Shown in pieces: positions 1 to 61,358 of a DNA stretch of 61,358 bases (position 1 is the stretch's first letter; the number at the start of each line of letters is the position of its first letter). The stretch comes from an uncultured Oscillospiraceae bacterium (lineage in GTDB: Bacteria; Bacillota; Clostridia; RUG12999): the NCBI GenBank assembly GCA_964418245.1, contig CAYQKW010000005.1, forward strand, positions 1 through 61,358, in the 5' to 3' direction. The notes under the pieces were generated by a model. It was given only the letters and a program-made list of their open reading frames with translations, ran no database searches and had not been told where the DNA came from. A program made the translations under genes and the position numbers.

Positions 1-1501
1 TTACAATTGCATAAACAACCCTGTCGTTTTCAACATAAAGCGTAACTTCGCTGTCTGTGTCGGGTTCTTGATACACTCCGGCACGCACAAGCTGTTTAAA
101 CCAATCCGAATATTCATATTCGCTGTCTTTTTCACCGTCTGTCAAAATCACCGTATCATCGGTAAACCCTTTCACCGTTCCGCTGATTGTATTTTCAATA
201 GCCGCCGCCGAAAGACGTTTTGCATTTGCGCGCGGCATTGCAATCTTTTCGCCGTTTATATATTTGTAATCAAAACCGCTCGGTGCAAGCGATATAACGT
301 TGCCGTTTACAATACCGTCTATTCCGGCATCGCAGACAAATGCATCCTCATCGCTTTTGATTTCATATTTCATATCCGAATCAACAATAATGTAATCTTC
401 TTTATTCACCTGTGCAACCTTTATGTACACAAGCGAGGTTATGAACGCACTGTCGAATTTTCCGTCACCGTCGAAATCGACAAGTTTAACACTGCCGGCT
501 TTTGGTGTGAACAAATCGTTTGTAACCTTTTCGGCATTTCCGCCATTCAAGAATATTTCAATTTTATTGGTGTTTACATTTTCTGTTTTGACTTTATCGC
601 CGTCTTCATACTTGAGTTTTCCGTTTGAAAAGCTCTGTATATTTTCTGCGGCAATCGTTATCTCTTCTGCCGGTTCTTTAAGTTCAAGATAAATAACGGT
701 CTGAATATCTTCCGATATTATATCCGTGGCATAATATTCTGCCGTGTAACCTATACTGTTTTTCAAATCACCGTCATAATAATATATTTCACCGCCGATA
801 TTGACCTTACCTTTGCCGGTTTTTTCAATTCCCACAGAAGATGTTTCTCCGTCTGCACGGATTGTGCCGCGACATCTCAGCAAATTACATTTTTCCGTTA
901 TATATGTCTTTTTTGCCGAAGTTTTAAAATCCGCACCTTTATGCGTTATTTTTTCAACTATAACCACCGGTTCTTTCAGCATATTGTAAAGCACTGCCGC
1001 GGCGTTGCCCTCGGTAAGTTCGGAAGAACTTACACCTTTAAGCAAACCGGAGCTCATAATACGCTGATTGAAATCTGCATTCGTCCAACCGGAATTTTCG
1101 GCTACCGGACCGTAGTCAAGCATATAAAGTGCAACACGTGCCAGTTCATACGGAGTTGCATTTTGACCCAGTCTGAAAGTGTTATCATCAAAACCCGTCA
1201 TATATCCGTGTTTTGTTACCGTATATACCAAATCCGATGCATAGTGCTTAAGCGGAACATCTGTATATTTTGCCGCCGCGCATTTTTCTTTTTCGGTTTT
1301 CATAAGTACAAGAGCAAGTTCGGCAAGTTTTTCTCTGGAAAGTACGTTGTTTTCGTTTTTAAATCCGGTATCAATACCGACAGATTTCAAAACCGTATTA
1401 TATCTTACGAATTTATCGCTGTTATGTATTTCCTCTGCCGTTACGGATATACACGACATCACAAGAATTGCCGACAATATTATCGTTATTAATCTTTTCA
1501 T
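1..1501 (-). CDS. Secreted SLH-domain protein; the C-terminal end runs off the window start
   Basis: Absent from the ORF track because no stop is reached. My reverse-complement read from the ATG at 1501..1499 gives MKRLITIILSAILVMSCISVTAEE (signal peptide). An SLH-like segment follows (YTDVPLKHYASDLVYTVTKHGYMTGFDDNTFRLGQNATPYELARVALYML) and the frame stays open to base 2. The + strand ORFs here translate to junk. Confidence 0.6.
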   Translation of the reverse strand, partial: MKRLITIILSAILVMSCISVTAEEIHNSDKFVRYNTVLKSVGIDTGFKNENNVLSREKLAELALVLMKTEKEKCAAAKYTDVPLKHYASDLVYTVTKHGYMTGFDDNTFRLGQNATPYELARVALYMLDYGPVAENSGWTNADFNQRIMSSGLLKGVSSSELTEGNAAAVLYNMLKEPVVIVEKITHKGADFKTSAKKTYITEKCNLLRCRGTIRADGETSSVGIEKTGKGKVNIGGEIYYYDGDLKNSIGYTAEYYATDIISEDIQTVIYLELKEPAEEITIAAENIQSFSNGKLKYEDGDKVKTENVNTNKIEIFLNGGNAEKVTNDLFTPKAGSVKLVDFDGDGKFDSAFITSLVYIKVAQVNKEDYIIVDSDMKYEIKSDEDAFVCDAGIDGIVNGNVISLAPSGFDYKYINGEKIAMPRANAKRLSAAAIENTISGTVKGFTDDTVILTDGEKDSEYEYSDWFKQLVRAGVYQEPDTDSEVTLYVENDRVVYAIV

Positions 1502-1514
1502 GACGTTTCCCCCT

Positions 1515-3224
1515 TTACTCGCCAATGAATTTCATTGTATCATATATAAGTTTTGCCGTTTCCGCACGGTCGGCAAATTTTTCCGGAGAAAATTTGTTGT
1601 CTCCCGTGCCTTTTATGATACCTTTATTATATAAAAAGTTTACGGAATTCAATGCATACGGTGCAATATTTGCACTGTCGTTGAATATATTGTTTTCAAT
1701 GCTTCCGCTTACTCCTCTTTTTTCCAATATTCTGTGAAGTACAACGGCAATATCCTGACGCGTTACAGCTTCTCCTATACCGAAGCGGTCGCCCGTGCCA
1801 ATCATTATACCGTTTTCGTAGCACGCCGCAACATATTCCATATACCATGCGTCTTTATCTGCATCCGCAAAGTCAACAGTTCCGCCGTTTGATTTGTATC
1901 CGAACGCAAGTGCCGCCATTTTTGCAAACTGCTCACGCGTAACAAGGCTTTCCGGTTCATAATTCCCGGCACCCGTTCCGTTTACTGTGCCGTTTTCGGC
2001 AAGTGCGAGTATTGCTTCTTTCGCCCACAATACATTTTCCAAATCGTTGAACGAAATTTTTGTTCCGGTTGACATAACGGGTTTTATATATGTGCTTGTG
2101 CTTACCGCACCGCTGTTTCCGCTGTCGCTTCTAACACCGCCGCCCGAACCGCCAGATGATGACGAACCGCCAGATGATGACGAACCGCCAGATGATGACG
2201 AACCACCAGATGATGACGAACCACCGCCTGTGTTTTCTGAACCGCGTTCTTTTATAACCTCTTTTGCCGCTGTTGCTATCGCTTCTTCAAGTGCGGTTAC
2301 GCTTTCGCAAAGCGTATCAGAAATTCTATACATAACTTTGTCGGTTTCTGCCTGTGTTTTAAGCCCGAGCGAATCAAAATCGACATTCAATGTTTTTCCG
2401 TTCTGTGTATATTCACCGTTGCATTCTTTTATAAATTCTTCAAGTTCCGAATACGGAGTGTTTGATATTTTATACAAAAATGCCTGTGCCGCAAATTCGG
2501 TACCGTATTCCGAAATATCTGTGTATTCGTTTTTTGCGGTACGATCCCAAAATTCCGATGTTTCTTCCAACTCATCGTACCATGCAAGTTCTTTTGAATA
2601 ATTTTCTTCAAGGTTTGTTAAGTTTTTATATTCCGTTGCCAGCAATTTAAGTGTTGACGAATTTTTACTTTTTAACGCCGATTTGACAACCGCCTGTGTA
2701 AATTTCTGTTCAACCGTTTCGGGCGTTATTTTTTCTTCTGCTGCCATTTCCCGCAACTCTTTCAAGACGTCTTCTTTGTTTTCAAGTTTTCCGTAAAGAC
2801 TGTCGTCACTTGTGTCAATCGGAAGTTTTTCCGCAACATCGTCGGTTATTTCCGTTTTGCCGAGCAAATCGTCAATTGTGTCCTCTTGCTGTGTGTATGT
2901 ATAATATTTAAAATTAATGTTCTCGCTTTTTCCGTTACGGTTTATAAGTGCCGTATATTCTTCAAAACGTTCGCTTTCCGGATTTAATTTGAAACTGAAT
3001 ATGTTTTCGGCGGTTCTTCTCTGCTGATCCATAAAAACGAGCCTTGTCCCGTTTTCCGCATAAACGTATACAGTTATAAATCCCTGTGTATCATCGTTTT
3101 CGGCTTTAATCATTATCTCGTCAAAACCGCTTGCAAGCGAAGATGTTGTTATTTCCGTTGCAAATACGCTTTGAGCCGTTAATGATAAAACCAATATAAC
3201 CGCTGTCATAATTCTTTTTATCAT
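1515..3224 (-). CDS. Cell-surface protein with signal peptide, (GGSSSS)n linker and three C-terminal SLH domains
   Basis: 569-aa ORF. The N-terminus MIKRIMTAVILVLSLTAQSVFA is a signal peptide. Three SLH-like repeats are present (FNDLENVLWAKEAILALAENGTVNG.., FADADKDAWYMEYVAACYENGIMIG.., FNDSANIAPYALNSVNFLYNKGIIKG..). Confidence 0.85.
   Translation of the reverse strand: MIKRIMTAVILVLSLTAQSVFATEITTSSLASGFDEIMIKAENDDTQGFITVYVYAENGTRLVFMDQQRRTAENIFSFKLNPESERFEEYTALINRNGKSENINFKYYTYTQQEDTIDDLLGKTEITDDVAEKLPIDTSDDSLYGKLENKEDVLKELREMAAEEKITPETVEQKFTQAVVKSALKSKNSSTLKLLATEYKNLTNLEENYSKELAWYDELEETSEFWDRTAKNEYTDISEYGTEFAAQAFLYKISNTPYSELEEFIKECNGEYTQNGKTLNVDFDSLGLKTQAETDKVMYRISDTLCESVTALEEAIATAAKEVIKERGSENTGGGSSSSGGSSSSGGSSSSGGSSSSGGSGGGVRSDSGNSGAVSTSTYIKPVMSTGTKISFNDLENVLWAKEAILALAENGTVNGTGAGNYEPESLVTREQFAKMAALAFGYKSNGGTVDFADADKDAWYMEYVAACYENGIMIGTGDRFGIGEAVTRQDIAVVLHRILEKRGVSGSIENNIFNDSANIAPYALNSVNFLYNKGIIKGTGDNKFSPEKFADRAETAKLIYDTMKFIGE
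2146..2217. repeat. 18-bp tandem repeat x4 (gaaccgccagatgatgac) encoding the GGSSSS linker
   Basis: Four near-identical units start at 2146, 2164, 2182 and 2200. A partial fifth unit starts at 2218. Confidence 0.9.
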
Positions 3225-3403
3225 ATCTGTATTCTCCCAATATTTTTATTTAATTCATCATTATTGATTTGTGCGTTGCCGCGTGTTTGTTCCGTGGGTT
3301 CGGGCAGAGCAGAGCCCTGCCCCTACGGGTTTGTACGGTAACGTGGTGCTACCTGCTAACCGCTAATATCCCCACGAGTTGTGCGCCGCACAAAGCAACG
3401 TTA

Positions 3404-5491
3404 TTAATCGAAGCTTATGCCCTCAAATGTTTTTATATCGGAAAGCGGTCTTAAATTTGTCGGGTCAACCGCAAATACCTTTATTTTATTACCGTTGCCT
3501 ATTTTGTCAAGCAGGATGTCTCCTTTAAATGCTTCAAATGCACTGTATTGAACATTCGGCATGAATTTTAAATCAACAAGTTTATTGCCGTCGTATACCG
3601 CAGCGGCAACATTAATACTGCTTTGGTCTATGTATGTTGTTTTCGATTCTTCGGTCGGTGCTCTGTACGATTCAACAACTATATTCAATTTGTCTCCACT
3701 GCCGATATATCCGCCTTCATCGCCGGTTGCTGTGAGAACAACCTCGTCCGCACTGTTGAATTTCTCGATTTTGATGTAATCCCATGCGCCATAGCCTTTT
3801 TGTCCGTTATTGCAGTCGTATAATCTTATCTTATTGAAACTAAAGTTATCACCCAAATCATATCCTGTCGGATTAATCAGCGTCCATTTTCCTTGGTTAT
3901 AACTTGTTACCTTTGCATACATATACATTTTTTTCGTATTGAAATCAATTACAACTTTATATTCTGCACCTGTAATCGGATCACATACAAATGACGCTCC
4001 GTCAGCCGGTCTTTTTGAATTTCCGTTCAATATATCATCTTTTGCCTCACCATTCAATCCGGTAACTTTCCACATATGCGAATATGTATAGCCGTTGGTG
4101 CTTATTCCGAGTGCAACACTTCTGCTATTTTTGTCACTGCCGTAAGAATTGTAAGTATCGTTAAGGAAATTTATAAAACTTCTCGGATCTTGACCGTTAT
4201 ATGAAGCCGGCGGCTGCGCTTTTCCGTCTTTCGTTTCGCCGAAGTACTTAACCGACACAGCCCAAACACCGCTGTTTGCTGTTTCTCCGATTTTTTTATC
4301 AAACAAAACATCTCTGTTGTTTTCCATGGAATAACATAATTTTCCGTCTTCTACCCATGCGGTTTCTTTTCTTGTATAATTTTCAAAACCGTAATCCCAC
4401 CAGCTGTCCTTTGTTTCATCATCAAATTTGCAGTTCCAAAGTACGGTATTGTCAGAATTATTTGAAACCATTATATCGTCAATTATCATTCTGCACGGAT
4501 CGTTATGATAACCCTCAGTATAAGCGAAGCCATCTATACCATCTTTCAAGTCAACACCAAAATCCTTCAAACTAATTCCGCATTCATCATCATAATCCGT
4601 TATTTTACCATCCTCGCCGTATTGCGGAATTCGTGTTATTTGTTTCCACCCATTGTTGAACCATCTGTAAATCTGAAGTGAGTTCTTTTCAAAATTAAGT
4701 TGAAATCTCATCTGATATTCCTGACCGTTTCCGGCATATAACATAAATCCAAAGTTTCCGGCATTATTATCTATCTTGTTTTGTCCTATAGTTTCTGATT
4801 TTTCTGCATTAGAAACAGTATCCGCTATTTTTGTATGTTGGGGATATTGTGCCAAAGATAGCGCCAATTTTTCGGTTGTTCCGTTAGTAAATATCAAATT
4901 TCTCCTCCAACCGGTCATTGTCTGTAATTTGAAATCAAAATTCCAAACACCGGATTTAATTACACTGTCAATTGCCGTGGTTTCTTCCGCCGCTGCCGTT
5001 GTGTTGCCTTCTTCGGGAATTTCGGTCGGTGTATTCATAGTTTTTATTTCTTCCGAAAGATTCTTTTTAAAACCGTAATATTCACCGTTGTATTCACCTC
5101 CGACTTTCGTTATTACGCCTTTTTCATCTTCAATCGAGAAGAAACTAACAGAATCTCTGCCGCTTAATGTATCGGCATTAACCAACAACTCTCCCGTACC
5201 GTAATCTTTCGCTTCCGTAACATTGATTGTCGTTATTGCTCCGTCTTCGCCTTCGACTTCTTTTGTGGTTGTTGTACCACGGAAAAGATTCTTTTTGATA
5301 TTATCTTTGTCATTTTCAGACATGTTGGTATCTTTAACTCCCGTATACTTGAACACGTTTCCGAATAAATCATATTGGGTCACGTTTTCAAAGTCTTGTT
5401 CATACACAACCTGTGCCGAAGCCGCCGACATCATGAGCACCGCAGCAACAACTGCCGAAGCCGCCCTTTTTAAAGTTTTTTGTTTTTTCAT
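3404..5491 (-). CDS. Large secreted protein of unknown function
   Basis: ORF 3404..5545. The likely start is ATG 5491 (MKKQKTLKRAASAVVAAVLMMSAASAQ is a signal peptide), preceded by AAAGGAA. I recognise no catalytic motif. Confidence 0.75.
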   Translation of the reverse strand: MKKQKTLKRAASAVVAAVLMMSAASAQVVYEQDFENVTQYDLFGNVFKYTGVKDTNMSENDKDNIKKNLFRGTTTTKEVEGEDGAITTINVTEAKDYGTGELLVNADTLSGRDSVSFFSIEDEKGVITKVGGEYNGEYYGFKKNLSEEIKTMNTPTEIPEEGNTTAAAEETTAIDSVIKSGVWNFDFKLQTMTGWRRNLIFTNGTTEKLALSLAQYPQHTKIADTVSNAEKSETIGQNKIDNNAGNFGFMLYAGNGQEYQMRFQLNFEKNSLQIYRWFNNGWKQITRIPQYGEDGKITDYDDECGISLKDFGVDLKDGIDGFAYTEGYHNDPCRMIIDDIMVSNNSDNTVLWNCKFDDETKDSWWDYGFENYTRKETAWVEDGKLCYSMENNRDVLFDKKIGETANSGVWAVSVKYFGETKDGKAQPPASYNGQDPRSFINFLNDTYNSYGSDKNSRSVALGISTNGYTYSHMWKVTGLNGEAKDDILNGNSKRPADGASFVCDPITGAEYKVVIDFNTKKMYMYAKVTSYNQGKWTLINPTGYDLGDNFSFNKIRLYDCNNGQKGYGAWDYIKIEKFNSADEVVLTATGDEGGYIGSGDKLNIVVESYRAPTEESKTTYIDQSSINVAAAVYDGNKLVDLKFMPNVQYSAFEAFKGDILLDKIGNGNKIKVFAVDPTNLRPLSDIKTFEGISFD

Positions 5492-5774
5492 AATACCATT
5501 CCTTTCATGCTTATTATCCAAACCGTACAAACCGCCCCGGCACACTCCATCGGCAATGCGGAGTTTGTGGCGATTACTCTTTATGCCGTTTTCGGTTTTT
5601 GAGTGGTTTTTCGTGTTTGGATTTTCAACACCCCGTGTTGTCCATGTATTAATTATACCACGTTTTGCTGTGCCGTGTCATCATACAATATTTATCGAGC
5701 ATACATTTATTTGCCCCATTTTCCTTTATTTTACGACATTTTATCCGTATGCCGATTTGTGTATGCTACGGTTC

Positions 5775-5803
5775 TTGACATTTTTATATATTTGAATTAT
5801 AAT
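5775..5803 (+). promoter_or_regulatory. Consensus sigma-70-type promoter (TTGACA-17-TATAAT) about 330 nt upstream of the 6135 gene
   Basis: ttgaca at 5775..5780, a 17-nt spacer, then tataat at 5798..5803. Confidence 0.6.
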
Positions 5804-6134
5804 ATTATCACAGACCTGTAACTTTATGCCTAATGCATAATTCATAATTCATAATTATTGCTTGCACGATGTTCGTGCGAAAAAATGAAATCAATTGCAC
5901 CAACCCACGGGGCTGTAGTGAGTCGTGCGGAGAGTGGAGTCATCCGTGATTTCTAAAAACTAACAGCTAACCAAAATATTAGTTTGTTTGATTTTACATA
6001 TCCCCCTTGACGCACTTCGTGCACCGTCCCCCTTTTAGGTAAGGGGGCATTGGTTGGTACGTTGCCAACGGTTCTAACAACCGGCAACTAACCGCAAGGC
6101 ACACACAAAATATAACTTCAGGGGATGAACATAC

Positions 6135-8225
6135 ATGAATTGTATATGGTTGAGCAAAGAAAAATATCCGCACGAGCAGACATCGTTTCAAACGACATTC
6201 TGCGACAAATCCGATTACAGATTTTGTATTGCCGAATTTAAAAAGTATTTTACATTTGAAAAGAACATTTCGGAGATAATTGTAACCATGTGTGCCGATA
6301 CGAAATACGAACTGCAAATCAACGGCAAAAGAACGGGCGGCGGTCCTGTGTGCCGCGGAGGCGACTACGGTTTTTGTATCGCTCCGTCATACACCTACAC
6401 CGACACATACAGATTGCCGATGAACGGAACCGAGCTTGATTTTTATGTTTCTGTGCGGTTATTGCCGATTGCAATGGCAGAAACCTCGCTGGGGCTTGGC
6501 AGACTGGGGCTTGAATGCAAGGTTTGTTTTGCCGACGGAACACACACTTCGGTTTGTACCGACACTTCGTGGCTGTCGCGAAAAAATGCACATTACATCG
6601 GCATAAACACAATTGATTTTACGGTTGCCCAAAACGAATGGAGCTTTTCGGACCTCGTGCCGCCTTTTCCAAAGCTCATTTCATCGCCGCTTCCTCATCT
6701 TGTTTCCGAAAAAATCATGCCCGAACAATTTGCACCCGTAACTGTCGATGCCGGTGAAAAATCGGAAATTATTGTGATGTTCGACAAAATATATTCCGCA
6801 TACGCCCGTATTGTTACATCGGCAGAGAGTGATTACAGTATATCTGTCGATTTTTTTGAAGTACCGGAACAAATACTTGATACAGAACACATAACCGCCG
6901 ATAAATCCGTGGTGTATAAATCCCCGAAAATGCACAGCATCGGCGGATATATCATGCATATTGAAAACACGGGTGATTTTCCGCTTATTATAAATGAACA
7001 TTCCTTGATATACGAACACTATCCAATAACACACAGCGGTACATTCAGCTGTTCAAACGAAACGTTAAACAGGATATATGAAGTCGGCAAACATACGCTT
7101 GCGATATGCCGTCAAAGTATTGAACTTGACAGCCCGACACACATTGAAGCTTTGGGCTGCACCGGTGATTATTTCATCGAAAGTCTTATAAATTATTTTA
7201 CGTTCGGCGACACCGCACTCACAAGGCTTGACATAACAAGAACGGCGGAATATCTGCGCAGTACGGGCGGAGTGATGTTTCACACAACCTATTCTTTGAT
7301 ATACGTTCAGATGATATATGATTATTATATGTTTTCTGCCGACAGGGCATTGATTGAAGAAACAGCAGATGCCGTAAAGCTTTTGCTTGCGCGGTTTGAC
7401 GGATATACCGTCAGCGGCGGACTTATTGAAAATCCGCCGAATTTCATGTTTGTTGACTGGATTTTCACAGACGGATACAGTCTGCATCATCCTCCGAAAG
7501 CATTGGGACAAACGGTCATGAACGCATTCTATTACAAAGCATTGCTCACCGCCGCAGAAATATTCAAAATATCAAACGACGATACCGCCGTTGTGTATGC
7601 CGAACGTGCCGAAAATTTGAAAACGGCGTTCAACAAACATCTTTACGACGAAAACCGCGGTTTGTATTTTGACGGGCTTAACACCCCGTCCGAAGAAAAT
7701 AAATGGCTGCCGAAAAATTCCGAGAAACGGTATTTCGGTATGCATTCAAACACACTTGCGATTTTATACGGTCTTTGCCCGGATGCGGAATGCAAACGAA
7801 TAATGACAGCCGTAATCGAAGATAAATCGCTCACTCCCGTTCAGCCGTATTTTATGCATTTTGTGCTTGAAGCCGTTTACAAATCCGGGCTGTTCGAGAA
7901 ATACGGTCTTGCTTTGATTTTAAAATACAGCGATATAATTAACGAATGCGACAAAGGGTTGAAAGAGGGCTGGATCGATATGCCCGGATACCCTTACGAC
8001 TACAGTCATGCATGGGGTGCAACCCCAACGTATCAGCTGCCGTCAAAGCTTTTGGGATTTGAAATGATTGAACCCGGATTCAAAAAAATATCGCTTTCTC
8101 CACAGCTTTTCGGGCTTGACAGTGCAGATATATCCATTCCCACTCCATACGGATATATTAAATGCAGTATGAACAAAAACGGAACAAAAACGTATGTTCC
8201 GCCGGAAATAACCGTTATTGTGTAG
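6135..8225 (+). CDS. Alpha-L-rhamnosidase-like (GH78-type six-hairpin) glycoside hydrolase
   Basis: 696-aa ORF. DSPTHIEALGCTGDY resembles the DCPxRE-LGWTGD motif of the rhamnosidase (alpha/alpha)6 domain. The family call is from memory only. Confidence 0.55.
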   Translation: MNCIWLSKEKYPHEQTSFQTTFCDKSDYRFCIAEFKKYFTFEKNISEIIVTMCADTKYELQINGKRTGGGPVCRGGDYGFCIAPSYTYTDTYRLPMNGTELDFYVSVRLLPIAMAETSLGLGRLGLECKVCFADGTHTSVCTDTSWLSRKNAHYIGINTIDFTVAQNEWSFSDLVPPFPKLISSPLPHLVSEKIMPEQFAPVTVDAGEKSEIIVMFDKIYSAYARIVTSAESDYSISVDFFEVPEQILDTEHITADKSVVYKSPKMHSIGGYIMHIENTGDFPLIINEHSLIYEHYPITHSGTFSCSNETLNRIYEVGKHTLAICRQSIELDSPTHIEALGCTGDYFIESLINYFTFGDTALTRLDITRTAEYLRSTGGVMFHTTYSLIYVQMIYDYYMFSADRALIEETADAVKLLLARFDGYTVSGGLIENPPNFMFVDWIFTDGYSLHHPPKALGQTVMNAFYYKALLTAAEIFKISNDDTAVVYAERAENLKTAFNKHLYDENRGLYFDGLNTPSEENKWLPKNSEKRYFGMHSNTLAILYGLCPDAECKRIMTAVIEDKSLTPVQPYFMHFVLEAVYKSGLFEKYGLALILKYSDIINECDKGLKEGWIDMPGYPYDYSHAWGATPTYQLPSKLLGFEMIEPGFKKISLSPQLFGLDSADISIPTPYGYIKCSMNKNGTKTYVPPEITVIV

Positions 8226-8272
8226 CATATGGTGCGGTTTTTTGCGTTTTTTTCATATATTTTTATTTTTCC

Positions 8273-8286
8273 CGAACAAACGTTTG
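8273..8286 (+). promoter_or_regulatory. Candidate SOS (Cheo-type) box cgaacaaacgtttg overlapping the lexA promoter -35
   Basis: It resembles the Firmicutes LexA operator CGAAC-N4-GTTCG (GAAC-N4-GTTT here) and overlaps ttgaca at 8284..8289. Confidence 0.55.
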
Positions 8287-8312
8287 ACAACCCGATGTTT
8301 TTGTGGTATACT
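8284..8312 (+). promoter_or_regulatory. lexA promoter (TTGACA-17-TGgTATACT)
   Basis: ttgaca at 8284..8289, tatact at 8307..8312, with an upstream TG. Confidence 0.6.
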
Positions 8313-8377
8313 ATAATTGAGAGCGAAAACCCACAAATCGGTCGCATTAATAAGGCGGCAGAACGGAGATTATCATT

Positions 8378-9016
8378 ATGGCAAGAAAATCTATTGCAGG
8401 AATGGAAGAAAAAGTATTAAAATATATCAAAGAATTTATACAGACAAATCAATATCCGCCGAGTGTCCGCGAAATCGGCAGTGCCGTCGGTCTTAAATCC
8501 TCTTCTTCGGTACACAGATATTTATCTATACTTGAAGAAAAAGGTCTGATTTTAAGAGACGGCGACAAAACACGCGCATTGCGTATGCCGAACGATACGG
8601 TGAGTTCAAAAATCCCGGATGAAGAATATTCCACCGATTCCATAACCGTTCCGGTTATAGGCTCTGTTGCGGCCGGAATACCGATTACAGCAGAAGAAAA
8701 CGTTATTGACACCTTCCCTCTGCCGACATATTTTGCAAGGCACGGCGAAGTTTTTATGTTGAAAGTAAAAGGCGACAGCATGATTGATGCCGGGATTTTA
8801 TCAGGAGATTATCTCATTGTATCAAAAACCTCTTCTGCTTCAAACGGCGAAATAATTGTTGCAATGTTAGACGGGGAAGCCACCGTCAAGCGTTTTTACA
8901 AAGAAGACGGATACTTTCGTCTGCAACCGGAAAACGACGCATACGAACCGATTTTAACCAACTCACTCACAATTATCGGAAAAGTTCGCGGCGTTATCCG
9001 CACAAACGTACACTAA
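8378..9016 (+). CDS. lexA: LexA repressor
   Basis: It has a winged-HTH N-terminus, the AAG cleavage site (VAAGIPI) and the S24 peptidase motifs KVKGDSM and ATVKRF. Confidence 0.9.
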   Translation: MARKSIAGMEEKVLKYIKEFIQTNQYPPSVREIGSAVGLKSSSSVHRYLSILEEKGLILRDGDKTRALRMPNDTVSSKIPDEEYSTDSITVPVIGSVAAGIPITAEENVIDTFPLPTYFARHGEVFMLKVKGDSMIDAGILSGDYLIVSKTSSASNGEIIVAMLDGEATVKRFYKEDGYFRLQPENDAYEPILTNSLTIIGKVRGVIRTNVH

Positions 9017-9038
9017 TCATTTAAGGGGCAAAGTTTTT

Positions 9039-10931
9039 ATGTTACTCGGTTTAAACAACATTTCAAAGCATTTCGGCACAGAAACTCTTTTTGAAAACAT
9101 ATCGTTCGAGGTTGCCGAAACGGACAAAATCGGTTTGATAGGCATAAACGGTGCCGGAAAAACAACATTATTCAAAATATTGACCGGCGAAATGACGCAT
9201 GACGGCGGTGATATTTTCAAAAATCGCAATCTTAAAATCGGATATATCCGTCAACATTTCGCCGCAAAAGAAAACACCGGCATATTCGACGAAGTTCTCA
9301 AAACTTTCGATTATCTTACCGATATTGAACGCGAGCTTGAAGACATTAATCTTGATATTGAAATTAAAAACGGAGATATAAACACGCTTACCCGGCGTCA
9401 GCACGAATTATCCGAAAAATTTGCCGACATGGGCGGATTTGTATATAAAAGTCATATAAAATCAACACTGACGGGTCTTGGATTTTCAGAAGATGATTTC
9501 TCAAAAAAACTGAATGTATTGAGCGGCGGCGAACTTACAAGGGTTCAGCTTGCAAAACTTTTGCTTTCGGACTGCAACCTTTTGCTTCTTGACGAACCGA
9601 CAAATCACCTTGACATAACATCAACAATATGGCTTGAAGATTTTTTAAGCAATTACAAAGGCAGTGTTATCGTTATTTCGCACGACCGCTATTTTCTTGA
9701 CAAGGTGACAAACAAAACAATTGAAATAAGCGGAAAGCGGCTTTTTTCGTATAAAGGCGGATATACCGAATTTATGCGTAAAAAACAGGAATTTGCAATG
9801 AGCGAAAACCGCCGAAACGAAAATACAAGAAAAGAAATTGAGCGCATTTACGGCATTGTTGAACAGCAGCGCAGTTTTAACCGCGAAAAGAACATAAAGA
9901 CAGCGGAAAGCAAACTCAAAATGATTGAACGCCTTGAAAACACATTAACCGAAGATATTAAAGAAGAAAAAGAAATCCGTTTTAAATTCAAAACCGAAAT
10001 TTCAAGCGGAAACGATGTTTTGTTTGCCGATAACCTGAGTGCCGCTTTTAACGGCAGAACTCTTTTTACCGATATTAACATGCATATAACAAAAGGCGAG
10101 CGCATATTTTTAATCGCACCCAACGGTGCCGGCAAAACCACACTTTTCAAAAAAATCATATCCGGCGGTGACGGCATTCGGCTCGGCGCAAACGTTAAAA
10201 TCGGATATTACGACCAAACACAGCAAAATCTTGACAATTCAAAAACCATACTCGATGAAATACGTGATGCATATCCGTTGTTCAAAGAAACCGAACTGCG
10301 CAACGCTTGTGCGGCATTTTTGTTCAGAGGTGATGATGTGTTCAAAAGCATCGAATCTCTCAGCGGCGGCGAACGCGCCAGAGTATCGCTGTTGAAACTC
10401 ATGTTGTCCGGCAGTAATTTTTTAATGCTTGACGAACCGACAAACCATCTTGATATAGCATCGAAAGAGGCACTTGAGCAATCTTTTGCCGACTATTCCG
10501 GCACAATGCTTGTAATATCTCATGACAGATATTTTATAAACAAGCTTGCCGACAAGATATATCATTTGACACCGGACGGCATAAAAATATATGAAGGCAA
10601 TTACGATTATTATCTTGAAAAAATAAACAACGTTACTCAAAAAAACACGTCAAAATGCGGTGTTAAAAACGATTATCGCCTGCAAAAAGAACGTGATGCC
10701 GCATTAAGAAGGCTTAATAATGCTTTAAAAAAATGCGAAAATAAAATTGCGGAGCTTGAACAGCGGCAATCCGAGCTTGAAATCACAATGAACGACACTT
10801 CGGTTTCAAGTGATTACGGCAAACTTTCGGAACTTACGGCACAGCTTGATGAAGTGACATCCGCACTTGATTCCGAAATGGAAAACTGGGAAAATATTCA
10901 AACAGAATTGGATGGGTATAACAATGAATAA
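9039..10931 (+). CDS. ABC-F family ATPase (two ABC cassettes, no transmembrane domain)
   Basis: Two Walker A motifs (GINGAGKTT, APNGAGKTT), two LSGGE signatures and a coiled-coil C-terminus. Confidence 0.85.
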   Translation: MLLGLNNISKHFGTETLFENISFEVAETDKIGLIGINGAGKTTLFKILTGEMTHDGGDIFKNRNLKIGYIRQHFAAKENTGIFDEVLKTFDYLTDIERELEDINLDIEIKNGDINTLTRRQHELSEKFADMGGFVYKSHIKSTLTGLGFSEDDFSKKLNVLSGGELTRVQLAKLLLSDCNLLLLDEPTNHLDITSTIWLEDFLSNYKGSVIVISHDRYFLDKVTNKTIEISGKRLFSYKGGYTEFMRKKQEFAMSENRRNENTRKEIERIYGIVEQQRSFNREKNIKTAESKLKMIERLENTLTEDIKEEKEIRFKFKTEISSGNDVLFADNLSAAFNGRTLFTDINMHITKGERIFLIAPNGAGKTTLFKKIISGGDGIRLGANVKIGYYDQTQQNLDNSKTILDEIRDAYPLFKETELRNACAAFLFRGDDVFKSIESLSGGERARVSLLKLMLSGSNFLMLDEPTNHLDIASKEALEQSFADYSGTMLVISHDRYFINKLADKIYHLTPDGIKIYEGNYDYYLEKINNVTQKNTSKCGVKNDYRLQKERDAALRRLNNALKKCENKIAELEQRQSELEITMNDTSVSSDYGKLSELTAQLDEVTSALDSEMENWENIQTELDGYNNE

Positions 10932-11799
10932 TATTGCGGCGGCACTCGGTTTTTTTGACGGTGTGCATACCGGGCATAAAAAAATCGCCGAAAAAATTTT
11001 AAATTCGGGATTCACGCCCGTTGTATACACATTTGACGTCCACCCCAAAACAATACTCGGTGCCGAAAACGAACTTATATATACAAACGAACGAAAAAAA
11101 GAAGCTTTTTCGGTTTTGGGGATAAAAAACGTTATTTTTGAAAAAACCACCGCGGATTTTTTGAAAATATCGCCGGACGATTTTATAAAAAATATAATTA
11201 TTGAAAAGCTCGGCTGTAAGTATATTGCCGTAGGAGAAGATTATACTTTCGGACACGGCGGCATCGGCAATCCTCTTTACTTGAAATCCGAATGCGAAAA
11301 ACACGGAATTACAGTTGAAATTCTCCCGTTTATAAAATACAACGGTCATAAAATCGGCAGTTCATATATCAAAACGCTGATACACAGCGGCGACATCGAC
11401 CTTGCAAATTCGCTGACCGTATTGCCTTACGAAATTTCCGGAATCGTTGTTTCGGGTCGTCATGACGGAACAAAACTTGGATTCCCGACTGCAAACGTGA
11501 TGCCACCGCAAGAACTTGTTTTGCCGCCGAACGGTGTATATTTCACAAATACACACATTGACGGAGCTGTTTACCCTTCTGTTACAAACCTTGGGTTTGC
11601 ACCGACTTACGGCGAAAACAAAAGAATGTGCGAAACAAACCTTTTGAATTTTACCGGCGATTTATACGGAAAACACATAAAAACCGAATTTCTGCATTTT
11701 TGCAGAAGCGAAAAAAAATTCAGCGGTATTGAAGCACTGAAAACACAAATTAACAAAGATATTAAAGAAAGAGAAAAATATTATGGAACGAACAGATGA
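10924..11799 (+). CDS. ribF: Bifunctional riboflavin kinase / FMN adenylyltransferase
   Basis: MNNIAAALGFFDGVHTGH is present, plus a C-terminal riboflavin-kinase region (GFPTAN). The start is chosen at 10924, overlapping the upstream stop. Confidence 0.85.
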   Translation: MNNIAAALGFFDGVHTGHKKIAEKILNSGFTPVVYTFDVHPKTILGAENELIYTNERKKEAFSVLGIKNVIFEKTTADFLKISPDDFIKNIIIEKLGCKYIAVGEDYTFGHGGIGNPLYLKSECEKHGITVEILPFIKYNGHKIGSSYIKTLIHSGDIDLANSLTVLPYEISGIVVSGRHDGTKLGFPTANVMPPQELVLPPNGVYFTNTHIDGAVYPSVTNLGFAPTYGENKRMCETNLLNFTGDLYGKHIKTEFLHFCRSEKKFSGIEALKTQINKDIKEREKYYGTNR

Positions 11800-12454
11800 A
11801 CTAAGCGGCGGGTATAAAATCATTCAGGATACGGACGGGTTTTGTTTCGGCACAGATGCCGTTCTGCTTTCACATTTTGCCGCCGTCAAACCCGGCGAAA
11901 ACTACATTGATTTATGCACGGGAAACGGCATACTGCCAATACTTATAACCGAAAAATTCCGTCCGAAATCAATTATGGCATTTGAAATTCAAGAAAGCGT
12001 TGCCGATTTGTGCCGGCGAAATATGGAACTTAACGGAATTGAGGCCGACATTATATGCGACGATATTAAAAATGCGCATAAATACATTGTGAATCCCGTT
12101 GATGTTATAACCGTAAATCCTCCGTATACTCCTTTCGGCGGCGGAGAAGTGAACAAACATGATACAAAAATAATCGCGCGGCACGAAATTTTTTGTACAC
12201 TTGAAACCATTTTTTCGTGCGTGAGCAAAATTTTGAAATACGGCGGCAGGCTTTATATGGTACACAGTGCAAGGCGTTTGTCCGATATTATTTACACGGC
12301 AAAAACACATGCTCTGGAACCGAAACAAGTGCGTTTCGTGCATGAAAACGCATCAAAAAACGCATCTATTGTTTTGATGAGTTTTATTCATCACGGCGGC
12401 AGTGAAATGACTGTTTTGCCGCCCATAAAAGGAAACGGAGGTTTTTCGCTATGA
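11783..12454 (+). CDS. tRNA (adenine-N6)-methyltransferase, YfiC/TrmN6-like
   Basis: NPPY motif (VITVNPPYTP) and the SAM-binding motif DLCTGNG. Confidence 0.7.
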   Translation: MERTDELSGGYKIIQDTDGFCFGTDAVLLSHFAAVKPGENYIDLCTGNGILPILITEKFRPKSIMAFEIQESVADLCRRNMELNGIEADIICDDIKNAHKYIVNPVDVITVNPPYTPFGGGEVNKHDTKIIARHEIFCTLETIFSCVSKILKYGGRLYMVHSARRLSDIIYTAKTHALEPKQVRFVHENASKNASIVLMSFIHHGGSEMTVLPPIKGNGGFSL

Positions 12455-13275
12455 GCGGTGTACTTTATCTTTGTCCCACACCGATAGGAAATCTTGAAGA
12501 TATTACATTACGAACGATACGTATACTTTCAGAAGTTGACATAATTGCCGCAGAGGATACGCGGCACAGCCTTATACTACTGAATCATCTTAACATAAAA
12601 AAACCGCTTATAAGCTATTTTGAACACAATAAACTTATGAGGGGAAAAGAAATATTAAATCATCTTAAATCGGGCAAAAACATTGCTCTTATAACCGATG
12701 CCGGCACACCGGCGATTTCAGACCCCGGCGAAGACCTTGTTATGCAGTGCATTGAAGAAAATATTGAAGTTATACCGCTCCCCGGAGCAAATGCCGCAAT
12801 AACGGCATTGATTTCATCGGGTATATCAACCGGTCGCTTTGCTTTTCAGGGATTTTTATCCATGAACAAAACGGCGCGCCGCGAACATCTGCGTTCCGTT
12901 GCCGCATATTCCGACACACTGATATTTTACGAAGCACCGCACAAACTTTTAAACACACTTAATGATTTTCTGAACATTCTCGGCGACCGTAACATTGCAC
13001 TTTGCAGAGAACTTACGAAAACCCACGAAGAAAAAATACGCTGTACCGTCAGCGAAGCCATTGCACTTTACACAGAAAAGCCCCCCAAAGGCGAATATGT
13101 TATTATAGTTGAGGGTGCGCATATCGACCCATCGGCGGAATTTGACGATTTCACGCTTGAAGAACTGTATAGCCGATACCTTGAAGAGGGGCTGAGCGAT
13201 AAAGATGCTTTAAAAAAGGCTGCCAAAAACAAAGGAATGAGCAAACGCGACGCATATGCAAGAATAAAAACATGA
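12451..13275 (+). CDS. rsmI: 16S rRNA (cytidine1402-2'-O)-methyltransferase
   Basis: The N-terminus LYLCPTPIGNLEDITLRTIRILSEVDIIAAEDTRHS is typical of RsmI. Confidence 0.85.
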   Translation: MSGVLYLCPTPIGNLEDITLRTIRILSEVDIIAAEDTRHSLILLNHLNIKKPLISYFEHNKLMRGKEILNHLKSGKNIALITDAGTPAISDPGEDLVMQCIEENIEVIPLPGANAAITALISSGISTGRFAFQGFLSMNKTARREHLRSVAAYSDTLIFYEAPHKLLNTLNDFLNILGDRNIALCRELTKTHEEKIRCTVSEAIALYTEKPPKGEYVIIVEGAHIDPSAEFDDFTLEELYSRYLEEGLSDKDALKKAAKNKGMSKRDAYARIKT

Positions 13276-13276
13276 C

Positions 13277-13328
13277 AAAAAAACCTTATTTCCACAGTTT
13301 CGTTTGACTGTGAAAATAAGGTTTTTAC
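13277..13328. terminator. Bidirectional intrinsic terminator between convergent rsmI and the ABC exporter
   Basis: 17-bp stem (13281..13297 with 13308..13324, one mismatch) flanked by A and T runs. Confidence 0.7.
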
Positions 13329-13346
13329 ATTAACACATACGCAAAA

Positions 13347-15080
13347 TCAATTTTCCGCCGCCTGTGCCATTTTATAATATACACCTTTTTTATTCATGAG
13401 TTCGCCGTGTGTTCCTCTTTCAAGAATACCTTTTTCCGACAAAACGATTATTTCATCGGCATTTCTCACGGTTGAAAGTCTGTGTGCTATTGTTACGGTT
13501 GTTCTGCCTTTGCAAAGCCTTTCGAGAGAACTCTGTATAATACGCTCCGTTTCGTTATCAAGTGCACTCGTTGCTTCATCAAGAAGAAGTATTGCAGGGT
13601 CTTTCAGGAACACTCTTGCTATGGATATTCTCTGTTTTTGACCGCCCGAAAGCTTGACACCGCGTTCCCCGATATATGTATCATATCCGTCTTTTAACTT
13701 CATTATAAAATCGTGAGCATCCGCATTTTTTGCGGCTTTGATTATTTCGTCATCGCTTTTTGTCGGGTCACCGTATGCAATATTTTCTTTTACCGTACCG
13801 GAGAAAAGATATACTTCCTGTTGAACAATACCGATATTTTTACGCAGAGAAGAAAGCTTTATATTTTTTATATTCTCACCGTCCAGCGTAATTTCACCGT
13901 CCGATATATCGTAAAATCTCGGTATAAGATTACAGAATGTTGTTTTCCCTCCGCCGCTTGCACCGACAAGCGCAACATTTTTCCCGTGCAAAATATCGAT
14001 ATTAAGATTTTTCAGCACGAGATTTTCGCTGTCCTCATAATAAAAACTCACATTTTTAAAAGATATATCACCTTTTATGTTTACAAGTTCTTTTGCACCC
14101 GGCAAATCCTGTTCAACAGGTTCGTCCATAATTTCAAAAAATCGTTCTATTCCTGTTATACCTCTTTGGAACTGTTCGTTAAAATCCATTATTGTGCGTA
14201 TGGACGTCATTATTGTGCTTACAAACAGCAGTGATGCCGTGAAATTACCGACAGAAAGCTCGCCCTTTGTCATAAGATATATTCCGTACATTGATACCAG
14301 CAGATAAATTATGCCGTCAAAAAATCTTGTACAGCAATGGAATCCGCCCATGAAATAATAAGCACGTTTTTTCACCCTGAGAAAACGTTTGTTGTCTTTC
14401 TCGAATTTTTCTTTTTCCAATTCTTCGTTTGCAAACGATTTCACAACACGTATTCCCTGCAAACTGTCTTCAACCTTTGCGTTTATCTCGCCGAGCTGAC
14501 TGCGCTGAAGCTTGAATGCGGCTTTCATTTTGTTTCTGAATATCATAAAAACAACAAACAAAAACGGTACAAACACAAATATCGCAATTGCAAGCTTTTT
14601 ATTGTATCCGCACAATATAACCGCCGACACAATTATTTTCAGTGCCGCCGTGACAACCATTTCGGGGCAGTGGTGCGCAAACTCCGTAACGTCGAACAAA
14701 TCCGTTGTTATACGTGACATAATCTGACCGATTTTGGTATTGCTGTAATAATTAAAAGTCAGCCCCTGCAAATGCGCAAACATATCACTGCGCATACGCG
14801 TTTCTATTTTTGTGCCGATAAAATGACCGCCGGTCTGTACAAAAAAATTCGCCGCCACATCAATTATCCTTAAAGCAAGATAAACCGCGCCTACTTTCAA
14901 AATAAGCGCAGTCGTTATCTTTGTTATATCATTTACCGCCGTATCCGTGAGATAACTTACTATAACAGGCAGTGCCACGTCGCATCCGACAAGTATGGAT
15001 GCACACAGCATATCGAGTGCAAGCATTAAAAGGTGTGGTTTATAATATGGCAGAAATCTTGCCAAAGTACCTTTTTTCAC
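13347..15080 (-). CDS. ABC exporter, fused permease/ATPase (MsbA-like)
   Basis: Six-helix transmembrane region followed by Walker A GASGGGKTT, the LSGGQKQR signature and LLLDEATSALD. Confidence 0.85.
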   Translation of the reverse strand: MKKGTLARFLPYYKPHLLMLALDMLCASILVGCDVALPVIVSYLTDTAVNDITKITTALILKVGAVYLALRIIDVAANFFVQTGGHFIGTKIETRMRSDMFAHLQGLTFNYYSNTKIGQIMSRITTDLFDVTEFAHHCPEMVVTAALKIIVSAVILCGYNKKLAIAIFVFVPFLFVVFMIFRNKMKAAFKLQRSQLGEINAKVEDSLQGIRVVKSFANEELEKEKFEKDNKRFLRVKKRAYYFMGGFHCCTRFFDGIIYLLVSMYGIYLMTKGELSVGNFTASLLFVSTIMTSIRTIMDFNEQFQRGITGIERFFEIMDEPVEQDLPGAKELVNIKGDISFKNVSFYYEDSENLVLKNLNIDILHGKNVALVGASGGGKTTFCNLIPRFYDISDGEITLDGENIKNIKLSSLRKNIGIVQQEVYLFSGTVKENIAYGDPTKSDDEIIKAAKNADAHDFIMKLKDGYDTYIGERGVKLSGGQKQRISIARVFLKDPAILLLDEATSALDNETERIIQSSLERLCKGRTTVTIAHRLSTVRNADEIIVLSEKGILERGTHGELMNKKGVYYKMAQAAEN

Positions 15081-15084
15081 TTAA

Positions 15085-16863
15085 TCACTCTTCTTCCGTA
15101 ATTATATTTTTAATGCAAAGTTCCTCCAGTTGTTTTTCGTCTACCGTATCGGGAGCTCCGGACATAAGTTCCGAAGCGTTTTGAACTTTCGGGAATGCTA
15201 TGACATCTCTTATGGACTCTTTGCCCAAGAGCAGCATAACAAATCTGTCAAGTCCGTATGCCATTCCGCCGTGCGGCGGTGTTCCGTATTTGAATGCATT
15301 TATGAGGAACCCGAAGCGTTCCATTGCGTCCTCTTCCGTAAATCCGAGCATTTCAAACATTTTTTTCTGCAAGTCGCTGTTATATATTCTCAAACTGCCG
15401 CCGCCGAGTTCAACGCCGTTAAGTACAATATCATATGCTTTTGCTCTTGCTTTACCGGGGTCGGTATCGAGCAGTTCGATATCCTCGTCCATCGGAGCGG
15501 TGAACGGATGGTGCATTGCAACATATCTGTTTTCTTCTTCACTGTATTCAAACAGCGGAAATTCCGTTACCCACAAAAGGTTATATGTGTTTTCGGGAAT
15601 AAGTCCGTATTTTTTTGCAATCTCCAGTCTTAAAGCACCGAGAGAATCAAACACAACTTTGTCTTTATCGGACACTATGAACACAATATCTCCGGTTACC
15701 GCACCCGTTTTTTCAAATATTGCATTAATTTCTTCTTCTTTTAAGAATTTCGCAACCGAAGATTTAATTCCGTCTTCTTCAAGCTTAATCCAAGCCAAAC
15801 CTTTTGCTTTATATGTTTTTACGAACTCGCCCAAAGCATCTATTTCTTTTCTGGATATTTTTATACCTTTTGTTGTTATTGCCCGAACGCTTCCGCCGTT
15901 TGCAAGATTATCCGAAAATACTTTAAATTCCGAGTTTTTAAGCACATCCGATATATCGGTGATTTCAAGTCCGAAACGAGTATCGGGCTTATCGCTTCCG
16001 AAACGTTCCATCGCTTCTTTATAAGGCATACGAGGGAACGGCGTTTGAATATCTATATTAAGAATTTCTTTGAAAACTCTTTTTATGAACTGTTCGTTTA
16101 CGCTTATAACATCATCAATCGACACAAAAGACATTTCAAGGTCTATCTGTGTAAATTCAGGCTGACGGTCCGCACGCAAATCCTCGTCACGGAAACATTT
16201 CGCAATCTGCATATATCTGTCATATCCCGAAAGCATAAGTATCTGTTTATACATCTGCGGCGACTGCGGCAGTGCATAATAAGAACCGGGATGCACACGG
16301 CTCGGCACAAGATAATCCCTTGCACCCTCCGGCGTACTCTTTATAAGCATCGGAGTTTCTATTTCTATGAATCCGTTTTCATCATAAAAATTACGTGCAA
16401 TCTGTGTGAGTTTATGTCTTGTCAAAAGGCTTTCCTGCAATTCTTTTCTTCTTAAATCAAGGTATCTGTATTTTAATCTGATTTCTTCTTTAACGTTGCA
16501 TTCGCCCTCAATCTGAACCGGAAGTGCCTCTGATTTATTAAGTATTCTGAGTTCCGTTACTTCTATTTCGATTTCACCGGTTTTAAGATTTTTATTTACC
16601 GCACCTTCTCTTTTTCTTACGGTACCGACTGCCGCCAGCACATATTCAAGATGAACCGTTTTTGCCTTTTCCAAATCGGAATTTTCAACAACAAGCTGAA
16701 CTTTTCCGCTTATGTCTCTCAAATCTATAAACACAAGGTTTCCTATGTCGCGTACTTTTGCCGCCCAGCCCATTACGGTTACGGTTTTGCCTATATCCGC
16801 AGCACCGAGCTGTGCACAGCGATGCGACCTTGTAAGTCCGTTTATGTTATCCACTGTAATCAT
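15085..16863 (-). CDS. aspS: Aspartate--tRNA ligase
   Basis: 592 aa with class II motifs (FRDEDLRADRQPEFTQID, GGGSLRI). Confidence 0.9.
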   Translation of the reverse strand: MITVDNINGLTRSHRCAQLGAADIGKTVTVMGWAAKVRDIGNLVFIDLRDISGKVQLVVENSDLEKAKTVHLEYVLAAVGTVRKREGAVNKNLKTGEIEIEVTELRILNKSEALPVQIEGECNVKEEIRLKYRYLDLRRKELQESLLTRHKLTQIARNFYDENGFIEIETPMLIKSTPEGARDYLVPSRVHPGSYYALPQSPQMYKQILMLSGYDRYMQIAKCFRDEDLRADRQPEFTQIDLEMSFVSIDDVISVNEQFIKRVFKEILNIDIQTPFPRMPYKEAMERFGSDKPDTRFGLEITDISDVLKNSEFKVFSDNLANGGSVRAITTKGIKISRKEIDALGEFVKTYKAKGLAWIKLEEDGIKSSVAKFLKEEEINAIFEKTGAVTGDIVFIVSDKDKVVFDSLGALRLEIAKKYGLIPENTYNLLWVTEFPLFEYSEEENRYVAMHHPFTAPMDEDIELLDTDPGKARAKAYDIVLNGVELGGGSLRIYNSDLQKKMFEMLGFTEEDAMERFGFLINAFKYGTPPHGGMAYGLDRFVMLLLGKESIRDVIAFPKVQNASELMSGAPDTVDEKQLEELCIKNIITEEE

Positions 16864-18110
16864 CCTTTCACTTTTTCTGCAAGTTCGTCCAAGACTATTT
16901 CCGTTTCTTCGCCGGACTCCATATTTTTAAGCTTCGCTTTTCCCGTTTCGATTTCATTGTCGCCGAGAACAACCGTGTATTTTGCCGAAATCTTGTTTGC
17001 ATATTTCATTTGTGCTTTTAAGCCTCTGTGCATAACATCACACGAAACGTTTATGCCTTGTTTTCTTAATTCATACACAAGTTTCATTGCATAATCCCCG
17101 GCAGTATCGCCTATGAAGCATACAAACAAATCCGGGTCTGCCTTTTTGGGTATTTCAACCCCTTGTGCTTCCATAGCCAAAAGAAGTCTTTCGAGTCCCA
17201 AGCCGAAACCGATTCCAGGAGTGGGTTTTCCGCCCAGCTGTTCAACAAGACCGTCATATCTGCCGCCGCCGCATATTGTGCTTTGTGCTCCGAGGTCTCC
17301 GGATTTTATTTCAAATACCGTTTTTGTATAATAATCCAGCCCTCTGACTATTCCGGAATCCACATTATATGTTATACCGAGCATTTCAAGCTTGTTTTTA
17401 AGACTTTCAAAATGTTCGCGGCATTCATCGCAGATATAATCAAGCAAAACCGGTGCGTCTTTAACCTGCTGTTTGCAGCTTTCTTCTTTGCAATCCAAAA
17501 TTCTGAGCGGATTTTTGTCAAATCGTGTTTTGCACGTTTCGCAAAGCGGTTTATCACGCAAAAAATCTTTCAATGCATCGTTATATTTTTTTCTGCAATG
17601 CGGACAGCCTATTGAATTTATGTTTACCGTAACATTTTTAAGTCCGAGTTTTTCTATAAAACATACCGCAAGGCTGATTATTTCGGCATCTATTTCCGGT
17701 CCGGGACTGCCGAAAGCCTCAACGCCGAACTGTCTGAATTCTCTGTATCTTCCGGCCTGAGGTTTTTCGTTGCGATAGCAGCTGAGCATATAATAAAGCT
17801 TTACGGGCAACGCTTCGGAAAGCATCGAATGTTCGAGTACGCTTCGCACAACTCCCGATGTTCCCTCGGGACGCAGAGTTATGCTTCTGTTTCCTTTATC
17901 TTTAAACGTATACATTTCCTTTTGCACAACGTCTGTTGTATCCCCGACGCCGCGTGCAAAAACGTTTGTATATTCAAATACCGGAACCGTGATTTCAGAA
18001 AAGCCGAAAGCCGATGCCGTTTCGTCAATAACCTTTTTCAGATACTGCCATTTATAAGACTCTCCCGGCAGAATATCATAAGTGCCTTTTAGTGCCTGAA
18101 TCTTTTCCAT
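16860..18110 (-). CDS. hisS: Histidine--tRNA ligase
   Basis: MEKIQALKGTYDILP, RPEGT and GGGRYD motifs are present. The start is chosen at 18110. There is a 4-nt overlap with aspS. Confidence 0.9.
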   Translation of the reverse strand: MEKIQALKGTYDILPGESYKWQYLKKVIDETASAFGFSEITVPVFEYTNVFARGVGDTTDVVQKEMYTFKDKGNRSITLRPEGTSGVVRSVLEHSMLSEALPVKLYYMLSCYRNEKPQAGRYREFRQFGVEAFGSPGPEIDAEIISLAVCFIEKLGLKNVTVNINSIGCPHCRKKYNDALKDFLRDKPLCETCKTRFDKNPLRILDCKEESCKQQVKDAPVLLDYICDECREHFESLKNKLEMLGITYNVDSGIVRGLDYYTKTVFEIKSGDLGAQSTICGGGRYDGLVEQLGGKPTPGIGFGLGLERLLLAMEAQGVEIPKKADPDLFVCFIGDTAGDYAMKLVYELRKQGINVSCDVMHRGLKAQMKYANKISAKYTVVLGDNEIETGKAKLKNMESGEETEIVLDELAEKVKG

Positions 18111-18149
18111 CTGTATTCTCCTTTGCGAAAAGAGCCGCAAAGCAGCTCT

Positions 18150-18887
18150 TTATTTAAGTTTTGTCATATTATCGCATCCGATTTTAACACTTTCCATAAC
18201 CGGATAGTTATACTGTTCCTGTTCGATTACAATCCATTCGAGTTTCGGCAGATTTGCAAAAATCTTTTCAAATTCGATACAGCCTGTTCCGACTTCCATA
18301 TCTTTTCCGTTTTCGTCGAGGTCTTTCGCATGGATTATATACATACGGTCAGCATATTTTTTTGTGTAGCTTATCGGGTCTTCGTTGCCTTTTTTCACCC
18401 AGTATGTGTCTATCTCGCATATAATGTTCGGAGCGTTTGCATATAAAATATCAAGTGCGTATTCGCCGTCGAATTTTTTAAATTCATGTGCGTGGTTATG
18501 ATATCCGAATTTCAATCCTGCTGCTTCGCATTTTTTACTCATTTCCTCGAACTGTGCCGCAGTTTCAACCCATCCTTCTTTGGTTTCCGGGTTTGTTCCC
18601 GGGCAAACAATATATTTCTGTCCGAGTGTTTTTGCGATTTCTATTTCACGATCTATATCCTCTGTAAGCAACGGATAACCAACGTGTGAGCATATTCCCT
18701 CAAGACCTATTTCGTCAAGATGTTTTTTTATTTCTTTCGGGTCGTGATCGTACAGACCGGCAAATTCAACACCGTCGTATCCCATTTCTTTTACCTGTTT
18801 GAGAACCTCAAAAAAATTGTCATGATTAATTACGTCTCTGAGTGAATATAATTGCAATGCTACTTTCATTTTTATCTTTCCTTTCAA
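18150..18887 (-). CDS. Sugar phosphate isomerase/epimerase (xylose-isomerase-like TIM barrel)
   Basis: The N-terminus KVALQLYSLRD and general family resemblance. Confidence 0.65.
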   Translation of the reverse strand: MKGKIKMKVALQLYSLRDVINHDNFFEVLKQVKEMGYDGVEFAGLYDHDPKEIKKHLDEIGLEGICSHVGYPLLTEDIDREIEIAKTLGQKYIVCPGTNPETKEGWVETAAQFEEMSKKCEAAGLKFGYHNHAHEFKKFDGEYALDILYANAPNIICEIDTYWVKKGNEDPISYTKKYADRMYIIHAKDLDENGKDMEVGTGCIEFEKIFANLPKLEWIVIEQEQYNYPVMESVKIGCDNMTKLK

Positions 18888-18890
18888 ATA

Positions 18891-20630
18891 TTAATTTATA
18901 TTATCCGTTAATTCCGTAACGGCATTTTTGATAGCGTTAAGTCTGTGCTCGGCAATATCTGCCGCTTCACCTTTTGCGCCGAAATAAAATTTAATTTTCG
19001 GTTCTGTGCCGGATGGTCTTGCCGCCCACCAGCAGTCGTTCTCAAGTTCAAACAAAAGCACGTTGGATTTCGGAAGCGTTATTTCGTATGTTGCTCCCGT
19101 TGATAAATCCGCTTTGAGCGAACACTGATAATCGTTGAAATATTTAACTTTAAGTCCCGCTGTTTCTTTCGGCGGATTTTTTCTTATTGCCGCCATTATG
19201 TTTTTAATCTTCTCGGCACCCGCCATGCCCTCATACGTAACCGACACAAGGGTTTCTTTGAACGTTCCGTATTTTTTATAAAGCTCGCACAGCCCCTCGT
19301 AAAGCGACATTCCTTTGATTCTGTACCATGCCGCCATTTCGGCGATAAGCACGGATGCAACAACGCCGTCTTTGTCCCTTGCGTATGTGCCTTTCAAATA
19401 TCCGTAGCTTTCTTCAAATCCGAGCAGGAACGTTTTATAGTTGTCGTTATCTTCAAATTCTTTTATTTTTTCGCCGATAAACTTAAATCCCGTAAGTGTG
19501 TTTATAACTTCCACACCAAAATGTTTGCATATTATATCGGGCATATACGACGTTACGATTGTTTTTATTACAACGCCGTTATCGGGCAGTGTTCCGTCCG
19601 TTTTCATGCTGCCGAGTACATAATCGGTCAAAAGTGCCCCGACCATATTTCCGGTGAGTGCAATATATTCGCCCTCGTTGTTTCTGACAACAACACCAAC
19701 TCTGTCGCAGTCCGGGTCTGTTCCGATTATGAAATCCGCATTTTCTTCTTTTGCTTTTTCTATCGCGATTTCAAACGCTTCTTTATATTCGGGATTTGGA
19801 GATTTAACCGTCGGGAAACTGCCGTCCGGCTGTTCCTGTTCGGCAATCACGATTACATTTTTATATCCGGCCATATCCAGCGCACGTCTTACGGGGATAT
19901 TTCCGCTGCCGTGTATCGGTGTGTAAATTATTTTAAAATTATCGCCCACAACCTGTGCGGCTTCGGGATTTAATCTCTGTGCAAGCACATTTGAAAGATA
20001 AACATCATCAAACTCATCACCGAAAGTTGTTATAAGCCCCACACCGACAGCTTCGTTAAAATCCATAAGCTTAATATCATCGAAAATATTCATTCGGCTC
20101 ATAATTTCGGCAACTTTATCCGCAGCCTCCGGCGACATCTGACAACCGTCCGCTCCGTATACCTTATATCCGTTATATTCCGGAGGATTATGACTTGCCG
20201 TAACCATAACACCGGCAACGCATCCGAAATGCCTTACCGCAAACGAAAGCTCCGGAACGGGACGCAATCTGTTTGAAAGATATGCTTTTATGCCGTTTGC
20301 CGCAAGCACCGATGCGGTTTCCTGCGCAAACGTATCGGAAAAATGACGTGAATCATATGAAATTGCAACGCCCTTTGCCTTAGCTTCGTCACCGAGAGCG
20401 GAAATATAATCCGCAAGTCCCTGCGTGGCTTTTCTTACCGTATATATGTTCATTCTGTTTATACCGGCACCGAGAATACCTCTTAGACCGGCTGTTCCGA
20501 ACTCAAGATTTTTATAAAATCTTTCTTCGATTTCTTTTTCATCGGCAGATATACTTTTAAGCTCATTTTTCGTTTCCTCGTCTGTTGCCGCGGAACTTAT
20601 CCATAAATTGTATTCTTCTTTGAATCCCAT
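18891..20630 (-). CDS. Phospho-sugar mutase (phosphoglucomutase-like)
   Basis: Active-site TASHNPPEYNGYKV and the metal loop GTDPDCDR. Confidence 0.85.
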   Translation of the reverse strand: MGFKEEYNLWISSAATDEETKNELKSISADEKEIEERFYKNLEFGTAGLRGILGAGINRMNIYTVRKATQGLADYISALGDEAKAKGVAISYDSRHFSDTFAQETASVLAANGIKAYLSNRLRPVPELSFAVRHFGCVAGVMVTASHNPPEYNGYKVYGADGCQMSPEAADKVAEIMSRMNIFDDIKLMDFNEAVGVGLITTFGDEFDDVYLSNVLAQRLNPEAAQVVGDNFKIIYTPIHGSGNIPVRRALDMAGYKNVIVIAEQEQPDGSFPTVKSPNPEYKEAFEIAIEKAKEENADFIIGTDPDCDRVGVVVRNNEGEYIALTGNMVGALLTDYVLGSMKTDGTLPDNGVVIKTIVTSYMPDIICKHFGVEVINTLTGFKFIGEKIKEFEDNDNYKTFLLGFEESYGYLKGTYARDKDGVVASVLIAEMAAWYRIKGMSLYEGLCELYKKYGTFKETLVSVTYEGMAGAEKIKNIMAAIRKNPPKETAGLKVKYFNDYQCSLKADLSTGATYEITLPKSNVLLFELENDCWWAARPSGTEPKIKFYFGAKGEAADIAEHRLNAIKNAVTELTDNIN

Positions 20631-20662
20631 GCAAATCCTCCTTTAAATCTGTTCATATAAAA

Positions 20663-22486
20663 TTATTTTTTATTTTTAAACTGTGCCTTAAGTCTTAATG
20701 TTGTATCAAGTATTCTTTTTCTTATTCTAATGTTTTCGGGAGTTACTTCAAGCAATTCGTCTTCAGCCAAAAATTCAATTGATTCTTCAAGGCTCATCTG
20801 CTTGGGCGGAACAAGTCTCAATGCTTCATCGCTTCCGGATGCACGTGTGTTTGTAAGCTGTTTCTTCTTGCATACGTTTACGGCAATATCCTCCTGCTTC
20901 GGCGACATACCGATTACCATGCCCTCGTAAACATCAACACCGGCACCTATGAAAAGTGTTCCTCTTCCCTGTGCGTTATAAAGACCGTATGTTATGGATT
21001 CGCCTGTTTCAAACGCAACGAGCGACCCTGTCGAACGACTGCGTATATCCCCTTTATACGGAGCATAACTGTCGAATATTGTATTTAATATTCCCTCGCC
21101 TCTTGTATCGGTCAAAAATTCGTTTCTGTATCCGAAAAGTCCTCTTGTGGGAATGAGATATTCAATACGCATTCTGCTGCCGTGCGGTTCCATTTGAGTG
21201 AGTTCGCCTTTACGCACACCCATTTTTTCCATTACACTGCCAACCGCTTCCTCAGGAACGTCAATCAAAACCCGTTCCATGGGTTCGCATTTCACGCCGT
21301 CAATTGTTTTGAACAGAACTCTCGGTGTGCTTACCGCAAATTCATATCCCTCTCGGCGCATTGTTTCGATAAGTATCGAAAGATGCATTTCGCCTCTGCC
21401 CGCAACTTTGAAACAATCTGTTGTTTCACCGTCTTCAACACGCAAAGACACGTCTTTTAACAATTCTTTGTAAAGTCTGTCATGGAGCTGTCTTGACGTT
21501 ACGAATTTACCTTCTTTTCCGGCAAACGGACTGTCGTTTACCTGGAATGTCATTTCAAGTGTGGGTTCGCTTATTTTTACAAACGGAAGTGCTTCCGGAT
21601 TTGTCACTGCCGTCACCGTGTCGCCTATTGTGATATTTTCAATACCGGAAAAACATACAATATCGCCTGTTTTGGCTTCGTCAACCGGTATTCTGCTGAG
21701 CCCGTCTATTTGATACATTTTAACGATATGCCCTCTGTACGGTTCTTTTGAATCATAATAATCGCACACCATGACTTCGCCGTTTTGTTTCATTGTTCCT
21801 CTTTCAATACGGCCGATGGCAATTCTGCCGACATATTCGTTATAGTCTATCGACGAAACAAGCACCTGCAAATCACCCTCGTCATCACCTTCCGGTGCCG
21901 GGATATAATCTATTATTTTATCGAACAGCACCGTCATATCGTCATTGAGTTTGCCGGGATTTTCAGAAGCTTTGCCTTCTCTTGCACTGCAATATATAAT
22001 AGGGCTGTCGAGCTGTTCGTCGGAAGCATCGAGTTCCATCAACAGTTCAAATATTTCATCTTCAACCTCTCCGAGCCTTGCATCGGGACGGTCGATTTTA
22101 TTTATTACGATAATCACTCTGTGCCCAAGTTCCAACGCTCTTTGAAGCACAAATCTTGTCTGCGGCATCGGTCCCTCGGCTGCATCCACAAGAAGCAGTA
22201 CGCCGTTTACCATTTTAAGAACACGTTCCACCTCTCCGCCGAAATCGGCGTGTCCCGGGGTATCGATTATATTAATTTTCACATCTTTATAGTGAGCCGC
22301 GGTGTTTTTGGAAAGTATTGTTATTCCCCTTTCTCTCTCAAGTGCACCGGAATCCATGACTCTGTCCTGAATTACCTGATTTTCTCGGTATACGCCCCCT
22401 TGCTTGAGTAATTGGTCAACAAGTGTTGTTTTACCGTGGTCAACATGGGCTATTATAGCAACATTTCTTAAATCTGTTCTTATCAA
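20663..22486 (-). CDS. typA: Translational GTPase TypA/BipA
   Basis: AHVDHGKTT and DTPGHADF motifs; 607 aa. Confidence 0.9.
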
Positions 22487-22606
22487 CGGATTCTCTTCCC
22501 TTCAATTTATTCTGTATCTTATATATGCTTATAATTATACTACAAATGTGCAAAATAATCAAGAAAAAATTTTAATTTTATTAAATTTGCACAGTTTTGC
22601 GGCATA

Positions 22607-23488
22607 TTACAAGTTTTTTTCTATAAGTGAGATAAGATGACGCCCCGTATCGTGCAGAAATTTTGTTGCCGTCGGGATAAAATCGTTATCCATTCCGTTA
22701 TAAAAAGAGTCGGTTTCAAATGTGAAATCTCCGGCGTATTCTGTTTCCGCAAGTGCCGCCGTTATTGACTTCCAGTCAAAATATCCGGCATAAGGAATCA
22801 TATGGTCATCATTTTTATATCTGTTATCGTGAACGTGCAAAGCCCCAATTCTTTTTCCGAGTTTGTGTATCATATTTACAGGGTCATCACCCACAACTCC
22901 GCAGTGCCCTATATCAAGGCACGCCGTAACATACGAGCTGTTCAAATCGTCCACATATTTACAGAACTCCTCTGCATGAGAACACGCACTGTCTGAAATC
23001 ACTTCTCGGCGGTTATCATATCCGAACATATTCTCCACGGCAATTTTCACCCCGGCATCTTTGGCATACGGAATAAGCGAATTATAAAACTCCATGCTCA
23101 TTTCATATACTTCTCTGCGGCATTCTTCCCTGTAATAATCCCTCAAATGATGTTTCGGATGTATTACAACGCATTTGGCGCCGAGCATACCCGAAATTTC
23201 AATCGAGCGTACTATTTTTTTGTAAATTTCTTTGTTATATTCCTCGTCGTCTTTCGATGACGGAAACGGTGCGTGTGTTTGTGTGCAGCATATTCCGCGT
23301 TTCTCTGCTGTATTTTTAATCTCCGCAATATATTTTTTATATTCATCGGTATTTAAAACATTGTCTTTGTCTTGCATTTGGAACATTGAATAATCATATG
23401 CGTCAAACCCGGCTTCCGCAATCATTTCCACCGCTTTCGCATCACCGAAACGTTCTCTCAGTTTTTCTGTCGGCATTGCCAATTTCAT
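22607..23488 (-). CDS. Sugar phosphate isomerase/epimerase (TIM barrel)
   Basis: 293 aa with general family resemblance (HAPF.., ENM.., GHCG..). Confidence 0.6.
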   Translation of the reverse strand: MKLAMPTEKLRERFGDAKAVEMIAEAGFDAYDYSMFQMQDKDNVLNTDEYKKYIAEIKNTAEKRGICCTQTHAPFPSSKDDEEYNKEIYKKIVRSIEISGMLGAKCVVIHPKHHLRDYYREECRREVYEMSMEFYNSLIPYAKDAGVKIAVENMFGYDNRREVISDSACSHAEEFCKYVDDLNSSYVTACLDIGHCGVVGDDPVNMIHKLGKRIGALHVHDNRYKNDDHMIPYAGYFDWKSITAALAETEYAGDFTFETDSFYNGMDNDFIPTATKFLHDTGRHLISLIEKNL

Positions 23489-23636
23489 AATAAATCCCCA
23501 TTTCTGTTTTTATATTATATATTCTATCACAAAATAAAATTTTGTCAATATTTTTTCTGTATTTTTTTAATTCATAAATATTTAAAAATCAACATAAAAC
23601 ACATATATTTTTTTAAAAATTTCGTAATTTATGCGG

Positions 23637-23665
23637 TTGACAATATTTGCGCAATCATGTATAAT
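23637..23665 (+). promoter_or_regulatory. Promoter TTGACA-17-TGTATAAT for the aconitase-family gene
   Basis: ttgaca at 23637..23642 and tataat at 23660..23665 with an upstream TG. It lies inside the extended track ORF, which supports the 23697 start. Confidence 0.6.
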
Positions 23666-23696
23666 TATACTATACTATTTTGACGGAGGTTTAAAA

Positions 23697-25946
23697 ATGA
23701 TAAAACTCATAGAAAAACCCGTTGTTTTGAAAAACGGTACAACTCTTATATCCGACGAACGTGAACTTGCCGGATATGATTTTTCAAAAAAAAGCGGAAC
23801 AATGGCGGAAAAAATTCTCGATTCGCACAACACATCGGGAAATCCCGAAAAACTTAAAATAAAATTCGATGCTTTGGCATCACATGATATAACATATGTC
23901 GGCGTAATCCAAACCGCACGTGCAAGCGGTTTGGATAAATTCCCGATACCGTATATTTTAACAAACTGCCACAACAGTTTGTGTGCCGTTGGCGGTACAA
24001 TAAACGAAGATGACCATATGTTCGGACTGTCGGCGGCAAAAAAATACGGCGGAATTTATGTGCCGGCACATCAGGCGGTTATTCACCAATTCATGCGTGA
24101 GCAGTTTGCCGCCTGCGGAAAAATGATTTTGGGGTCGGACAGTCACACACGTTACGGTGCACTCGGCACAATGGCTGTCGGCGAGGGCGGTCCGGAACTT
24201 GTTAAACAGCTTTTGTCCAAAACATACGACATTGACCGTCCCGATGTTATCTGTGTATATCTTGAGGGTACACCGTCTTACGGTGTAGGTCCGCAGGACG
24301 TTGCAATAGCCCTTATCGGTGCCGTATTCAAAAACGGATTTGTAAAAAATAAAATACTTGAATTTACAGGTCCGGGCGTTGCCGGATTATCCATGGATTT
24401 CCGTATCGGAATTGATGTTATGACAACCGAAACAACGTGTCTTTCATCTGTTTGGGTAACCGATGACAAAACAAAAGAATATTTTGTTACACACAAACGT
24501 GCCGATGATTTTGAATATATGTCACCGGACGACGAAGCATTATATGACGGTGCCGTATGCATCAATTTATCGAAAATAAAACCGATGATAGCACTTCCGT
24601 TCCATCCGAGCAACGCATACACAATCGAAGAAGTAAACGCAAATGCGGATGATATTCTGCACGAAGTGGAAAAAGCCGCCGCCGCACAGCTTAACATTGC
24701 AGATTACAAACTCACAGACAAAATTAAAAACGGCAGAATAAAAATCGACCAGGGCGTTATTGCCGGCTGTGCCGGAGGTACGTTTGAAAACCTCTGTGCC
24801 GCCGCCGACATACTCAACGGCAAAAGCATTGGCAGTGACGAGTTTGCCATAAGTGCGTATCCATCAAGTCAGCCCGTATATATTGAACTTATCAAAAACG
24901 GTGCGGCCGCAAAACTTATGCAATCGGGCGTAACCATGCGCACAGCTTTCTGCGGTCCCTGCTTCGGTGCCGGGGATGTGCCGTCCAACAACGCACTCAG
25001 CATACGCCACTCAACACGAAACTTCCCGAACCGAGAGGGCAGTAAACCCACAAACGGACAAATTGCCTCGGTTGCGCTTATGGACGCACGTTCAATTGCG
25101 GCAACGGCGGCAAACGGCGGAATACTCACTTCTGCGGCAGATATTGATGTTGAATATACTTCATATGAATATAATTTTGACGATACGGTTTATCGCAACA
25201 GAATATACAGAGGATATAACAATGCTCTTCCGTCAGAGGAACTGAAATTCGGTCCGAATATTGCGGACTGGCCGAAAATGGAAGCTTTGACAGACAATTT
25301 AATTCTTAAAGTCGTATCGGAAATACACGACCCCGTAACAACCACGGACGAACTTATTCCGTCCGGAGAAACATCGTCATATCGTTCCAATCCGCTTAAG
25401 CTTGCGGAGTTTACGCTTTCAAGAAAAGACCCGTCTTATGTTGAGAAAGCAAAAGACGTTCAAAAACTCGAAAAAATGAGAACAAGCGGTAAAAATCCGT
25501 GCGAAAATGCCGAATTTGAAAAAGTTTTTGAAAAAGCAAAAGGTATAAAATCCGAGCTTGATGCAATGCAAACAGGAATCGGTTCGGTGATATTTGCCGT
25601 AAAACCCGGTGACGGTTCGGCAAGAGAACAGGCCGCATCGTGCCAGAAAGTTCTTGGCGGATTTGCAAACATCGCAAATGAATATGCAACCAAACGATAC
25701 AGAAGCAATCTCATAAACTGGGGTATGCTGCCATTCATAATAAAATCCGGTGAACTTCCTTTCAAAAACGGCGATTATATTCTTGTTGCCGACATTAAAA
25801 ATGCCGTATCGGCAAAAAAAGATACCGTGAAAGCATATGTTCTCGGCGACAGCATAACCGAATTTGAACTCACGCTTTCGGGACTTACGGACGACGAAAG
25901 AGATATTATACTTTCCGGATGCCTTATAAATTACTATAAAAAATAA
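23697..25946 (+). CDS. Aconitase-family hydratase
   Basis: [20 protein letters not shown] and the CGPCFG cluster ligands. The start is chosen at MIKLIEK after GGAGG. Confidence 0.7.
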
Positions 25947-26026
25947 TTAAAAAATATTCTGCCGAGCAAAATGTTCGGCAGAATTATTTTTTTAACCGCA
26001 TATATACCGGCGGCAAATTCACAAAA

Positions 26027-26823
26027 TTATGTCAGCTTATTTTCTTTTTTAAAGTTTGACGGAGATATTCCCTCTCTTTTTTTGAAATATTTTGAAAAAG
26101 TAATGCAGTCCTCCATTCCTATCGAGTTTGCGATTTCCGTCAGCGACATTGAAGTTTCGAGCAAAAGTTCTTTTGCTTTTTCCGTTTTTTGCATATCAAT
26201 ATATTGTTTTGGAGATATTGAAGCTCGCTTTTTAAAAATATTATATAGATACGGCTGTGAAACACCCAATATTTTTGTTAATTCCTCAACCGTGATTTTT
26301 CTGAACAGATTCGTTTCTATGAACTTCACAGCATAGCTGTAATACATCATTTCCGCACTTGTTTCATCTTTTTGAACAATGCTGTGCGAATTGAAAATGT
26401 GCAGAAACATTTCATACAGTTCCGATGCGCGATATATTTTGTTATTATTTTTCATAATTTGATTTTTTGCTCGGATAAGCGGCGAAACATTCGTATATTC
26501 AAATATATTTGTCGCATGGTCGCATTGTATTCATCGAAAATCAAGCTTATATTCGGGATATTTTCAAACGTAATCCAAAAAATTTCCCACGGATTTTCAT
26601 TGTCGGGATAATAATATTCCGGCATTTGCGGAGTTATTAAAAATCCCTGTCCCTCTTCGACAAAATTATTGTTAAAATACCCCTTACCGGATAATACATA
26701 ATGAATTATGTAATTATTCCTTTTTGCCGGTCCGTAATGTGTTATATTCACGTCATCACTGTACCCCATGTTATTAATTCCGAATGCATTGTTTTCCGCC
26801 AGACCATATAGTTCATATCTCAT
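26027..26823 (-). pseudogene. AraC-family regulator split into a cupin-type N-terminal ORF (26452..26823) and an HTH ORF (26027..26455)
   Basis: The two ORFs overlap by ATGA and sum to 265 aa, the size of one AraC protein. The second ORF carries the AraC HTH (LTEIANSIGMEDCITFSKYFKKREGISPSNF). Confidence 0.6.
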
Positions 26824-26938
26824 ATATGCACCCTCTTTCTGTTATGATTTTACCATATATATTATGATTTGTCAATAGACAAAATACGACAGATATGATA
26901 TACTGTAAAAAAATCACAGACAGAAAGGATATGCAATT

Positions 26939-28912
26939 ATGATTTACGAGAAATTCGCAGAAATAGGTGAATATGCCGCAGCCGGAGCTTTTGAAAACGA
27001 AAACAAAAGTCTTTTTTGCCGGAAAGCGTTGGGACTGCGCAGGTATTACGAGAACTGCAAACTATATGAATATTCTGGAAAGCCTTTATATCCGTCCGGT
27101 GTTAAATCCGATGATATGATAATAAAACCACACTATCTCAACGGTCTTGACATAGATTGGGGAAAAGTAACCGACAGCAACAGAAACCTGATACAGCGTT
27201 ACGCAGATGATTTTTTCCGATATACTTCCAAAGTGCCTGCCGAACACGTTGTTGCCGGAAATATGTGGTGTCATTCCATGCCGAACTACGGCAGAATAAT
27301 CCGCGAGGGTTTCAATTCATATGCGGAAAGAATCAAAAAAATCACCGATGATGACTTGAGAGAAGGTCTTTTGCATATTTACGAGGGCATTAAATGTTAT
27401 GTGGAAAGATGCGTAAATTATCTTGAAGAAGTGAATGCCGACACAAAAATCATAAATGCATTAAAAAAAGTTCCGCTCGAAAAAGCCGACAATATTTACG
27501 AAGCGATTGTTTCGTAGAATTTTGTTATGTATCTTGACAACTGCGATAATTTAGGCTGTCTCGCAAAAGAATTGGACGATTTTCACAACGGAGAAGATGT
27601 TGTTTACCTGCTGGAAAATTTATATGATAACCTAAACGCACACGATGGATATTCCACAGCACTGCACAACGATTACAACGAACTTACAATTCAATGTTTA
27701 AAAGCCGCAAAGGGCAAACGCCGACCGATGATTGAGCTTTTCGTTGACAAAAACACTCCGAACGAAATTTGGGACACCGCTTTCGACGTTATGCGTTCCT
27801 GCGGCGGTCAGCCGGCTTTTTACAATCCCAAAATATTGCTCGGAGGATTGCAGAAAAAACTGAATATAACCGATGAAGATATAAAAGGATTCTGCGGAGG
27901 CGGCTGCACCGAAAGTATGATTGCCGGAATGTCGAATATCGGTTCTGTTGATGCCGGTATAAACTTGTTGCTTATATTTGAAAAAGTAATGTATGATTAT
28001 TTGCCGAAATCAAAAAGCTTTGAAGATTTTTACGATAAATATACGGAAGCCGTTCGCCGTACAGCGGAAGATGTTATGACGAAAATCAGCATTTCTCAAA
28101 AAGAGAGAGCAAAATTCAATCCTGTGCCGATGCGTACTTTTTTAATTGACGATTGCATAGATTCCGGAAAGGAATATTACAGCGGAGGAGCAAGATATAA
28201 AGGCAGTATTGTAAATTTTGCCGGTATGATAAACGTAATCGATTCCATGCTTGCGGTTGATGAGCTTATCTTTAAAGAAAAAAGCGAAACACCCGAAGAA
28301 TTTTTATTGAAATTAAAAAATAACGATGAAGAATTTTTACAAAAATGCCGCAATATAAAAAGATGTTTCGGAACGGATGATGACGAAAGCAATGCTTTCA
28401 CACATAAAATCTCGCAGACAATTTTCTCTATGTTAGATACTCAAACCCCGTATCTCGGCGGGAAATTTCTTCCTGCCTCAATACAATTTATGAGCCAGGT
28501 CGATGCCGGAAAAAATATCGGTGCAACTCCCGACGGAAGATGTGCCGGCGCTCCGCTCTGCGATTCACTCGGTGCGATTTTCGGCAAAGACGTAAAAGGT
28601 CCTACAGCACTTTTAAAAAGCGTTGCATCACTGGATTTGAAACAAGCGCTCGGCGTTCCGATTTTAAACTTTAACATTGACGAAAATTGGAATAACGATG
28701 TGCTTAAAGCCTTGATTTTATCGTATATGGAAATGGGCGGAATACAAATGCAGATTTCCTGCGTATCCGCCGAAATGCTGCAAGAAGCATACGACAATCC
28801 CGATATGCATAAAAATATCGTGGTTCGTGTGGGCGGTTATTCCGAATATTTTTATCGTCTTTCGGACGAACTGAAAAAAATGATAATGCAGCGAACAATT
28901 CAAAAAATGTGA
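26939..28912 (+). pseudogene. Short (about 657 codons) glycyl radical enzyme interrupted by one in-frame TAG at 27515..27517
   Basis: ORFs 26939..27517 and 27527..28912 share one frame (..EAIVS * NFV MYLDN..). The C-terminal Gly-radical motif VVRVGGYSEYF and a candidate Cys loop GGGCTES are present. Confidence 0.65.
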
Positions 28913-28928
28913 AAGAAGTGATAACAAA

Positions 28929-29756
28929 ATGGTCGGTAAAATATTCGATATACAAAGATTTTGCATAAACGACGGTCCCGGAATACGCACAACGATATTT
29001 ATGAAAGGCTGTCCTCTGCGTTGTATTTGGTGTCATAATCCCGAAAGTCAAGCAAAAGAAACGGAAATTATGTTCTATAAAGAACGTTGCACGGGATGCG
29101 GAAAATGCAAATCGCATACGGATAATTCGTTTGTGTGTCCCAACGGAGCAAAAGAAATCTGCGGAAAAGATATTGATTCCGACTGTGTGATTGAACAAGT
29201 ATTAAAAGACTGTGTTTTTTATAAAAATTCCGACGGCGGTGTCACCCTTTCGGGCGGAGAAGCTCTGTATCAATATGAATTTTGCTTGGATTTGCTGAAA
29301 AAATTAAAAAATCACGGTCTGCATACGGCGGTTGAAACCTGCGGTTTTGCAAATCGTGATAATCTGAGCAATATCGCACAATATACCGATTTGTTTCTGT
29401 TCGATTACAAAGAAACCGATTCGGTTAAGCATAATCAATTCACCGGTGTTGATAATTCCGTTATTCTTAATAATTTATCATTTTTGAATAAATTGAAGAA
29501 AAATATAATTTTACGCTGTCCGATTATTAAAGGCTGTAACGACAGACAAGACCATTTTGACGGCATTGCGGCAACGGCAAATAAATATGAACATATTTTG
29601 CACATTGAAATTGAACCCTACCATCCGCTCGGCGAGGGAAAATGTGCTGCACTCGAAAAAATCCCCCAAAAATTTGACGTTGCAAGCGAAAAAGAAAAGA
29701 ACGAGTATCTTCGCCAAATAAGCAACAAAACGCACAAAAAAGTTATTTTTGCTTAA
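28929..29756 (+). CDS. Glycyl-radical enzyme activating protein (radical SAM)
   Basis: CINDGPGIRTTIFMKGCPLRCIWCHNPES plus a second Cys cluster, CTGCGKC. Confidence 0.85.
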   Translation: MVGKIFDIQRFCINDGPGIRTTIFMKGCPLRCIWCHNPESQAKETEIMFYKERCTGCGKCKSHTDNSFVCPNGAKEICGKDIDSDCVIEQVLKDCVFYKNSDGGVTLSGGEALYQYEFCLDLLKKLKNHGLHTAVETCGFANRDNLSNIAQYTDLFLFDYKETDSVKHNQFTGVDNSVILNNLSFLNKLKKNIILRCPIIKGCNDRQDHFDGIAATANKYEHILHIEIEPYHPLGEGKCAALEKIPQKFDVASEKEKNEYLRQISNKTHKKVIFA

Positions 29757-29886
29757 GTTTCTTCAAAACAACAAACAGACCATAGCCGAAATTCGGATAA
29801 AAACATTTCCGTTTTTTTACATTCCACAAAAATTATTTTGGATTTTTTTGCACAAAAAGCAGAATTTACCGCAAAAACACTTCAGT

Positions 29887-29920
29887 ATTGTATACAATTT
29901 GCATGATAATTGTATACAAT
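29887..29920. promoter_or_regulatory. Two copies of the 12-bp palindrome ATTGTATACAAT, 22 bp centre to centre
   Basis: The copies are at 29887..29898 and 29909..29920, about 30-60 bp upstream of the -35 of promoter P1. Confidence 0.5.
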
Positions 29921-29948
29921 ACTCTTTTAATATTGTTGAAATAATCTA

Positions 29949-29977
29949 TTGATTTTTTTCAGATTTATTGGTATAAT
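29949..29977 (+). promoter_or_regulatory. Promoter P1: TTGATT-17-TGgTATAAT
   Basis: ttgatt at 29949..29954 and tataat at 29972..29977 with TG at 29969..29970. Confidence 0.6.
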
Positions 29978-30073
29978 AAATCTATAGATTAAATAAGCGT
30001 CTGCGGACGCAGGATATAAGGTTGATTTATTGTTACCGTTCAGTTGAATGCAAACCGCTTTGCGGTATTGCTT
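29975..30073 (+). repeat. Repeat module A (99 bp); an inverted copy lies at 61173..61270
   Basis: About 92% identity to the reverse complement of 61173..61270 by my manual alignment (8 mismatches). It contains the palindrome aatctatagatt, the hairpin gcgtc-tgcg-gacgc and the hairpin accgc-ttt-gcggt. Confidence 0.85.
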
Positions 30074-30076
30074 TTA

Positions 30077-30085
30077 TGGTATAAT
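30077..30085 (+). promoter_or_regulatory. Second extended -10 box (TGgTATAAT) at the A/B module junction
   Basis: tggtataat at 30077..30085. Confidence 0.45.
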
Positions 30086-30090
30086 AAGTA

Positions 30091-30154
30091 GAAAGAATTG
30101 CTTATGCAATTCTTTACGGACTTCGTCCTTTCTGTGCTTCGCACACCTACTTTT
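30091..30154 (+). repeat. Repeat module B (64 bp, three consecutive hairpins)
   Basis: It is a direct repeat of 30230..30293 (3 mismatches in 64). The hairpins are aaagaattgc/gcaattcttt, ggac-ttc-gtcc and gtgc-ttc-gcac. Confidence 0.9.
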
Positions 30155-30157
30155 TTG

Positions 30158-30212
30158 ACGGCGTCGTAAAAATCCCTTTGCAAGCAAGCATTTTTACTTC
30201 CTGGTTAAATAA
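30158..30212 (+). repeat. Repeat module C; an inverted copy lies at 61268..61321
   Basis: acggcgtcgtaaaaat..gcaagcaagcatttttacttcctggttaaataa matches the reverse complement of the window end. The other copy forms an 11-bp stem, gtaaaaatgct/agcatttttac. Confidence 0.8.
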
Positions 30213-30229
30213 AGTTTCTGATTAATGTT

Positions 30230-30293
30230 GAAAGAATTGCTCTTGCTATTCTTTACGGACTTCGTCCTTTCTGTGCTTCGCACACCTACTTTT
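30230..30293 (+). repeat. Repeat module B' (second copy of B)
   Basis: See 30091..30154. Confidence 0.9.
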
Positions 30294-30392
30294 ATGAATT
30301 AAGTTAAATATAATCTCTTTTATTTATCCCCTGCTTAAATGAGATTTAAACTAATATATTGCCGATACAGGGCGGCGGAATGGAGAATACAT

Positions 30393-32450
30393 ATGTTTGA
30401 AAGACAAACGGAATGGGAAGGCTTTAAAGGCGTTAAATGGATTGAAGGCGTAAACGTTCGTGATTTTATTCAGCAGAACTACACACCTTACGATGGCGAC
30501 GCATCTTTTTTGGCTCCCGCAACAGAAGCAACAAAACAGCTTTGGGATAAAGTTATGGACTTGTCCGCAAAGGAAAGAGAAGCAGGCGGCGTTCTCGATA
30601 TGGATACAAAAATCGTATCTACAATCACATCGCACGGTGCAGGATATTTAGATAAAAACCTCGAAAAAATCGTAGGACTTCAGACAGATAAACCGTTCAA
30701 ACGTTCACTTCAGCCTTTCGGCGGAATAAGAATGGCACAGAACGCTTGCCGCGAAAACGGCTACGAAGTTGACCCGGAAGTTGTTAATATATTTACAAAC
30801 TACCGAAAAACTCACAATCAAGGTGTTTTCGACGTATATACACCGGAAATGCGTCTTGCAAGAAAATCCGCAATCATCACAGGATTGCCCGATGCATACG
30901 GCAGAGGCAGAATCATAGGCGACTACAGACGTGTCGCACTCTATGGTGTCGACCTTTTGATTCAGGACAAGCAACACCAGAGAGATACATCGCTCGTAAG
31001 AATGACATCGAAAAACATTCGTCTTCGCGAAGAGCTCAGCGAACAGCTCCGTGCACTTGAAGAACTCAAGGAACTCGGCAAAATTTACGGATATGATATA
31101 TCACGTCCGGCAAAAAATGCACACGAAGCCGTACAATGGTTATACTTCGGATACCTTGCCGCCGTTAAAGAACAGAACGGTGCGGCAATGAGTTTGGGAA
31201 GAACATCAACATTCCTTGATATTTATATAGAAAGAGACCTTAAAGCCGGTATCATAACAGAGCAGGAAGCTCAAGAAATAATCGACCATTTCATAATGAA
31301 ACTTCGTCTTGTTAAATTCGCACGTACACCGGAATATAACGAAGTGTTCGCCGGCGACCCGACATGGGTTACGGAAAGCATCGGCGGTGTCGGCATAAAC
31401 GGCAGACACCTTGTAACGAAAAACTCTTTCAGATATTTGCATACGCTTGAAAACCTCGGAACGGCTCCGGAACCGAACTTAACTGTTTTATGGTCTGTTT
31501 CGTTGCCGAGAAGCTTTAAAGAATATTGTGCAAAGATTTCAATACAAACATCTTCCGTACAATATGAAAACGATGATATGATGCGTGAAATTCACGGTGA
31601 TGACTATGCAATAGCTTGCTGCGTATCTTCCATGAAAGTCGGCAAAGAAATGCAGTTCTTCGGTGCAAGAGCAAACCTTGCAAAATGCTTGCTTTACGCA
31701 ATCAACGGCGGTATGGACGAGCGTCTTAAAATCCAGGTTGGTCCGAAATATCGTCCGATAACTTCGGAATATCTTGATTTCGATGAAGTTATGGAAAGAT
31801 ATGATGCAATGATGGAATGGCTTGCCGGTATTTATGTTAATACATTGAACATCATTCATTATATGCATGATAAATATTGCTACGAACGTATTCAGATGGC
31901 ACTCCACGACAGAGATGTCAAGAGATATTTCGCAACAGGTATTGCCGGACTTTCGGTTGTTGCCGATTCACTCAGTGCAATCAAATACGCAAAAGTTAAA
32001 GCTGTACGTGACGAGGACGGTATTGTTACAAGCTATGAAGTTGAGGGTGATTTCCCGAAATACGGCAACAACGACGACAGAGTTGACAGACTTGCCGTTG
32101 ACCTTGTAAATACGTTCATGGAAAAAGTGAGAAAACATCACACATACCGCGACAGTTATCCCACAGCTTCGATACTCACAATAACATCTAACGTTGTATA
32201 CGGCAAAAAGACAGGCGATACACCGGACGGCAGAAAAATGGGACAGCCTCTTGCTCCGGGAGCAAACCCGATGCACGGCAGAGATACTCACGGTGCGGCC
32301 GCATCTCTTGCTTCCGTATCGAAACTTCCGTTTAAAAATGCACAGGACGGTATTTCAAATACATTTACAATCATTCCGGATGCACTCGGAAAAGACGACA
32401 AAGTATTCATGGGCGATATTGACCTTGATATGCTTAAAAACGAGGACTGA
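30393..32450 (+). CDS. pflB: Pyruvate formate-lyase, large catalytic fragment lacking the glycyl-radical domain
   Basis: The start [11 protein letters not shown] follows GGAG. The catalytic ACCVS cysteines are present. PFL homology ends at ..[10 protein letters not shown], followed by a 16-aa non-homologous tail and a stop. Confidence 0.85.
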
Positions 32451-32452
32451 TT

Positions 32453-32635
32453 ATGAACAGCGAACAAGAGCTTATTGATACTATTGACAAGCTTATGCAG
32501 AACGGCAGCGGACATATTTTTGTATCAGCCGACGGCGAAGCGTTCACTCAGCCGTGTTCGGATTGCACAAACGGTGATTTTGCCTGCAAAACACCCACTG
32601 TGTCCGACTGCGATTTTGAAGAATACACAAAATAA
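32453..32635 (+). CDS. 60-aa Cys-rich acidic protein inserted between the two PFL pieces
   Basis: Its ATG lies 2 nt after the pflB stop, preceded by GAGGA. The sequence ends ..[28 protein letters not shown] recognise no family. Confidence 0.5.
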
Positions 32636-32675
32636 AATATTGTCCGCATTTGTGCGGACGGATTGGAGAATTATT

Positions 32676-32909
32676 ATGTCACAGCAAATAGAAAACTTAA
32701 TTTCACTTCTTGACGGTTATGTTGAAAAAGGCGGACATCATCTTAATGTAAACGTGCTTACAAAAGAAACTCTTTTGGATGCACAGGCACATCCGGAAAA
32801 ATATCCGCAGCTTACAATACGTGTTTCCGGTTATGCGGTAAACTTTATTAAGCTTACAAAACAGCAGCAGGACGACGTAATTTCACGTACTTTCCATCAA
32901 GCTATATAA
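32676..32909 (+). CDS. Stand-alone glycyl-radical domain (PFL C-terminus / GrcA-like), 77 aa
   Basis: [77 protein letters not shown] aligns with the E. coli PflB C-terminus, including the RVSGYAV radical glycine. It has its own GGAG and ATG. Confidence 0.85.
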
Positions 32910-32915
32910 ACAAAA

Positions 32916-32951
32916 AAAAGATGGCTGTTGCAACGCAACGGTCATCTTTTT
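32916..32951 (+). terminator. Hairpin plus T-run between the Gly-radical domain gene and pflA (terminator/attenuator)
   Basis: aaaagatggctgttgc / gcaacggtcatctttt with two mismatches, followed by Ts. Confidence 0.5.
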
Positions 32952-32967
32952 ACTTACGGAGGATATT

Positions 32968-33726
32968 ATGAAAGGATATATACATTCAACCGAATCGTTC
33001 GGCACGGTTGACGGACCGGGTATACGCTTTGTTGTTTTCACGCAGGGCTGCCCGCTGCGGTGTTTATATTGTCACAATCCCGATACATGGCAGACAAATC
33101 AAGGCACATTACGCAGCACGGACGATATTTTAAAAGAATATGACGGTGTGAAAGAATTTTTAAAATCAGGCGGAATAACCGTCACCGGCGGCGAACCGCT
33201 TATGCAGATTGATTTTGTTACGGAACTTTTTGAAAAAGCAAAAAAACAAGGTATAAACACTTGTCTTGATACGTCCGGTGCGATATTTCAAAAAGATAAT
33301 GCGGAATTGCTCAAAAGATTCGACAGGCTTATGAACGTTACTGATACCGTTATGCTCGATATAAAGCATATTGATGAAACGGAACACATTAAACTTACGG
33401 GACGCACAAACAAAAATATTCTCGATTTTGCCGAATACCTTTCCGAAAAACCTCTTTCGCTTTGGATTCGCCACGTTGTTGTATATGATATAACATATAA
33501 CGAAGAATATTTATATAAACTCGGCTATTTCATCGGCGGACTTAAAAATCTTAAGGCACTTGATGTTCTCCCCTATCATAATATGGGCGAAGTTAAATAT
33601 GAATCGCTTGATATTACATATCCTCTCAAAGACGTTGAACCGACCTCCAAAGAAGATGCAAAACACGCACGTGAGATTATTATCTCAGGTATGAAAAAAC
33701 GATTAAAAGATGGGTACACTCAATAA
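32968..33726 (+). CDS. pflA: Pyruvate formate-lyase activating enzyme
   Basis: GYIHSTESFGTVDGPGIRFVVFTQGCPLRCLYCHNPDTW. Confidence 0.9.
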   Translation: MKGYIHSTESFGTVDGPGIRFVVFTQGCPLRCLYCHNPDTWQTNQGTLRSTDDILKEYDGVKEFLKSGGITVTGGEPLMQIDFVTELFEKAKKQGINTCLDTSGAIFQKDNAELLKRFDRLMNVTDTVMLDIKHIDETEHIKLTGRTNKNILDFAEYLSEKPLSLWIRHVVVYDITYNEEYLYKLGYFIGGLKNLKALDVLPYHNMGEVKYESLDITYPLKDVEPTSKEDAKHAREIIISGMKKRLKDGYTQ

Positions 33727-33747
33727 AAATTAACATTTTTTATTCAC

Positions 33748-33781
33748 AGCGGTATAGTTTTTCTATACCGCTTCGTTTTTA
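33748..33781 (+). terminator. Intrinsic terminator after pflA
   Basis: Stem agcggtatag / ctataccgct followed by a T-run. Confidence 0.7.
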
Positions 33782-33823
33782 TCAATAAGCTTTACACCGG
33801 CATAAAATCCGCTTAGATAATCC

Positions 33824-33852
33824 TTGACAAATCCTTTGCAATATGATATAAT
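33824..33852 (+). promoter_or_regulatory. Consensus promoter TTGACA-17-TATAAT
   Basis: ttgaca at 33824..33829 and tataat at 33847..33852. Confidence 0.65.
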
Positions 33853-33856
33853 GTAT

Positions 33857-34020
33857 TTACCACATACTAATATTTTAATATTTATTTTGAGATATTCTTG
33901 AGAATATCTTTGTTTTGCTGTTCTATTATTGCTATATCAAACAAATTTGTGTTTATGTTAAAAACGCAGGCTTTATATTATTTGTTTGATAAGCAAATTC
34001 AGAATATTAGTGTGTGGTAA
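33857..34020 (+). ncRNA. 164-nt element closed by an 18-bp helix: a structured leader RNA or a MITE-like insertion
   Basis: ttaccacatactaatatt (33857..33874) pairs with aatattagtgtgtggtaa (34003..34020), with one G-U pair. Internal perfect hairpins lie at 33890..33909 and at 33935..33946 with 33980..33991. There is no ORF. Confidence 0.45.
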
Positions 34021-34042
34021 CCTAAATTCAGAGCCTCGTTTT

Positions 34043-34080
34043 TATGCGTGGCAATGGTTTAAGTTGCCACGCATTTTTTA
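34043..34080 (+). terminator. Intrinsic terminator in the leader, upstream of the 34134 gene
   Basis: 11-bp perfect stem atgcgtggcaa / ttgccacgcat followed by ttttttattttt. Confidence 0.75.
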
Positions 34081-34133
34081 TTTTTGCGTGAGCCTTGAGA
34101 AAGGAGTTTTTTTATGTTGTCGGTGGGCAAAAG

Positions 34134-34871
34134 ATGAAATCAATTTTTACAAAAGAAAGGATTTTTTTAAATGAAAAAACATTAAAAGGCTATTTGCTCG
34201 GGGTTTTAAGTACAACCGTTTTGGCAACGGGATTTGCTTATGCGGCAAATACAACCACCCTCTATGATGTGATTGCCAATGGAATTAAAATTGTTATTGA
34301 CGGTCAAAAAATCAATCCTACGGATGCTAACGGAAACACTGTTGAACCTATTATATATAACGGAACAACATATTTACCCGTAAGAGCAGTTGCAAACGCA
34401 CTCGGCAAGGCAGTGTATTGGGACGGACCGAATTATACGGTTTATCTCGGAGATATGAACGGAACATTGGAATATCCGTCTGTAGAGTTGGAAGATATGA
34501 CAAGTATCGGTGACGAAGCATACGGCACAGACAGGTTGACAGATAATTACGGAAACAATTATGACCACGCTGTCTCCAACCGTTACGGCCACTGCAAATT
34601 GCAATATCTTTGCAATATGAAGTATTCAAAATTCAAAGGAACACTGTATGTTCCTGAAGGTGTAACAGGCAACGATTCTTGCTACTTATCCATTATTGCC
34701 GACGGTAAAACAATATACAAATCACCGGAAATGACTAAAACCTCCGCACCGGTTGATATTGACGTAAATATAACAGGTTATAATGATATAAAAATAACAT
34801 TTAGCGATGGTAACTTTGACAAAACATCCAGCACAATTGTATGCTTGGGTAATGCCGGATTTTATCAATAA
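34134..34871 (+). CDS. Secreted protein with a copper-amine-oxidase-like stalk domain and an NPCBM-like C-terminal domain
   Basis: Signal/anchor segment MKSIFTKERIFLNEKTLKGYLLGVLSTTVLATGFAYA, then the stalk motif YNGTTYLPVRAVANALGKAVYWD. The C-terminal domain call is weak. Confidence 0.6.
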   Translation: MKSIFTKERIFLNEKTLKGYLLGVLSTTVLATGFAYAANTTTLYDVIANGIKIVIDGQKINPTDANGNTVEPIIYNGTTYLPVRAVANALGKAVYWDGPNYTVYLGDMNGTLEYPSVELEDMTSIGDEAYGTDRLTDNYGNNYDHAVSNRYGHCKLQYLCNMKYSKFKGTLYVPEGVTGNDSCYLSIIADGKTIYKSPEMTKTSAPVDIDVNITGYNDIKITFSDGNFDKTSSTIVCLGNAGFYQ

Positions 34872-35125
34872 ACCGACAGCAAACCCGGAACAGTTTTATC
34901 AAGAATAAATGCACAGAGCCATTCGCACCCACCGGCAAAATCTTATTTTGAGTTTGGTTTTGATGTATCGGCAAAGGGCATATCACTTTAAAAAGCGATA
35001 TGCCCTTTTTATTTTTCTCCGCTTTGTAATTGCTAATTTTTTTAAACTTTCATTGACTTTTATTAAAATATATGATAAAATTTTAGTATATAATATAACA
35101 AAGAGCATTAACACAAAGGTGAAAC

Positions 35126-35425
35126 ATGAACACATTTGAAAAGATTTACGAAACGGTTAAAACAATACCCAAAGGCAAGGTTGCGACCTATGGGCAGGTG
35201 GCATTGCTTTCCGGAAATCCTCACTGGGCAAGAGTTGTTGGATATGCTTTGCACAACAACCCCGATACATCAGCTATTCCATGCCACAGAGTTGTGAATC
35301 GTGAGGGCAAAGTTGCCGCCGGCTTTGCTTTCGGCGGAAGCGAAACCCAAAGGCGGCTGCTTAAATCCGAAGGCATTGTTTTTGAATCCGACGGAACAAT
35401 CGATTTAAAAAAATATCGTATGTAA
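35126..35425 (+). CDS. MGMT-family (methylated-DNA-protein-cysteine methyltransferase DNA-binding domain) protein
   Basis: ATYGQVA and PCHRVV motifs; 99 aa. Confidence 0.8.
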   Translation: MNTFEKIYETVKTIPKGKVATYGQVALLSGNPHWARVVGYALHNNPDTSAIPCHRVVNREGKVAAGFAFGGSETQRRLLKSEGIVFESDGTIDLKKYRM

Positions 35426-35439
35426 ACAGGAGTGAAACT

Positions 35440-35790
35440 ATGATTAAATTTATATGTTATCCAAAATGTACAACTTGCAAAAAAGCACAAAAATATCTTG
35501 ACGACAACAACATCGAATACGAAGTTCGCGATATAAAAGAAAACAATCCGACTTTTGAGGAGCTTTCAAAATGGTATGCCGCAAGCGGACTTCCGTTAAA
35601 GAAATTCTTTAACACATCGGGACTTTTATATAAATCGCTTAACTTAAAAGACAAACTCCCCGATATGTCGGAAACCGAACAATTGGAATTGCTCGCTTCC
35701 GACGGAATGTTGGTGAAACGTCCGCTTTTCATCGGCAAAGATTTTGTTTTGGTCGGTTTCAAAGAAAGCGACCTGAAATGCAAATTTTAA
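35440..35790 (+). CDS. ArsC/Spx/YffB-family thioredoxin-fold protein
   Basis: 116 aa. The N-terminus is MIKFICYPKCTTCKKAQKYLDDNNIEYEVRDI. Confidence 0.75.
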   Translation: MIKFICYPKCTTCKKAQKYLDDNNIEYEVRDIKENNPTFEELSKWYAASGLPLKKFFNTSGLLYKSLNLKDKLPDMSETEQLELLASDGMLVKRPLFIGKDFVLVGFKESDLKCKF

Positions 35791-35854
35791 AATTAATACA
35801 GAATTGCCGTCGCAGGGCGGCCGATATAAATTAATATAAGGAAGTGAAGTTTTA

Positions 35855-37414
35855 TTGAAAGAGTTGCTTAAACAAAAAATAAACGAAGCCGTTTCATCGG
35901 TTTTTCCCATAACACTGATTGTACTGATTTTAAGTTTTACACACATTTCGCCCATGCCGGCGGGTATGCTTATTTTGTTCATATTCGGTGCCGTGATGCT
36001 TATTGTGGGAATGGGATTTTTTTCACTCGGTGCAGACCTCTCGATGATGCCCATGGGTACGGAAACGGGCAGAGCCGTTTTCGGTTCCGGAAAACTGCGT
36101 ATCATTCTGCCGATATGCTTTTTTATAGGTGTTGCCATCACCGTTGCCGAACCTGATTTGCAGGTGCTTGCCCGTCAATTCACAGCCGTACCGGATATGG
36201 TGATAATCATAACGGTTGCCGTGGGTGTGGGAATATTTCTTTGTGCCGCGGTGCTGAGAGAATATTTCTCCATACGGCTGAGAACCATGCTTATTTTCTT
36301 TTACGCCGTTATTTTTATACTTTCGGCTTTCATTCGTCCGGATTTTGTTCCCGTGGCGTTTGATTCCGGCGGTGTCACAACGGGACCTATAACCGTTCCG
36401 TTTATAATGGCATTCGGAATAGGTATTGCCGCCATGAGCAAAAACGAATCCGAAGAAAACAATTTCGGTCTTGTTGCGCTTTGCAGCATAGGTCCGATAC
36501 TTGCCGTGCTGTTAATGGGAATGACGGTAAATCAAACCGAAATTTTTCCGCCGGATTTTTACATTCCGGATATTGTTGATTCTCAGCAAGCCGGCAAACA
36601 ATTCGCAACCGGATTCCCGGTTTATATAAAAGAAGTTGCATTGGGGCTTTTGCCAATCATGGTGTTTTTCGTTATATTTCAGCTGATTACAAAGAAGTTT
36701 ACGAAAAAGAATATTATCAAAATGCTTATAGGCACACTTTATACATATATAGGTCTTGTTTTGTTCCTTACGGGTGCAAATATAGGATTTATGCCTGTCG
36801 GCAACTATATGGGAAAGCAGATAGCATCGCTTGAATTTAATGCTATTCTTATACCGCTCGGAATAATTATGGGGTATTTCATCGTTGCCGCCGAACCTGC
36901 CGTACACGTTTTGAAAAAACAGGTAGAGGAAGTTACAAACGGTGCAATCCCGGCAAAATCCATGCTTTTGAGCTTATCCATAGGTGTCGGAATATCTGTC
37001 GGAATATCCATGTTGCGTGTTTTAAGCGGTATATCCATATATTGGTTTATACTTCCCGGATATGCGCTTGCGCTTATTTTAAGCTTTTTCGTACCCGATG
37101 TGTTTACGGCTATTGCGTTTGACTCCGGCGGCGTTGCGAGCGGACCGATGACAGCGGCTTTCCTGTTGCCTTTTGCCATGGGAGCGTGCGGTGCCGTTGG
37201 CGGAAATCTTTTAACCGATGCTTTCGGTCTTGTGGCGATGGTTGCCATGACACCGCTTATAACAATACAGATTTTGGGATTGATTTACAACCGAAAACAA
37301 AGAAAAGCAACGGATTTCATATCCGATGAAGAGATTTATATAACCGATGATATAACGGATTATACACAATATGAGGAGGTGCGGCTGTGGAGAAGCTCGG
37401 CGGAGAACGAATAA
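35855..37414 (+). CDS. DUF1538-family polytopic membrane protein
   Basis: 519 aa, internally duplicated and hydrophobic, with repeated AFDSGGV(T/A)(T/S)GP(I/M)T motifs. The family call is from memory. Confidence 0.6.
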   Translation: MKELLKQKINEAVSSVFPITLIVLILSFTHISPMPAGMLILFIFGAVMLIVGMGFFSLGADLSMMPMGTETGRAVFGSGKLRIILPICFFIGVAITVAEPDLQVLARQFTAVPDMVIIITVAVGVGIFLCAAVLREYFSIRLRTMLIFFYAVIFILSAFIRPDFVPVAFDSGGVTTGPITVPFIMAFGIGIAAMSKNESEENNFGLVALCSIGPILAVLLMGMTVNQTEIFPPDFYIPDIVDSQQAGKQFATGFPVYIKEVALGLLPIMVFFVIFQLITKKFTKKNIIKMLIGTLYTYIGLVLFLTGANIGFMPVGNYMGKQIASLEFNAILIPLGIIMGYFIVAAEPAVHVLKKQVEEVTNGAIPAKSMLLSLSIGVGISVGISMLRVLSGISIYWFILPGYALALILSFFVPDVFTAIAFDSGGVASGPMTAAFLLPFAMGACGAVGGNLLTDAFGLVAMVAMTPLITIQILGLIYNRKQRKATDFISDEEIYITDDITDYTQYEEVRLWRSSAENE

Positions 37415-38055
37415 AAGCCTTAATTTCCGTAACCAAAAGAGGAAACGGAAACAAAATGGTGGATTTTTACAAGAAAAATAATTTGCATTATGATTTCATA
37501 TGCCTCGGTACAGGTACGGCAAATTCGGAAATTCTTGACTATCTCGGTCTTGAAACAAACGAAAAAGATGTTGTTATCACCATGATACCAACTTCAAAAA
37601 TCCCCGAAGTGATAAACGGTGTAACCGAAGAATTTAAACTTAAATTTCCCGGAAAAGGACTTGTTTTTACGGTTCCGCTCACAGCCGTGAGTTCAAGAAT
37701 ACAAAACATACTTTGCAAAAATACAGATACAAACAAGGAGGTTCCCATGAGCGACAGAAAATATGAACTTATATTGGCAGTGCTTAACCGAGGGTATGTT
37801 GACGATGCCATGAAAGCGGCAAAAAAAGCCGGTGCCAAGGGCGGAACGATTCTTCATGCCCGTCGTGTGGGATTTGAAGATGTTGAAAACATATTCGGAT
37901 TTACAATACAACCCGAAAAAGACATAATAATGATACTTGCGGATTCATCGATACGCCGCGAAATTATGCAAAATATAACCGAAGCCGCCGGAATAAATAC
38001 CGAAGCCAAAGCCTTGCTTCTTTCTCTCCCGGTGGACGAAATAAGCGGCATTTAA
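37387..38055 (+). CDS. Tandem P-II-like signal-transduction protein (partner of DUF1538)
   Basis: Two P-II-like halves (KALISVTKRG.., YELILAVLNRGYVDDAMKAAKKAGAKGGTILHARR). It overlaps the upstream gene by 28 nt. The start is uncertain. Confidence 0.55.
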   Translation: MEKLGGERIKALISVTKRGNGNKMVDFYKKNNLHYDFICLGTGTANSEILDYLGLETNEKDVVITMIPTSKIPEVINGVTEEFKLKFPGKGLVFTVPLTAVSSRIQNILCKNTDTNKEVPMSDRKYELILAVLNRGYVDDAMKAAKKAGAKGGTILHARRVGFEDVENIFGFTIQPEKDIIMILADSSIRREIMQNITEAAGINTEAKALLLSLPVDEISGI

Positions 38056-38285
38056 CATTGGTGAAAAACCGAACGTATTTGGTGTAAATCCGCAAAAACA
38101 ATATCAACCGAAAAATTGTTTTTTGCAATTATGTATTGATAAAAATATATGGCAAAGACGTTCATTCGTTTGAAATTTCAAGCGAAGAACGTCTTTTTGT
38201 TTTTAATCGAATTAACTCATTTGTTTTTCTTGTCGGTGCGGATATTATACCGAGAAAGCAAGCTTGCGGCACCGCTGAATATCCG

Positions 38286-39332
38286 TCACATTTTAAGTCT
38301 GAAAATTTCTTCTTCCGAAAATCCGGCTTTTGTAAGCGGACGCACAAAATCCTCATGAAAATCCGGAACATAATATTTCATATAATCAATCTCACCTTCA
38401 ACCGCATATTCGCCGAGTGCCGCCGGAATAAGAATGCTGTCTCCCGCCGAAAATTCAAGTTCACCGTCAGCATATGTGATTTTTCCGTTTCCCGAAACCG
38501 CAAGCAATATCCGAAAACTTTTCCCGTCTGCGGTTTCGTGGGCGGTTGTTTTTACTTCAACCTTTTCCGCACCGAAATAATCGCACGAACAAAGATATTT
38601 TCTAACCGCTCCGCATTCGTCAACTTCAATCGCGAAGGTTTTTTCATTGCCTTTTTTTGATGTTAAATCCGATACGTCAATTGCCTTTTCAATATGCAGT
38701 TCGCGCGGTTTTCCGTCTTTGCCGACCCTGCCCCAGTCATAAACACGATAGGTTGTGTTTGAATTTTGCTGTATTTCCGCAATAAGTATACCTGCGCCTA
38801 TTGCATGAACTGTACCCGATTTTATAAAAAAGGTGTCGCCTTTTTTTACGTCAACATAATTTAATATTGTTTCAAGCTTATTTTCTTTTATCGCATCGAA
38901 AAATTCTTCCCTGCCGACATCGCGGTTAAACCCGAACACAAGTTTTGCATTATCATCACAGTCAATAATATGCCACATTTCGGTTTTGCCGAGTTCGCCG
39001 TTTTCGTGAATATCGGCATACTTATCCTCCGGGTGAACTTGAACCGATAAATTGTCTTTTGCGTCAATCAATTTCAGCATAAGCGGAAATTTCTTGTTTT
39101 TATTAAGGCTTCCGACAAGTTTTTCGCCCAATTCCTGTTCAATTTCGGATATGTTTTTTCCGGTATATTCACCGTTTTCCGCCAGGGAACAGCCGTCTTT
39201 GTGCACGGCAACTTCCCAGCTTTCCGCCGTTATGTCATAGGGGCTTTTCTTTTTGTATTTTGTTTTTAAAAGAGTACCTCCCCATATATAATCTTTAAAT
39301 ACAGGGTTCATCTTTATCGGATAAATATTCAT
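38286..39332 (-). CDS. manA: Class I mannose-6-phosphate isomerase
   Basis: The N-terminus PIKMNPVFKDYIWGG and the cupin motifs QVHPED and TVHAIGAG. Confidence 0.8.
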   Translation of the reverse strand: MNIYPIKMNPVFKDYIWGGTLLKTKYKKKSPYDITAESWEVAVHKDGCSLAENGEYTGKNISEIEQELGEKLVGSLNKNKKFPLMLKLIDAKDNLSVQVHPEDKYADIHENGELGKTEMWHIIDCDDNAKLVFGFNRDVGREEFFDAIKENKLETILNYVDVKKGDTFFIKSGTVHAIGAGILIAEIQQNSNTTYRVYDWGRVGKDGKPRELHIEKAIDVSDLTSKKGNEKTFAIEVDECGAVRKYLCSCDYFGAEKVEVKTTAHETADGKSFRILLAVSGNGKITYADGELEFSAGDSILIPAALGEYAVEGEIDYMKYYVPDFHEDFVRPLTKAGFSEEEIFRLKM

Positions 39333-39344
39333 TGTAAACTCCTT

Positions 39345-40133
39345 TTAAACCATATGTATAATTTTTCTCGGACATTTTTCCGCACATTTTCCGCAGCCCA
39401 TACATTTTGTAATATCTATTTTGGCAAGATTGTTTTCTACTGTTACGGCATCAAACTCACATGCCTTTTCGCACATTCTGCAACCGATACAGCCCGTTGT
39501 GCAACTTTCTTTCATATCCGAACCTTTGTCTTTTGAACTGCACACAACCATATATTTTACTTCTTTTGGTATGATTTCTATAATTTTTTTGGGGCATATA
39601 TCCGCACATTTTCCGCAGCCGCCGCATTTATCTTCATCGACAACCGCAATACCGTTTTCTATGCGTAATGCTCCGAAATCACAAACTTTAACGCAGCTGC
39701 CAATTCCGAGGCAGCCGTATGCACAGCTTTTCGGTCCTCCGCCGAGTTTCATTGCCGCCGCACAGCTTTCCGGTCCCTTATAATTATATCTTGCCGGTGA
39801 ATTATCACAGTTTCCGTCGCATTTTATGTGCGCCGTTTTTCTGACAAATTCATTTTTAACACCCATTATGCCGGATACTTTCTCGGCACAAACATCTCCG
39901 CCGACGGCACACGACGACGGATTTGCTTTTCCGCTGACAACCGCCTGCGCAAAAGCACTGCACCCCGAAAATCCGCATCCGCCGCAGTTTGCACACGGCA
40001 ATACTTCCATTATTTTTTGTATACGTTCATCTTTTTTTACTTCAAATATCTTCGAGGCAACACCGAGAACAATGCCGAATATAAGCCCCAATGCTCCCAG
40101 TATTACCGCCGCTGTCAATATTTCTTTAATCAC
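39345..40133 (-). CDS. rnfB: Rnf complex subunit B (polyferredoxin)
   Basis: N-terminal transmembrane helix, CANCGGCGFSGC, and several CxxCxxCxxxCP motifs. Confidence 0.85.
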   Translation of the reverse strand: MIKEILTAAVILGALGLIFGIVLGVASKIFEVKKDERIQKIMEVLPCANCGGCGFSGCSAFAQAVVSGKANPSSCAVGGDVCAEKVSGIMGVKNEFVRKTAHIKCDGNCDNSPARYNYKGPESCAAAMKLGGGPKSCAYGCLGIGSCVKVCDFGALRIENGIAVVDEDKCGGCGKCADICPKKIIEIIPKEVKYMVVCSSKDKGSDMKESCTTGCIGCRMCEKACEFDAVTVENNLAKIDITKCMGCGKCAEKCPRKIIHMV

Positions 40134-40151
40134 AGAACTTCCTCCTTTTCA

Positions 40152-40742
40152 TCATAACAGCTTCATTCCCTGAAAACCGAAAAATGCCAGAGAGATAAGC
40201 GATGCGGAAATCAGCGCAAGCGGAAAACCTTTCATAAATTCCGGAATATCGCTGTCTTCAAGACGTTCACGAACACCGGCGAAAAGCACAATCGCAAGCG
40301 TAAATCCAAGTGCCGCACCAACGGCATATACTATTGAATAACCAAAATTATATCCGTTTGTCTGGTTAAGGATTGTCACTCCCAATACGGCACAGTTTGT
40401 GGTTATAAGCGGCAGATATACACCGAGTGCATCGTAAAGTGCCGGCATTTTTTTCATCAACGCCATTTCAACAAACTGAACAAGTGCCGCTATAACAAGA
40501 ATGAAAGCTATTGTCTGCATATATTCAATATGAAAAGGTTCGAGCAGAAATCTTTGCACAAGCCACGTCATGGCAGAAGCAAGTGCCATTACAAAAGTTA
40601 CGGCAAGCCCCATTCCGACAGCGGTTTTGATTTTTTTTGATACACCGAGAAACGGACATATGCCCATGAACTTTACAAGCACGAAATTTTCCGTTAAAAT
40701 CGCCGTAAGCGATATGGCAAAAACTTTTGCGATTATACTCAT
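40152..40742 (-). CDS. rnfA: Rnf complex subunit A
   Basis: 196-aa membrane protein in the expected operon position. Confidence 0.8.
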   Translation of the reverse strand: MSIIAKVFAISLTAILTENFVLVKFMGICPFLGVSKKIKTAVGMGLAVTFVMALASAMTWLVQRFLLEPFHIEYMQTIAFILVIAALVQFVEMALMKKMPALYDALGVYLPLITTNCAVLGVTILNQTNGYNFGYSIVYAVGAALGFTLAIVLFAGVRERLEDSDIPEFMKGFPLALISASLISLAFFGFQGMKLL

Positions 40743-41365
40743 TGCTCATTACCGCCTTTCTTTTTTGCTCTGTATATATTCATTGCCGCGATTATAAGCC
40801 CAAGCGTTAAAAAACCACCCGGCGGCAACATCATGATTATCGCACCGTTATAATTCGGACCGAAAAGGCTTATTCCGCCTATCGAACCCATCGCAAGAAT
40901 TTCTCTTATACTTCCTATAACAGAAAGTGCAAGTGTAAACCCAAGTCCCATGCCAAGTCCGTCAAGCGCGGAAAGAAACACGTTGTTTTTTGAAGCAAAT
41001 GCTTCTGCGCGCGCAAGAATTATGCAGTTTACAACTATAAGCGGAATAAACACTCCCAAGCTTTTATTAAGCGACGGTAAATATGCTTTAAGCAGCATCT
41101 GCACAATTGTTACAAACCCGGCTATGATTATTATGTATGACGCAATTCTTATTTTTTCCGGAATAATTTTACGAAGTGCGGAAATTACCATATTTGAGAA
41201 AAACAGCACAAACGTTGCCGCCAAGCCCATGCCCGCCGCACTTTTGAGCGAAGTTGTCGTTGCCAGTGTCGGACACATTCCGAGCAACATAACAAAAACC
41301 GGATTTTCTTTTATTATACCGTTTAAAAATACGTTCAAAGGCTTTTTAGTTTCCATTGTCAGCAC
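40739..41365 (-). CDS. rnfE: Rnf complex subunit E
   Basis: 208-aa membrane paralogue of RnfA, with a 4-nt overlap. Confidence 0.8.
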   Translation of the reverse strand: MLTMETKKPLNVFLNGIIKENPVFVMLLGMCPTLATTTSLKSAAGMGLAATFVLFFSNMVISALRKIIPEKIRIASYIIIIAGFVTIVQMLLKAYLPSLNKSLGVFIPLIVVNCIILARAEAFASKNNVFLSALDGLGMGLGFTLALSVIGSIREILAMGSIGGISLFGPNYNGAIIMMLPPGGFLTLGLIIAAMNIYRAKKKGGNEQ

Positions 41366-41888
41366 CTCCGTTCAATTTTTCGGCCGCTTCAAGTGCTTTG
41401 TTTACAGCCTCTGTTACGGCACGCGATGTTATTGTTGCACCGCTTATTGTTTCAATTTGTCCGCCGTCTTTTGATACGGCAAGTTTACCTGATTTGCCTT
41501 TATATTGAGAGATAAAACTTTCCTCCGATGCCCGTGCTCCGAGCCCGGGTGTTTCGTCCATATCCGTTATGGATACGCCCTCAACTTTACCGTCTTTTAT
41601 CCCGACAATAACGGTTATGTCTCCGCCGTATCCGGCGGCCGAGGTTTTTATGCACACACCGATTTTTTCCCCGTCTTTTAATGCATCATACGCAATAGGC
41701 TCTTTTGAATCAATTGATTTAAAATCGTCTGCCGACGGCATAACAACCTTAAGTGCCGCCACTTCATCGGCTTTTGTACGTTTTTCTATAACATCTGCCG
41801 TTGCCGTATTTACAATTGAAAGCAGTAAAGCGATACATAGTGCGATACCGCCGAGTATACCGCCGAGTTTCAATGATTCTTTATCCAT
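41346..41888 (-). CDS. rnfG: Rnf complex subunit G (FMN-binding)
   Basis: SGATITSRAV flavinylation motif. Confidence 0.8.
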   Translation of the reverse strand: MDKESLKLGGILGGIALCIALLLSIVNTATADVIEKRTKADEVAALKVVMPSADDFKSIDSKEPIAYDALKDGEKIGVCIKTSAAGYGGDITVIVGIKDGKVEGVSITDMDETPGLGARASEESFISQYKGKSGKLAVSKDGGQIETISGATITSRAVTEAVNKALEAAEKLNGGADNGN

Positions 41889-42884
41889 TTATGCCGCCTC
41901 CTTTGATTTTTTCTTATGACCGAACGGCGTCGGGCGTGTGAATCTGTCTATAAGCGGTGATGCTATATTCATAATAAGGATTGAATACGACACACCCTCC
42001 GGATACCCCCCGGCAAGCCTTATCGCCGTTGTTATTATTCCGCAACCTATCCCCATAATCACCTGACCTTTTGCCGTTACCGGAGATGTGGTATAATCGG
42101 TTGCCATGAAAAACGCACCGAGAATAAGTCCTCCGGAGAATATGCTGTAAATTGTTACGGTAAGTGCTTCCGACGGATTTTTCCCACCCCCGAAAATGAA
42201 TGTAAGTACCGCTACAGTGGCTATAAATGCCGCCGGCGTCCTGTATGAGATAACTTTTCTTATCATAAGATATATGCCGCCGATAATCAAAAGTACACTT
42301 GATGTTTCGCCGATACAGCCGCCTATGTTGCCGATAAACACATCTAAAATAGGCGGCAAATCTTCAAGATTTCCGGATTTTATAATTGCCAGCGGCGTTG
42401 CCGTTGAAACGCTGTCCAATCCAAACGGCGACGATGAAATCCACGAAGTCATATTTTTTGCCCAGCCGGCAAGCAAAAATGCCCTGCCGGCAAGTGCCGG
42501 GTTTACAAAATTTCCGCCGAGCCCTCCGAACAGCTGTTTTACTATTACTATTGAAAAGAATGCTCCTATCGCGACAATCCACAAAGGAAGCCCCGCCGGC
42601 AGATTATACGCAAGCAAAAGACCCGTTATAACCGCCGTAAAATCGTTTAACGAATTGGGTTTATGCATAATTTTGTTCCACATATATTCAAAAAACATAC
42701 AGCATATAACCGATACTGCTATAACCGAAAAAGCACCCTCGCCAAAATTGTATATTCCGGCAATGCCTGCCGGTATCAACGCAAGTACAACATCAAACAT
42801 TATGCTCTGCGTTGTGTTTTTCGATGATATATGCGGTGACGACGTCACAATTGTTTCAAGTTTCATTTTTATCCCCTCTTTCAT
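41889..42884 (-). CDS. rnfD: Rnf complex subunit D
   Basis: 331-aa polytopic protein with an ATGA overlap with rnfC. Confidence 0.8.
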   Translation of the reverse strand: MKEGIKMKLETIVTSSPHISSKNTTQSIMFDVVLALIPAGIAGIYNFGEGAFSVIAVSVICCMFFEYMWNKIMHKPNSLNDFTAVITGLLLAYNLPAGLPLWIVAIGAFFSIVIVKQLFGGLGGNFVNPALAGRAFLLAGWAKNMTSWISSSPFGLDSVSTATPLAIIKSGNLEDLPPILDVFIGNIGGCIGETSSVLLIIGGIYLMIRKVISYRTPAAFIATVAVLTFIFGGGKNPSEALTVTIYSIFSGGLILGAFFMATDYTTSPVTAKGQVIMGIGCGIITTAIRLAGGYPEGVSYSILIMNIASPLIDRFTRPTPFGHKKKSKEAA

Positions 42885-44197
42885 TTATTATGCAGCATCG
42901 CCGCCGATTTTGCAAGCCTGATGTTTTCAACAAGGTATCGTCCGGACGGGCAGATGAACGAGCAACTGCCGCATTCTATGCAATCCCTTGCCGAAAATTC
43001 AACCGCCTTTTCAACATCATTCGTTCTGCCGGCTTTGGCAAGTTCAAGCGGCATTAAGTTCATCGGACAAACTTCAACGCATTTTCCGCATCTCAAGCAA
43101 GGACCTTCTTCATATTTTCTCACTTCGCCGCGGCTCAGCGCAAGAATACCGGATGTTGTTTTTATAACAGGCACCTCGGTTTCAAAAAGTGCCGTTCCCA
43201 TCATAGGTCCTCCCATTATAAGCTTGCGCGCATTTCCGTTCAGTCCGCCGGCTTCTTCAATCAATTCCGATACAAGCATACCCACCGGAACTTCAAACAC
43301 TCCCGGCCACGAAATGCCCTCGCCGGCAACGGTCAAACGTCTGGTAACAGCCGGTTCACCGTTTGTAACGGCATTTGCAACGGCAATACAGGTATCAATA
43401 TTGTTCACAATAACACCAACATCAACCGGAAGCCCCCCCGACGGCACTTCACGGTCAAGAATTGATTTTATAATATGTTTTTCGCTCCCCTGCGGATATT
43501 TTGTTTTCATTACCGAAAGATTTATGTTCGTTTCGGACGCTATTTTTTCCGTGAGAATATGTTCCGCATCACGCTTGTTGTCTTCGATGGCTATTATCGC
43601 CTTTTCGGCACCGGATGCTTTCATGATTGCTTTTATTCCGAATATGATTTTATCGGGATATGTAACCATTGAACGATGGTCACCGGAAAGGTATGGTTCA
43701 CATTCCGCGCCGTTTATTATGACATATTCGGCTTTTTTATTCTTCGGAACATTCATTTTTATATGTGCCGGAAAGCCGGCGCCGCCCATGCCTACAATCC
43801 CGGCTTCGCGAACAATTTCGATAATTTCCTCCGGGCTGAGTTCATCAAGACTTTTATGCGGTTTAAGACTCTCATCTTTTATATAGTTTCCGTCACTTTC
43901 GATTATAACCGTTGTGACTTTGCCGCCGTTCGGATGCAAGCATTTTTTCACATCGGTAACCGTGCCCGATACGCTTGAATGCACCGGAGACGAAACAAAA
44001 GCCCCACTGTCTCCGATTTTTTGATACATTTTTACATAATCGCCTTTTTTGACAAGCGGTTCGCACACAGCACCTATATGCTGTTGCAGCGGTATATATA
44101 CCGATTTTTTCGGAGTGAGCTTTTTGATTTTTGCGTCACACGTTTTTTCTTTGTTGTAAGGAGGATGAATCCCTCCTTTAAATGTTATAAGCGGCAT
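42881..44197 (-). CDS. rnfC: Rnf complex subunit C
   Basis: MPLITFKGGIHPP, GMGGAGFP, and two CxxCxxCxxxCP clusters. Confidence 0.9.
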   Translation of the reverse strand: MPLITFKGGIHPPYNKEKTCDAKIKKLTPKKSVYIPLQQHIGAVCEPLVKKGDYVKMYQKIGDSGAFVSSPVHSSVSGTVTDVKKCLHPNGGKVTTVIIESDGNYIKDESLKPHKSLDELSPEEIIEIVREAGIVGMGGAGFPAHIKMNVPKNKKAEYVIINGAECEPYLSGDHRSMVTYPDKIIFGIKAIMKASGAEKAIIAIEDNKRDAEHILTEKIASETNINLSVMKTKYPQGSEKHIIKSILDREVPSGGLPVDVGVIVNNIDTCIAVANAVTNGEPAVTRRLTVAGEGISWPGVFEVPVGMLVSELIEEAGGLNGNARKLIMGGPMMGTALFETEVPVIKTTSGILALSRGEVRKYEEGPCLRCGKCVEVCPMNLMPLELAKAGRTNDVEKAVEFSARDCIECGSCSFICPSGRYLVENIRLAKSAAMLHNK

Positions 44198-44310
44198 ATA
44201 TATTCTTCATTCCTTTCTGTTTAATTTATTTATCACAATATAATTATACAACAATTAAAAGAAATTTACAATACCTTTTATGAAAAAATATTAATTTATT
44301 TAATCCGGCG

Positions 44311-44327
44311 AGCTTTTGCGAAACAAG
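44311..44327 (+). repeat. Left copy of the 17-bp direct repeat agcttttgcgaaacaag
   Basis: Identical to 46117..46133. The similarity continues as (c)ttaaaa. Confidence 0.85.
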
Positions 44328-44619
44328 CTTAAAACGGCAATCCCTAATAAGATAGTAATATTGTTTTCGGCAAACGGTATTGTTTGTTCTATGCCGGTTA
44401 AATCATAGCAAATATCAATTTATTGTATTCGTTTCCCGTCAATGATTTGCAGTATGTGAATATACATACGCTTTACCGTATCATTCAAAACTTTCGGTGT
44501 CAATTTTTACAAATCAAAACTTCCTGACAACTCCACATATAATAAATACTTGAATTTGCAATTTGGCAACCTTTTTGAGAAAATTTTTCCGTCAAAACGG
44601 ATAATTTTTTTAATATCAC

Positions 44620-44648
44620 TTGACTTTATTCGCCCCGTCGAATATAAT
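44620..44648 (+). promoter_or_regulatory. Consensus promoter TTGACT-17-TATAAT for the HTH/methyltransferase cassette
   Basis: ttgact at 44620..44625 and tataat at 44643..44648. Confidence 0.6.
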
Positions 44649-44681
44649 ATATAGTAAGTAATTATAAATGGAGTGAATTTT

Positions 44682-44873
44682 ATGGACTTTATTACTGCAA
44701 ATCAAGCTGCACAAAAATGGGGAATATCTCAAAGGCGAGTGCAGATTCTTTGTGCTGAAGGACGAATAGAGGGTGTTTTTAAATTGGGAGAAGCATGGGC
44801 TATCCCGGCGAATGCTTTAAAGCCGCAAGATTCAAGATTTAAACAAGAACAAAAGGAGTTACAAAAGCAATGA
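44682..44873 (+). CDS. Small helix-turn-helix DNA-binding protein (excisionase/MerR-like HTH)
   Basis: MDFITANQAAQKWGISQRRVQILCAEGRIEGVFKLGEAWAIP. The ATG at 44682 lies 8 nt after GGAG. Confidence 0.65.
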   Translation: MDFITANQAAQKWGISQRRVQILCAEGRIEGVFKLGEAWAIPANALKPQDSRFKQEQKELQKQ

Positions 44874-45073
44874 ATGTAATAGATTTATTTTGCGGTTGCG
44901 GAGGATTGTCATACGGATTTGAAAAAGAGGAAAAGAAACTGTATATATTACAAGACCCTGTTAGGCTGTATAAAAATGATTTGATAGATATGTCAATTAA
45001 GGATGGTGCTGAAATAACATTTTATCCGCAGAAATCCGGTAATTATGAGGAGTTATTAGTATGGACAAATTAA
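44870..45073 (+). pseudogene. Chimeric 67-aa ORF: the first 19 aa are an m5C-methyltransferase motif I, the rest is unrelated
   Basis: MNVIDLFCGCGGLSYGFEK (motif I) is followed by sequence with no other methyltransferase motifs. Confidence 0.5.
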
Positions 45074-46023
45074 AAGTAGCATCTCTTTTTTGTGGTTGTG
45101 GCGGTACAGATGTGGGTTTATTAGGTGGATTTGACTTTCTTGGAAAGCACTACTCAAAGAACAAAATTGATATTGTTTATGCAAATGATATTGATGATAA
45201 TGCCTGCAACATATTTAAAGAGAATTTCAACATAACCCCCGACAACAGAGATATTAAGGAAGTTTCATCAAACGATATTCCCGATTTTGATATTCTTACA
45301 GGAGGTTTTCCCTGTCAGTCTTTTTCTATAGTGGCTCAAAATCCTAAAAGATTAGGTGTGAAAGATGACAGGGGAAAACTATTTTTTGAAATGTGTCGAA
45401 TATTAAAAGACAGACAGCCAAAATGTTTTATTGCGGAAAATGTAAAAGGAATTTTAACAGCTAACAACAGAAGTGCTTTCCCTTTAATAATCAAAGAATT
45501 TGAAGATTGCGGTTATGATGTCAAGTACGACATTTTAAATTCGGCCGATTTTGGAGTTCCGCAAAAAAGTGAGCGTGTTATCATCGTTGGATTCAGAAAA
45601 AATTTAAATGTTAAGTTTGAGTTCCCTAAAGCGGAAATTATTGAAGAAAATGACTACACTCCACTAAAAACTGTCATTGAAAATGATGTTGACGAAAAAT
45701 ATTATTTCAGCCAAAAAGCAGTTGACGGTATGATGAAAAAAAGAGCAACTATGAACAAAGGTCGGGCACAGGATATCGAAAAACCCTGTAACACCGTTGG
45801 AGCACATTTGGCAAAAGTTTCCTTGAACAGTACAGACCCTGTTTTAATGGTTAAAGGAAGATACAGACGATTTACTCCCCGTGAGGTCGCAAGAATACAG
45901 TCATTTCCCGAAAATTTTAAACTTGTCGGAAGTGAAACTGCACAATACAGGGCATTGGGAAATGCAATACCGCCAATAATGTTTTGGTATGTTACAAATG
46001 CGGTAATGGAACATTTGAAATAA
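45061..46023 (+). CDS. DNA (cytosine-5)-methyltransferase
   Basis: Motif I FCGCGG, motif IV GGFPCQSFS, motif VI ENVKG and motif X QYRALGNAIPP. Confidence 0.9.
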   Translation: MDKLKVASLFCGCGGTDVGLLGGFDFLGKHYSKNKIDIVYANDIDDNACNIFKENFNITPDNRDIKEVSSNDIPDFDILTGGFPCQSFSIVAQNPKRLGVKDDRGKLFFEMCRILKDRQPKCFIAENVKGILTANNRSAFPLIIKEFEDCGYDVKYDILNSADFGVPQKSERVIIVGFRKNLNVKFEFPKAEIIEENDYTPLKTVIENDVDEKYYFSQKAVDGMMKKRATMNKGRAQDIEKPCNTVGAHLAKVSLNSTDPVLMVKGRYRRFTPREVARIQSFPENFKLVGSETAQYRALGNAIPPIMFWYVTNAVMEHLK

Positions 46024-46116
46024 ATTTGACTGCATTGTTTATATAATCTCGGTTAATCAATTACTGTTTTATTGATGACCTTCAAAACCAGGTGTTCTTT
46101 ATTGTATTTCAAATAT

Positions 46117-46133
46117 AGCTTTTGCGAAACAAG
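46117..46133 (+). repeat. Right copy of the 17-bp direct repeat agcttttgcgaaacaag
   Basis: Identical to 44311..44327, 1806 bp away. Confidence 0.85.
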
Positions 46134-46278
46134 TTAAAAAAAATCGTTTAATTTTTAAAAAAACTTTATCAAAACAGAAAACGCGTGGACTTTTTTTGTA
46201 TAAAACGTAAAAAAAACAAAATTAATGATGTTCATGTTTCAAATTTTTTATGTTTTGCACAAAAAACTTGAAAACAAG

Positions 46279-46307
46279 TTGACTAAATGACAAATATATT
46301 ATATAAT
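46279..46307 (+). promoter_or_regulatory. Promoter TTGACT-17-TATAAT upstream of ptsH
   Basis: ttgact at 46279..46284 and tataat at 46302..46307. Confidence 0.55.
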
Positions 46308-46428
46308 ATATATATTGCTATTAAAATATTGTATATTAAATTGCGGTTTGCTTGAATATTCTCTTTCAAGCGAGCGGCAGAGGTTTGTCTAATACTTAAT
46401 TTTGATATTACGGTGGGGGAGCGAAAGT

Positions 46429-46692
46429 ATGTATTCCAGAGAGATAGTTGTAAAAAATCAAGTAGGGCTTCATGCAAGACCGGCTACTTTTTTTATACAG
46501 AAAGCAAATTGTTACGAGTCGGGGATTTGGATTGAAAAAGAAGAACGCAGAGTGAATGCAAAAAGCTTGCTCGGTGTATTGTCCATGGGAATCACCCAGG
46601 GAACATCGGTTACAATCATGGCAAACGGGTCCGACGAAAAAGATGCGGTAGACTGCCTTGTGAAGCTCATCAAATCAAACTTTGCCGAATAA
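46429..46692 (+). CDS. ptsH: Phosphocarrier protein HPr
   Basis: GLHARPA (His15) and NAKSLLGVL (Ser46). The start is at MYSREI. Confidence 0.9.
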   Translation: MYSREIVVKNQVGLHARPATFFIQKANCYESGIWIEKEERRVNAKSLLGVLSMGITQGTSVTIMANGSDEKDAVDCLVKLIKSNFAE

Positions 46693-46791
46693 ATCAGATA
46701 ACCGAAATTGCACGGCATTTTCGGCGGTTGTTTTCGGTTTGATTATCACAAACGCAGAAATATTAAACGTCATAAATTCATATGAGTGTTG

Positions 46792-46825
46792 CGGCGGTCT
46801 GCAAACAAAGCAGACTGCCGTTTTT
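46792..46825 (+). terminator. Intrinsic terminator downstream of ptsH
   Basis: cggcggtctgc / gcagactgccg (one G-U pair) followed by ttttt. It lies inside the over-extended track ORF 46782... Confidence 0.65.
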
Positions 46826-46934
46826 CACAGAAACATCTGCAAAACGGGACGTAAAAAAATGCAAAATACGTCCTTGTTTTAAACTTGATATTGTTATATA
46901 CTTAAATTATACCATAATTATGAGGAGGATAACT

Positions 46935-48194
46935 ATGTACGATACGAAAAAAGGATTTGAAATTGCGAAAGAAATTTATTCGCAGTATGGTATTGACGTT
47001 GAAGAAGCGATAAAAATCTGCGATACAACACCAATATCAATGCATTGCTGGCAGGGGGACGACGTTTCGGGATTTGAACAGAAAGACGGTGGGCTGACCG
47101 GCGGTATACAGGCAACGGGCAATTATCCCGGCAAAGCAAGAACTCCCGAAGAATTGAGAGCCGACATAGAAACGGCAATGAAGTATATCCCCGGCGAGAA
47201 AAAAATAAACATTCATGCAAATTATGCGGAATCCGACAAATTTATCGACAGAAACGAAATAGAACCCGAAAATTTCAAAAACTGGGCAGACTGGGCTGTT
47301 AACAAAAAACTCGGAATAGATTTCAATCCCACATATTTTTCGCACCCGAAAAGCGACAACGGAACACTTTCGTGTGCGGACGAAGATGTTAGAAAATTTT
47401 GGATTGAGCACGGTATCAGATGCCGTAAAATAGGTGAATATTTTTATAACAGAACCGGAAAAACCTGTGTTATAAACCACTGGACACCCGACGGCGATAA
47501 AGAAGTTCCGGCAGATACGCTTGCTCCGCGTTTAAGGCTTAAAGACAGTTACGATAAAATTTTTGAAGCAACAAAAGATGTAAAAGGCGTTATGGACGGC
47601 ATAGAATCAAAAGTATTCGGTATAGGTGCCGAAAGCTTTACGGCAGGGTCTCACGAATTTTGCATGGGATATGTATTAAACAAAAACAGCGACCACATAA
47701 TAATGACGCTTGATACCGGGCATTATCACCCGACAGAAGTTGTATCGGCAAAACTTGCATCGATATATGCATTCTCAAAAAATGTACTTCTTCACGTTTC
47801 TCGTCCCGTTCGTTGGGACAGCGACCATGTTGTTGCGTTTGACGATGAAACACGTGCAATTATGGAGGAACTTGTGAAAATCGGCAAACTCGGCGACACT
47901 TTCATCGCAACGGATTTCTTTGATGCGTCTATCAACCGTATCGCCGCTTGGGTTATCGGTTTGAGAAACACAAGAAAAGCATTGCTTGCCGCATTGCTTA
48001 TGCCGCACGATAAAATTCAAGCAGCCGAGAATGCCGGAGACGTTAGCGGCAGACTTGCCCTCACGCAAGAAGCACGTGCATTGCCTTTCTCGCTTGTGTG
48101 GGATTATTACTGCGATACAAAAGGCTGCGGCGTGGGTGCGGACTGGATTGCCGAAGTTAAAGAATATGAGAAAAATATATTGTCAAAAAGATGA
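46935..48194 (+). CDS. rhaA: L-rhamnose isomerase
   Basis: 419 aa from the ATG after GAGGAGGA. The N-terminus is MYDTKKGFEIAKEIYSQYGIDVEEAIK..ISMHCWQGDDV. Confidence 0.75.
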   Translation: MYDTKKGFEIAKEIYSQYGIDVEEAIKICDTTPISMHCWQGDDVSGFEQKDGGLTGGIQATGNYPGKARTPEELRADIETAMKYIPGEKKINIHANYAESDKFIDRNEIEPENFKNWADWAVNKKLGIDFNPTYFSHPKSDNGTLSCADEDVRKFWIEHGIRCRKIGEYFYNRTGKTCVINHWTPDGDKEVPADTLAPRLRLKDSYDKIFEATKDVKGVMDGIESKVFGIGAESFTAGSHEFCMGYVLNKNSDHIIMTLDTGHYHPTEVVSAKLASIYAFSKNVLLHVSRPVRWDSDHVVAFDDETRAIMEELVKIGKLGDTFIATDFFDASINRIAAWVIGLRNTRKALLAALLMPHDKIQAAENAGDVSGRLALTQEARALPFSLVWDYYCDTKGCGVGADWIAEVKEYEKNILSKR

Positions 48195-48388
48195 TTGAAG
48201 ATAAAAAATGTTTAAACTGTGAGTTTGCAAAGCCAATCTTTTTAATGGGTGATGTTGTGTGCCGATATGAAGGTATTGTGAACGGAAACGACATCTGCGA
48301 AAAATATCGGCTCAATATGTTCGATATTTCAAAGCACCTCAAACGAAAAAAGAAAACTTTCACCGCAGACGATTTCAGCCTTGATTGA
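48191..48388 (+). CDS. 65-aa Cys-containing hypothetical protein, translationally coupled to rhaA
   Basis: ATGA overlap with the rhaA stop. CLNC..C..C pattern. No family recognised. Confidence 0.4.
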   Translation: MIEDKKCLNCEFAKPIFLMGDVVCRYEGIVNGNDICEKYRLNMFDISKHLKRKKKTFTADDFSLD

Positions 48389-48402
48389 GTGCTTTGTTCG
48401 AT

Positions 48403-48433
48403 TCTGGCGGACGATACCGTCCGCCAGATTTTC
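48403..48433 (+). terminator. Intrinsic terminator
   Basis: tctggcggacg / cgtccgccaga (11 bp) followed by tttt. Confidence 0.75.
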
Positions 48434-48506
48434 AAAAATACTCAGCTGTATCTTGTTCCGAAGCGGCACAGTGTTAAGTTTTTGCTATACGAAAGGACGA
48501 TTTTCC

Positions 48507-49256
48507 ATGAAAGCACTTATAACCGGAGCAAGCTCCGGAATCGGCAGAGATATGGCGTTTGAATTTGCCGAAAGAGGTTATGACCTTGTGCTTGCGGCAA
48601 GAAGAACCGAACGGCTTTTTGAAATTAAAGATAAAGTAAATACAAACGTCACCGTAATCACGGCGGATTTATCGAACGAAGATGACGTCAGGCGTCTTTT
48701 TCGCGAAGCCGGAGATATAGATGTGCTTGTCAATAATGCCGGATTCGGCGTGTTCGGCGATTTTGAAGAAACCGACCTTGACCGCGAACTTGAAATGCTG
48801 CACGTTAATATACGCGCTCTGCATATGCTTATGAAGTTTTATATAAAAGAATTTGAAAAACGCGGCGGCGGAAAAATTTTAAACGTTGCCTCGTCGGCGG
48901 CATTTTGCCCCGGACCGATGTTTTCTTCTTACTACGCCTCAAAAGCATATGTATATCGTTTAACCCTCGCGGTAGACCGTGAACTTAAATGCAAAAAAAG
49001 CCCGGTAAGCATAAGTGTGCTTTGTCCCGGTCCGGTGAATACGGAATTTGATAAAGTCGCAAAAGTAAGTTTCGGCATCGGAAGCTTAGAGAGCAGATAT
49101 GTTGCCGCATATGCGGTTAAAAAATTTTTAAGAGGGAAAACCGTTATTGTTCCGGGGTTTTTAATAAAGCTTGCAAGATTTTTTTCCGGCATATGTCCAG
49201 AACGGCTTGCGTGTTTTGTTACCTACAGATTGCAGAAACACAAAACCGCCGGTTAG
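48507..49256 (+). CDS. Short-chain dehydrogenase/reductase (SDR)
   Basis: MKALITGASSGIGRDMA and YYASK catalytic motifs. The start is at 48507. Confidence 0.85.
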   Translation: MKALITGASSGIGRDMAFEFAERGYDLVLAARRTERLFEIKDKVNTNVTVITADLSNEDDVRRLFREAGDIDVLVNNAGFGVFGDFEETDLDRELEMLHVNIRALHMLMKFYIKEFEKRGGGKILNVASSAAFCPGPMFSSYYASKAYVYRLTLAVDRELKCKKSPVSISVLCPGPVNTEFDKVAKVSFGIGSLESRYVAAYAVKKFLRGKTVIVPGFLIKLARFFSGICPERLACFVTYRLQKHKTAG

Positions 49257-49326
49257 GCAAATATATTTGTAATAATAATCACTGTTACGGTATAATTTCA
49301 ACGGTTTTTAATCCATGACAGTTCAC

Positions 49327-49363
49327 ATAATCCCCCGACCGAAAAAAAACGGTCGGGGATTAT
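49327..49363. terminator. Bidirectional terminator between the SDR gene and res
   Basis: ataatcccccgaccg / cggtcggggattat with an A8 loop. Confidence 0.75.
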
Positions 49364-49365
49364 CT

Positions 49366-52300
49366 TTATAATGTATTCATTATATTCAGCAGGCTTTGAT
49401 AGCTGTCCACATCGTGATAGCGCACATTTTCAGTGGAAATTTCGTTGAACAGCTTTTTTGCGCATTTGATTTTCGCTTGCTCAATCGGACGCAGATTAAG
49501 ACTTTCCATTGTGCCTTTCGTTTCGGCAACAAAATAAATATGCTTAACCGCTCCCTCATAAAATGCTATTGCCCAATCGGGCGAATAATTGCCTACAGGT
49601 GTGGGAATGTGAAAACCTTTCGGAAGCTTTGCGTAAACGCAGACTTCGTCCGCCGCATCCAAGCTTTCCGCAAACGTTTTTTCAACGCTGTTTTCCGCCG
49701 AACCGTCAGTAAACACATAATCCTGAATATGCTTTTTTGCCGCAAAAGCTTTTGAAATATCTTTGCCGCATTTTTCTGCCGTGAAAATCGCATTTTCGTA
49801 TTTTCCCTCAATCTCGTTATATGTTATATCAGAAACCACGGCGGCGGCCTTTTCCTCTTTAATCAGCCGTATAACCTTATTTATAAACTCCTCCGGATTG
49901 TATTTATACATTTCTTGCTTGTCACGGCGTATACCCTGCAATATTTTCGCAGCCGTTCTTCTTGTCAGCGTTGTTCCCTCCGCAATTTTTCCTATAAGGT
50001 CATATTTAACCGAGCTTACTTCCGTATGTTCTAACGTCATTGTTCTTGATTTTTCGGTTTTGAACGACTCTCCCCTGCCGATTTCGTATTCATTCATCTC
50101 ATCTTTTTGCCGACCGACCGTTGTTGTATATTGCAGCTGTGCAACAAAAAGCTTGTCGTTGATATGCGATATTGCTTTTTCGATAAGCTCGTTTGAATCG
50201 AAATGCGCCGTATACGCATATTTTTTATTGATTTTATTCCAAAGCTCCTTAAATTCTTTTTTGCGGAAATTATCATTCAGCGGATTTTCCGGCGGTTTTG
50301 TATTGTGTCCGTTGTCATACATCTCGGCAAGTACGCTGTCATCGAAAACAGCTTGTATAAGCTTATGCACACCGTCCGAAATATTTTGCAGTTCCTCCGG
50401 CACAGGCTCGCAGGCTCCGATTTTCACCGCTTCCCGATATTCTTTTGTAACACTGTCGCCATTGTCGATATAATCGTTTTTAATTAAATATCTGTAAATT
50501 AATTTTGCTTGTTTTTCGTCAATAACAACAGGCATATCGTTTATATCTTTAACTGTTTTGCCCACAAAATACTCAATCGACGCCTTTGTCGGTCTGTCAT
50601 AAAGAACGGTTTTTATATCGGACTGCAAATCGCTCACAAATGTTTTATAGCTTTCGCTTGCAATTACGGTGAGTAAATTTACACCGTGAACCGATTCGCC
50701 CAAGCTTTCGGCATCCATTCTGTTGCCGGCTTGATTAACGCACAGCCTAAGCCCCCTGCCAACCTCCTGGCGTTTTGCTGTTTGGCTGTCCGAATGCTTT
50801 AATGTGCAAATTTGAAACACATTCGGATTGTCCCATCCCTCACGAAGTGCCGAATGCGAGAAAATAAATCTCGTAGGCTCCTCGAAGCTGAGTAATCGTT
50901 CTTTTTGTTTCAGAATAAGCTCATACGCCGAAATATCGTCCGAAAATTCACTTCCCCGTTTCAGTTTGCTGTCTATGCTCTTTCCAGTTTTCTTGTCTAT
51001 GCTGAAATAACCGTTGTGAACCTTTTTCACATTGGAGCATTTTCCCTTGAGATATTTTTGATACGGTGTGTCGGAAAGCGTTATATATTCATTTAATATG
51101 CTTATATATTCCTGCTCGAATATTTTTGCGTATTCCCCTTGAATCTCCTCTCCGCTTTCGTCATAGTCCTTATACTTTGCAACCTCGTCGATAAAGAAAA
51201 GCGAAAGACTTTTTATTCCCATATTGAAAAGCTCCTCTTCTTTTTCAAAATGAGACGCAATCGTTTCTCTTATCTGAATACGCCGCATATCTTTTTCCGA
51301 AACGTCGCCCACAACATCTCCCGCGGATATAACCTCCCCGTTCACAAACGTAACCGTACCGCTTATGGGGTCTATTTCGGAAATTGTGTATCCGTCCTTA
51401 TACTGCTCCATTTGTTGCGATATGTAATAAAGATTATCACCGACTCCGAGTATTCTTGTTTCACGATTGATTGACTTGTTATATCCGATTTCAAGCTCAA
51501 TCTTTGCCATGGGCGGCTTCTTTGAGGACAGCACGATTCGTTCCAAAAACAAATACTTGTCCGTTCCTCGGAAGTTTTTAACCTCAAATCCTTTTACCTC
51601 GATTTTCTTAACAAGTTTTTTGTTGAATGCCTCAAGCGCATCCAAAACATACACAAGATTATTTTGCTTTTTGTGAGTTGCCGAATAATTCAGGCAAAAC
51701 AACGGATTAAAATTCTTTAATGCCTTTTGCGTAACATCTCCGCCCATTTTCTGCGGTTCGTCAAGAATAATAATAGGTCTGTTTGCCTTGATAACATCAA
51801 TCGGTCGGCGAGAGCCGAACTCATCACGCTTTGAATAGATGATACGGGCTTCCTTGCTTTTGCCGTCCTCTTTCAGCGACGATGCAAACGCCTGCGTATT
51901 GATTATCATAACATTTATTCCGGCACTTGCGGAAAAGTTGTCTATACTATTTAGATTTTTGCTGTCATACACAAAAAATCTTGCTTTCTTTCCGTAATGC
52001 TCCATAAAATGCTCGGCTGTTATTTCAAAAGTCTTTGCTACGCCCTCACGAATAGCAATACTCGGAACTACAACTATAAATTTGCTCCAGCCGTATTTTT
52101 TGTTAAGCTCAAACATCGTTTTGATATATACATATGTTTTTCCCGTACCCGTTTCCATTTCTATATCAAGCGAACATCGGCCAAAATCTTTTACAAGATT
52201 TGTAGAAAGTTTGATGTTGTTTTCGCTTTGCAGTTTGTGTATATTTATCAAAAGCTGTTCATCTGTCAGTTCCACAATTTCATTTTTGAAACCCGTTTCG

Positions 52301-52485
52301 TTCTCAAGGTCAAGTATTTCTCCGTATTCATCCTCAAACGCAAGCCCAATTTGCGCATTGACTTTTTTCTTCCCCAAATCTCTGCGGTATTCGGAATGCG
52401 TGTGATAGCCTTGTCCGGCAAAAACATCACAAACCGCATTTACCGCATCGGTTTGATATTGTTGTATTTTAAAATTAAATTTCAC
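49366..52485 (-). CDS. res: Type III restriction enzyme, Res subunit (SF2 helicase plus C-terminal PD-(D/E)xK)
   Basis: The N-terminus MKFNFKIQQYQTDAVNAV, motif I ETGTGKT, motif II ILDEPQKM, and C-terminal SPDWAI..FVAETKG. Confidence 0.85.
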   Translation of the reverse strand: MKFNFKIQQYQTDAVNAVCDVFAGQGYHTHSEYRRDLGKKKVNAQIGLAFEDEYGEILDLENETGFKNEIVELTDEQLLINIHKLQSENNIKLSTNLVKDFGRCSLDIEMETGTGKTYVYIKTMFELNKKYGWSKFIVVVPSIAIREGVAKTFEITAEHFMEHYGKKARFFVYDSKNLNSIDNFSASAGINVMIINTQAFASSLKEDGKSKEARIIYSKRDEFGSRRPIDVIKANRPIIILDEPQKMGGDVTQKALKNFNPLFCLNYSATHKKQNNLVYVLDALEAFNKKLVKKIEVKGFEVKNFRGTDKYLFLERIVLSSKKPPMAKIELEIGYNKSINRETRILGVGDNLYYISQQMEQYKDGYTISEIDPISGTVTFVNGEVISAGDVVGDVSEKDMRRIQIRETIASHFEKEEELFNMGIKSLSLFFIDEVAKYKDYDESGEEIQGEYAKIFEQEYISILNEYITLSDTPYQKYLKGKCSNVKKVHNGYFSIDKKTGKSIDSKLKRGSEFSDDISAYELILKQKERLLSFEEPTRFIFSHSALREGWDNPNVFQICTLKHSDSQTAKRQEVGRGLRLCVNQAGNRMDAESLGESVHGVNLLTVIASESYKTFVSDLQSDIKTVLYDRPTKASIEYFVGKTVKDINDMPVVIDEKQAKLIYRYLIKNDYIDNGDSVTKEYREAVKIGACEPVPEELQNISDGVHKLIQAVFDDSVLAEMYDNGHNTKPPENPLNDNFRKKEFKELWNKINKKYAYTAHFDSNELIEKAISHINDKLFVAQLQYTTTVGRQKDEMNEYEIGRGESFKTEKSRTMTLEHTEVSSVKYDLIGKIAEGTTLTRRTAAKILQGIRRDKQEMYKYNPEEFINKVIRLIKEEKAAAVVSDITYNEIEGKYENAIFTAEKCGKDISKAFAAKKHIQDYVFTDGSAENSVEKTFAESLDAADEVCVYAKLPKGFHIPTPVGNYSPDWAIAFYEGAVKHIYFVAETKGTMESLNLRPIEQAKIKCAKKLFNEISTENVRYHDVDSYQSLLNIMNTL

Positions 52486-52508
52486 TTTCGGTCGTTCCTC
52501 CCTTCGGT

Positions 52509-52540
52509 AATTAGGAATGTGAAATTAGTAGTTAGGAATT
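52509..52540. repeat. Left arm of the AGGAATTAGG-type inverted repeat flanking the four-helix-bundle gene
   Basis: aattaggaat at 52509..52518 is the exact complement of attcctaatt at 52905..52914. The inner parts share aattag/ggaat words. Confidence 0.75.
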
Positions 52541-52885
52541 TTGTTTTGTAGTCTTTGTGATAGCTGATAACAGCTTTTGTATTTCAACGCAATCATTGCT
52601 TATGGAATTATATTCCGCTTCGGTCAAATAATCGGTTTCAGACAATAACGCTAACCAATATATGCTTTCCGAACATTCCTTAAATGCAATATACATTTTC
52701 GCCAAAAATTCTTTTTTGCTTATAGCACAATTTGCTTCAGAAACATTTGCACCTATGCTCGTTCCGCTACGAAGTAATTGTTTTGACAAAACGAACTCTT
52801 TCTTTTCGTCACACAAATATTTGTAAAGTTTTACAATGCGTATTGCAAACTTTTTACTTTTTTCAAAAACTATACTTTCTTTCAT
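52532..52885 (-). CDS. Four-helix-bundle protein (23S rRNA intervening-sequence protein family)
   Basis: 117 aa. FAIRIVKLYKYL.., QLLRSGTSIGANVSEA.., KEF..K..IA.KE..E..YWL are typical of this family. Confidence 0.8.
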   Translation of the reverse strand: MKESIVFEKSKKFAIRIVKLYKYLCDEKKEFVLSKQLLRSGTSIGANVSEANCAISKKEFLAKMYIAFKECSESIYWLALLSETDYLTEAEYNSISNDCVEIQKLLSAITKTTKQNS

Positions 52886-52914
52886 TTCTAATTTCTAACT
52901 CCTAATTCCTAATT
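52886..52914. repeat. Right arm of the inverted repeat flanking the four-helix-bundle gene
   Basis: ttctaatttctaactcctaattcctaatt fills the gap between the mod stop and the four-helix gene's ATG. Confidence 0.75.
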
Positions 52915-54961
52915 TTATAAAACCTTTCTTACCGTATCCGGACTATATGTAGCAAATATCTGTTCAAAGTTTGTTGCAACACTATCATCTGCAAAACCGT
53001 TATCACGCATTACGAAATAGTACGGTTGTTTCTTTGCGATTTCTGTTATAAGCTCTGCTGTAATATCTTTGTCAAAACAAGCAATTAAAAAGTTATCCGC
53101 AACATCAAAATATGTATAATTCCTAATTCCTAACTCCTCATTCCTAATTTCAATTTTGCTGCTAAGCAAAATTCCAAGGTCAAGCATAACTTGGAAAAGT
53201 AAATCTTCGGCTGTTCTGTCATCTTTTATGTTATCGACCATATCGTCAAGCATGGACATATTTACGTTCTGCGGATTGTAGTATACATCTTTCATGTTGG
53301 ATGTATCGAGTTTGAGAACACGGAATCCCGTGTCTAATGAGGAGTTTTTTAATGAGGAATTAGTAGTGAGGAATGAGGAATTGTCGGTATTTTCATTTCT
53401 AATTCCTAATTTCTCATTCCTAATTTTTTGTCCTGCACGGCGAATACGCTCTTTACCAATTTCACAAATATTTTTATATCCGGCTTTGTATGCTTCCGAT
53501 TTCACATCGCACGGTTCAGGCAACTGCACCATAATGAACTTTCGAGTACCCCCCCCCGATTCCATTTTTATCCATTTCTTCCGCATTCAACTGCATAACA
53601 GCGTGGGCGGTAGTTGCAGAACCGGAGAAGAAGTCGAGGATAATATCATTATCTTCAACTGATGCCATTCTAAGAAATCTACAAATGAGGGCTGTTCCTT
53701 TTGGATAATCGAAAACAGCACTTCCAAAAAGCTCTTTCACAGCTTTAGCACCATCATTCGTTTCTTCTATCCAAGTAGTATATTTCTGAGTTTTTTCCTC
53801 ACCTTCTAACGGAGCAAATATTTTTTCGTATGCAATCCAATCACCATCTGCATTTTTAATAAACTCAACTTTTCCGTCAGCAATGTTCTGCTTCATGGTG
53901 CTGGCGCCGTGGCGCCAGCACCCGTCAAATTTTACCAAATTTGACGGGCGCTGTTTATCCTTTTCGGTATAAAAAGGATAAACAGCTGTTCCGTCCGGAG
54001 CTATTATTGGATAATACAAATTAGGTCTATCTTCTCTTCTACTGTTTGAACCCCATTTCCTCAATAATTGAGTTTTATAATATCGTCCTTTTTCGCTATC
54101 ATATTTCGGATAGACATCATTATTTTTTATTTCTTCTCCAGCTGAAAAATGTTCTTTGTTTTTGGCATAACAGAGAATGTACTCGTGAACGGCAGCATAA
54201 TATTTGCTATCCTGACGACCACCACGTCCTTTCCAGTTTATTATCGCAATAAAATTACTTTCTCCAAATATATCATTGCAAACTTTTTTCAAATTTTCTA
54301 CTTCATTATCATCAATGCTGATAAAGATTACCCCATCATCACTCAGCAAATCCTTTACCAACTTTAATCTGGGATAAATCATATTCAGCCAATCGGTATG
54401 GAAACGACCGTTATTTTCAGTGTTCTTTTCGAGTTTTCCGACTATTTGATTTCCGTCTGCGTCATAATTTCCGCTAACCTCGTCCCATTCCTCATTTCTC
54501 ATTCCAAATTCATCATTATAAACAAAGTCATTACCCGTATTGTACGGAGGGTCTATGTAAATCATTTTGATTTTGCCAAGATATGTTTCTTGCAATAATT
54601 TCAACACTTCCAGATTATCGCCCTCGATATAGAGGTTTTCGGTTGTGTCAAAATCTACGCTTTCCTCACGGCAAGGACGGAGCGTTTTATTTATCGGAGC
54701 ATTCGCCAGCAAAACAGACTTCTTCTTGTCCGGCCAGGTGAACTGATACCGTTCCTCTTTGCCGTCAACAACCTTTGTGTTTATTTCTTGCATAAGTACA
54801 TCTTTATCTATTGCACGAATAACCTCGCCCGTTGTTTCGTCAATTGTTTCCGTCACCGCATTCGGAAACAGCTCCGCCAGCTTTCTGAAATTCTCATCGG
54901 CTTTGTTCGCCGTTTGCATACGCAAATGTAATTCGGAATTATTTGTCGTTTCATTTTTCAT
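52915..54961 (-). CDS. mod: Type III DNA methyltransferase Mod, currently out of frame at a G9 tract (two ORFs: 53516..54961 and 52915..53586)
   Basis: DPPYNTGNDF (motif IV), then LDFFSGSATTAHAV (motif I). The frame breaks at GIGGG. The downstream frame continues TRKFIMVQLPEP..IGKERIRRAG..DTGFRVLKL. Confidence 0.85.
53118..53155. repeat. Solitary arm of the AGGAATTAGG-type element inside mod (translated as IRNEELGIRN)
   Basis: aattcctaattcctaactcctcattcctaatttcaatt. Confidence 0.7.
53351..53425. repeat. Empty hairpin copy of the AGGAATTAGG-type element, in frame inside mod
   Basis: The arms are 53351..53382 and 53395..53425, with the loop gtcggtattttc. It is translated as GIRNEKLGIRNENTDNSSFLTTNSSLKNSSL. 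Confidence 0.75.
53549..53557 (-). repeat. Homopolymer G9 (C9 on the + strand) at the mod frame break
   Basis: Counted directly: ..gagta ccccccccc gattcc... Confidence 0.9.
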
Positions 54962-55012
54962 TGTTTTATTCCTCTTTCAATATTTTTTACTCTTATGACA
55001 CGTATTTTTAAA

Positions 55013-56122
55013 TTAAATTTCATACTCTACATCTCCGTCTCTTTCTTTTTGTTGGAGATAGAATATAGCCTTTTGTGCTTCAATTTCTGCTTTTAACTCT
55101 TCTTCCGTGGGGAGATAGAGCTTATACTTGCTTGCGAATAACTGCTCATTACCGTGCATTACAGAATACTTTGCAATATCTTCATCCGTGTCGGAGCAAA
55201 GCACGATACCTATAGTCGGATTATCCCCCTCACTGCGTTTCAGCTCATCATACATTCTGATATACATATCCATTTGACCTACATCTTGATGAGTGATTTT
55301 CTTTGTTTTAAGGTCAATCAACACAAAACATTTAAGAATGTAATTGTAGAAAACGAGGTCAATAAAATAGTCTTCTTTTTCAGTTTGGATATGTTGCTGT
55401 CTTGCAACGAAAGCATATCCTTTGCCCATTTCCATAAGGAACTTTTGTATGTTGGAAATAATGCTTGTTTCAAGCTCCGTTTCCGTAAAAGCCGTGTTTT
55501 GCCCTAATCCGAGAAATTCTGCAATAACAGGATTTTTAATAAATTCAAGTTTGTCAGCTTGATATTCTGCGGTTAAGTCTTTCATTTCATTTTCTACAAG
55601 TTCTTTCTTCTGAGATTGCAGCAAGCGATAATAATATTGCGATGAAATATTTCTCTGCAACGTTCTTACGCTCCAAGTCTGCTCGGCAGCTTCTTTTGCA
55701 TACCATTCACGGGCTTTATCGTCGTTTACCTGTAACAACGTTCTGTAATGCGACCAAGAAAGCAACGGAGTAGATTTTCCACACAGTGAGTGGAAAATGT
55801 TTGGGAACATTTTATAAAATGAATAAAAGCTGTAAAGATTTGTTTTTGTAAAGCCTTTTCCGTAAGTTTCGGTTAAATGTTTTGACAAATTTTTTATAAT
55901 ATTCAAACCGTAATTTTCTGTACGGTTTGAATTGCCGAGTTCTTCTTCAGCAATTCTGTATCCTATAAGCCAATTGCGTTGTACAAGCATTGTATTAACA
56001 GCACTGTGAACTGTTTTTTGCGTTGTTTCAATCAATTTCTGCATATCTGCATAAATATCTTCGGTTTTTTTATAATTCATCATAAGATTATTATTGCCTG
56101 TTTCAAACATTCTATTTTCCAT
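55013..56122 (-). CDS. YhcG-like PDDEXK nuclease-domain protein (DUF1016)
   Basis: 369 aa. The C-terminus EDYFIDLVFYNYILKCFVLIDLKTKKITHQDVGQMDMYIRMYDE is typical of the family. Confidence 0.75.
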   Translation of the reverse strand: MENRMFETGNNNLMMNYKKTEDIYADMQKLIETTQKTVHSAVNTMLVQRNWLIGYRIAEEELGNSNRTENYGLNIIKNLSKHLTETYGKGFTKTNLYSFYSFYKMFPNIFHSLCGKSTPLLSWSHYRTLLQVNDDKAREWYAKEAAEQTWSVRTLQRNISSQYYYRLLQSQKKELVENEMKDLTAEYQADKLEFIKNPVIAEFLGLGQNTAFTETELETSIISNIQKFLMEMGKGYAFVARQQHIQTEKEDYFIDLVFYNYILKCFVLIDLKTKKITHQDVGQMDMYIRMYDELKRSEGDNPTIGIVLCSDTDEDIAKYSVMHGNEQLFASKYKLYLPTEEELKAEIEAQKAIFYLQQKERDGDVEYEI

Positions 56123-56140
56123 GATTTACTCCTTTCCGGA

Positions 56141-56296
56141 TTATAATGTAATGTAGTTTTTCCTGTCTGCCGCAGTTGTTCGGAATTTCCGAACAACTGT
56201 ATTTTCATCAAGCTCTCCGTCTGCTAAGATATTTTTTATATGTTCGCTAATGTTGAATTTACTTGTTTTATATAATTCGGAATTCCGAATTATTTC
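56141..56296 (-). pseudogene. RhuM-family gene remnant (51 codons)
   Basis: My translation is EIIRNSELYKTSKFNISEHIKNILADGELDENTVVRKFRTTAADRKNYITL*. It matches the conserved RhuM core (..NIS.HIKNI..EGEL.. ..F.TTA.DGKNY) and has no start codon. Confidence 0.55.
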
Positions 56297-56907
56297 TCAC
56301 TCCTCAGTTTCAATTCTTTTATCTTCTGCACCAGCTCAAATTTTTTCTTCGGCTGTTTTTCGGCTCGTGCCTGTTTTTCAAGTCGTGCGATTTCTTTTTG
56401 CAGTTTTTCGGTTTGTTCCATTGATTTTATTTGTGCGGTAAGCGGCATTGCCTTATCTTTTTTTATACCGGAAACCTGCAAAATAAAATTTTCATAAACT
56501 TCATCAAGGCTAATGCCCTCTATTTTCAACCGCAATTCATTTTCGGTCTGCCATTCCGTATGGAAATACTTAATAAAACCGCCGTCTTTGTGACAAAGCC
56601 AAATCTGATATTTATCCGAATATTCGAGTATATATACATTATTATACGGAATAACTTTATCAATCTGTTTTATGGCGGAAATATCAAGTTTATTACCGTT
56701 CAGCATAACTTTGAAGATTTGTATTTCCGAAACGGTTTGTCCGCAGTTTATGTTTATTGTATCCTGAGATAATTTATATGCCCATTTGATTTCCTTTATT
56801 TGTTCGGCAAAGATTTTTTTCATTGCCGCCGTTATTGACATATTCTCATAAAATTTCTGTTTCGGTATTCTTTTGTTAAGTTCTGCCGCTCTCGGAAATT
56901 CAAACAT
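56290..56907 (-). CDS. DUF4391-family protein
   Basis: MFEFPRAAELNKRIPKQKFYENMSITAAMKKIFAEQIKEIKWAYKL..EIQIFKVML..IPYNNVYILEY matches my memory of DUF4391 N-terminal conservation. Confidence 0.7.
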   Translation of the reverse strand: MFEFPRAAELNKRIPKQKFYENMSITAAMKKIFAEQIKEIKWAYKLSQDTININCGQTVSEIQIFKVMLNGNKLDISAIKQIDKVIPYNNVYILEYSDKYQIWLCHKDGGFIKYFHTEWQTENELRLKIEGISLDEVYENFILQVSGIKKDKAMPLTAQIKSMEQTEKLQKEIARLEKQARAEKQPKKKFELVQKIKELKLRSEK

Positions 56908-57241
56908 AAGATAACTCCTTACCGTCGTCGCACCAACTCTTGCTGTCTATATAATAAATCAACTCAACCATACCGTTGTATCTTCTTTTTTCGATTACAT
57001 TTTTAATCGGAGGATATTTCATAAAACAAAACCATATTTCCTCATAATCATATACCGGAGAACATCTCGAACAGGGTTTCTTTTTTGAATATCGTTCATA
57101 TTTTGAACTCGGTTTATAGCATTCATATTCCTCACCGTACCGCATAATAAATTGCCGCTCCTTAAAGGTTTGTTCGCCAATCATGTCCGTTATAAGTTTT
57201 TTCACATGATTACGGCTTATTCCCGACAAACCGTAATTCAT
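56900..57241 (-). CDS. 113-aa protein of unknown function (possible N-terminal HTH, 5 Cys)
   Basis: It overlaps the DUF4391 start by 8 nt. It contains LSGISRNHVKKLITDMIGE and C-x15-C-x2-C. Confidence 0.5.
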   Translation of the reverse strand: MNYGLSGISRNHVKKLITDMIGEQTFKERQFIMRYGEEYECYKPSSKYERYSKKKPCSRCSPVYDYEEIWFCFMKYPPIKNVIEKRRYNGMVELIYYIDSKSWCDDGKELSYV

Positions 57242-57283
57242 AATTTCATTGCATACTTTATTATAAATATAACCGACACTTTC

Positions 57284-57736
57284 TTACGAGTTAATTATTT
57301 CATTAATATTATCAATCATTTCCTGTGCAGAGTGGGACATCAGCTCTTGTCTTAATATATGCGAAAATCTAATCTTCTTTTTTACATTATCCGAAGAATT
57401 GATTTTTCCTTTTTGAAATTCACAAGCTCCGATAATAACAACATCATCAATCACGAACTCTGTAATGCAAGGATATTTAACCGCAGAATAAATTATATTC
57501 CCAACTTTGTATATATCGGCTCTGCTTTTTAACACAACTTCAAAGAATTGTATTTCTTCATATCTTAACGTATCGGTTATTGTTGCCGATGTATTCGATA
57601 TTCCCGGTTTTATATTTCCCGATAAGATAATTTTATCTATATTGCCGTACACCTCATTGTTTTTATCCGTTATAAACTTTTCTTTCGGGATATTTATATT
57701 TAATTTACACATATCCGGAATTTTTATCAGTTTCAT
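57284..57736 (-). CDS. Short divergent DUF4391-like protein (150 aa)
   Basis: It shows the same pattern as the paralogue: INIPKEKF.., IDKIILSGNIKP.., EEIQFFEVVLKS.., YPCITEF. It begins 4 nt after the SNF2 stop. Confidence 0.45.
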   Translation of the reverse strand: MKLIKIPDMCKLNINIPKEKFITDKNNEVYGNIDKIILSGNIKPGISNTSATITDTLRYEEIQFFEVVLKSRADIYKVGNIIYSAVKYPCITEFVIDDVVIIGACEFQKGKINSSDNVKKKIRFSHILRQELMSHSAQEMIDNINEIINS

Positions 57737-57740
57737 AATA

Positions 57741-60700
57741 TTATTCCACCACCAAAAAAGTAATCAATTCAAAATCGTTCAGTCCTGTAAAATTATTCAT
57801 CAAAAGAGTTGTTCCTCCCGGTTTAAAAAGACTGTCGATGTCGCATTCTTCCTTAACTTCAATAATGGAGGATATGGCATCTCCCAAAAGTTTTGAGAAT
57901 TTTGACATATCTCTGCCGTCTTGAGTTTCTTTGTTAAATTCACGATAAACCTCTGCAATAGGTTCTGTTTTGCCTTTGCACAAACAACGCAATTTATCAA
58001 GCATTTTTTTCGGCGACAAATGGTCGCAAACAACCGCTCCGTCTGCTGTGATATACACCATATAAAACGGGTGCAATCTGTTTTGTTTATCAATATTAAC
58101 GCTGTTTGAACGGTTTTTGAGTATATATATCACACCCGGAGGATTTTCTTCTGTTGAGGGAACAACGGAATGCAAACCATATGGTGTTTTGTCGATATTG
58201 GGATGATATTTTGTATATTCAAGCAAATCAAGCCTAAATTCATTAAGTCCCAAATCCATAATCGAAATTCCGCTTGACATATCCTCAATATCCACAACTT
58301 CTTCTTGTAATCGTTTCAGCTGTGCTTTTCGATATTCAAGGTCTGTTTTTTCTTCATCACTCAAAAGATTGTCATCGCCGGTTGCCGTCATATCGACAAT
58401 TTTCATTCTTGTTTCAACTTTTGCTTTAAGGTCAATATACTCATCAAGAGTAACATCGGGACAAAAATTCACAAGCTGTATATATTTATTTTTACTTCCT
58501 ATACGGTCAATTCTGCCGAACCGCTGAATTATGCGGACAGGATTCCAATGTATATCATAATTTATAAGATAATCGCAGTCCTGCAAGTTTTGTCCCTCGG
58601 AAATACAGTCCGTTGCTATAAGAATATCAATATCGTATTTTGGTATGCTTTCAAACATATCTCTGTCTTTCGATATGGGAGAAAAGCAAGTAAGCACTGT
58701 ATTTAAGTCGCATTTTAATTTCGGAATTGTTGTTTTTCCCTCAACAGAACCGGTAATGAGTGCGGTTTCAAGTCCGAAATTATTTTTTGCAAATTCGCTG
58801 ACATTTTCGTACAAATAATCGGCGGTATCGGCAAAAGCGGTGAAGATAATCACTTTTTTATTGCCTGCATTAATAGGATTTTCGATTTTATTTACCAAAA
58901 CAGAAAACAACTTCTGCAATTTGCTGTCGTGTTCGGGTGTTATATCCCCGACCATCAAAGTTAAAAGTTCAAGAATATCTTTATCTTTTTCAAGGCTTGT
59001 TTTCCAGGATTTATAGTCCATATCCGCAAGGCTGATTTTCACTTTTTTGCCAAAAGAAAAAAGTTCGTCACCGTTTTGGTCATCATTGTCAAATTCGTCA
59101 ATGTTTGTGATGTCTGTTAAGTCAAGATTGACTTTTGAAACATTATCGTATTCTTCAATGGTGCTTATGGTACTTGTAATTAAGTCCTTAATTCTTGTCA
59201 ATGTCAGGTTGAAAGAATATACCGAACTTTCCATACGTTTCATAAGATTGATTGCCATAAGTCTGCGAAGCCCTTGTTCACGGTTGGCTTGAGTGAACCC
59301 GACATTTATTTTATCGTCACCGAAAACTTCTTTATATTTTTCAATTCTGCTCGGCAGCAGATAATGTGACGGTGTATAAATCGAAAGCGAAAGCTGTGTG
59401 AGCTGTTCAAATATTTCATTATAGTTTATCACTTTTTCCAAATCAGTCAAACAAGGGCTTAGAGAAACAGGTTTCAGGCGTAACGGGAATGTTCCTATTT
59501 CTTCCATATCGTAATATTTTTGTATGTGTTTTCTGGAACGGGCAATCGTTACCGAATCAAGCACTTCAAAAAAGTCAAAATCCAGCATTTTAAGCAAACT
59601 TTCCGTGGTTCTTTCTGCCGGATTCCATTTGCTCCACGTATTAAAAGCTCTTTGTGCGTTTTTAAAAATTTCGTTGATTGAGTGATTTGTGTTCAATTTA
59701 TCATCAATCAGCTCCGTATTCCCCTCATATGCAAGCGCAAGCTGATTTTTAAGGTCGTTAAATCTGTTGTTTACGGGTGTTGCGGAAAGCATAAGTACTT
59801 TTGTTTTAACACCGGTACGAATAACCTTTTTAAGAAGTTTCAAATATCTGTTTTGCTTTTCGTCATCATTACCGGAAACTTTTCCGCCGTTTCGGAAGTT
59901 ATGCGATTCGTCAATCACAACAAGGTCGTAGTTTCCCCAATTAAGCCTATCCAAATCAAGACCGTTTGATTTTCCGCTTGCACGATTCAAATCGGTATGA
60001 TATAAAACATCATATCGTAATCTGTCGGCGGCAATCGGATTATTTATGTAATTATCTTTATATGTATTCCAGTTGTTCGAGAGTTTTTTCGGACACAGCA
60101 CAAGAACGGATTTATTTCTGTTTTCATAATATTTGATAACCGCAAGAGCAGTAAATGTTTTGCCTAATCCGACACTATCGGCTAAAATACAGCCGTTAAA
60201 TTTTTCGAGTTTATTTATAATGGCAAGTGCGGCATCTTTTTGAAAATTGTAAAGTATATTCCAAATTTTGCTTTCCTTAAATCCCGTTGCTTCGTTAGGC
60301 AAATCATCATCGCTTATATCGTTCAAAAATTCGCTGAATATGTTATACAGCGTAACAAAATATATAAAATCGGGAGAATTTTCGTTATATGCCGCCGTGA
60401 TGCTTTCAATCACTTCATCCGTAACTGTCTGCAAATGATTTTTATCGTTCCAAATTTCATTGAAACTTTTCAGCAAGGTTTGAGCCAAACTCTCATCTTT
60501 CACAATAGCGGTGCTTATGGTGTTTCCTTTTTCACATCCAATTTCAACCGCCGTAAATTCCTTTATCGGAGTATATCCTATATTATCAATAACCATCCTG
60601 CCTTGAATTGTTTTATCGCCGGTATTGGACTTGAACGTTACTTTTTTCTTTATCCACTCCGCACATTCTTTTGCTATTGCTTTTTGAGTCAGTTTGTTAC

Positions 60701-60974
60701 GCAGTTTCACTTCATATTCCGTTCCGTAAAGATTTTTTTCGCGATTAAGCCGAGGAATATAAAATTCACGGTTTTCTTTTTTCTCTTTTTCGGCAATAAA
60801 CGCCGGAGATGTAAATATAAAACGAAGTTCATCAATATTGGTTAGTTCGTCTTTCAGCTCTTGAAACGCATAAATCGAAAAGCAAGCGGCGGCAATGGCA
60901 ACTTTGCTTCCGTCGGTTATTTCGACTTTCAAATCATCTTTTAATGTTTTCGATACATTATCTATAATTTCCAT
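57741..60974 (-). CDS. SNF2-family helicase with a roughly 250-aa uncharacterised N-terminal domain
   Basis: Motif I DSVGLGKT, motif II VIDESHNFRN and SATPVNN are present. The C-terminal motifs are ATDCISEGQNLQ and QRFGRIDRIGS. The start is chosen at MEIIDN, 8 nt after GGGAG. Confidence 0.85.
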   Translation of the reverse strand: MEIIDNVSKTLKDDLKVEITDGSKVAIAAACFSIYAFQELKDELTNIDELRFIFTSPAFIAEKEKKENREFYIPRLNREKNLYGTEYEVKLRNKLTQKAIAKECAEWIKKKVTFKSNTGDKTIQGRMVIDNIGYTPIKEFTAVEIGCEKGNTISTAIVKDESLAQTLLKSFNEIWNDKNHLQTVTDEVIESITAAYNENSPDFIYFVTLYNIFSEFLNDISDDDLPNEATGFKESKIWNILYNFQKDAALAIINKLEKFNGCILADSVGLGKTFTALAVIKYYENRNKSVLVLCPKKLSNNWNTYKDNYINNPIAADRLRYDVLYHTDLNRASGKSNGLDLDRLNWGNYDLVVIDESHNFRNGGKVSGNDDEKQNRYLKLLKKVIRTGVKTKVLMLSATPVNNRFNDLKNQLALAYEGNTELIDDKLNTNHSINEIFKNAQRAFNTWSKWNPAERTTESLLKMLDFDFFEVLDSVTIARSRKHIQKYYDMEEIGTFPLRLKPVSLSPCLTDLEKVINYNEIFEQLTQLSLSIYTPSHYLLPSRIEKYKEVFGDDKINVGFTQANREQGLRRLMAINLMKRMESSVYSFNLTLTRIKDLITSTISTIEEYDNVSKVNLDLTDITNIDEFDNDDQNGDELFSFGKKVKISLADMDYKSWKTSLEKDKDILELLTLMVGDITPEHDSKLQKLFSVLVNKIENPINAGNKKVIIFTAFADTADYLYENVSEFAKNNFGLETALITGSVEGKTTIPKLKCDLNTVLTCFSPISKDRDMFESIPKYDIDILIATDCISEGQNLQDCDYLINYDIHWNPVRIIQRFGRIDRIGSKNKYIQLVNFCPDVTLDEYIDLKAKVETRMKIVDMTATGDDNLLSDEEKTDLEYRKAQLKRLQEEVVDIEDMSSGISIMDLGLNEFRLDLLEYTKYHPNIDKTPYGLHSVVPSTEENPPGVIYILKNRSNSVNIDKQNRLHPFYMVYITADGAVVCDHLSPKKMLDKLRCLCKGKTEPIAEVYREFNKETQDGRDMSKFSKLLGDAISSIIEVKEECDIDSLFKPGGTTLLMNNFTGLNDFELITFLVVE

Positions 60975-61172
60975 AGTATAAACTCCCATCGTACGTTTAT
61001 AATCGCAAAATCAAAGCCCCCGGAAACAAACTTTGTTTCTAATGTGTATAACCTATATAATATCGCATATATCACCGTTGCGTTCTGCGTATATTCTCAC
61101 GAGAACCGAAATTGCCGTATGTTTATTCTTGTTAATCTTTGTCATTACCGACGGTGATGCTTCTTTTTGTGC

Positions 61173-61270
61173 AAGCAATACCGCAAAGCGGTTTGCATTC
61201 ATAAAAACGGTAACAATAAATCTACCTTGTATCATGCGTCCGCAGACACTTATTTAATCTATAGATTTAT
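61173..61270 (-). repeat. Inverted copy of repeat module A, 5' of the SNF2 operon
   Basis: Its reverse complement aligns with 29975..30073. Confidence 0.85.
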
Positions 61271-61321
61271 TTAACCGGGAAGTAAAAATGCTTGCTTGCA
61301 AGAGCATTTTTACGACGCCGT
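61268..61321 (-). repeat. Inverted copy of repeat module C
   Basis: Its reverse complement aligns with 30158..30212. Confidence 0.8.
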
Positions 61322-61328
61322 GGGTTAT

Positions 61329-61358
61329 GTAGCTGTGCGAAGCACAGCAAGGACGTTA
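61329..61358 (-). repeat. Partial inverted copy of repeat module B, truncated by the window end
   Basis: The reverse complement cgtccttgctgtgcttcgcacagctac aligns with cgtcctttctgtgcttcgcacacctac. Confidence 0.7.

What the first reader, a model, noticed from the sequence alone, without database searches (positions are those of the whole stretch)
32400..32909. Pyruvate formate-lyase is split: the catalytic body and the glycyl-radical domain are separate genes
**Seen in sequence.**
- PFL homology in the 685-aa ORF stops at ..[10 protein letters not shown]. It is followed by 16 unrelated residues ([16 protein letters not shown]) and a stop.
- After a 60-aa ORF and a hairpin (gtccgca-tttg-tgcggac, 32642..32659), a new GGAG and ATG start a 77-aa protein.
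- That protein aligns with the last roughly 75 residues of E. coli PflB, including RVSGYAV (the radical glycine).
- The catalytic Cys-Cys (ACCVS) therefore sits on one polypeptide and the radical site on another.

**Established knowledge.** E. coli GrcA/YfiD is a free radical domain that rescues oxygen-cleaved PFL.

**Inference.** This organism may use a constitutively two-piece PFL with an exchangeable radical cofactor subunit. I do not know of a described example.
Basis: partly seen in the sequence, partly recalled or inferred. Interest (0 to 1): 0.7.

Follow-up and report, generated by a model that had tools for sequence, protein, structure and literature searches.

The report
Naturally split three-piece pyruvate formate-lyase
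This gut Clostridia bacterium, like most of the closest related species sampled, encodes pyruvate formate-lyase as a catalytic body, a separate 77-residue radical-carrying subunit and a conserved small cysteine-bearing protein between them, an arrangement that databases label piecemeal and that no paper I could search describes.

Summary
The split is real and conserved, not a misassembly or pseudogene.

- **Pieces.** The 685-aa PFL body (30393..32450) ends at the body/radical-domain boundary. A 77-aa protein (32676..32909) carries the rest of the Gly_radical domain, including RVSGYAV. It meets NCBIfam's "GrcA3" model.
- **Spread.** In 79 of the 80 closest species-representative genomes, the radical domain is likewise a separate short ORF. 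In 72 of them it lies directly behind a radical-domain-less body.
- **Selection.** All three pieces are under purifying selection.
- **The overlooked gene.** Its N-half copies the radical domain's first helix and strand. Its C-half is a Cys motif (DCxxGxxACxxPT). In species without the small gene, that motif forms the body's own C-terminal tail.
- **Recoding.** Stop codons, gaps and frames vary between species, so recoding is unlikely.
- **Prior knowledge.** No paper found describes this. Two PDB entries hold radical-domain-less "formate acetyltransferase" chains and are absent from the fold library, which holds releases up to April 2026.
- **Untested.** Function as an obligate heteromeric enzyme is inferred. 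A second intact pflB in this genome could not be checked.

The parts
29884..29923 (.). Perfect 16-nt inverted repeat (AGTATTGTATACAATT / AATTGTATACAATACT) upstream of the promoter-like site. It may be an operator. Whether it belongs to the system is uncertain.
29949..29977 (+). Promoter-like site (TTGATT-17-TATAAT with an upstream TG), about 415 nt before the body start. It is a consensus match only.
30088..30297 (+). Two copies of a 71-nt direct repeat (93% identical, 139 nt apart) in the long 5' leader. Each copy contains hairpins and a T run. Role unknown.
30393..32450 (+). PFL catalytic body, 685 aa, without the C-terminal half of the glycyl-radical domain. The catalytic Cys-Cys (C409/C410, 31617-31622) lies in IACCVS.
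   Evidence: TIGR01255, 1140.7 bits, profile positions 1-665 of 744; alignment to E. coli PFL up to about residue 681; invariant columns.
32400..32447 (+). C-terminal tail of the body, [16 protein letters not shown]. It is a conserved acidic VFxGD(I/L)D(L/I)D motif of split PFL bodies. It is followed by a TGA stop, and GAGGA inside its last codons serves as the ribosome-binding site for the next gene.
32453..32635 (+). Conserved 60-aa protein. Residues 1-26 resemble the N-terminal helix and first strand of the radical domain. Residues 35-53 form the Cys motif C-x2-C-x6-C-x2-PT..C. Databases call it a hypothetical protein.
   Evidence: homologs at 70-83% identity; family alignment with C45 and P48 invariant; hhalign scores of 43.1 and 36.3 against shuffled maxima of 14.4 and 18; dN/dS 0.03-0.18; naming.
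32642..32659 (+). Hairpin of 7-8 bp between the small gene and the ribosome-binding site of the radical subunit. No U tract follows on the + strand, so it is not a + strand terminator. L001 and L008 have hairpins of the same shape but different sequence. L002 has none.
32665..32668 (+). GGAG ribosome-binding site, 7 nt before the ATG of the radical subunit.
32676..32909 (+). 77-aa glycyl-radical subunit of the GrcA3 family. The radical glycine is G52 in RVSGYAV (32829-32831), equivalent to E. coli PflB G734.
   Evidence: NF038360, 164.1 bits against a cutoff of 158. Pfam Gly_radical positions 52-106; residues 6-76 align with PflB 683-758.
32915..32951 (+). Strong stem-loop of 17 bp flanked by A and U runs, between the radical subunit and pflA. 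It is a likely (partial) intrinsic terminator.
   Evidence: -21.1 kcal/mol, z -7.2.
32968..33726 (+). PflA, the pyruvate formate-lyase activating enzyme (radical SAM).
   Evidence: TIGR02493, 275.2 bits against a cutoff of 231.75. Also.
33748..33772 (+). Terminator-like hairpin with a T run after pflA.

Best explanation
The locus encodes a naturally split, heteromeric pyruvate formate-lyase.

**Shown.**
- The 685-aa body carries the barrel and the catalytic Cys-Cys, but it ends at the point where the radical domain would begin.
- The 77-aa GrcA3 protein supplies the missing helix, the barrel strand beta-10, the Gly loop and the C-terminal helix.
- The 60-aa protein combines two modules. One is a copy of the radical domain's helix and beta-10 strand. 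The other is a Cys motif that, in species lacking the small gene, is the body's own C-terminal tail.

**Inferred.**
- PflA puts the radical on G52 of the small subunit.
- That subunit docks into the body so that G52 sits next to C409/C410, as E. coli GrcA does on oxygen-cleaved or G734A PflB.
- GrcA3 is therefore the primary radical subunit here, not a spare, and it can be replaced cheaply after oxygen damage.

**More speculative.**
- The 60-aa protein, or the tail in other species, acts as an assembly or recognition element, or as a placeholder.
- It would substitute for the two elements that E. coli's rescue system needs and this system lacks: PflB residues 696-733 and the disordered N-terminus of YfiD.
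For: **Anatomy.**
- The Pfam Gly_radical domain is cut cleanly, with positions 2-51 on the body and 52-106 on the 77-aa protein.
- TIGR01255 covers positions 1-665 on the body and 665-743 on the small protein.
- E. coli numbering places the break near residue 678-681.

**Conservation.**
- The same order occurs in close relatives L001, L002 and L008, in Lachnoclostridium phytofermentans (L003, L004) and in Ruminococcus gut contigs (L005-7).
- Of the 80 best species-representative loci, 79 have the radical domain as a separate ORF of at most 163 codons stop to stop, and 72 have a radical-domain-less body directly upstream.
- All 120 best GrcA3 homologs are 76-132 aa long.
- Most of the closest body homologs are 684-705 aa, and NCBI names those it names "formate C-acetyltransferase".

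**Selection and expression signals.**
- dN/dS is well below 1 for all three pieces.
- Each piece has its own start codon and Shine-Dalgarno sequence.
- PflA lies directly downstream in 52 of 83 loci.

**The small protein.**
- hhalign to the GrcA3 N-terminus gives probability 95% and score 43.1, against 9.4 +/- 1.8 for shuffled controls.
- hhalign to the Cys tails of bodies without a small gene gives probability 94% and score 36.3, against 8.9 +/- 2.2 for shuffled controls.
- Of the 41 bodies without a small gene, 37 carry at least 2 Cys in the tail. Every small ORF has at least 2 Cys.

**Literature.**
- GrcA transfers its radical intermolecularly to PflB C419 and rescues the G734A variant in vivo (PMC12338860).
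- Engineered E. coli tPFL(1-695) plus truncYfiD(61-127) can be activated, but about 6-fold less well than cPFL plus YfiD. Residues 696-733 and the YfiD N-terminus act as recognition elements (PMC8683613).
- L. phytofermentans makes formate, and its PFL activase is named cphy2820. That number fits a gene order cphy2823-2820 for this type of locus, which I inferred from the numbering alone (PMC9765743, PMC3561251).
Against: - There is no biochemical, proteomic or structural evidence here for a complex or for activity.
- The rest of this organism's genome is not available, so a second, contiguous pflB cannot be excluded.
- For L. phytofermentans a third pfl-like gene, Cphy_1417, could not be classified.
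- In E. coli the doubly truncated pair works poorly (PMC8683613), so function here depends on adaptations that have not been shown.
- My AlphaFold model of the concatenated pieces was unusable, with mean pLDDT 54.
- The role of the 60-aa protein and the Cys motif rests only on sequence resemblance.
- Five Gastranaerophilales loci carry GrcA3 with no body nearby. Some family members may therefore be true stand-alone proteins.
Confidence: 0.72

Rival explanations
1. The 77-aa protein is only a spare part, like E. coli GrcA, for a full-length PFL encoded elsewhere. The truncated body is an inactive or differently used remnant.
For: - NCBIfam names the family "autonomous glycyl radical cofactor GrcA3", with the model name rad_fix.
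- Some Gastranaerophilales carry GrcA3 away from any body.
- The rest of this genome was not seen.
Against: - The truncated body is under very strong purifying selection, with dN/dS 0.005-0.02 over its last 190 codons.
- It keeps the invariant catalytic motifs.
- It lies immediately upstream of GrcA3 in 72 of 80 species.
- A remnant would not be kept this way across families.
- GrcA3 lacks the roughly 60-residue N-terminal region that E. coli YfiD needs for efficient activation (PMC8683613).
Confidence: 0.08
2. The pieces are joined into one chain by stop-codon readthrough, frameshifting, ribosomal bypass or protein ligation. The enzyme would then be effectively contiguous.
For: - The body and GrcA3 are in the same frame in this window.
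- A contiguous relative (L047/P0125, 786 aa) carries a Cys-bearing insert of about 40 aa at the same site.
Against: - Frame 0 has two TGA stops, at 32448 and 32454. The frame-0 translation of the spacer is not the conserved reading; the conserved ORF is in another frame.
- Across species the body stop is TAA in 61 loci, TGA in 12 and TAG in 7.
- Gaps between genes range from -38 to +119 nt, and the distance from the body stop to the GrcA3 start ranges from -17 to +406 nt, in all frames.
- Each piece has its own ribosome-binding site and start codon.
- There is no intein or Hint domain and no intron RNA.
Confidence: 0.04
3. The split is an assembly or sequencing artefact, or a recent pseudogene in this MAG.
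For: - The window is a metagenome-type contig.
- A neighbouring glycyl-radical gene does carry an in-frame TAG.
Against: - Independent assemblies from many samples and species, including complete isolate genomes, show the same arrangement.
- Purifying selection acts on all pieces.
Confidence: 0.02
4. The split enzyme works as body plus GrcA3 alone. The 60-aa ORF is a relic of the duplication that made the split, or a regulatory peptide unrelated to catalysis.
For: - 41 split loci lack the small gene altogether.
- The small protein matches no Pfam, NCBIfam or PDB family.
Against: - It is kept with dN/dS 0.03-0.18.
- It occurs in 31 of the 72 species-representative loci that have a body (39 loci counting the earlier-fetched relatives and the window), which span Ruminococcus, Lachnoclostridium and Erysipelotrichaceae MAGs.
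- Its Cys module is the same one that bodies without the small gene carry as a tail. The module is therefore almost always present in one form or the other.
Confidence: 0.14

Closest known systems
E. coli PflB (formate C-acetyltransferase, TIGR01255) with PflA
   Same: - Same barrel, catalytic Cys-Cys, Gly loop RVSGYAV and activase.
- The body and GrcA3 together cover the whole PflB sequence.
   Different: - PflB is one 759-residue chain. Here the chain is broken near residue 678-681.
- An acidic tail and a 60-aa protein are inserted at the break, neither of which has a counterpart in PflB.
E. coli GrcA/YfiD and phage T4 Y06I, the autonomous glycyl radical cofactors or spare-part proteins (TIGR04365)
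   Same: A free radical domain that PflA activates and that supplies the radical in trans to a PFL lacking a working radical domain (PMC8683613, PMC12338860, PMC13450708).
   Different: - GrcA is 127 aa with a disordered 60-residue N-terminus needed for activation. It sits at a separate locus and backs up an intact PflB.
- The protein here is 77 aa without that region. It scores 95.8 bits against the GrcA cutoff of 170.
- It is co-operonic with a body that never had its own radical domain.
NCBIfam NF038360 "autonomous glycyl radical cofactor GrcA3"
   Same: The 77-aa protein is a member, with 164.1 bits against a cutoff of 158 and full-length coverage.
   Different: - The name implies a spare part.
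- The gene context found here (truncated body upstream, Cys module, small protein) is not part of the annotation.
- No paper held in the library contains the name.
Engineered tPFL(1-695) plus truncYfiD(61-127) of Andorfer et al. 2021 (PMC8683613)
   Same: Nearly the same cut: a body without beta-10 and the Gly loop, plus a minimal radical domain.
   Different: - The engineered pair binds weakly and is poorly activated.
- The natural system cuts about 15 residues earlier.
- It also has the conserved tail or Cys module and, in this lineage, a protein that copies the helix and beta-10 region.
PDB 38la_A (687 aa) and 38lb_A (739 aa), both "Formate acetyltransferase"
   Same: - Neither chain has a radical domain.
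- 38la ends at ..SLGKED, which is the split point.
- 38lb continues ..GKSGNVMFGECDMCEMKE.., a VxFG(D/E) tail with Cys.
   Different: - They are different sequences from the window's body.
- Among the PDB hits of the GrcA3 query, only E. coli PflB and YfiD are close relatives, and no chain comes from 38la or 38lb.
- Both entries are absent from the fold library, which holds releases up to 2026-04-08.
- No paper was found.
Genes-in-pieces ribonucleotide reductase of phage Aeh1, split by a homing endonuclease (recalled from memory, not checked)
   Same: An enzyme gene split into two translated pieces that reassemble.
   Different: No endonuclease, intron or intein is present here. The spacer instead encodes a protein derived from the enzyme itself.

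Membership tests
Pyruvate formate-lyase (TIGR01255 / Pfam PFL-like + Gly_radical) | PFL-type barrel scoring above the curated cutoff | tested here: met
   TIGR01255 gives 1140.7 bits against 994.2. Pfam PFL-like gives E 3e-221.
Pyruvate formate-lyase (TIGR01255 / Pfam PFL-like + Gly_radical) | Adjacent catalytic cysteines (E. coli C418/C419) and the pyruvate-binding FFGAR motif | tested here: met
   IACCVS is at residues 407-412 and QFFGARAN at 421-428. Both are invariant in the alignment.
Pyruvate formate-lyase (TIGR01255 / Pfam PFL-like + Gly_radical) | Radical glycine loop (RVSGY) on the same polypeptide as the barrel | tested here: not met
   The body stops at profile position 665 of 744. 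RVSGYAV is on the separate 77-aa protein.
Pyruvate formate-lyase (TIGR01255 / Pfam PFL-like + Gly_radical) | Dedicated radical-SAM activase PflA | tested here: met
   TIGR02493 gives 275.2 bits against 231.75 for the gene at 32968..33726.
Pyruvate formate-lyase (TIGR01255 / Pfam PFL-like + Gly_radical) | Pyruvate + CoA to acetyl-CoA + formate activity, with a glycyl radical EPR doublet | not testable with these tools
   Only indirect evidence exists: L. phytofermentans, which has this locus type, makes formate (PMC9765743).
GrcA/YfiD spare-part protein (TIGR04365) | Free-standing radical domain with RVSGYAV | tested here: met
   Residues 18-76 align with YfiD (6owr) residues 68-126.
GrcA/YfiD spare-part protein (TIGR04365) | Score above the family cutoff, and the roughly 60-residue N-terminal region | tested here: not met
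   The score is 95.8 bits against a cutoff of 170, and only profile positions 67-125 of 126 are matched. The protein is 77 aa.
GrcA/YfiD spare-part protein (TIGR04365) | Backs up an intact PFL that has its own radical domain | tested here: inconclusive
   The PFL in this locus has no radical domain. The rest of the genome was not available.
GrcA3 (NCBIfam NF038360) | Full-length match above the curated cutoff | tested here: met
   164.1 bits against 158, with protein residues 2-77 matching profile positions 3-78 of 78.
Gene split by a mobile element (group I/II intron, homing endonuclease, intein) | Intron RNA, endonuclease domain or Hint/intein domain at the split | tested here: not met
   Rfam finds no family in 29700-34100. 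The small ORF has no Pfam or NCBIfam hit, and no Hint domain appears in any piece.

The most novel reading that the evidence does not exclude
The Cys module is a dummy radical finger. It may be the body's tail or the C-half of the 60-aa protein, which also copies the radical domain's helix and beta-10. The module would occupy the radical-domain site of the body when GrcA3 is absent or out for activation by PflA. Its cysteines would sit at the active site and protect or quench it. This would make a three-state, three-component PFL with built-in protection against oxygen and a disposable radical cartridge. It could be the evolutionary source of spare-part proteins such as GrcA.
Probability: 0.2. 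Interest if true: 0.85.

Novelty: new variant of a known kind. Interest (0 to 1): 0.6.

Why it matters
- **Central enzyme.** PFL is the central pyruvate-cleaving enzyme of many gut and rumen fermenters.
- **Textbook picture.** If the dominant Ruminococcus, Lachnospiraceae and Oscillospiraceae forms are obligate heteromers, the picture of a single-chain glycyl radical enzyme is incomplete. The "GrcA3 = spare part" annotation would then be misleading.
- **Model systems.** These organisms would offer natural systems for three open questions: how PflA reaches the glycine, how a radical domain docks in trans, and how anaerobes limit oxygen damage.
- **A biochemical puzzle.** The natural system shows what is needed beyond simple truncation, which works poorly in E. 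coli (PMC8683613).
- **Engineering.** The conserved tail, Cys motif and small protein are concrete candidates for engineering exchangeable radical domains into other glycyl radical enzymes.

Tried and rejected
- **AlphaFold2 on the concatenated pieces.** I modelled body + small protein + GrcA3 with a 34-row alignment. Mean pLDDT was 54 and rmsd to E. coli PFL was 26 Å. The alignment was too shallow, so no structural conclusion was drawn.
- **PDB searches with the small protein.** Profile and single-sequence searches gave only chance hits.
- **Whole-library profile search.** I used the five closest small-ORF sequences. It gave 11 hits, of which only three (67-73 aa) look like further family members. 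The profile was too narrow to size the family.
- **NJ tree of bodies.** Split and contiguous forms interleave and the outgroups did not hold together. The number of split or fusion events is unresolved.
- **Literature.** Searches for GrcA3, split or two-component PFL, the PDB codes and the Cphy locus tags found no description. A 2026 review of glycyl radical enzymes mentions only YfiD/GrcA.
- **The hairpin as a + strand terminator.** Rejected, because no U tract follows it. The scan flags it only on the empty - strand.
- **Recoding, intein or intron.** Rejected.
Full report
**Observation**

The region reads as the first-stage reader said.
- **Body.** An ORF at 30339..32450, probably starting at 30393, encodes a 685-aa pyruvate formate-lyase (PFL) body. 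It passes the NCBIfam equivalog for formate C-acetyltransferase, but only over profile positions 1-665 of 744. It holds Pfam PFL-like plus the first half of Gly_radical, positions 2-51 of 106. Homology to E. coli PflB ends at ALGKDD, near residue 681. Sixteen residues ([16 protein letters not shown]) and a TGA stop follow.
- **Small ORF.** Two bases later a 60-aa ORF starts (32453..32635).
- **Hairpin and ribosome-binding site.** The hairpin lies at 32642..32659, with GGAG at 32665-32668.
- **Radical subunit.** A 77-aa ORF (32676..32909) holds Gly_radical positions 52-106. It aligns with E. coli PflB residues 683-758, including RVSGYAV. Its G52 corresponds to G734.
- **Activase.** PflA follows at 32968..33726.
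- **Catalytic cysteines.** The Cys-Cys is on the body, in IACCVS at residues 407-412.

**Not an artefact**

The 60-aa protein has homologs at 70-83% identity. Their contigs show the same four genes amid different neighbours (L001, L002). The same order appears elsewhere.
- **Other organisms.** Contigs carrying exact Lachnoclostridium phytofermentans proteins (L003, L004) and Ruminococcus gut contigs (L005-7) have a 685-688-aa body, a 67-68-aa ORF, a 78-79-aa radical protein and, where the contig reaches that far, PflA. That radical protein is indexed in 1909 blocks of the collection.
- **Species-representative genomes.** A scan with the 77-aa protein found at least 597 related stretches. Among the best 80 loci, 79 have the radical domain as a separate ORF of at most 163 codons stop to stop. 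Only L047 (Treponemataceae) is contiguous.
- **Body upstream.** In 72 of the 80 loci a radical-domain-less body lies directly upstream. Two loci are at contig ends, and five Gastranaerophilales loci have no body nearby.
- **Selection.** Among the window, L001, L002 and L008, dN/dS is 0.005-0.02 for the last 190 codons of the body, 0-0.08 for the radical protein and 0.03-0.18 for the 60-aa ORF. dS is 0.4 or more throughout.
- **Homolog lengths.** All 120 best homologs of the 77-aa protein are 76-132 aa. About 105 of the 120 best relatives of the contiguous L047 protein are 684-705-aa bodies.

**Not recoding or a mobile element**

- **Stops and spacing.** Body stop codons are TAA in 61 loci, TGA in 12 and TAG in 7. 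Gaps between genes run from -38 to +119 nt. The distance from the body stop to the start of the radical protein runs from -17 to +406 nt.
- **Translation signals.** Each gene has its own Shine-Dalgarno sequence and start codon. In the window, GAGGA inside the body's last codons precedes the small gene's ATG.
- **Frame.** In the window the body and the radical protein share a frame, but two TGA stops intervene. The conserved reading of the spacer is in another frame.
- **Mobile elements.** No Rfam family reaches its threshold anywhere in 29700-34100. No endonuclease or Hint domain is present.

**The middle gene and the tail**

- **Family pattern.** An alignment of 32 small ORFs from different species gives the pattern M..ELxxxIDxLMxxGSGHxNI..VxTxxSTDCxGxxGACxQPTE followed by an acidic end. 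C45 and P48 are invariant.
- **N-half.** It aligns with the N-terminus of the radical protein ([20 protein letters not shown]). That is the helix and barrel strand beta-10, roughly E. coli residues 678-709. hhalign gives probability 95% and score 43.1, against 9.4 +/- 1.8 (maximum 14.4) in 60 column-shuffled controls.
- **Two architectures.** Counting all fetched loci with an adjacent body, 39 (including the window) have the small gene. Their bodies end in a Cys-free tail, xVFxGD(I/L)D(L/I)DxLxxE. The other 41 have no small gene. In most of these the body's own tail carries the Cys motif, for example VFAGDIEVDLDCSNGACSSPTLFEGLD or ..DxGCCExxxx, and the radical protein follows within at most about 115 nt. 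Of those 41 tails, 37 hold at least two Cys.
- **C-half.** The small protein's C-half aligns with those tails. hhalign gives probability 94% and score 36.3, against 8.9 +/- 2.2 for controls.
- **Conclusion.** The small protein is a copy of the radical domain's first helix and strand, fused to a Cys module that is almost always present at the split in one form or the other.
- **Contiguous relatives.** They show a graded series at the same site: no insert (747 aa), short VF/GFLG-type linkers (751-776 aa), and Cys-bearing inserts (778-786 aa, Treponemataceae). A rough NJ tree interleaves split and contiguous forms and is not resolved.

**Expression signals**

- A promoter-like site lies at 29949..29977.
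- A long leader holds two 71-nt repeats.
- A strong stem-loop with flanking A and U runs lies between the radical gene and pflA (32915..32951, -21.1 kcal/mol, z -7.2).
- A terminator-like site follows pflA.
- The 32642 hairpin is modest and has no U tract on the + strand. L001 and L008 have hairpins of the same shape but different sequence, and L002 has none. It is not a + strand terminator, and its role is open.

**How it most likely works**

- **Shown.** The body lacks the radical domain, and the 77-aa protein is that domain. Both, together with the small protein, are conserved and constrained, and the activase is adjacent.
- **From the literature.** E. coli GrcA receives the radical from PflA. 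It passes the radical in trans to C419 of a PflB whose own domain is damaged or mutated (PMC12338860; review PMC13450708). An engineered pair, PFL(1-695) plus YfiD(61-127), can be activated. However, its activation is about 6-fold below that of oxygen-cleaved PFL plus full YfiD. PFL residues 696-733 and YfiD's disordered N-terminus serve as recognition elements (PMC8683613).
- **Inferred, main model.** The 77-aa protein is the primary radical subunit. It docks into the body to complete the barrel and places G52 next to C409/C410. After oxygen cleavage only this small subunit needs replacing.
- **Inferred, small protein.** The natural system lacks both E. coli recognition elements. In their place it has the tail, the Cys module and, in this lineage, a free copy of the helix and beta-10 segment. 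I propose these act in recruitment or as a placeholder. I hold this more weakly, at about one in three.

**Limits**

- No experiment or usable structure model supports the complex.
- The rest of this genome is unseen.
- For L. phytofermentans, papers list three pfl-like genes. Cphy_1174 is a propanediol dehydratase (PMC3557285). Cphy_2823 appears, from the gene numbering alone (activase cphy2820), to be the split body. Cphy_1417 could not be classified (PMC3561251, PMC9765743).

**What is known**

- **Annotation.** The radical protein meets NCBIfam NF038360, "autonomous glycyl radical cofactor GrcA3". The name frames it as a spare part. Bodies are named formate C-acetyltransferase. The small protein is "hypothetical" everywhere, for example ABX43182.1 and ERJ93285.1.
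- **Papers.** No paper in the library contains "GrcA3" or describes a split PFL. The June 2026 review of glycyl radical enzymes lists only YfiD/GrcA.
- **PDB.** The sequence file holds two "Formate acetyltransferase" entries without a radical domain. 38la (687 aa) ends at ..SLGKED. 38lb (739 aa) continues GKSGNVMFGECDMCEMKE... Both are absent from the fold library, which covers releases up to 2026-04-08. Others may therefore already be studying this.

**Verdict**

I rate it a new variant of a known kind, with interest about 0.6.

Noticed in passing
window 26939..28912 (+), with an activase at 28929..29756: A second, short glycyl radical enzyme of the PFL2/dehydratase type. It has the Cys loop FCGGGCTES and the Gly motif VVRVGGYSEYF. 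It is a single frame of 657 codons broken by one in-frame TAG at 27515-27517 (..NIYEAIVS*NFVMYLDNC..). Its N-terminal 192 aa match no Pfam or NCBIfam family. It could be a pseudogene, a sequencing error, a second kind of split, or recoding.
   Followed up: partly
PDB chains 38la_A and 38lb_A (found with window 32100-32450): Two "Formate acetyltransferase" entries whose chains lack a radical domain. 38la (687 aa) ends exactly at the split point..SLGKED. 38lb (739 aa) carries a Cys-bearing tail. Both are absent from the fold library of releases up to 2026-04-08, and no paper was found.
   Followed up: partly
L022, L053, L067, L069, L072 (Gastranaerophilales/Melainabacteria MAGs), GrcA3 at about 3989-4231: An 80-aa GrcA3 with no PFL body within 4 kb. 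In L022 it sits beside a divergently transcribed 244-aa gene that looks from its sequence like a Crp/Fnr-type regulator, and a 169-aa gene that looks like a ferritin (no domain search was run on either). The GrcA3 family therefore also includes truly stand-alone genes.
   Followed up: partly
P0128 (776-aa contiguous relative) and L047/P0125-P0127 (778-786 aa, Treponemataceae): Contiguous PFLs with Cys motifs in other places. P0128 ends ..TFHDGLGCSSC, after the radical domain. P0125-7 carry CxxC or CCC inserts between the body and the radical domain. The Cys motif therefore recurs whether or not the gene is split.
   Followed up: no
window 30088-30158 and 30227-30297; 29884-29923: The leader of about 630 nt ahead of the PFL body holds two copies of a 71-nt repeat (93% identical). 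Each copy has hairpins and a T run. A perfect 16-nt inverted repeat lies upstream of the promoter-like site. No Rfam family matches.
   Followed up: no
window 32915-32951: A strong A-run/stem/U-run hairpin lies between the radical-subunit gene and pflA (-21.1 kcal/mol, z -7.2). It suggests that pflA is expressed at a lower level or separately from the three structural genes.
   Followed up: partly
L059 (Candidatus Scatosoma), L082, L011: Split bodies with no Cys in the tail. L059 and L082 end right at LGKED or LGKDD. In L059, 296 nt with only a 32-aa ORF separate the body from GrcA3. These are exceptions to the Cys-module rule.
   Followed up: no

Follow-up and report, generated by a model that had tools for sequence, protein, structure and literature searches.

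A four-helix-bundle gene between inverted heptamer arrays in a type III restriction-modification operon: a probable intervening-sequence-type cassette in an mRNA

[quoted passage not shown] The locus that raises these questions lies in a window of 61,358 nucleotides, the whole stretch of DNA that was analyzed, from contig CAYQKW010000005.1 of an uncultured Oscillospiraceae bacterium. On balance, positions 52509–52914 are probably an IVS-type cassette, inserted exactly between the mod stop and the res start of an operon that is transcribed as mRNA.

The cassette and its arms

The features on which the argument rests are as follows.

52915..54961, minus strand: type III mod, in two ORFs (53516–54961 and 52915–53586)
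52886..52914, minus strand: upstream (sense) arm, four AATTAGG-type heptamers followed by AATG
52532..52885, minus strand: 4HB gene, 117 amino acids, between mod and res
52509..52540, minus strand: downstream (antisense) arm of complementary heptamers
52486..52508, minus strand: 23-nt spacer ACCGAAGGGAGGAACGACCGAAA, which holds the GGAGG ribosome-binding site of res
49366..52485, minus strand: type III res, with ResIII helicase and endonuclease domains, downstream of the cassette, GTG start at 52485
53351..53425, minus strand: gene-less heptamer hairpin within mod, in frame, about 5+5 units with an 18-nt loop
53118..53152, minus strand: lone sense array of five units within mod, in frame (IRNEELGIRN)
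54484..54517, minus strand: third array, weaker and also in frame, translated as EFGMRNEEWDE beyond the DPPY motif in Mod
5822..5856, plus strand: array of AATGCAT/AATTCAT heptamers with which a REP-like composite repeat between genes begins, 4HB gene absent

The 4HB gene is on the same strand as mod and res, and its flanks are protein-coding rather than part of a 23S rRNA gene. It is the only ORF of the cassette (52509–52914), and PF05635 is the only Pfam match there. The cassette adjoins mod, whose stop codon is at 52915–52917 and whose frame break is a G9 run at 53549–53557. The protein matches PF05635 with an E value of 1.2e-29 (score 103 bits, cut-off 33.8) and TIGR02436 with one of 4.8e-32, and it contains, as RSGTSIGANVSE, the RxxxSxxxNxxE motif defined in PMC3936711. 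Its closest solved structure is 2RLD (E 4.9e-38), an entry with five chains, and a Xanthomonas homologue is a homopentameric toroid according to work cited in PMC4990558. An exact look-up of the protein returned no record elsewhere, and the second PF05635 gene of the genome, on contig C24, has different flanks. Substitution rates (dN/dS 0.04–0.09 at pS 0.6–0.9) show strong purifying selection on the gene; its arms retain the same dialect.

Read on the coding strand, the upstream arm consists of the units AATTAGG, AATTAGG, AGTTAGA, AATTAGA and AATG (52914–52886) and the downstream arm of AATTCCT, AACTACT, AATTTCA, CATTCCT and AATT (52540–52509). Over their 31 nt the arms show 77% complementarity, with a duplex energy of −20.7 kcal/mol, and the initial annotation was right that their outer 10 bp are exact complements (plus strand, AATTAGGAAT at 52509–52518 and ATTCCTAATT at 52905–52914). 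With at most one mismatch, ATTCCTAATT occurs 23 times against 10.7 expected, a count reached in 0 of 100 shuffles. The further claim that the arms fill both gaps completely holds upstream, where the arm spans all 29 nt that separate the ATG from the mod stop. Downstream, the gap is only partly filled, because 23 nt (52508–52486) still follow the arm, which begins 6 nt before the 4HB stop and takes in the final two codons and the stop codon of the gene. That spacer is conserved in two other cassettes (L039 and L040). The upstream arm contains AGGAG together with stop codons in all three frames.

The arm stem is found in both the minimum free energy and the centroid fold predicted for a 491-nt transcript, the fold of which is weak as a whole (z = −1.1 only). 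Among the stem mismatches, scored on the coding strand, A.C prevails over G.U by 40 to 16 overall, whereas selection on the sense RNA would predict the reverse. As a sign of RNA-level selection, the comparison was therefore set aside: it gives sense-RNA selection no support, nor does it decide the matter, since coding constrains the in-mod arms as well.

By analogy with the 23S rRNA copies, the arms would pair in the polycistronic transcript to form a stem of ~30 bp that loops out the 4HB gene, and this stem may be cut by RNase III; the corresponding gene, rnc, is present in this genome. A search of sequencing runs for RNA data covering the locus found none. Given three-frame stops in the arms and a short spacer with a ribosome-binding site beyond the 3′ arm, mod translation would end and res translation would restart, which is how a tightly coupled operon could tolerate the insert.

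Heptamer arrays within Mod and across the genome

The same word families had been noted inside mod, as a gene-less hairpin and a solitary arm that leave the reading frame intact, and this observation stands: at 53351–53425 and 53118–53152, the mod frame is unbroken and the translations are as originally given. The hairpin, translated as IRNEKLGIRNENTDNSSFLTTNSSLKNSS, stands in place of an ancestral linker KEESPLTTQD, and the lone array stands in place of an ancestral EETTIAGKK segment. Alignment of Mod orthologues, the check that had been proposed, showed that not all of them carry the inserts. These are present in ~115 of 120 close orthologues, Ruminococcus bromii among them; of 80 distant orthologues, the majority show a simple linker of 16 residues instead, AGKKIKEESPLTTQDL.

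Every third in-mod unit is AATGAGA or CATTCCT, precisely where an in-frame TAG or TAA would otherwise arise, and the number of units differs between orthologues only in 21-nt, and hence in-frame, steps. Even the DNA of the ancestral linker looks like a weak hairpin, and AAAATT precedes both in-mod sites. Judged from these alignments, the arrays are derived yet old, long-standing in this Mod lineage and not fresh excision scars. The proposal that they were left behind by the cassette thus finds no footing, given their age and their adaptation to the frame by stop-avoiding units; no excision event was seen.

In the set of 82 orthologous operons, the Mod-linker hairpin occurs in 13, in six dialects, and at least eight gains or losses are forced by the tree. 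A recombinant patch from the clade of this locus was considered as the source of the arrays in operon L072 and rejected, L072 having retained the flanking residues of its sisters (GIELS). In-mod arrays are found in six of six cassette-bearing operons against 10 of 76 that lack the cassette (Fisher p = 2e-5); when only phylogenetically independent pairs are counted (n = 4), three agree and none disagrees, which is not significant. The hairpin and the lone array may be viewed as repeats from the same population as the arms but without a gene, settled in two permissive surface linkers and presumably held open since then by purifying selection. Candidates for the way in which cassettes and hairpins would arrive at new sites are recombination through abundant arrays and a hairpin-dependent activity.

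The concern that the arm words might merely be scattered at random across the genome is answered by their number: 27 arrays of at least four units are found genome-wide against 2–4 in block shuffles, and five of the 27 lie in this locus. Most are in REP-like intergenic elements from which a 4HB gene is absent, and at least 10 such elements on other contigs contain AATTCCK/AATTAGG arrays. The flanking repeats of the cassette belong to the dispersed repeat population of the genome, in which the TTAGTGA/CTAACAG and AATTATG dialects are also abundant. In gut metagenomes, the arm words appear at contig depths of 1200–5700, compared with ~4 for unique DNA. A related tract reported at 5831–5858 is real, but it is of a different dialect (AATGCAT/AATTCAT) and belongs to a REP-like composite repeat with no cassette.

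Distribution and exchange of the cassette

The distance from mod to res varies between −4 and 2591 nt across the 82 orthologous operons. At fifteen of the sites it is 13 nt or less, and these count as empty; the ancestral arrangement is one in which the genes abut or overlap (TAATG). The 4HB cassette occupies the junction in six operons (this locus, G001, L039, L040, L072 and L074), in every case with arms, which represent three dialects. Other cargo ORFs in the gaps that were inspected (RhuM-like, membrane proteins, and others) mostly begin on or just after the mod stop, and no arms were seen around them. AATTAGG, AATGCAT and GAGTGTG are dialects that recur in cassettes and Mod hairpins of different genomes. 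Arms pair within dialects at −18 to −36 kcal/mol for the AATTAGG type and −30 to −46 kcal/mol for the GAGTGTG type. In a cross-duplex matrix, the two arms of G001 give a duplex of −39.8 kcal/mol, compared with −3.5 to −6.7 kcal/mol for their pairings with arms of other cassettes, the exception being the G/U-rich upstream arm of L039 (−20.3 kcal/mol).

G001 is a sister genome of the same genus, and its 4HB protein is 61% identical to that of this locus and of another lineage, grouping with the AATKCAY-dialect genes, although without resolved support. A metagenome contig has 466 other letters in place of 52521..52915. The 4HB lineage of this locus recurs, at 76–85% amino acid identity, at a second junction of the same operon family, that between the SNF2 and DUF4391 genes (L189, L187 and R. 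bromii L190/191). The idea of a small mobile cassette is upheld to the extent that gene and arms act as a unit, present or absent at orthologous junctions and replaced whole between sister genomes. As for hallmarks of mobility, the cassette contains no recombinase or transposase, the genome contains no near-identical second copy, and the search for a target-site duplication at the cassette ends, in which the right flank was compared with the mod tail and the empty-junction consensus, gave nothing significant (p = 0.16–0.88 against shuffles); the spacer after the 3′ arm was on the same figures rejected as a diverged copy of the mod tail. More simply, homology in the adjoining mod and res genes could have allowed the cassette to be replaced by ordinary allelic exchange.

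The suggestion that the element targets R-M operons was not sustained: the same packaging is found around PF05635 genes of unrelated operons, and the mod–res junction also takes many unarmed cargo genes. Three or more tandem heptamers lie within 100 nt upstream of 23.5% of 85 Clostridia PF05635 genes and of 0.8% of 500 ordinary ORFs (p = 1e-14), and an upstream 7-mer word is present at least four times in 59% of the former and 12% of the latter (p = 3e-20). Most of the sampled PF05635 genes have no inverted arms; instead there are direct arrays, or 7–9-nt words with mini-hairpins between them, upstream only. Flank-to-flank duplexes of −25 kcal/mol or lower are not significantly enriched near PF05635 genes (17.6% versus 10.4%, p = 0.06), and duplex energy was abandoned as a family-wide statistic, its failure to discriminate being due to confounding by terminators and other hairpins.

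Known systems, rival explanations and significance

The closest parallel is with the ORF-bearing 23S rRNA IVSs of Coxiella burnetii (helix 45) and Leptospira (Ralph & McClelland 1993; Warrier et al. 2016, PMC4990558), in which a PF05635/S23p gene likewise lies in the loop. In C. burnetii, the S23p ORF is preceded by 3–4 tandem GACAGAT units, variable in number, and RNase III cleaves the 28-bp stem at the first of these units (PMC4990558). Common to both settings are three to four tandem heptamers adjoining the start codon (four here), a complementary 3′ arm with a stem of ~28–31 bp (predicted here), an ORF in the sense of the host transcript, and a sporadic distribution for which mobility has been proposed. 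The settings differ in that 23S rRNA IVSs reside in helix 25 or 45, whereas the host here is a protein-coding operon at its mod–res junction. Furthermore, the Coxiella ORF is decaying and probably untranslated, unlike the constrained 4HB gene described above, and only here would a ribosome-binding-site spacer pass translation to the next gene.

Dispersed heptamer arrays, of which the cyanobacterial STRR are a further case, resemble those of this locus in their tandem 7-nt units, usually three to five, just before start codons or after stops, in the occurrence of some copies in frame in variable protein loops, in their inverted pairs and in the suspicion of horizontal spread. TAACTGA heptamers are known from Beggiatoaceae, cyanobacteria and Bacteroidetes (PMC4679880), and GGGAATC heptamers form 70–75 convergent pairs in Xanthomonas (PMC4692102). 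Neither of these reports names an associated gene family; here, in contrast, the arrays bracket PF05635 genes, and dialects are shared between cassettes and protein-internal hairpins. REP/REPIN-RAYT systems also combine a single-copy gene with inverted flanks drawn from abundant short palindromic repeats, of which gene-less copies lie between genes. The enclosed protein here, however, is a four-helix bundle without the HUH/Y1 fold of RAYTs, and its repeats are tandem 7-mers with dialects that differ between copies rather than a 20–40-nt palindrome. Rickettsia palindromic elements, reportedly described by Ogata and colleagues in 2000 as in-frame insertions of 100–150 nt in protein genes, are likewise palindromic repeats tolerated and translated at surface positions of conserved proteins; the hairpins here differ in being inserts of 18–66 nt, built of heptamers, gained repeatedly at one linker and linked to a cassette gene. 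An integron attC cassette was considered as well but is not favored, since here arms bracket the gene on both sides. Finally, 23S_rRNA_IVP genes occur within cas operons, for example between cmr3 and cmr2 (Zhang & Ye 2014, PMC3936711). There, too, a member of the family, with the RxxxSxxxNxxE motif, is wedged in a defense operon; that study reports no flanking repeats or hairpins, and the operon here combines type III R-M genes with those for SNF2 and DUF4391. The searchable literature yielded no paper connecting PF05635 genes, R-M operons and inverted repeats.

An explanation that goes further than an IVS-type insertion, and that we regard as doubtful, is that the protein reads the repeats. 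In that case, the pentameric 4HB protein would bind heptamer arrays as RNA or single-stranded DNA, one unit per protomer, and gene and arrays would propagate or regulate themselves in the manner of REPIN-RAYT, with the mod and REP-like arrays as dispersed targets. The typical array length of four to five units would agree with the five chains of 2RLD and the homopentamer cited in PMC4990558; repeated words are strongly enriched beside PF05635 genes even where no stem is possible, and the arms are drawn from abundant repeats of the genome, as REPs flank RAYT genes. Dialect also tracks 4HB clade in a small tree, in which the AATTCATG/AAATCATG pair is well supported and the AATKCAY genes fall together in an unresolved part, but joint inheritance alone could explain this match. 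Moreover, 4HB proteins that are 70% identical may have different dialects (this locus and L040) or the same one (this locus and L072), the TTAGTGA/CTAACAG and AATTATG dialects have no cognate among the two 4HB genes found in a genome that is only 74% complete, and stand-alone members of the family are not known to bind nucleic acids or to be catalytically active.

We consider it unlikely that the arrays reflect generic repeat accumulation, in which slippage-prone repeats would pile up in tolerant sequence (intergenic gaps, the borders of inserted genes, loose linkers), complementary arms would arise from slippage and quasi-palindrome correction, and the 4HB gene would be a mere passenger of the mod–res slot. 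Such a process would accommodate the many arrays in REP-like elements without a 4HB gene, the metagenomic depth of the arm words, the 21-nt steps between Mod orthologues, the weakly hairpin-like ancestral linker with AAAATT before both sites, and the many unrelated cargo genes in the slot. It sits poorly with the arming of all six 4HB cargos where the other cargos in the inspected gaps are unarmed, with the ~30-fold enrichment of tandem arrays upstream of PF05635 genes, with the persistence of arms though synonymous sites saturate, and with the shared design of the Coxiella rRNA copy; the recurrence of three dialects in cassettes and Mod hairpins across genomes is something for which local growth from an AAAATT seed cannot account. 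Phase variation is classic in type III mod genes, and 7 is not a multiple of 3. The gain or loss of one or two units would therefore shift the mod frame and toggle the methylase, supplementing the G9 tract already at the frame break, and 21-nt steps are what would be expected if only in-frame variants survived. That the arrays are contingency tracts of this kind is nevertheless very improbable: the units are imperfect (72–84% matches), so that slippage is suppressed, no variants in array length were seen in contigs of four metagenomes (assembled contigs drop rare variants), and neither the arrangement as a hairpin nor the match with the cassette arms is explained.

If an IVS-type cassette is accepted as the preferred reading, then a gene in an operon, together with gene-less hairpins translated in a methylase, means that an architecture known from rRNA also occurs in ordinary operons and proteins. 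To our knowledge, the IVSs of 23S rRNA have gone unexplained for three decades, as have the four-helix-bundle family and the heptamer repeats of bacteria; this locus joins all three in a single natural experiment, an R-M operon that has been transferred widely and has empty, filled and differently filled orthologous junctions, a second occupied junction and repeatedly gained linker hairpins. There are also practical consequences, in that gene callers and annotators will take translated hairpins for native low-complexity linkers, and metagenome assemblies break at heptamer arrays. More speculatively, PF05635 pentamers and heptamer arrays might, with a probability that we place well below even, be a single genetic system across bacterial phyla, in which the protein reads a 7-nt word of its own with one protomer to each unit, gene and inverted arrays colonize transcribed junctions (rRNA helices, operon gene boundaries, defense operons), and gene-less hairpins spread into translated linkers. 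Were this true, the classical 23S rRNA IVSs, the heptamer repeats of many genomes and inserts of the IRNEELGIRN type would be three faces of one element.

The cassette and its operon

Every gene in the region lies on the minus strand, and those of the operon end considered here are the following.

53516-54961, minus strand: Type III mod, first of two ORFs (Pfam N6_N4_Mtase)
52915-53586, minus strand: Type III mod, second of two ORFs (Pfam N6_N4_Mtase)
52532-52885, minus strand: 4HB, a four-helix-bundle gene of 117 codons (Pfam 23S_rRNA_IVP, PF05635, E 1.2e-29)
49366-52485, minus strand: res (Pfam ResIII and RE_endonuc)

TIGR02436 ("four helix bundle protein") is a further match of the 4HB protein, and among solved structures its nearest relative is 2RLD (E 4.9e-38), deposited with five chains. 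The structure of a Xanthomonas homologue is pentameric (cited in PMC4990558). The frame break that divides mod into two ORFs falls exactly at a run of nine G residues (53549-53557, coding strand); metagenome contigs start at 53551, which places the assembly break at the run or just within it. Mod is intact (680 aa) in the same-genus genome G001. The operon family has the order SNF2 helicase, DUF4391, optional SieB/AbiH/YhcG, mod and res (window 49366-60989; loci L186-L191 in other genomes), and it is present in Clostridia, Bacteroidales, Treponema, Fretibacterium and other phyla, a spread that implies frequent horizontal transfer.

The 4HB gene is bracketed by arms made of inverted heptamer arrays. 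On the coding strand, the upstream arm reads AATTAGG AATTAGG AGTTAGA AATTAGA AATG directly after the mod stop TAA, and its closing ATG is the 4HB start codon. The downstream arm, AATTCCT AACTACT AATTTCA CATTCCT AATT, contains the last two codons and the stop of 4HB. The outer 10 bp of the arms are, as first annotated, exact complements, and the upstream arm does fill its gap completely, but the downstream one does not, being followed by 23 nt containing GGAGG before the GTG start of res. Each arm is 31 nt long, with a complementarity of 77% and a duplex energy of -20.7 kcal/mol; the two are predicted to pair in the minimum-energy as well as the centroid fold of the 491-nt transcript, the entire fold of which is unremarkable (z = -1.1).

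Exchange of cargo between mod and res

The mod stop and the res start are separated by -4 to 2591 nt across 82 orthologous operons. The junction is empty (≤13 nt) in 15 of these, typically as ...AAGGAAGGTGCTGTAATG..., where the mod stop overlaps the res start and the res ribosome-binding site lies within the mod tail. Many other junctions (L037-L116) contain unrelated cargo (RhuM-like, DUF1016/YhcG-like, membrane and other genes), the ORFs of which mostly begin on or just past the mod stop; no arms were seen on this cargo among the junctions inspected. The mod-res junction is a general cargo slot. It holds a PF05635 gene in 6/82 operons, all six with inverted heptamer arms, whose word family, or dialect, is AATTAGG (window, L072 and L074), AATGCAT (G001) or GAGTGTG (L039 and L040). 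The two arms of G001 form a duplex of -39.8 kcal/mol and reach only -3.5 to -6.7 with other arms, the exception being the G/U-rich upstream arm of L039 (-20.3 kcal/mol). Whereas mod and res of G001 are close to those of the window, its 4HB protein is just 61% identical and falls outside the window's clade, at a position without resolved support beside other AATKCAY-dialect genes. It follows that gene and arms were replaced together. One metagenome contig has 466 different letters in place of 52521..52915.

The nearest relatives of the window's 4HB protein (81-85% identity) occupy the mod-res junction of two metagenome contigs, and another, 81% identical, is found in an operon of the same kind but at a different junction, with the SNF2 helicase block on one side and DUF4391 on the other, as is that of R. 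bromii (76%). All of these close relatives, at both junctions, have AATTAGG-type inverted arms, and the protein tree interleaves the copies of the two junctions instead of grouping them by junction. Among the window's gene and its close relatives, dN/dS is 0.04-0.09 with synonymous sites near saturation (pS 0.6-0.9), codon-level constraint which shows that the 4HB protein is functional. Across this divergence the arms have kept their word family, so that either selection or continual homogenisation maintains them.

Further variants were observed at individual loci. L072 (Bacteroidales) carries, 750 nt past its intact 4HB gene, a cassette with an internal deletion in four tandem copies of 185 nt, each consisting of an arm, a Bacteroidetes-type promoter, an ATG, the 3' end of the gene and a second arm. 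Arms are translated at gene ends in several loci (L033, the G001 locus, L039, L040 and L190): G001 Res may begin within the 3' arm (MHCELCIE...; L033 5500-5530), the 4HB ORFs of L039 and L040 extend across the 3' arm and into an overlap with the res start, and the R. bromii SNF2 ORF terminates within the 5' arm (...VIRN*; L190 840-870).

Heptamer arrays inside mod

Three further arrays lie within mod.

53351-53425, minus strand: hairpin of five sense units, an 18-nt loop and about five antisense units, translated as IRNEKLGIRNENTDNSSFLTTNSSLKNSS
53118-53152, minus strand: lone array of five sense units, translated as IRNEELGIRN
54484-54517, minus strand: weaker third array, translated as EFGMRNEEWDE

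The translations of the first two bear out their original description as in-frame parts of mod. Each third unit of the hairpin is a variant, AATGAGA or AATGAAA in the left arm and CATTCCT in the right. These variants are mutually complementary between the arms and stand exactly where the canonical unit would give an in-frame TAG or TAA, which argues that the in-mod arrays have been shaped by selection keeping Mod open.

The initial annotation suggested that the cassette can leave translated stem scars in host proteins. Among 120 close Mod orthologues (C-terminal parts 77-89% identical, Ruminococcus bromii included), the hairpin site reads IRNE.LGI.NE...NSSL.TPNSSL and the second site IQVR.E.VGMR. 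in around 115, with the number of units varying in 21-nt steps. The arrays are therefore not recent in the window's genome. Most of 80 distant orthologues (one genome per species) have a plain 16-residue linker, AGKKIKEESPLTTQDL, at the hairpin site. At exactly this position a heptamer hairpin is found in 13/82 operons, in six dialects: AATTAGG (Clostridia, Bacteroidales and Peptococcaceae), AATGCAT, GAGTGTG, AATTACG, AGTTGTC (a Fretibacterium) and AGTGGCC (a Holophagaceae). Well-supported branches of a tree of the Mod C-terminal domain, with hairpin columns left out, force at least eight gains or losses, and several hairpin-bearing mod genes have a hairpin-less sister (e.g. L044/L053 and L085/L105). 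The second site shows one conversion in the window's clade and a separate, independent one in a Bacteroidales gene that retains the flanking residues of its sisters. At the third site, after the DPPY motif, 13 native codons (AQSTDEYLANSGQ) have given way to an AATGCAT-type array (SMHNSQFIMHNGG) of unchanged length in four relatives (L033, ~7480-7520; L037; L039; L187), and this array looks to have arisen by conversion, not insertion.

In-mod arrays occur in 6/6 operons with the cassette vs 10/76 without (p = 2e-5), a comparison that comprises just four independent contrasts, three in agreement and none against. The upstream arm of the cassette (52880-52916) and the left arm of the in-mod hairpin (53391-53427) are 89% identical over 37 nt, including ATGAAA, the 4HB start. 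The hairpin could be a cassette minus its gene, or the match may reflect merely shared unit variants.

Repeated words and the PF05635 family

With at most one mismatch, ATTCCTAATT occurs 23 times in the window vs 10.7 expected, a count reached by no shuffle, and the 1.6-Mb genome has 27 arrays of at least four heptamers vs 2-4 in block shuffles; random low-complexity sequence does not account for the arm words. Five of the 27 arrays are in the R-M locus, and most others are intergenic, beside REP-like GGGCGGAC...GTCCGCCC hairpins. The tract near 5831-5858, annotated as related, is a real array (5822-5856) but of a different dialect (AATGCAT/AATTCAT), heading a composite intergenic repeat. Such composites (window 5822-5990; C40:13380-13830, C18:2430-2660 and C33:3400-3430 on other contigs of this genome) combine heptamer arrays in several dialects with the GGGCGGAC...GTCCGCCC hairpin and a 45-nt module (ATTATTGCTTGCACG..TGCGGAAAATGAAA); C40 has three 120-nt units in tandem. 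Summed contig depth in four gut metagenomes was 1200-5700 for arm words vs ~4 for the unique DNA between the arms, so such arrays are very common in the gut habitat.

PF05635 genes are present in 26/61 related genomes and 47/150 genomes of the class. Set against 500 ordinary ORFs from the window's genome, 85 distinct members had three or more tandem heptamers ≤100 nt upstream in 23.5% vs 0.8% (p = 1e-14) and downstream in 15% vs 2.2%, and a 7-mer word occurred at least four times upstream of 59% vs 12% (p = 3e-20). Repeated words thus accompany the family nearly always. Unrelated operons, too, have inverted arms that lie flush with the ORF (L129, L148, L149, L119, L122 and L159), and the supposed specificity for R-M operons is thereby lost. 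Other members have direct arrays or, in many cases, 7-9-nt words alternating with mini-hairpins, upstream only, which makes inverted arms a minority habit. In this second packaging, seen at L032 (C24:2400-3100, window's genome) and many other loci, four to five copies of the word (AAATCATG, AATTCATG, AATTTAGCT, AACTTCAC or ATATCGA) alternate with small GNRA- or UUCG-like hairpins.

Parts of this picture have appeared separately. In the 23S rRNA intervening sequence (IVS) of Coxiella, three to four tandem GACAGAT units, varying in number by strain, precede the S23p ORF; the 28-bp stem in which they lie is cleaved by RNase III at the first of these units (Warrier et al. 2016, PMC4990558). TAACTGA arrays are found immediately before start codons and, in frame, within variable loops of proteins (MacGregor 2015, PMC4679880), the GGGAATC arrays of Xanthomonas include 70-75 convergent pairs (Rehm et al. 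2015, PMC4692102), and the PF05635 gene family occurs inside cas operons (Zhang and Ye 2014, PMC3936711). Our literature search found no paper linking the IVS, heptamer-array and cas-operon observations, and none that reports R-M operons with armed cassettes or gene-less hairpins that are translated.

By analogy with the 23S rRNA copies, the arms would pair in the transcript and be cut by RNase III, for which the window's genome has an rnc gene. Stop codons in all three frames of the arms, together with the spacer that carries the ribosome-binding site, would let the operon work around the insert. Stem mismatches on the coding strand comprise 40 A.C vs 16 G.U, which counts against an RNA-level reading of the stems. 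There is no recombinase in the cassette and no target duplication at its ends. The original observation is confirmed and its interpretation partly supported: the element is a cassette of IVS type with gene-less relatives, but it is not confined to R-M operons, nor are the hairpins fresh scars. The cassette itself is an insertable, exchangeable unit, precise in its intercistronic position, with self-complementary dialects and, as its substitution pattern indicates, a functional gene.

Follow-up and report, generated by a model that had tools for sequence, protein, structure and literature searches.

A nine-guanine run that puts a Type III mod gene out of frame as a candidate phase-variable switch in an uncultured Oscillospiraceae bacterium

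The Type III mod gene in a 61,358-nucleotide stretch of DNA from an uncultured Oscillospiraceae bacterium (GCA_964418245.1 CAYQKW010000005.1:1-61358; hereafter the window) is genuine and is split at a run of nine guanines. Our favored explanation, to which we assign a probability of about 0.5, is that this G9 represents the OFF state of a slippage-prone and in principle reversible run. It takes as its premise that the dominant genotype truly carries G9 and that mod is out of frame as a result.

The run occupies positions 53549..53557 on the minus strand, which is the coding strand (C9 on the plus strand, in the context ...GAGTA CCCCCCCCC GATTCC...), and falls at codon 470 of 681, where the upstream frame reads it as GGG GGG GGG. 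The 5' part of mod (53516..54961, minus strand) is a 481-aa ORF that matches PF01555 (N6_N4_Mtase) and carries DPPY, the target-recognition region and FxGxG. It proceeds through ...DFFSGSATTAHAVMQLNAEEMDKNGIGGG, then through 10 out-of-frame codons (YSKVHYGAVA) to a stop, so that its end reads ...NGIGGGYSKVHYGAVA. Mod homology goes on in the next frame, in the minus-strand ORF at 52915..53586 (...GGGTRKFIMVQLPEP...VRKVL); the 3' part of mod proper is 52915..53548 on the minus strand (TRKFIMVQLPEP...VRKVL), and the mechanical ORF start lies further upstream, at 53586. Edits made in silico show that G8 or G11 yields a single open frame of 681 aa, while G10 remains closed. The translation and these edits bear out the original prediction, which had placed the run exactly at the mod frame break and the stop 10 codons after it, and had expected G8 to join the two ORFs into a 681-aa Mod of the beta class; the motif order read from the translation, DPPY before FxGxG, is that of the beta class. 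Any 1-base deletion within 53543-53557 would also restore the frame. Among these deletions G8 appears the most parsimonious, since it yields GGGTRKF and a T before RKF/RKY is present in a homologue (L056).

Profile matches agree with this reading of the two ORFs. The N-terminal piece matches positions 5-434 of 621 of the PADLOC MTase_III profile (E = 5.6e-154) and the C-terminal piece positions 433-620 of 621 (E = 5.2e-57); the two are therefore complementary halves of one Type III Mod, broken at G9. The match of Mod to PF01555 has E = 2.4e-37, and the restored 681-aa protein can be aligned over its full length with about 200 Mods and shows no other lesion.

[quoted passage not shown] The res gene (49366..52485, minus strand) is intact and encodes 1039 aa with ResIII helicase and RE_endonuc domains; the REase_III profile covers it at positions 1-984 of 989 (E = 1.1e-286). 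Between mod and res, domain matching identifies a small four-helix-bundle gene of the 23S_rRNA_IVP family (52532..52885, minus strand). Upstream of mod, also on the minus strand, domain matches place a DUF1016/YhcG nuclease gene (55013..56122), a DUF4391 gene (56290..56907) and an SNF2 helicase gene (57741..60989), and ORF and domain readings add a 113-aa ORF and a 150-aa DUF4391-like ORF within 56900-57736. A literature search found little published on DUF4391. The 150-aa ORF matches the first half of DUF4391 only, and its lone relative among 5.8 billion clusters is 202 aa long; the full DUF4391 gene lies downstream of it, and it may itself be a remnant or a diverged paralogue. No similarity to DUF4391 was found in the 113-aa orphan ORF, which comes directly after the 150-aa one and had been considered as the missing half of the short gene.

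The loci of the closest homologues share a common gene order, helicase - (IVP) - DUF4391 - variable gene - mod - variable gene - res. At one homologous locus (L100) the operon adjoins relaxase and NikA genes, and we therefore regard the island as a mobile defence island. Across this locus, a second one (L102) and the window itself (49366-60989), the slot before mod is filled by a TIR protein, an unknown 190-aa protein or DUF1016, and the slot after it by RhuM or the four-helix-bundle IVP gene. A separate repeat of about 32-37 nt, of the type AGGAATTAGG (translated as IRNEELGIRN), occurs at 52880-52916, 53119-53150 and 53391-53427; two of these copies lie in frame inside the 3' part of mod, and the third falls where mod meets the IVP gene. 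The repeat is also found in frame in two homologous Mods (P0011 and P0075), and in gut metagenomes words matching it are found at contig depths of thousands.

Long G/C runs are rare in this genome. In the window no G/C run of 8 or more occurs besides the C9 at 53549..53557, the next being a single C7, in keeping with the predicted status of the run as the longest G/C homopolymer there. The whole assembly, a MAG of 1.61 Mb in 53 contigs that is 74% complete, contains 34 G/C runs of length 6, 7 of length 7, none of length 8 and 2 of length 9. If this decay with length is extrapolated, runs of at least 9 would be expected about 0.2 times in the genome and about 0.01 times in a stretch the size of the window. 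Furthermore, GGG is the rarest glycine codon, making up 7.8% of Gly codons in long ORFs, and three GGG codons in a row are therefore no accident of codon usage. Among other homopolymers, the MAG holds a T38 run in AT-rich, apparently intergenic DNA (C6:15645-15682).

The only other G9 in the MAG lies on the minus strand of another contig (C17:1040-1048; locus L104:1040-1048), where it splits an Acyl_transf_3 gene, putatively encoding an acyltransferase of the surface-polysaccharide type, after codon 34, between MTCNVKTNRYANIDILKCLCAFMVVCLHNPLQLKGGG and VIITTLSRVAVPIFFM... Here too G8 or G11 restores the frame. An intact paralogue at C1:41880-42812 is 74% identical and collinear with the G8 state. 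This second run is probably real, because the same site is exactly C9 in contig X24, which comes from an unrelated study and makes a one-off assembly glitch less likely. Surface-type acyltransferase genes are a classic class of contingency genes. The contingency-locus criterion, several repeat-bearing genes per genome, can thus be set against two loci, mod and Acyl_transf_3, in a MAG that is 74% complete. Both G9 runs are out of frame and each needs exactly -1, a coincidence for which switching, a systematic over-call and two one-way +1 slips would account equally well.

The over-call is the first of the alternatives to be weighed: the true length would be G8, mod would be intact and ON, and the MAG consensus would be one base too long. 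We consider this unlikely, although several observations fit it. Beyond the shared -1, reading both runs as G8 would turn the length spectrum into 34, 7 and 2, which decays smoothly. Problems with poly-G do exist in these data, since one contig begins with C50 (C13:1-50), presumably a poly-G read-tail artefact of two-colour chemistry. Breaks near the G runs are also seen in all of the public contigs from X1, X2, X20 and X28. Among these, the Logan contigs that hold mod sequence (X1 and X2) have a depth of only about 3-5x and none spans the mod run; the perfectly matching X1 contig begins inside it, at 53551. Such breaks near both G runs are suggestive, but at this depth contigs break every few hundred bases anyway.

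Other evidence argues against a length error. The second run has its C9 length in the independent contig X24 as well, and no excess of frame-fusing indels is seen at 1,738 A/T runs of at least 7. Frame-fusing +/-1 changes occur at 1.7% of 1,781 homopolymers, compared with 1.6% of 3,000 random sites, a control by which error-prone assembly was rejected as a general explanation. In short-read data, homopolymer indel errors are minority events that lean toward deletions, and a majority +1 at two separate sites would be unlikely given this behavior. A true G8 would, moreover, still be a hypermutable run within coding sequence.

Homologues were returned from 80 genomic loci (at most 68% identity) and 120 protein clusters (at most 79% identity), and at this site they read NAEDGG[HNK]RKF (with the flank, NAEDGG[HNK]RKFIMVQLPE), with G runs of 6 or fewer. 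Relative to the four closest full-length genes, the nucleotide alignment gives this mod exactly 22 additional nucleotides, namely a 21-nt insertion encoding EMDKNGI (GAAATGGATAAAAATGGAATC; 53558..53578, minus strand, placement +/-2 nt), found by homologue comparison in this allele only, and one extra G. The insertion and the extra G directly join the conserved Gly-Gly codons, so that the loop NAE-DGG-HRKF has become NAE-EMDKNGI-GGG-(T)RKF. The loop carrying the run also differs in length between the solved Mods 6K0W and 4ZCF, and a G8 Mod with the longer loop would plausibly be active, with the insertion tolerated.

Two metagenomic contigs come closer to the window than any of these homologues. 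One (X4), about 91% identical, is 22 nt shorter at the insertion/run site. The other (X2, 198 nt) is identical to the window over 53396..53496 (101 nt) and then turns to the canonical ...QLPEETDEKS..., with 70 letters (97 loose minus 27 rejoined) where the window has 92 (53497-53588) and with no insertion. Even very close alleles are therefore without the insertion and the run, and the X2 contig suggests mosaic recombination between mod alleles in this part of the gene. The original prediction had itself named the lack of a tract at this position in orthologous genes as evidence against it, and this is what was found in every homologue (80 loci and 120 proteins) and in both closer contigs: the tract is not kept at the same site across mod alleles.

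No second copy of the allele, ON or OFF, was found among 5.8 billion protein clusters, in which the 481-aa product forms a singleton cluster, and genome contigs and protein clusters held nothing above 79% protein identity. Exact-pattern scans of metagenome contigs for the insertion and the allele returned matches that were unrelated (L090 was checked), and 400 genomes of the class returned matches to the insertion at chance level only, equal to a reversed control. In plasmids and phages, identity to mod over any substantial part of the gene was about 72% or less. No donor for the 21/22-nt insertion was found within the bacterium's own genome. A long out-of-frame G run does occur in a homologous Type III mod from elsewhere, an Oscillibacter sp. 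MAG from goat reticulum (L053:6247-6257), where a G11 lies in the variable linker after ...ERIRRAGKQIVSKSQM, at a different site from the G9 of the window, and G12 or G9 restores the frame. That locus also carries a second mod copy.

Such uniqueness could also be the mark of a one-way inactivation, in which mod was destroyed by a 21-nt insertion together with an additional G, or by one event of 22 nt, and became a recent pseudogene whose run is a mutational scar and hot spot rather than a switch in use. This, too, we think improbable. The insertion and run being confined to one allele, and absent from some 200 homologues and the two closer contigs, is what it would predict, and the homologous operon beside relaxase and NikA genes in L100 places the system in mobile DNA, from which R-M genes are often lost. 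The companion gene offers a similar hint: it has an intact paralogue, and its run is G9 in two independent samples, so that it looks fixed rather than flickering. In addition, the DUF4391-like gene upstream is short against its single relative (150 aa versus 202 aa). However, no further lesion is present in Res or in either half of Mod, and any inactivation must therefore have been very recent. A G9 must also slip back at some rate; irreversibility would need a second lesion, and none was seen.

A further alternative is that a working Mod is made from G9 as it stands, through RNA-polymerase slippage, a +1 ribosomal shift or separate initiation of the downstream part. The insertion does supply in-frame ATGs for a C-terminal piece at 53586 and 53565; the latter, created by the insertion in the downstream frame (ATGGAATCG at 53565..53557), is preceded by a purine-rich GGAAG. 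The same -1 correction at both G9 runs would also suit recoding. Polymerase slippage is, however, documented for A/T rather than G/C runs, and +1 shifts need a stalled codon; the G/C composition thus disfavors the former, and no stalled codon was seen for the latter. The sequence is unique, so there is no conserved signal, and the locus was not found in any metatranscriptome among searches of runs of any kind. Recoding or a split enzyme is accordingly highly improbable.

Under the favored explanation, a reversible switch caught in its OFF state, a long G run would have arisen in one allele from the conserved Gly-Gly codons in the surface loop that separates motif I from the strand after it, with a 7-residue insertion fused to the run. 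In the G9 state, translation past residue 481 would be lost, and with it the last catalytic motifs and the C-terminal domain. Without Mod there would be no methylation, and presumably no restriction either, despite the intact res, since a Type III Res is active only when complexed with Mod; in EcoP15I-type enzymes Res depends on Mod. The original prediction had held that the OFF state silences the restriction arm. The broken mod and the intact 1039-aa Res agree with it, and the step from one to the other comes from this established knowledge. A run of nine would be long enough for slipped-strand mispairing during replication, and G8 (ON) and G10 or G7 (OFF) cells should then arise continually in the gut population, making the locus a reversible ON/OFF switch of which the OFF state was sequenced. 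On this reading run length would vary, and the switch may have a selected role. A change from OFF to ON with an intact Res could potentially be self-damaging on an unmethylated genome.

The rate at which such a run would slip depends on mismatch repair, and the published switching rate for 9-nt runs derives from Campylobacter, a bacterium without it. In this MAG (74% complete) neither MutL nor MutS1 was detected; the only related protein found is of the MutS2 type, has 789 aa and an Smr tail, and is encoded at C1:50721-53090. MutL is present in 13 of the 13 other genomes of the family that were searched, including 11 of 11 among the high-quality ones, and its absence here, with that of MutS1, is most likely an assembly gap. 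The idea of a mutator lineage was rejected, given MutL in the relatives, the incompleteness of the MAG and the lack of any excess of broken genes at A/T runs. Mismatch repair is thus probably present in the host, and slippage may be orders of magnitude slower than the Campylobacter-derived figure, which is quoted as 1.8-13.5 x 10^-3 for 9-nt runs in a survey that takes G[9] as its in-silico length threshold for calling a mod gene phase-variable (PMC5909438).

The run sits exactly at that threshold. The proposal of a candidate phase-variable switch therefore stands as far as length is concerned and loses ground on the orthologues, which are without a tract at this site. In favor of a switch, the run is made of a disfavored codon, both G9 runs of the genome fall in genes of textbook contingency classes, no damage is seen elsewhere in the system, and an Oscillibacter homologue has an out-of-frame G11 of its own. 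Against it, the run is of minimum length, is unique to one allele and lies beside an odd insertion, and its companion is G9 in two samples.

That poly-G tracts can switch Type III mod genes is textbook biology, with H. pylori modH and others as examples, and on this general point the original prediction was correct. The nearest known systems are modH, modJ and modL of Helicobacter pylori and modU of Campylobacter upsaliensis, which share with this gene a beta-class N6-adenine Mod of Type III and a G homopolymer within the ORF that sets the reading frame, so that the OFF state truncates Mod (PMC5909438). Their tracts are conserved over many alleles and strains and their variation has been observed, whereas the present run is of minimum length, is confined to one allele and is known from sequence alone. 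It also lies late in the gene, at the codon given above, unlike theirs. The hosts differ as well: epsilonproteobacteria are without MutS1/MutL, whereas the gut anaerobe studied here is Gram-positive and belongs to a group in which its relatives carry MutL.

The modA phasevarions of Haemophilus influenzae and Neisseria resemble the switch proposed here, with a Type III Mod that slippage turns ON and OFF and that is accompanied by res, but use tetranucleotide repeats near the 5' end, whereas this gene has a G9. A methylation-dependent regulon has been demonstrated for modA, while the present case is a reading of genomic sequence. In modA systems res is often already inactive; here it is intact. 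To our knowledge, repeat-based mod switching has so far not been demonstrated in this taxon, and the only switches we know to have been demonstrated so far in mismatch-repair-proficient Gram-positive gut anaerobes are inversion-based. A 2025 gut-microbiome preprint on epigenetic phase variation likewise concerns inversions, not repeats. EcoP15I and EcoP1I (PDB 4ZCF) share the Mod/Res architecture, the dependence of Res on Mod and an alignable loop after motif I, but have no repeat tract and no switching, and the operon of the window adds upstream SNF2 helicase, DUF4391 and DUF1016 genes to that architecture.

Closer in taxonomy is an entry in REBASE, M.RspKB18ORF6790P. It is listed under a Clostridium name as a predicted SSR-bearing mod in a 2018 survey of that database (PMC5909438), and the view of the original prediction that such variation was undescribed in gut Clostridia must be softened to that extent. 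The Gram-positive mods of the survey (from Streptococcus, Lactobacillus saerimneri and M.RspKB18ORF6790P itself) resemble this one in being in-silico calls made on the same length criterion, but the Gram-positive groups treated there mostly carry pentanucleotide repeats of the GCACA type rather than a G run (PMC5909438). The comparison with the present gene is thus one between predictions. Judging from the REBASE acronym, we take M.RspKB18ORF6790P to come from a mouse-gut Clostridia isolate.

Taken together, the two G9 runs, one in a mobile R-M/defence island and one in an acyltransferase paralogue, and the G11 in a rumen Oscillibacter Mod lead us to suggest, tentatively and with some doubt, that gut Clostridia build poly-G contingency loci de novo on Gly-Gly codons, and that slippage-driven ON/OFF control of restriction, possibly also of a methylation regulon and of surface decoration, is recurrent among mismatch-repair-proficient Gram-positive gut anaerobes. 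If the run does not switch, the result is a routine annotation point: mod should be marked as carrying a homopolymer frameshift, and this genome recorded as having an inactive R-M system. If it does switch, one gut commensal strain would restrict foreign DNA at some times and accept it at others, and the island would gate the entry of phages and plasmids. Depending on the motif methylated, the strain might also alternate between two states of gene expression. Repeat-driven methylase switching would then extend from host-adapted pathogens to uncultured gut Clostridia.
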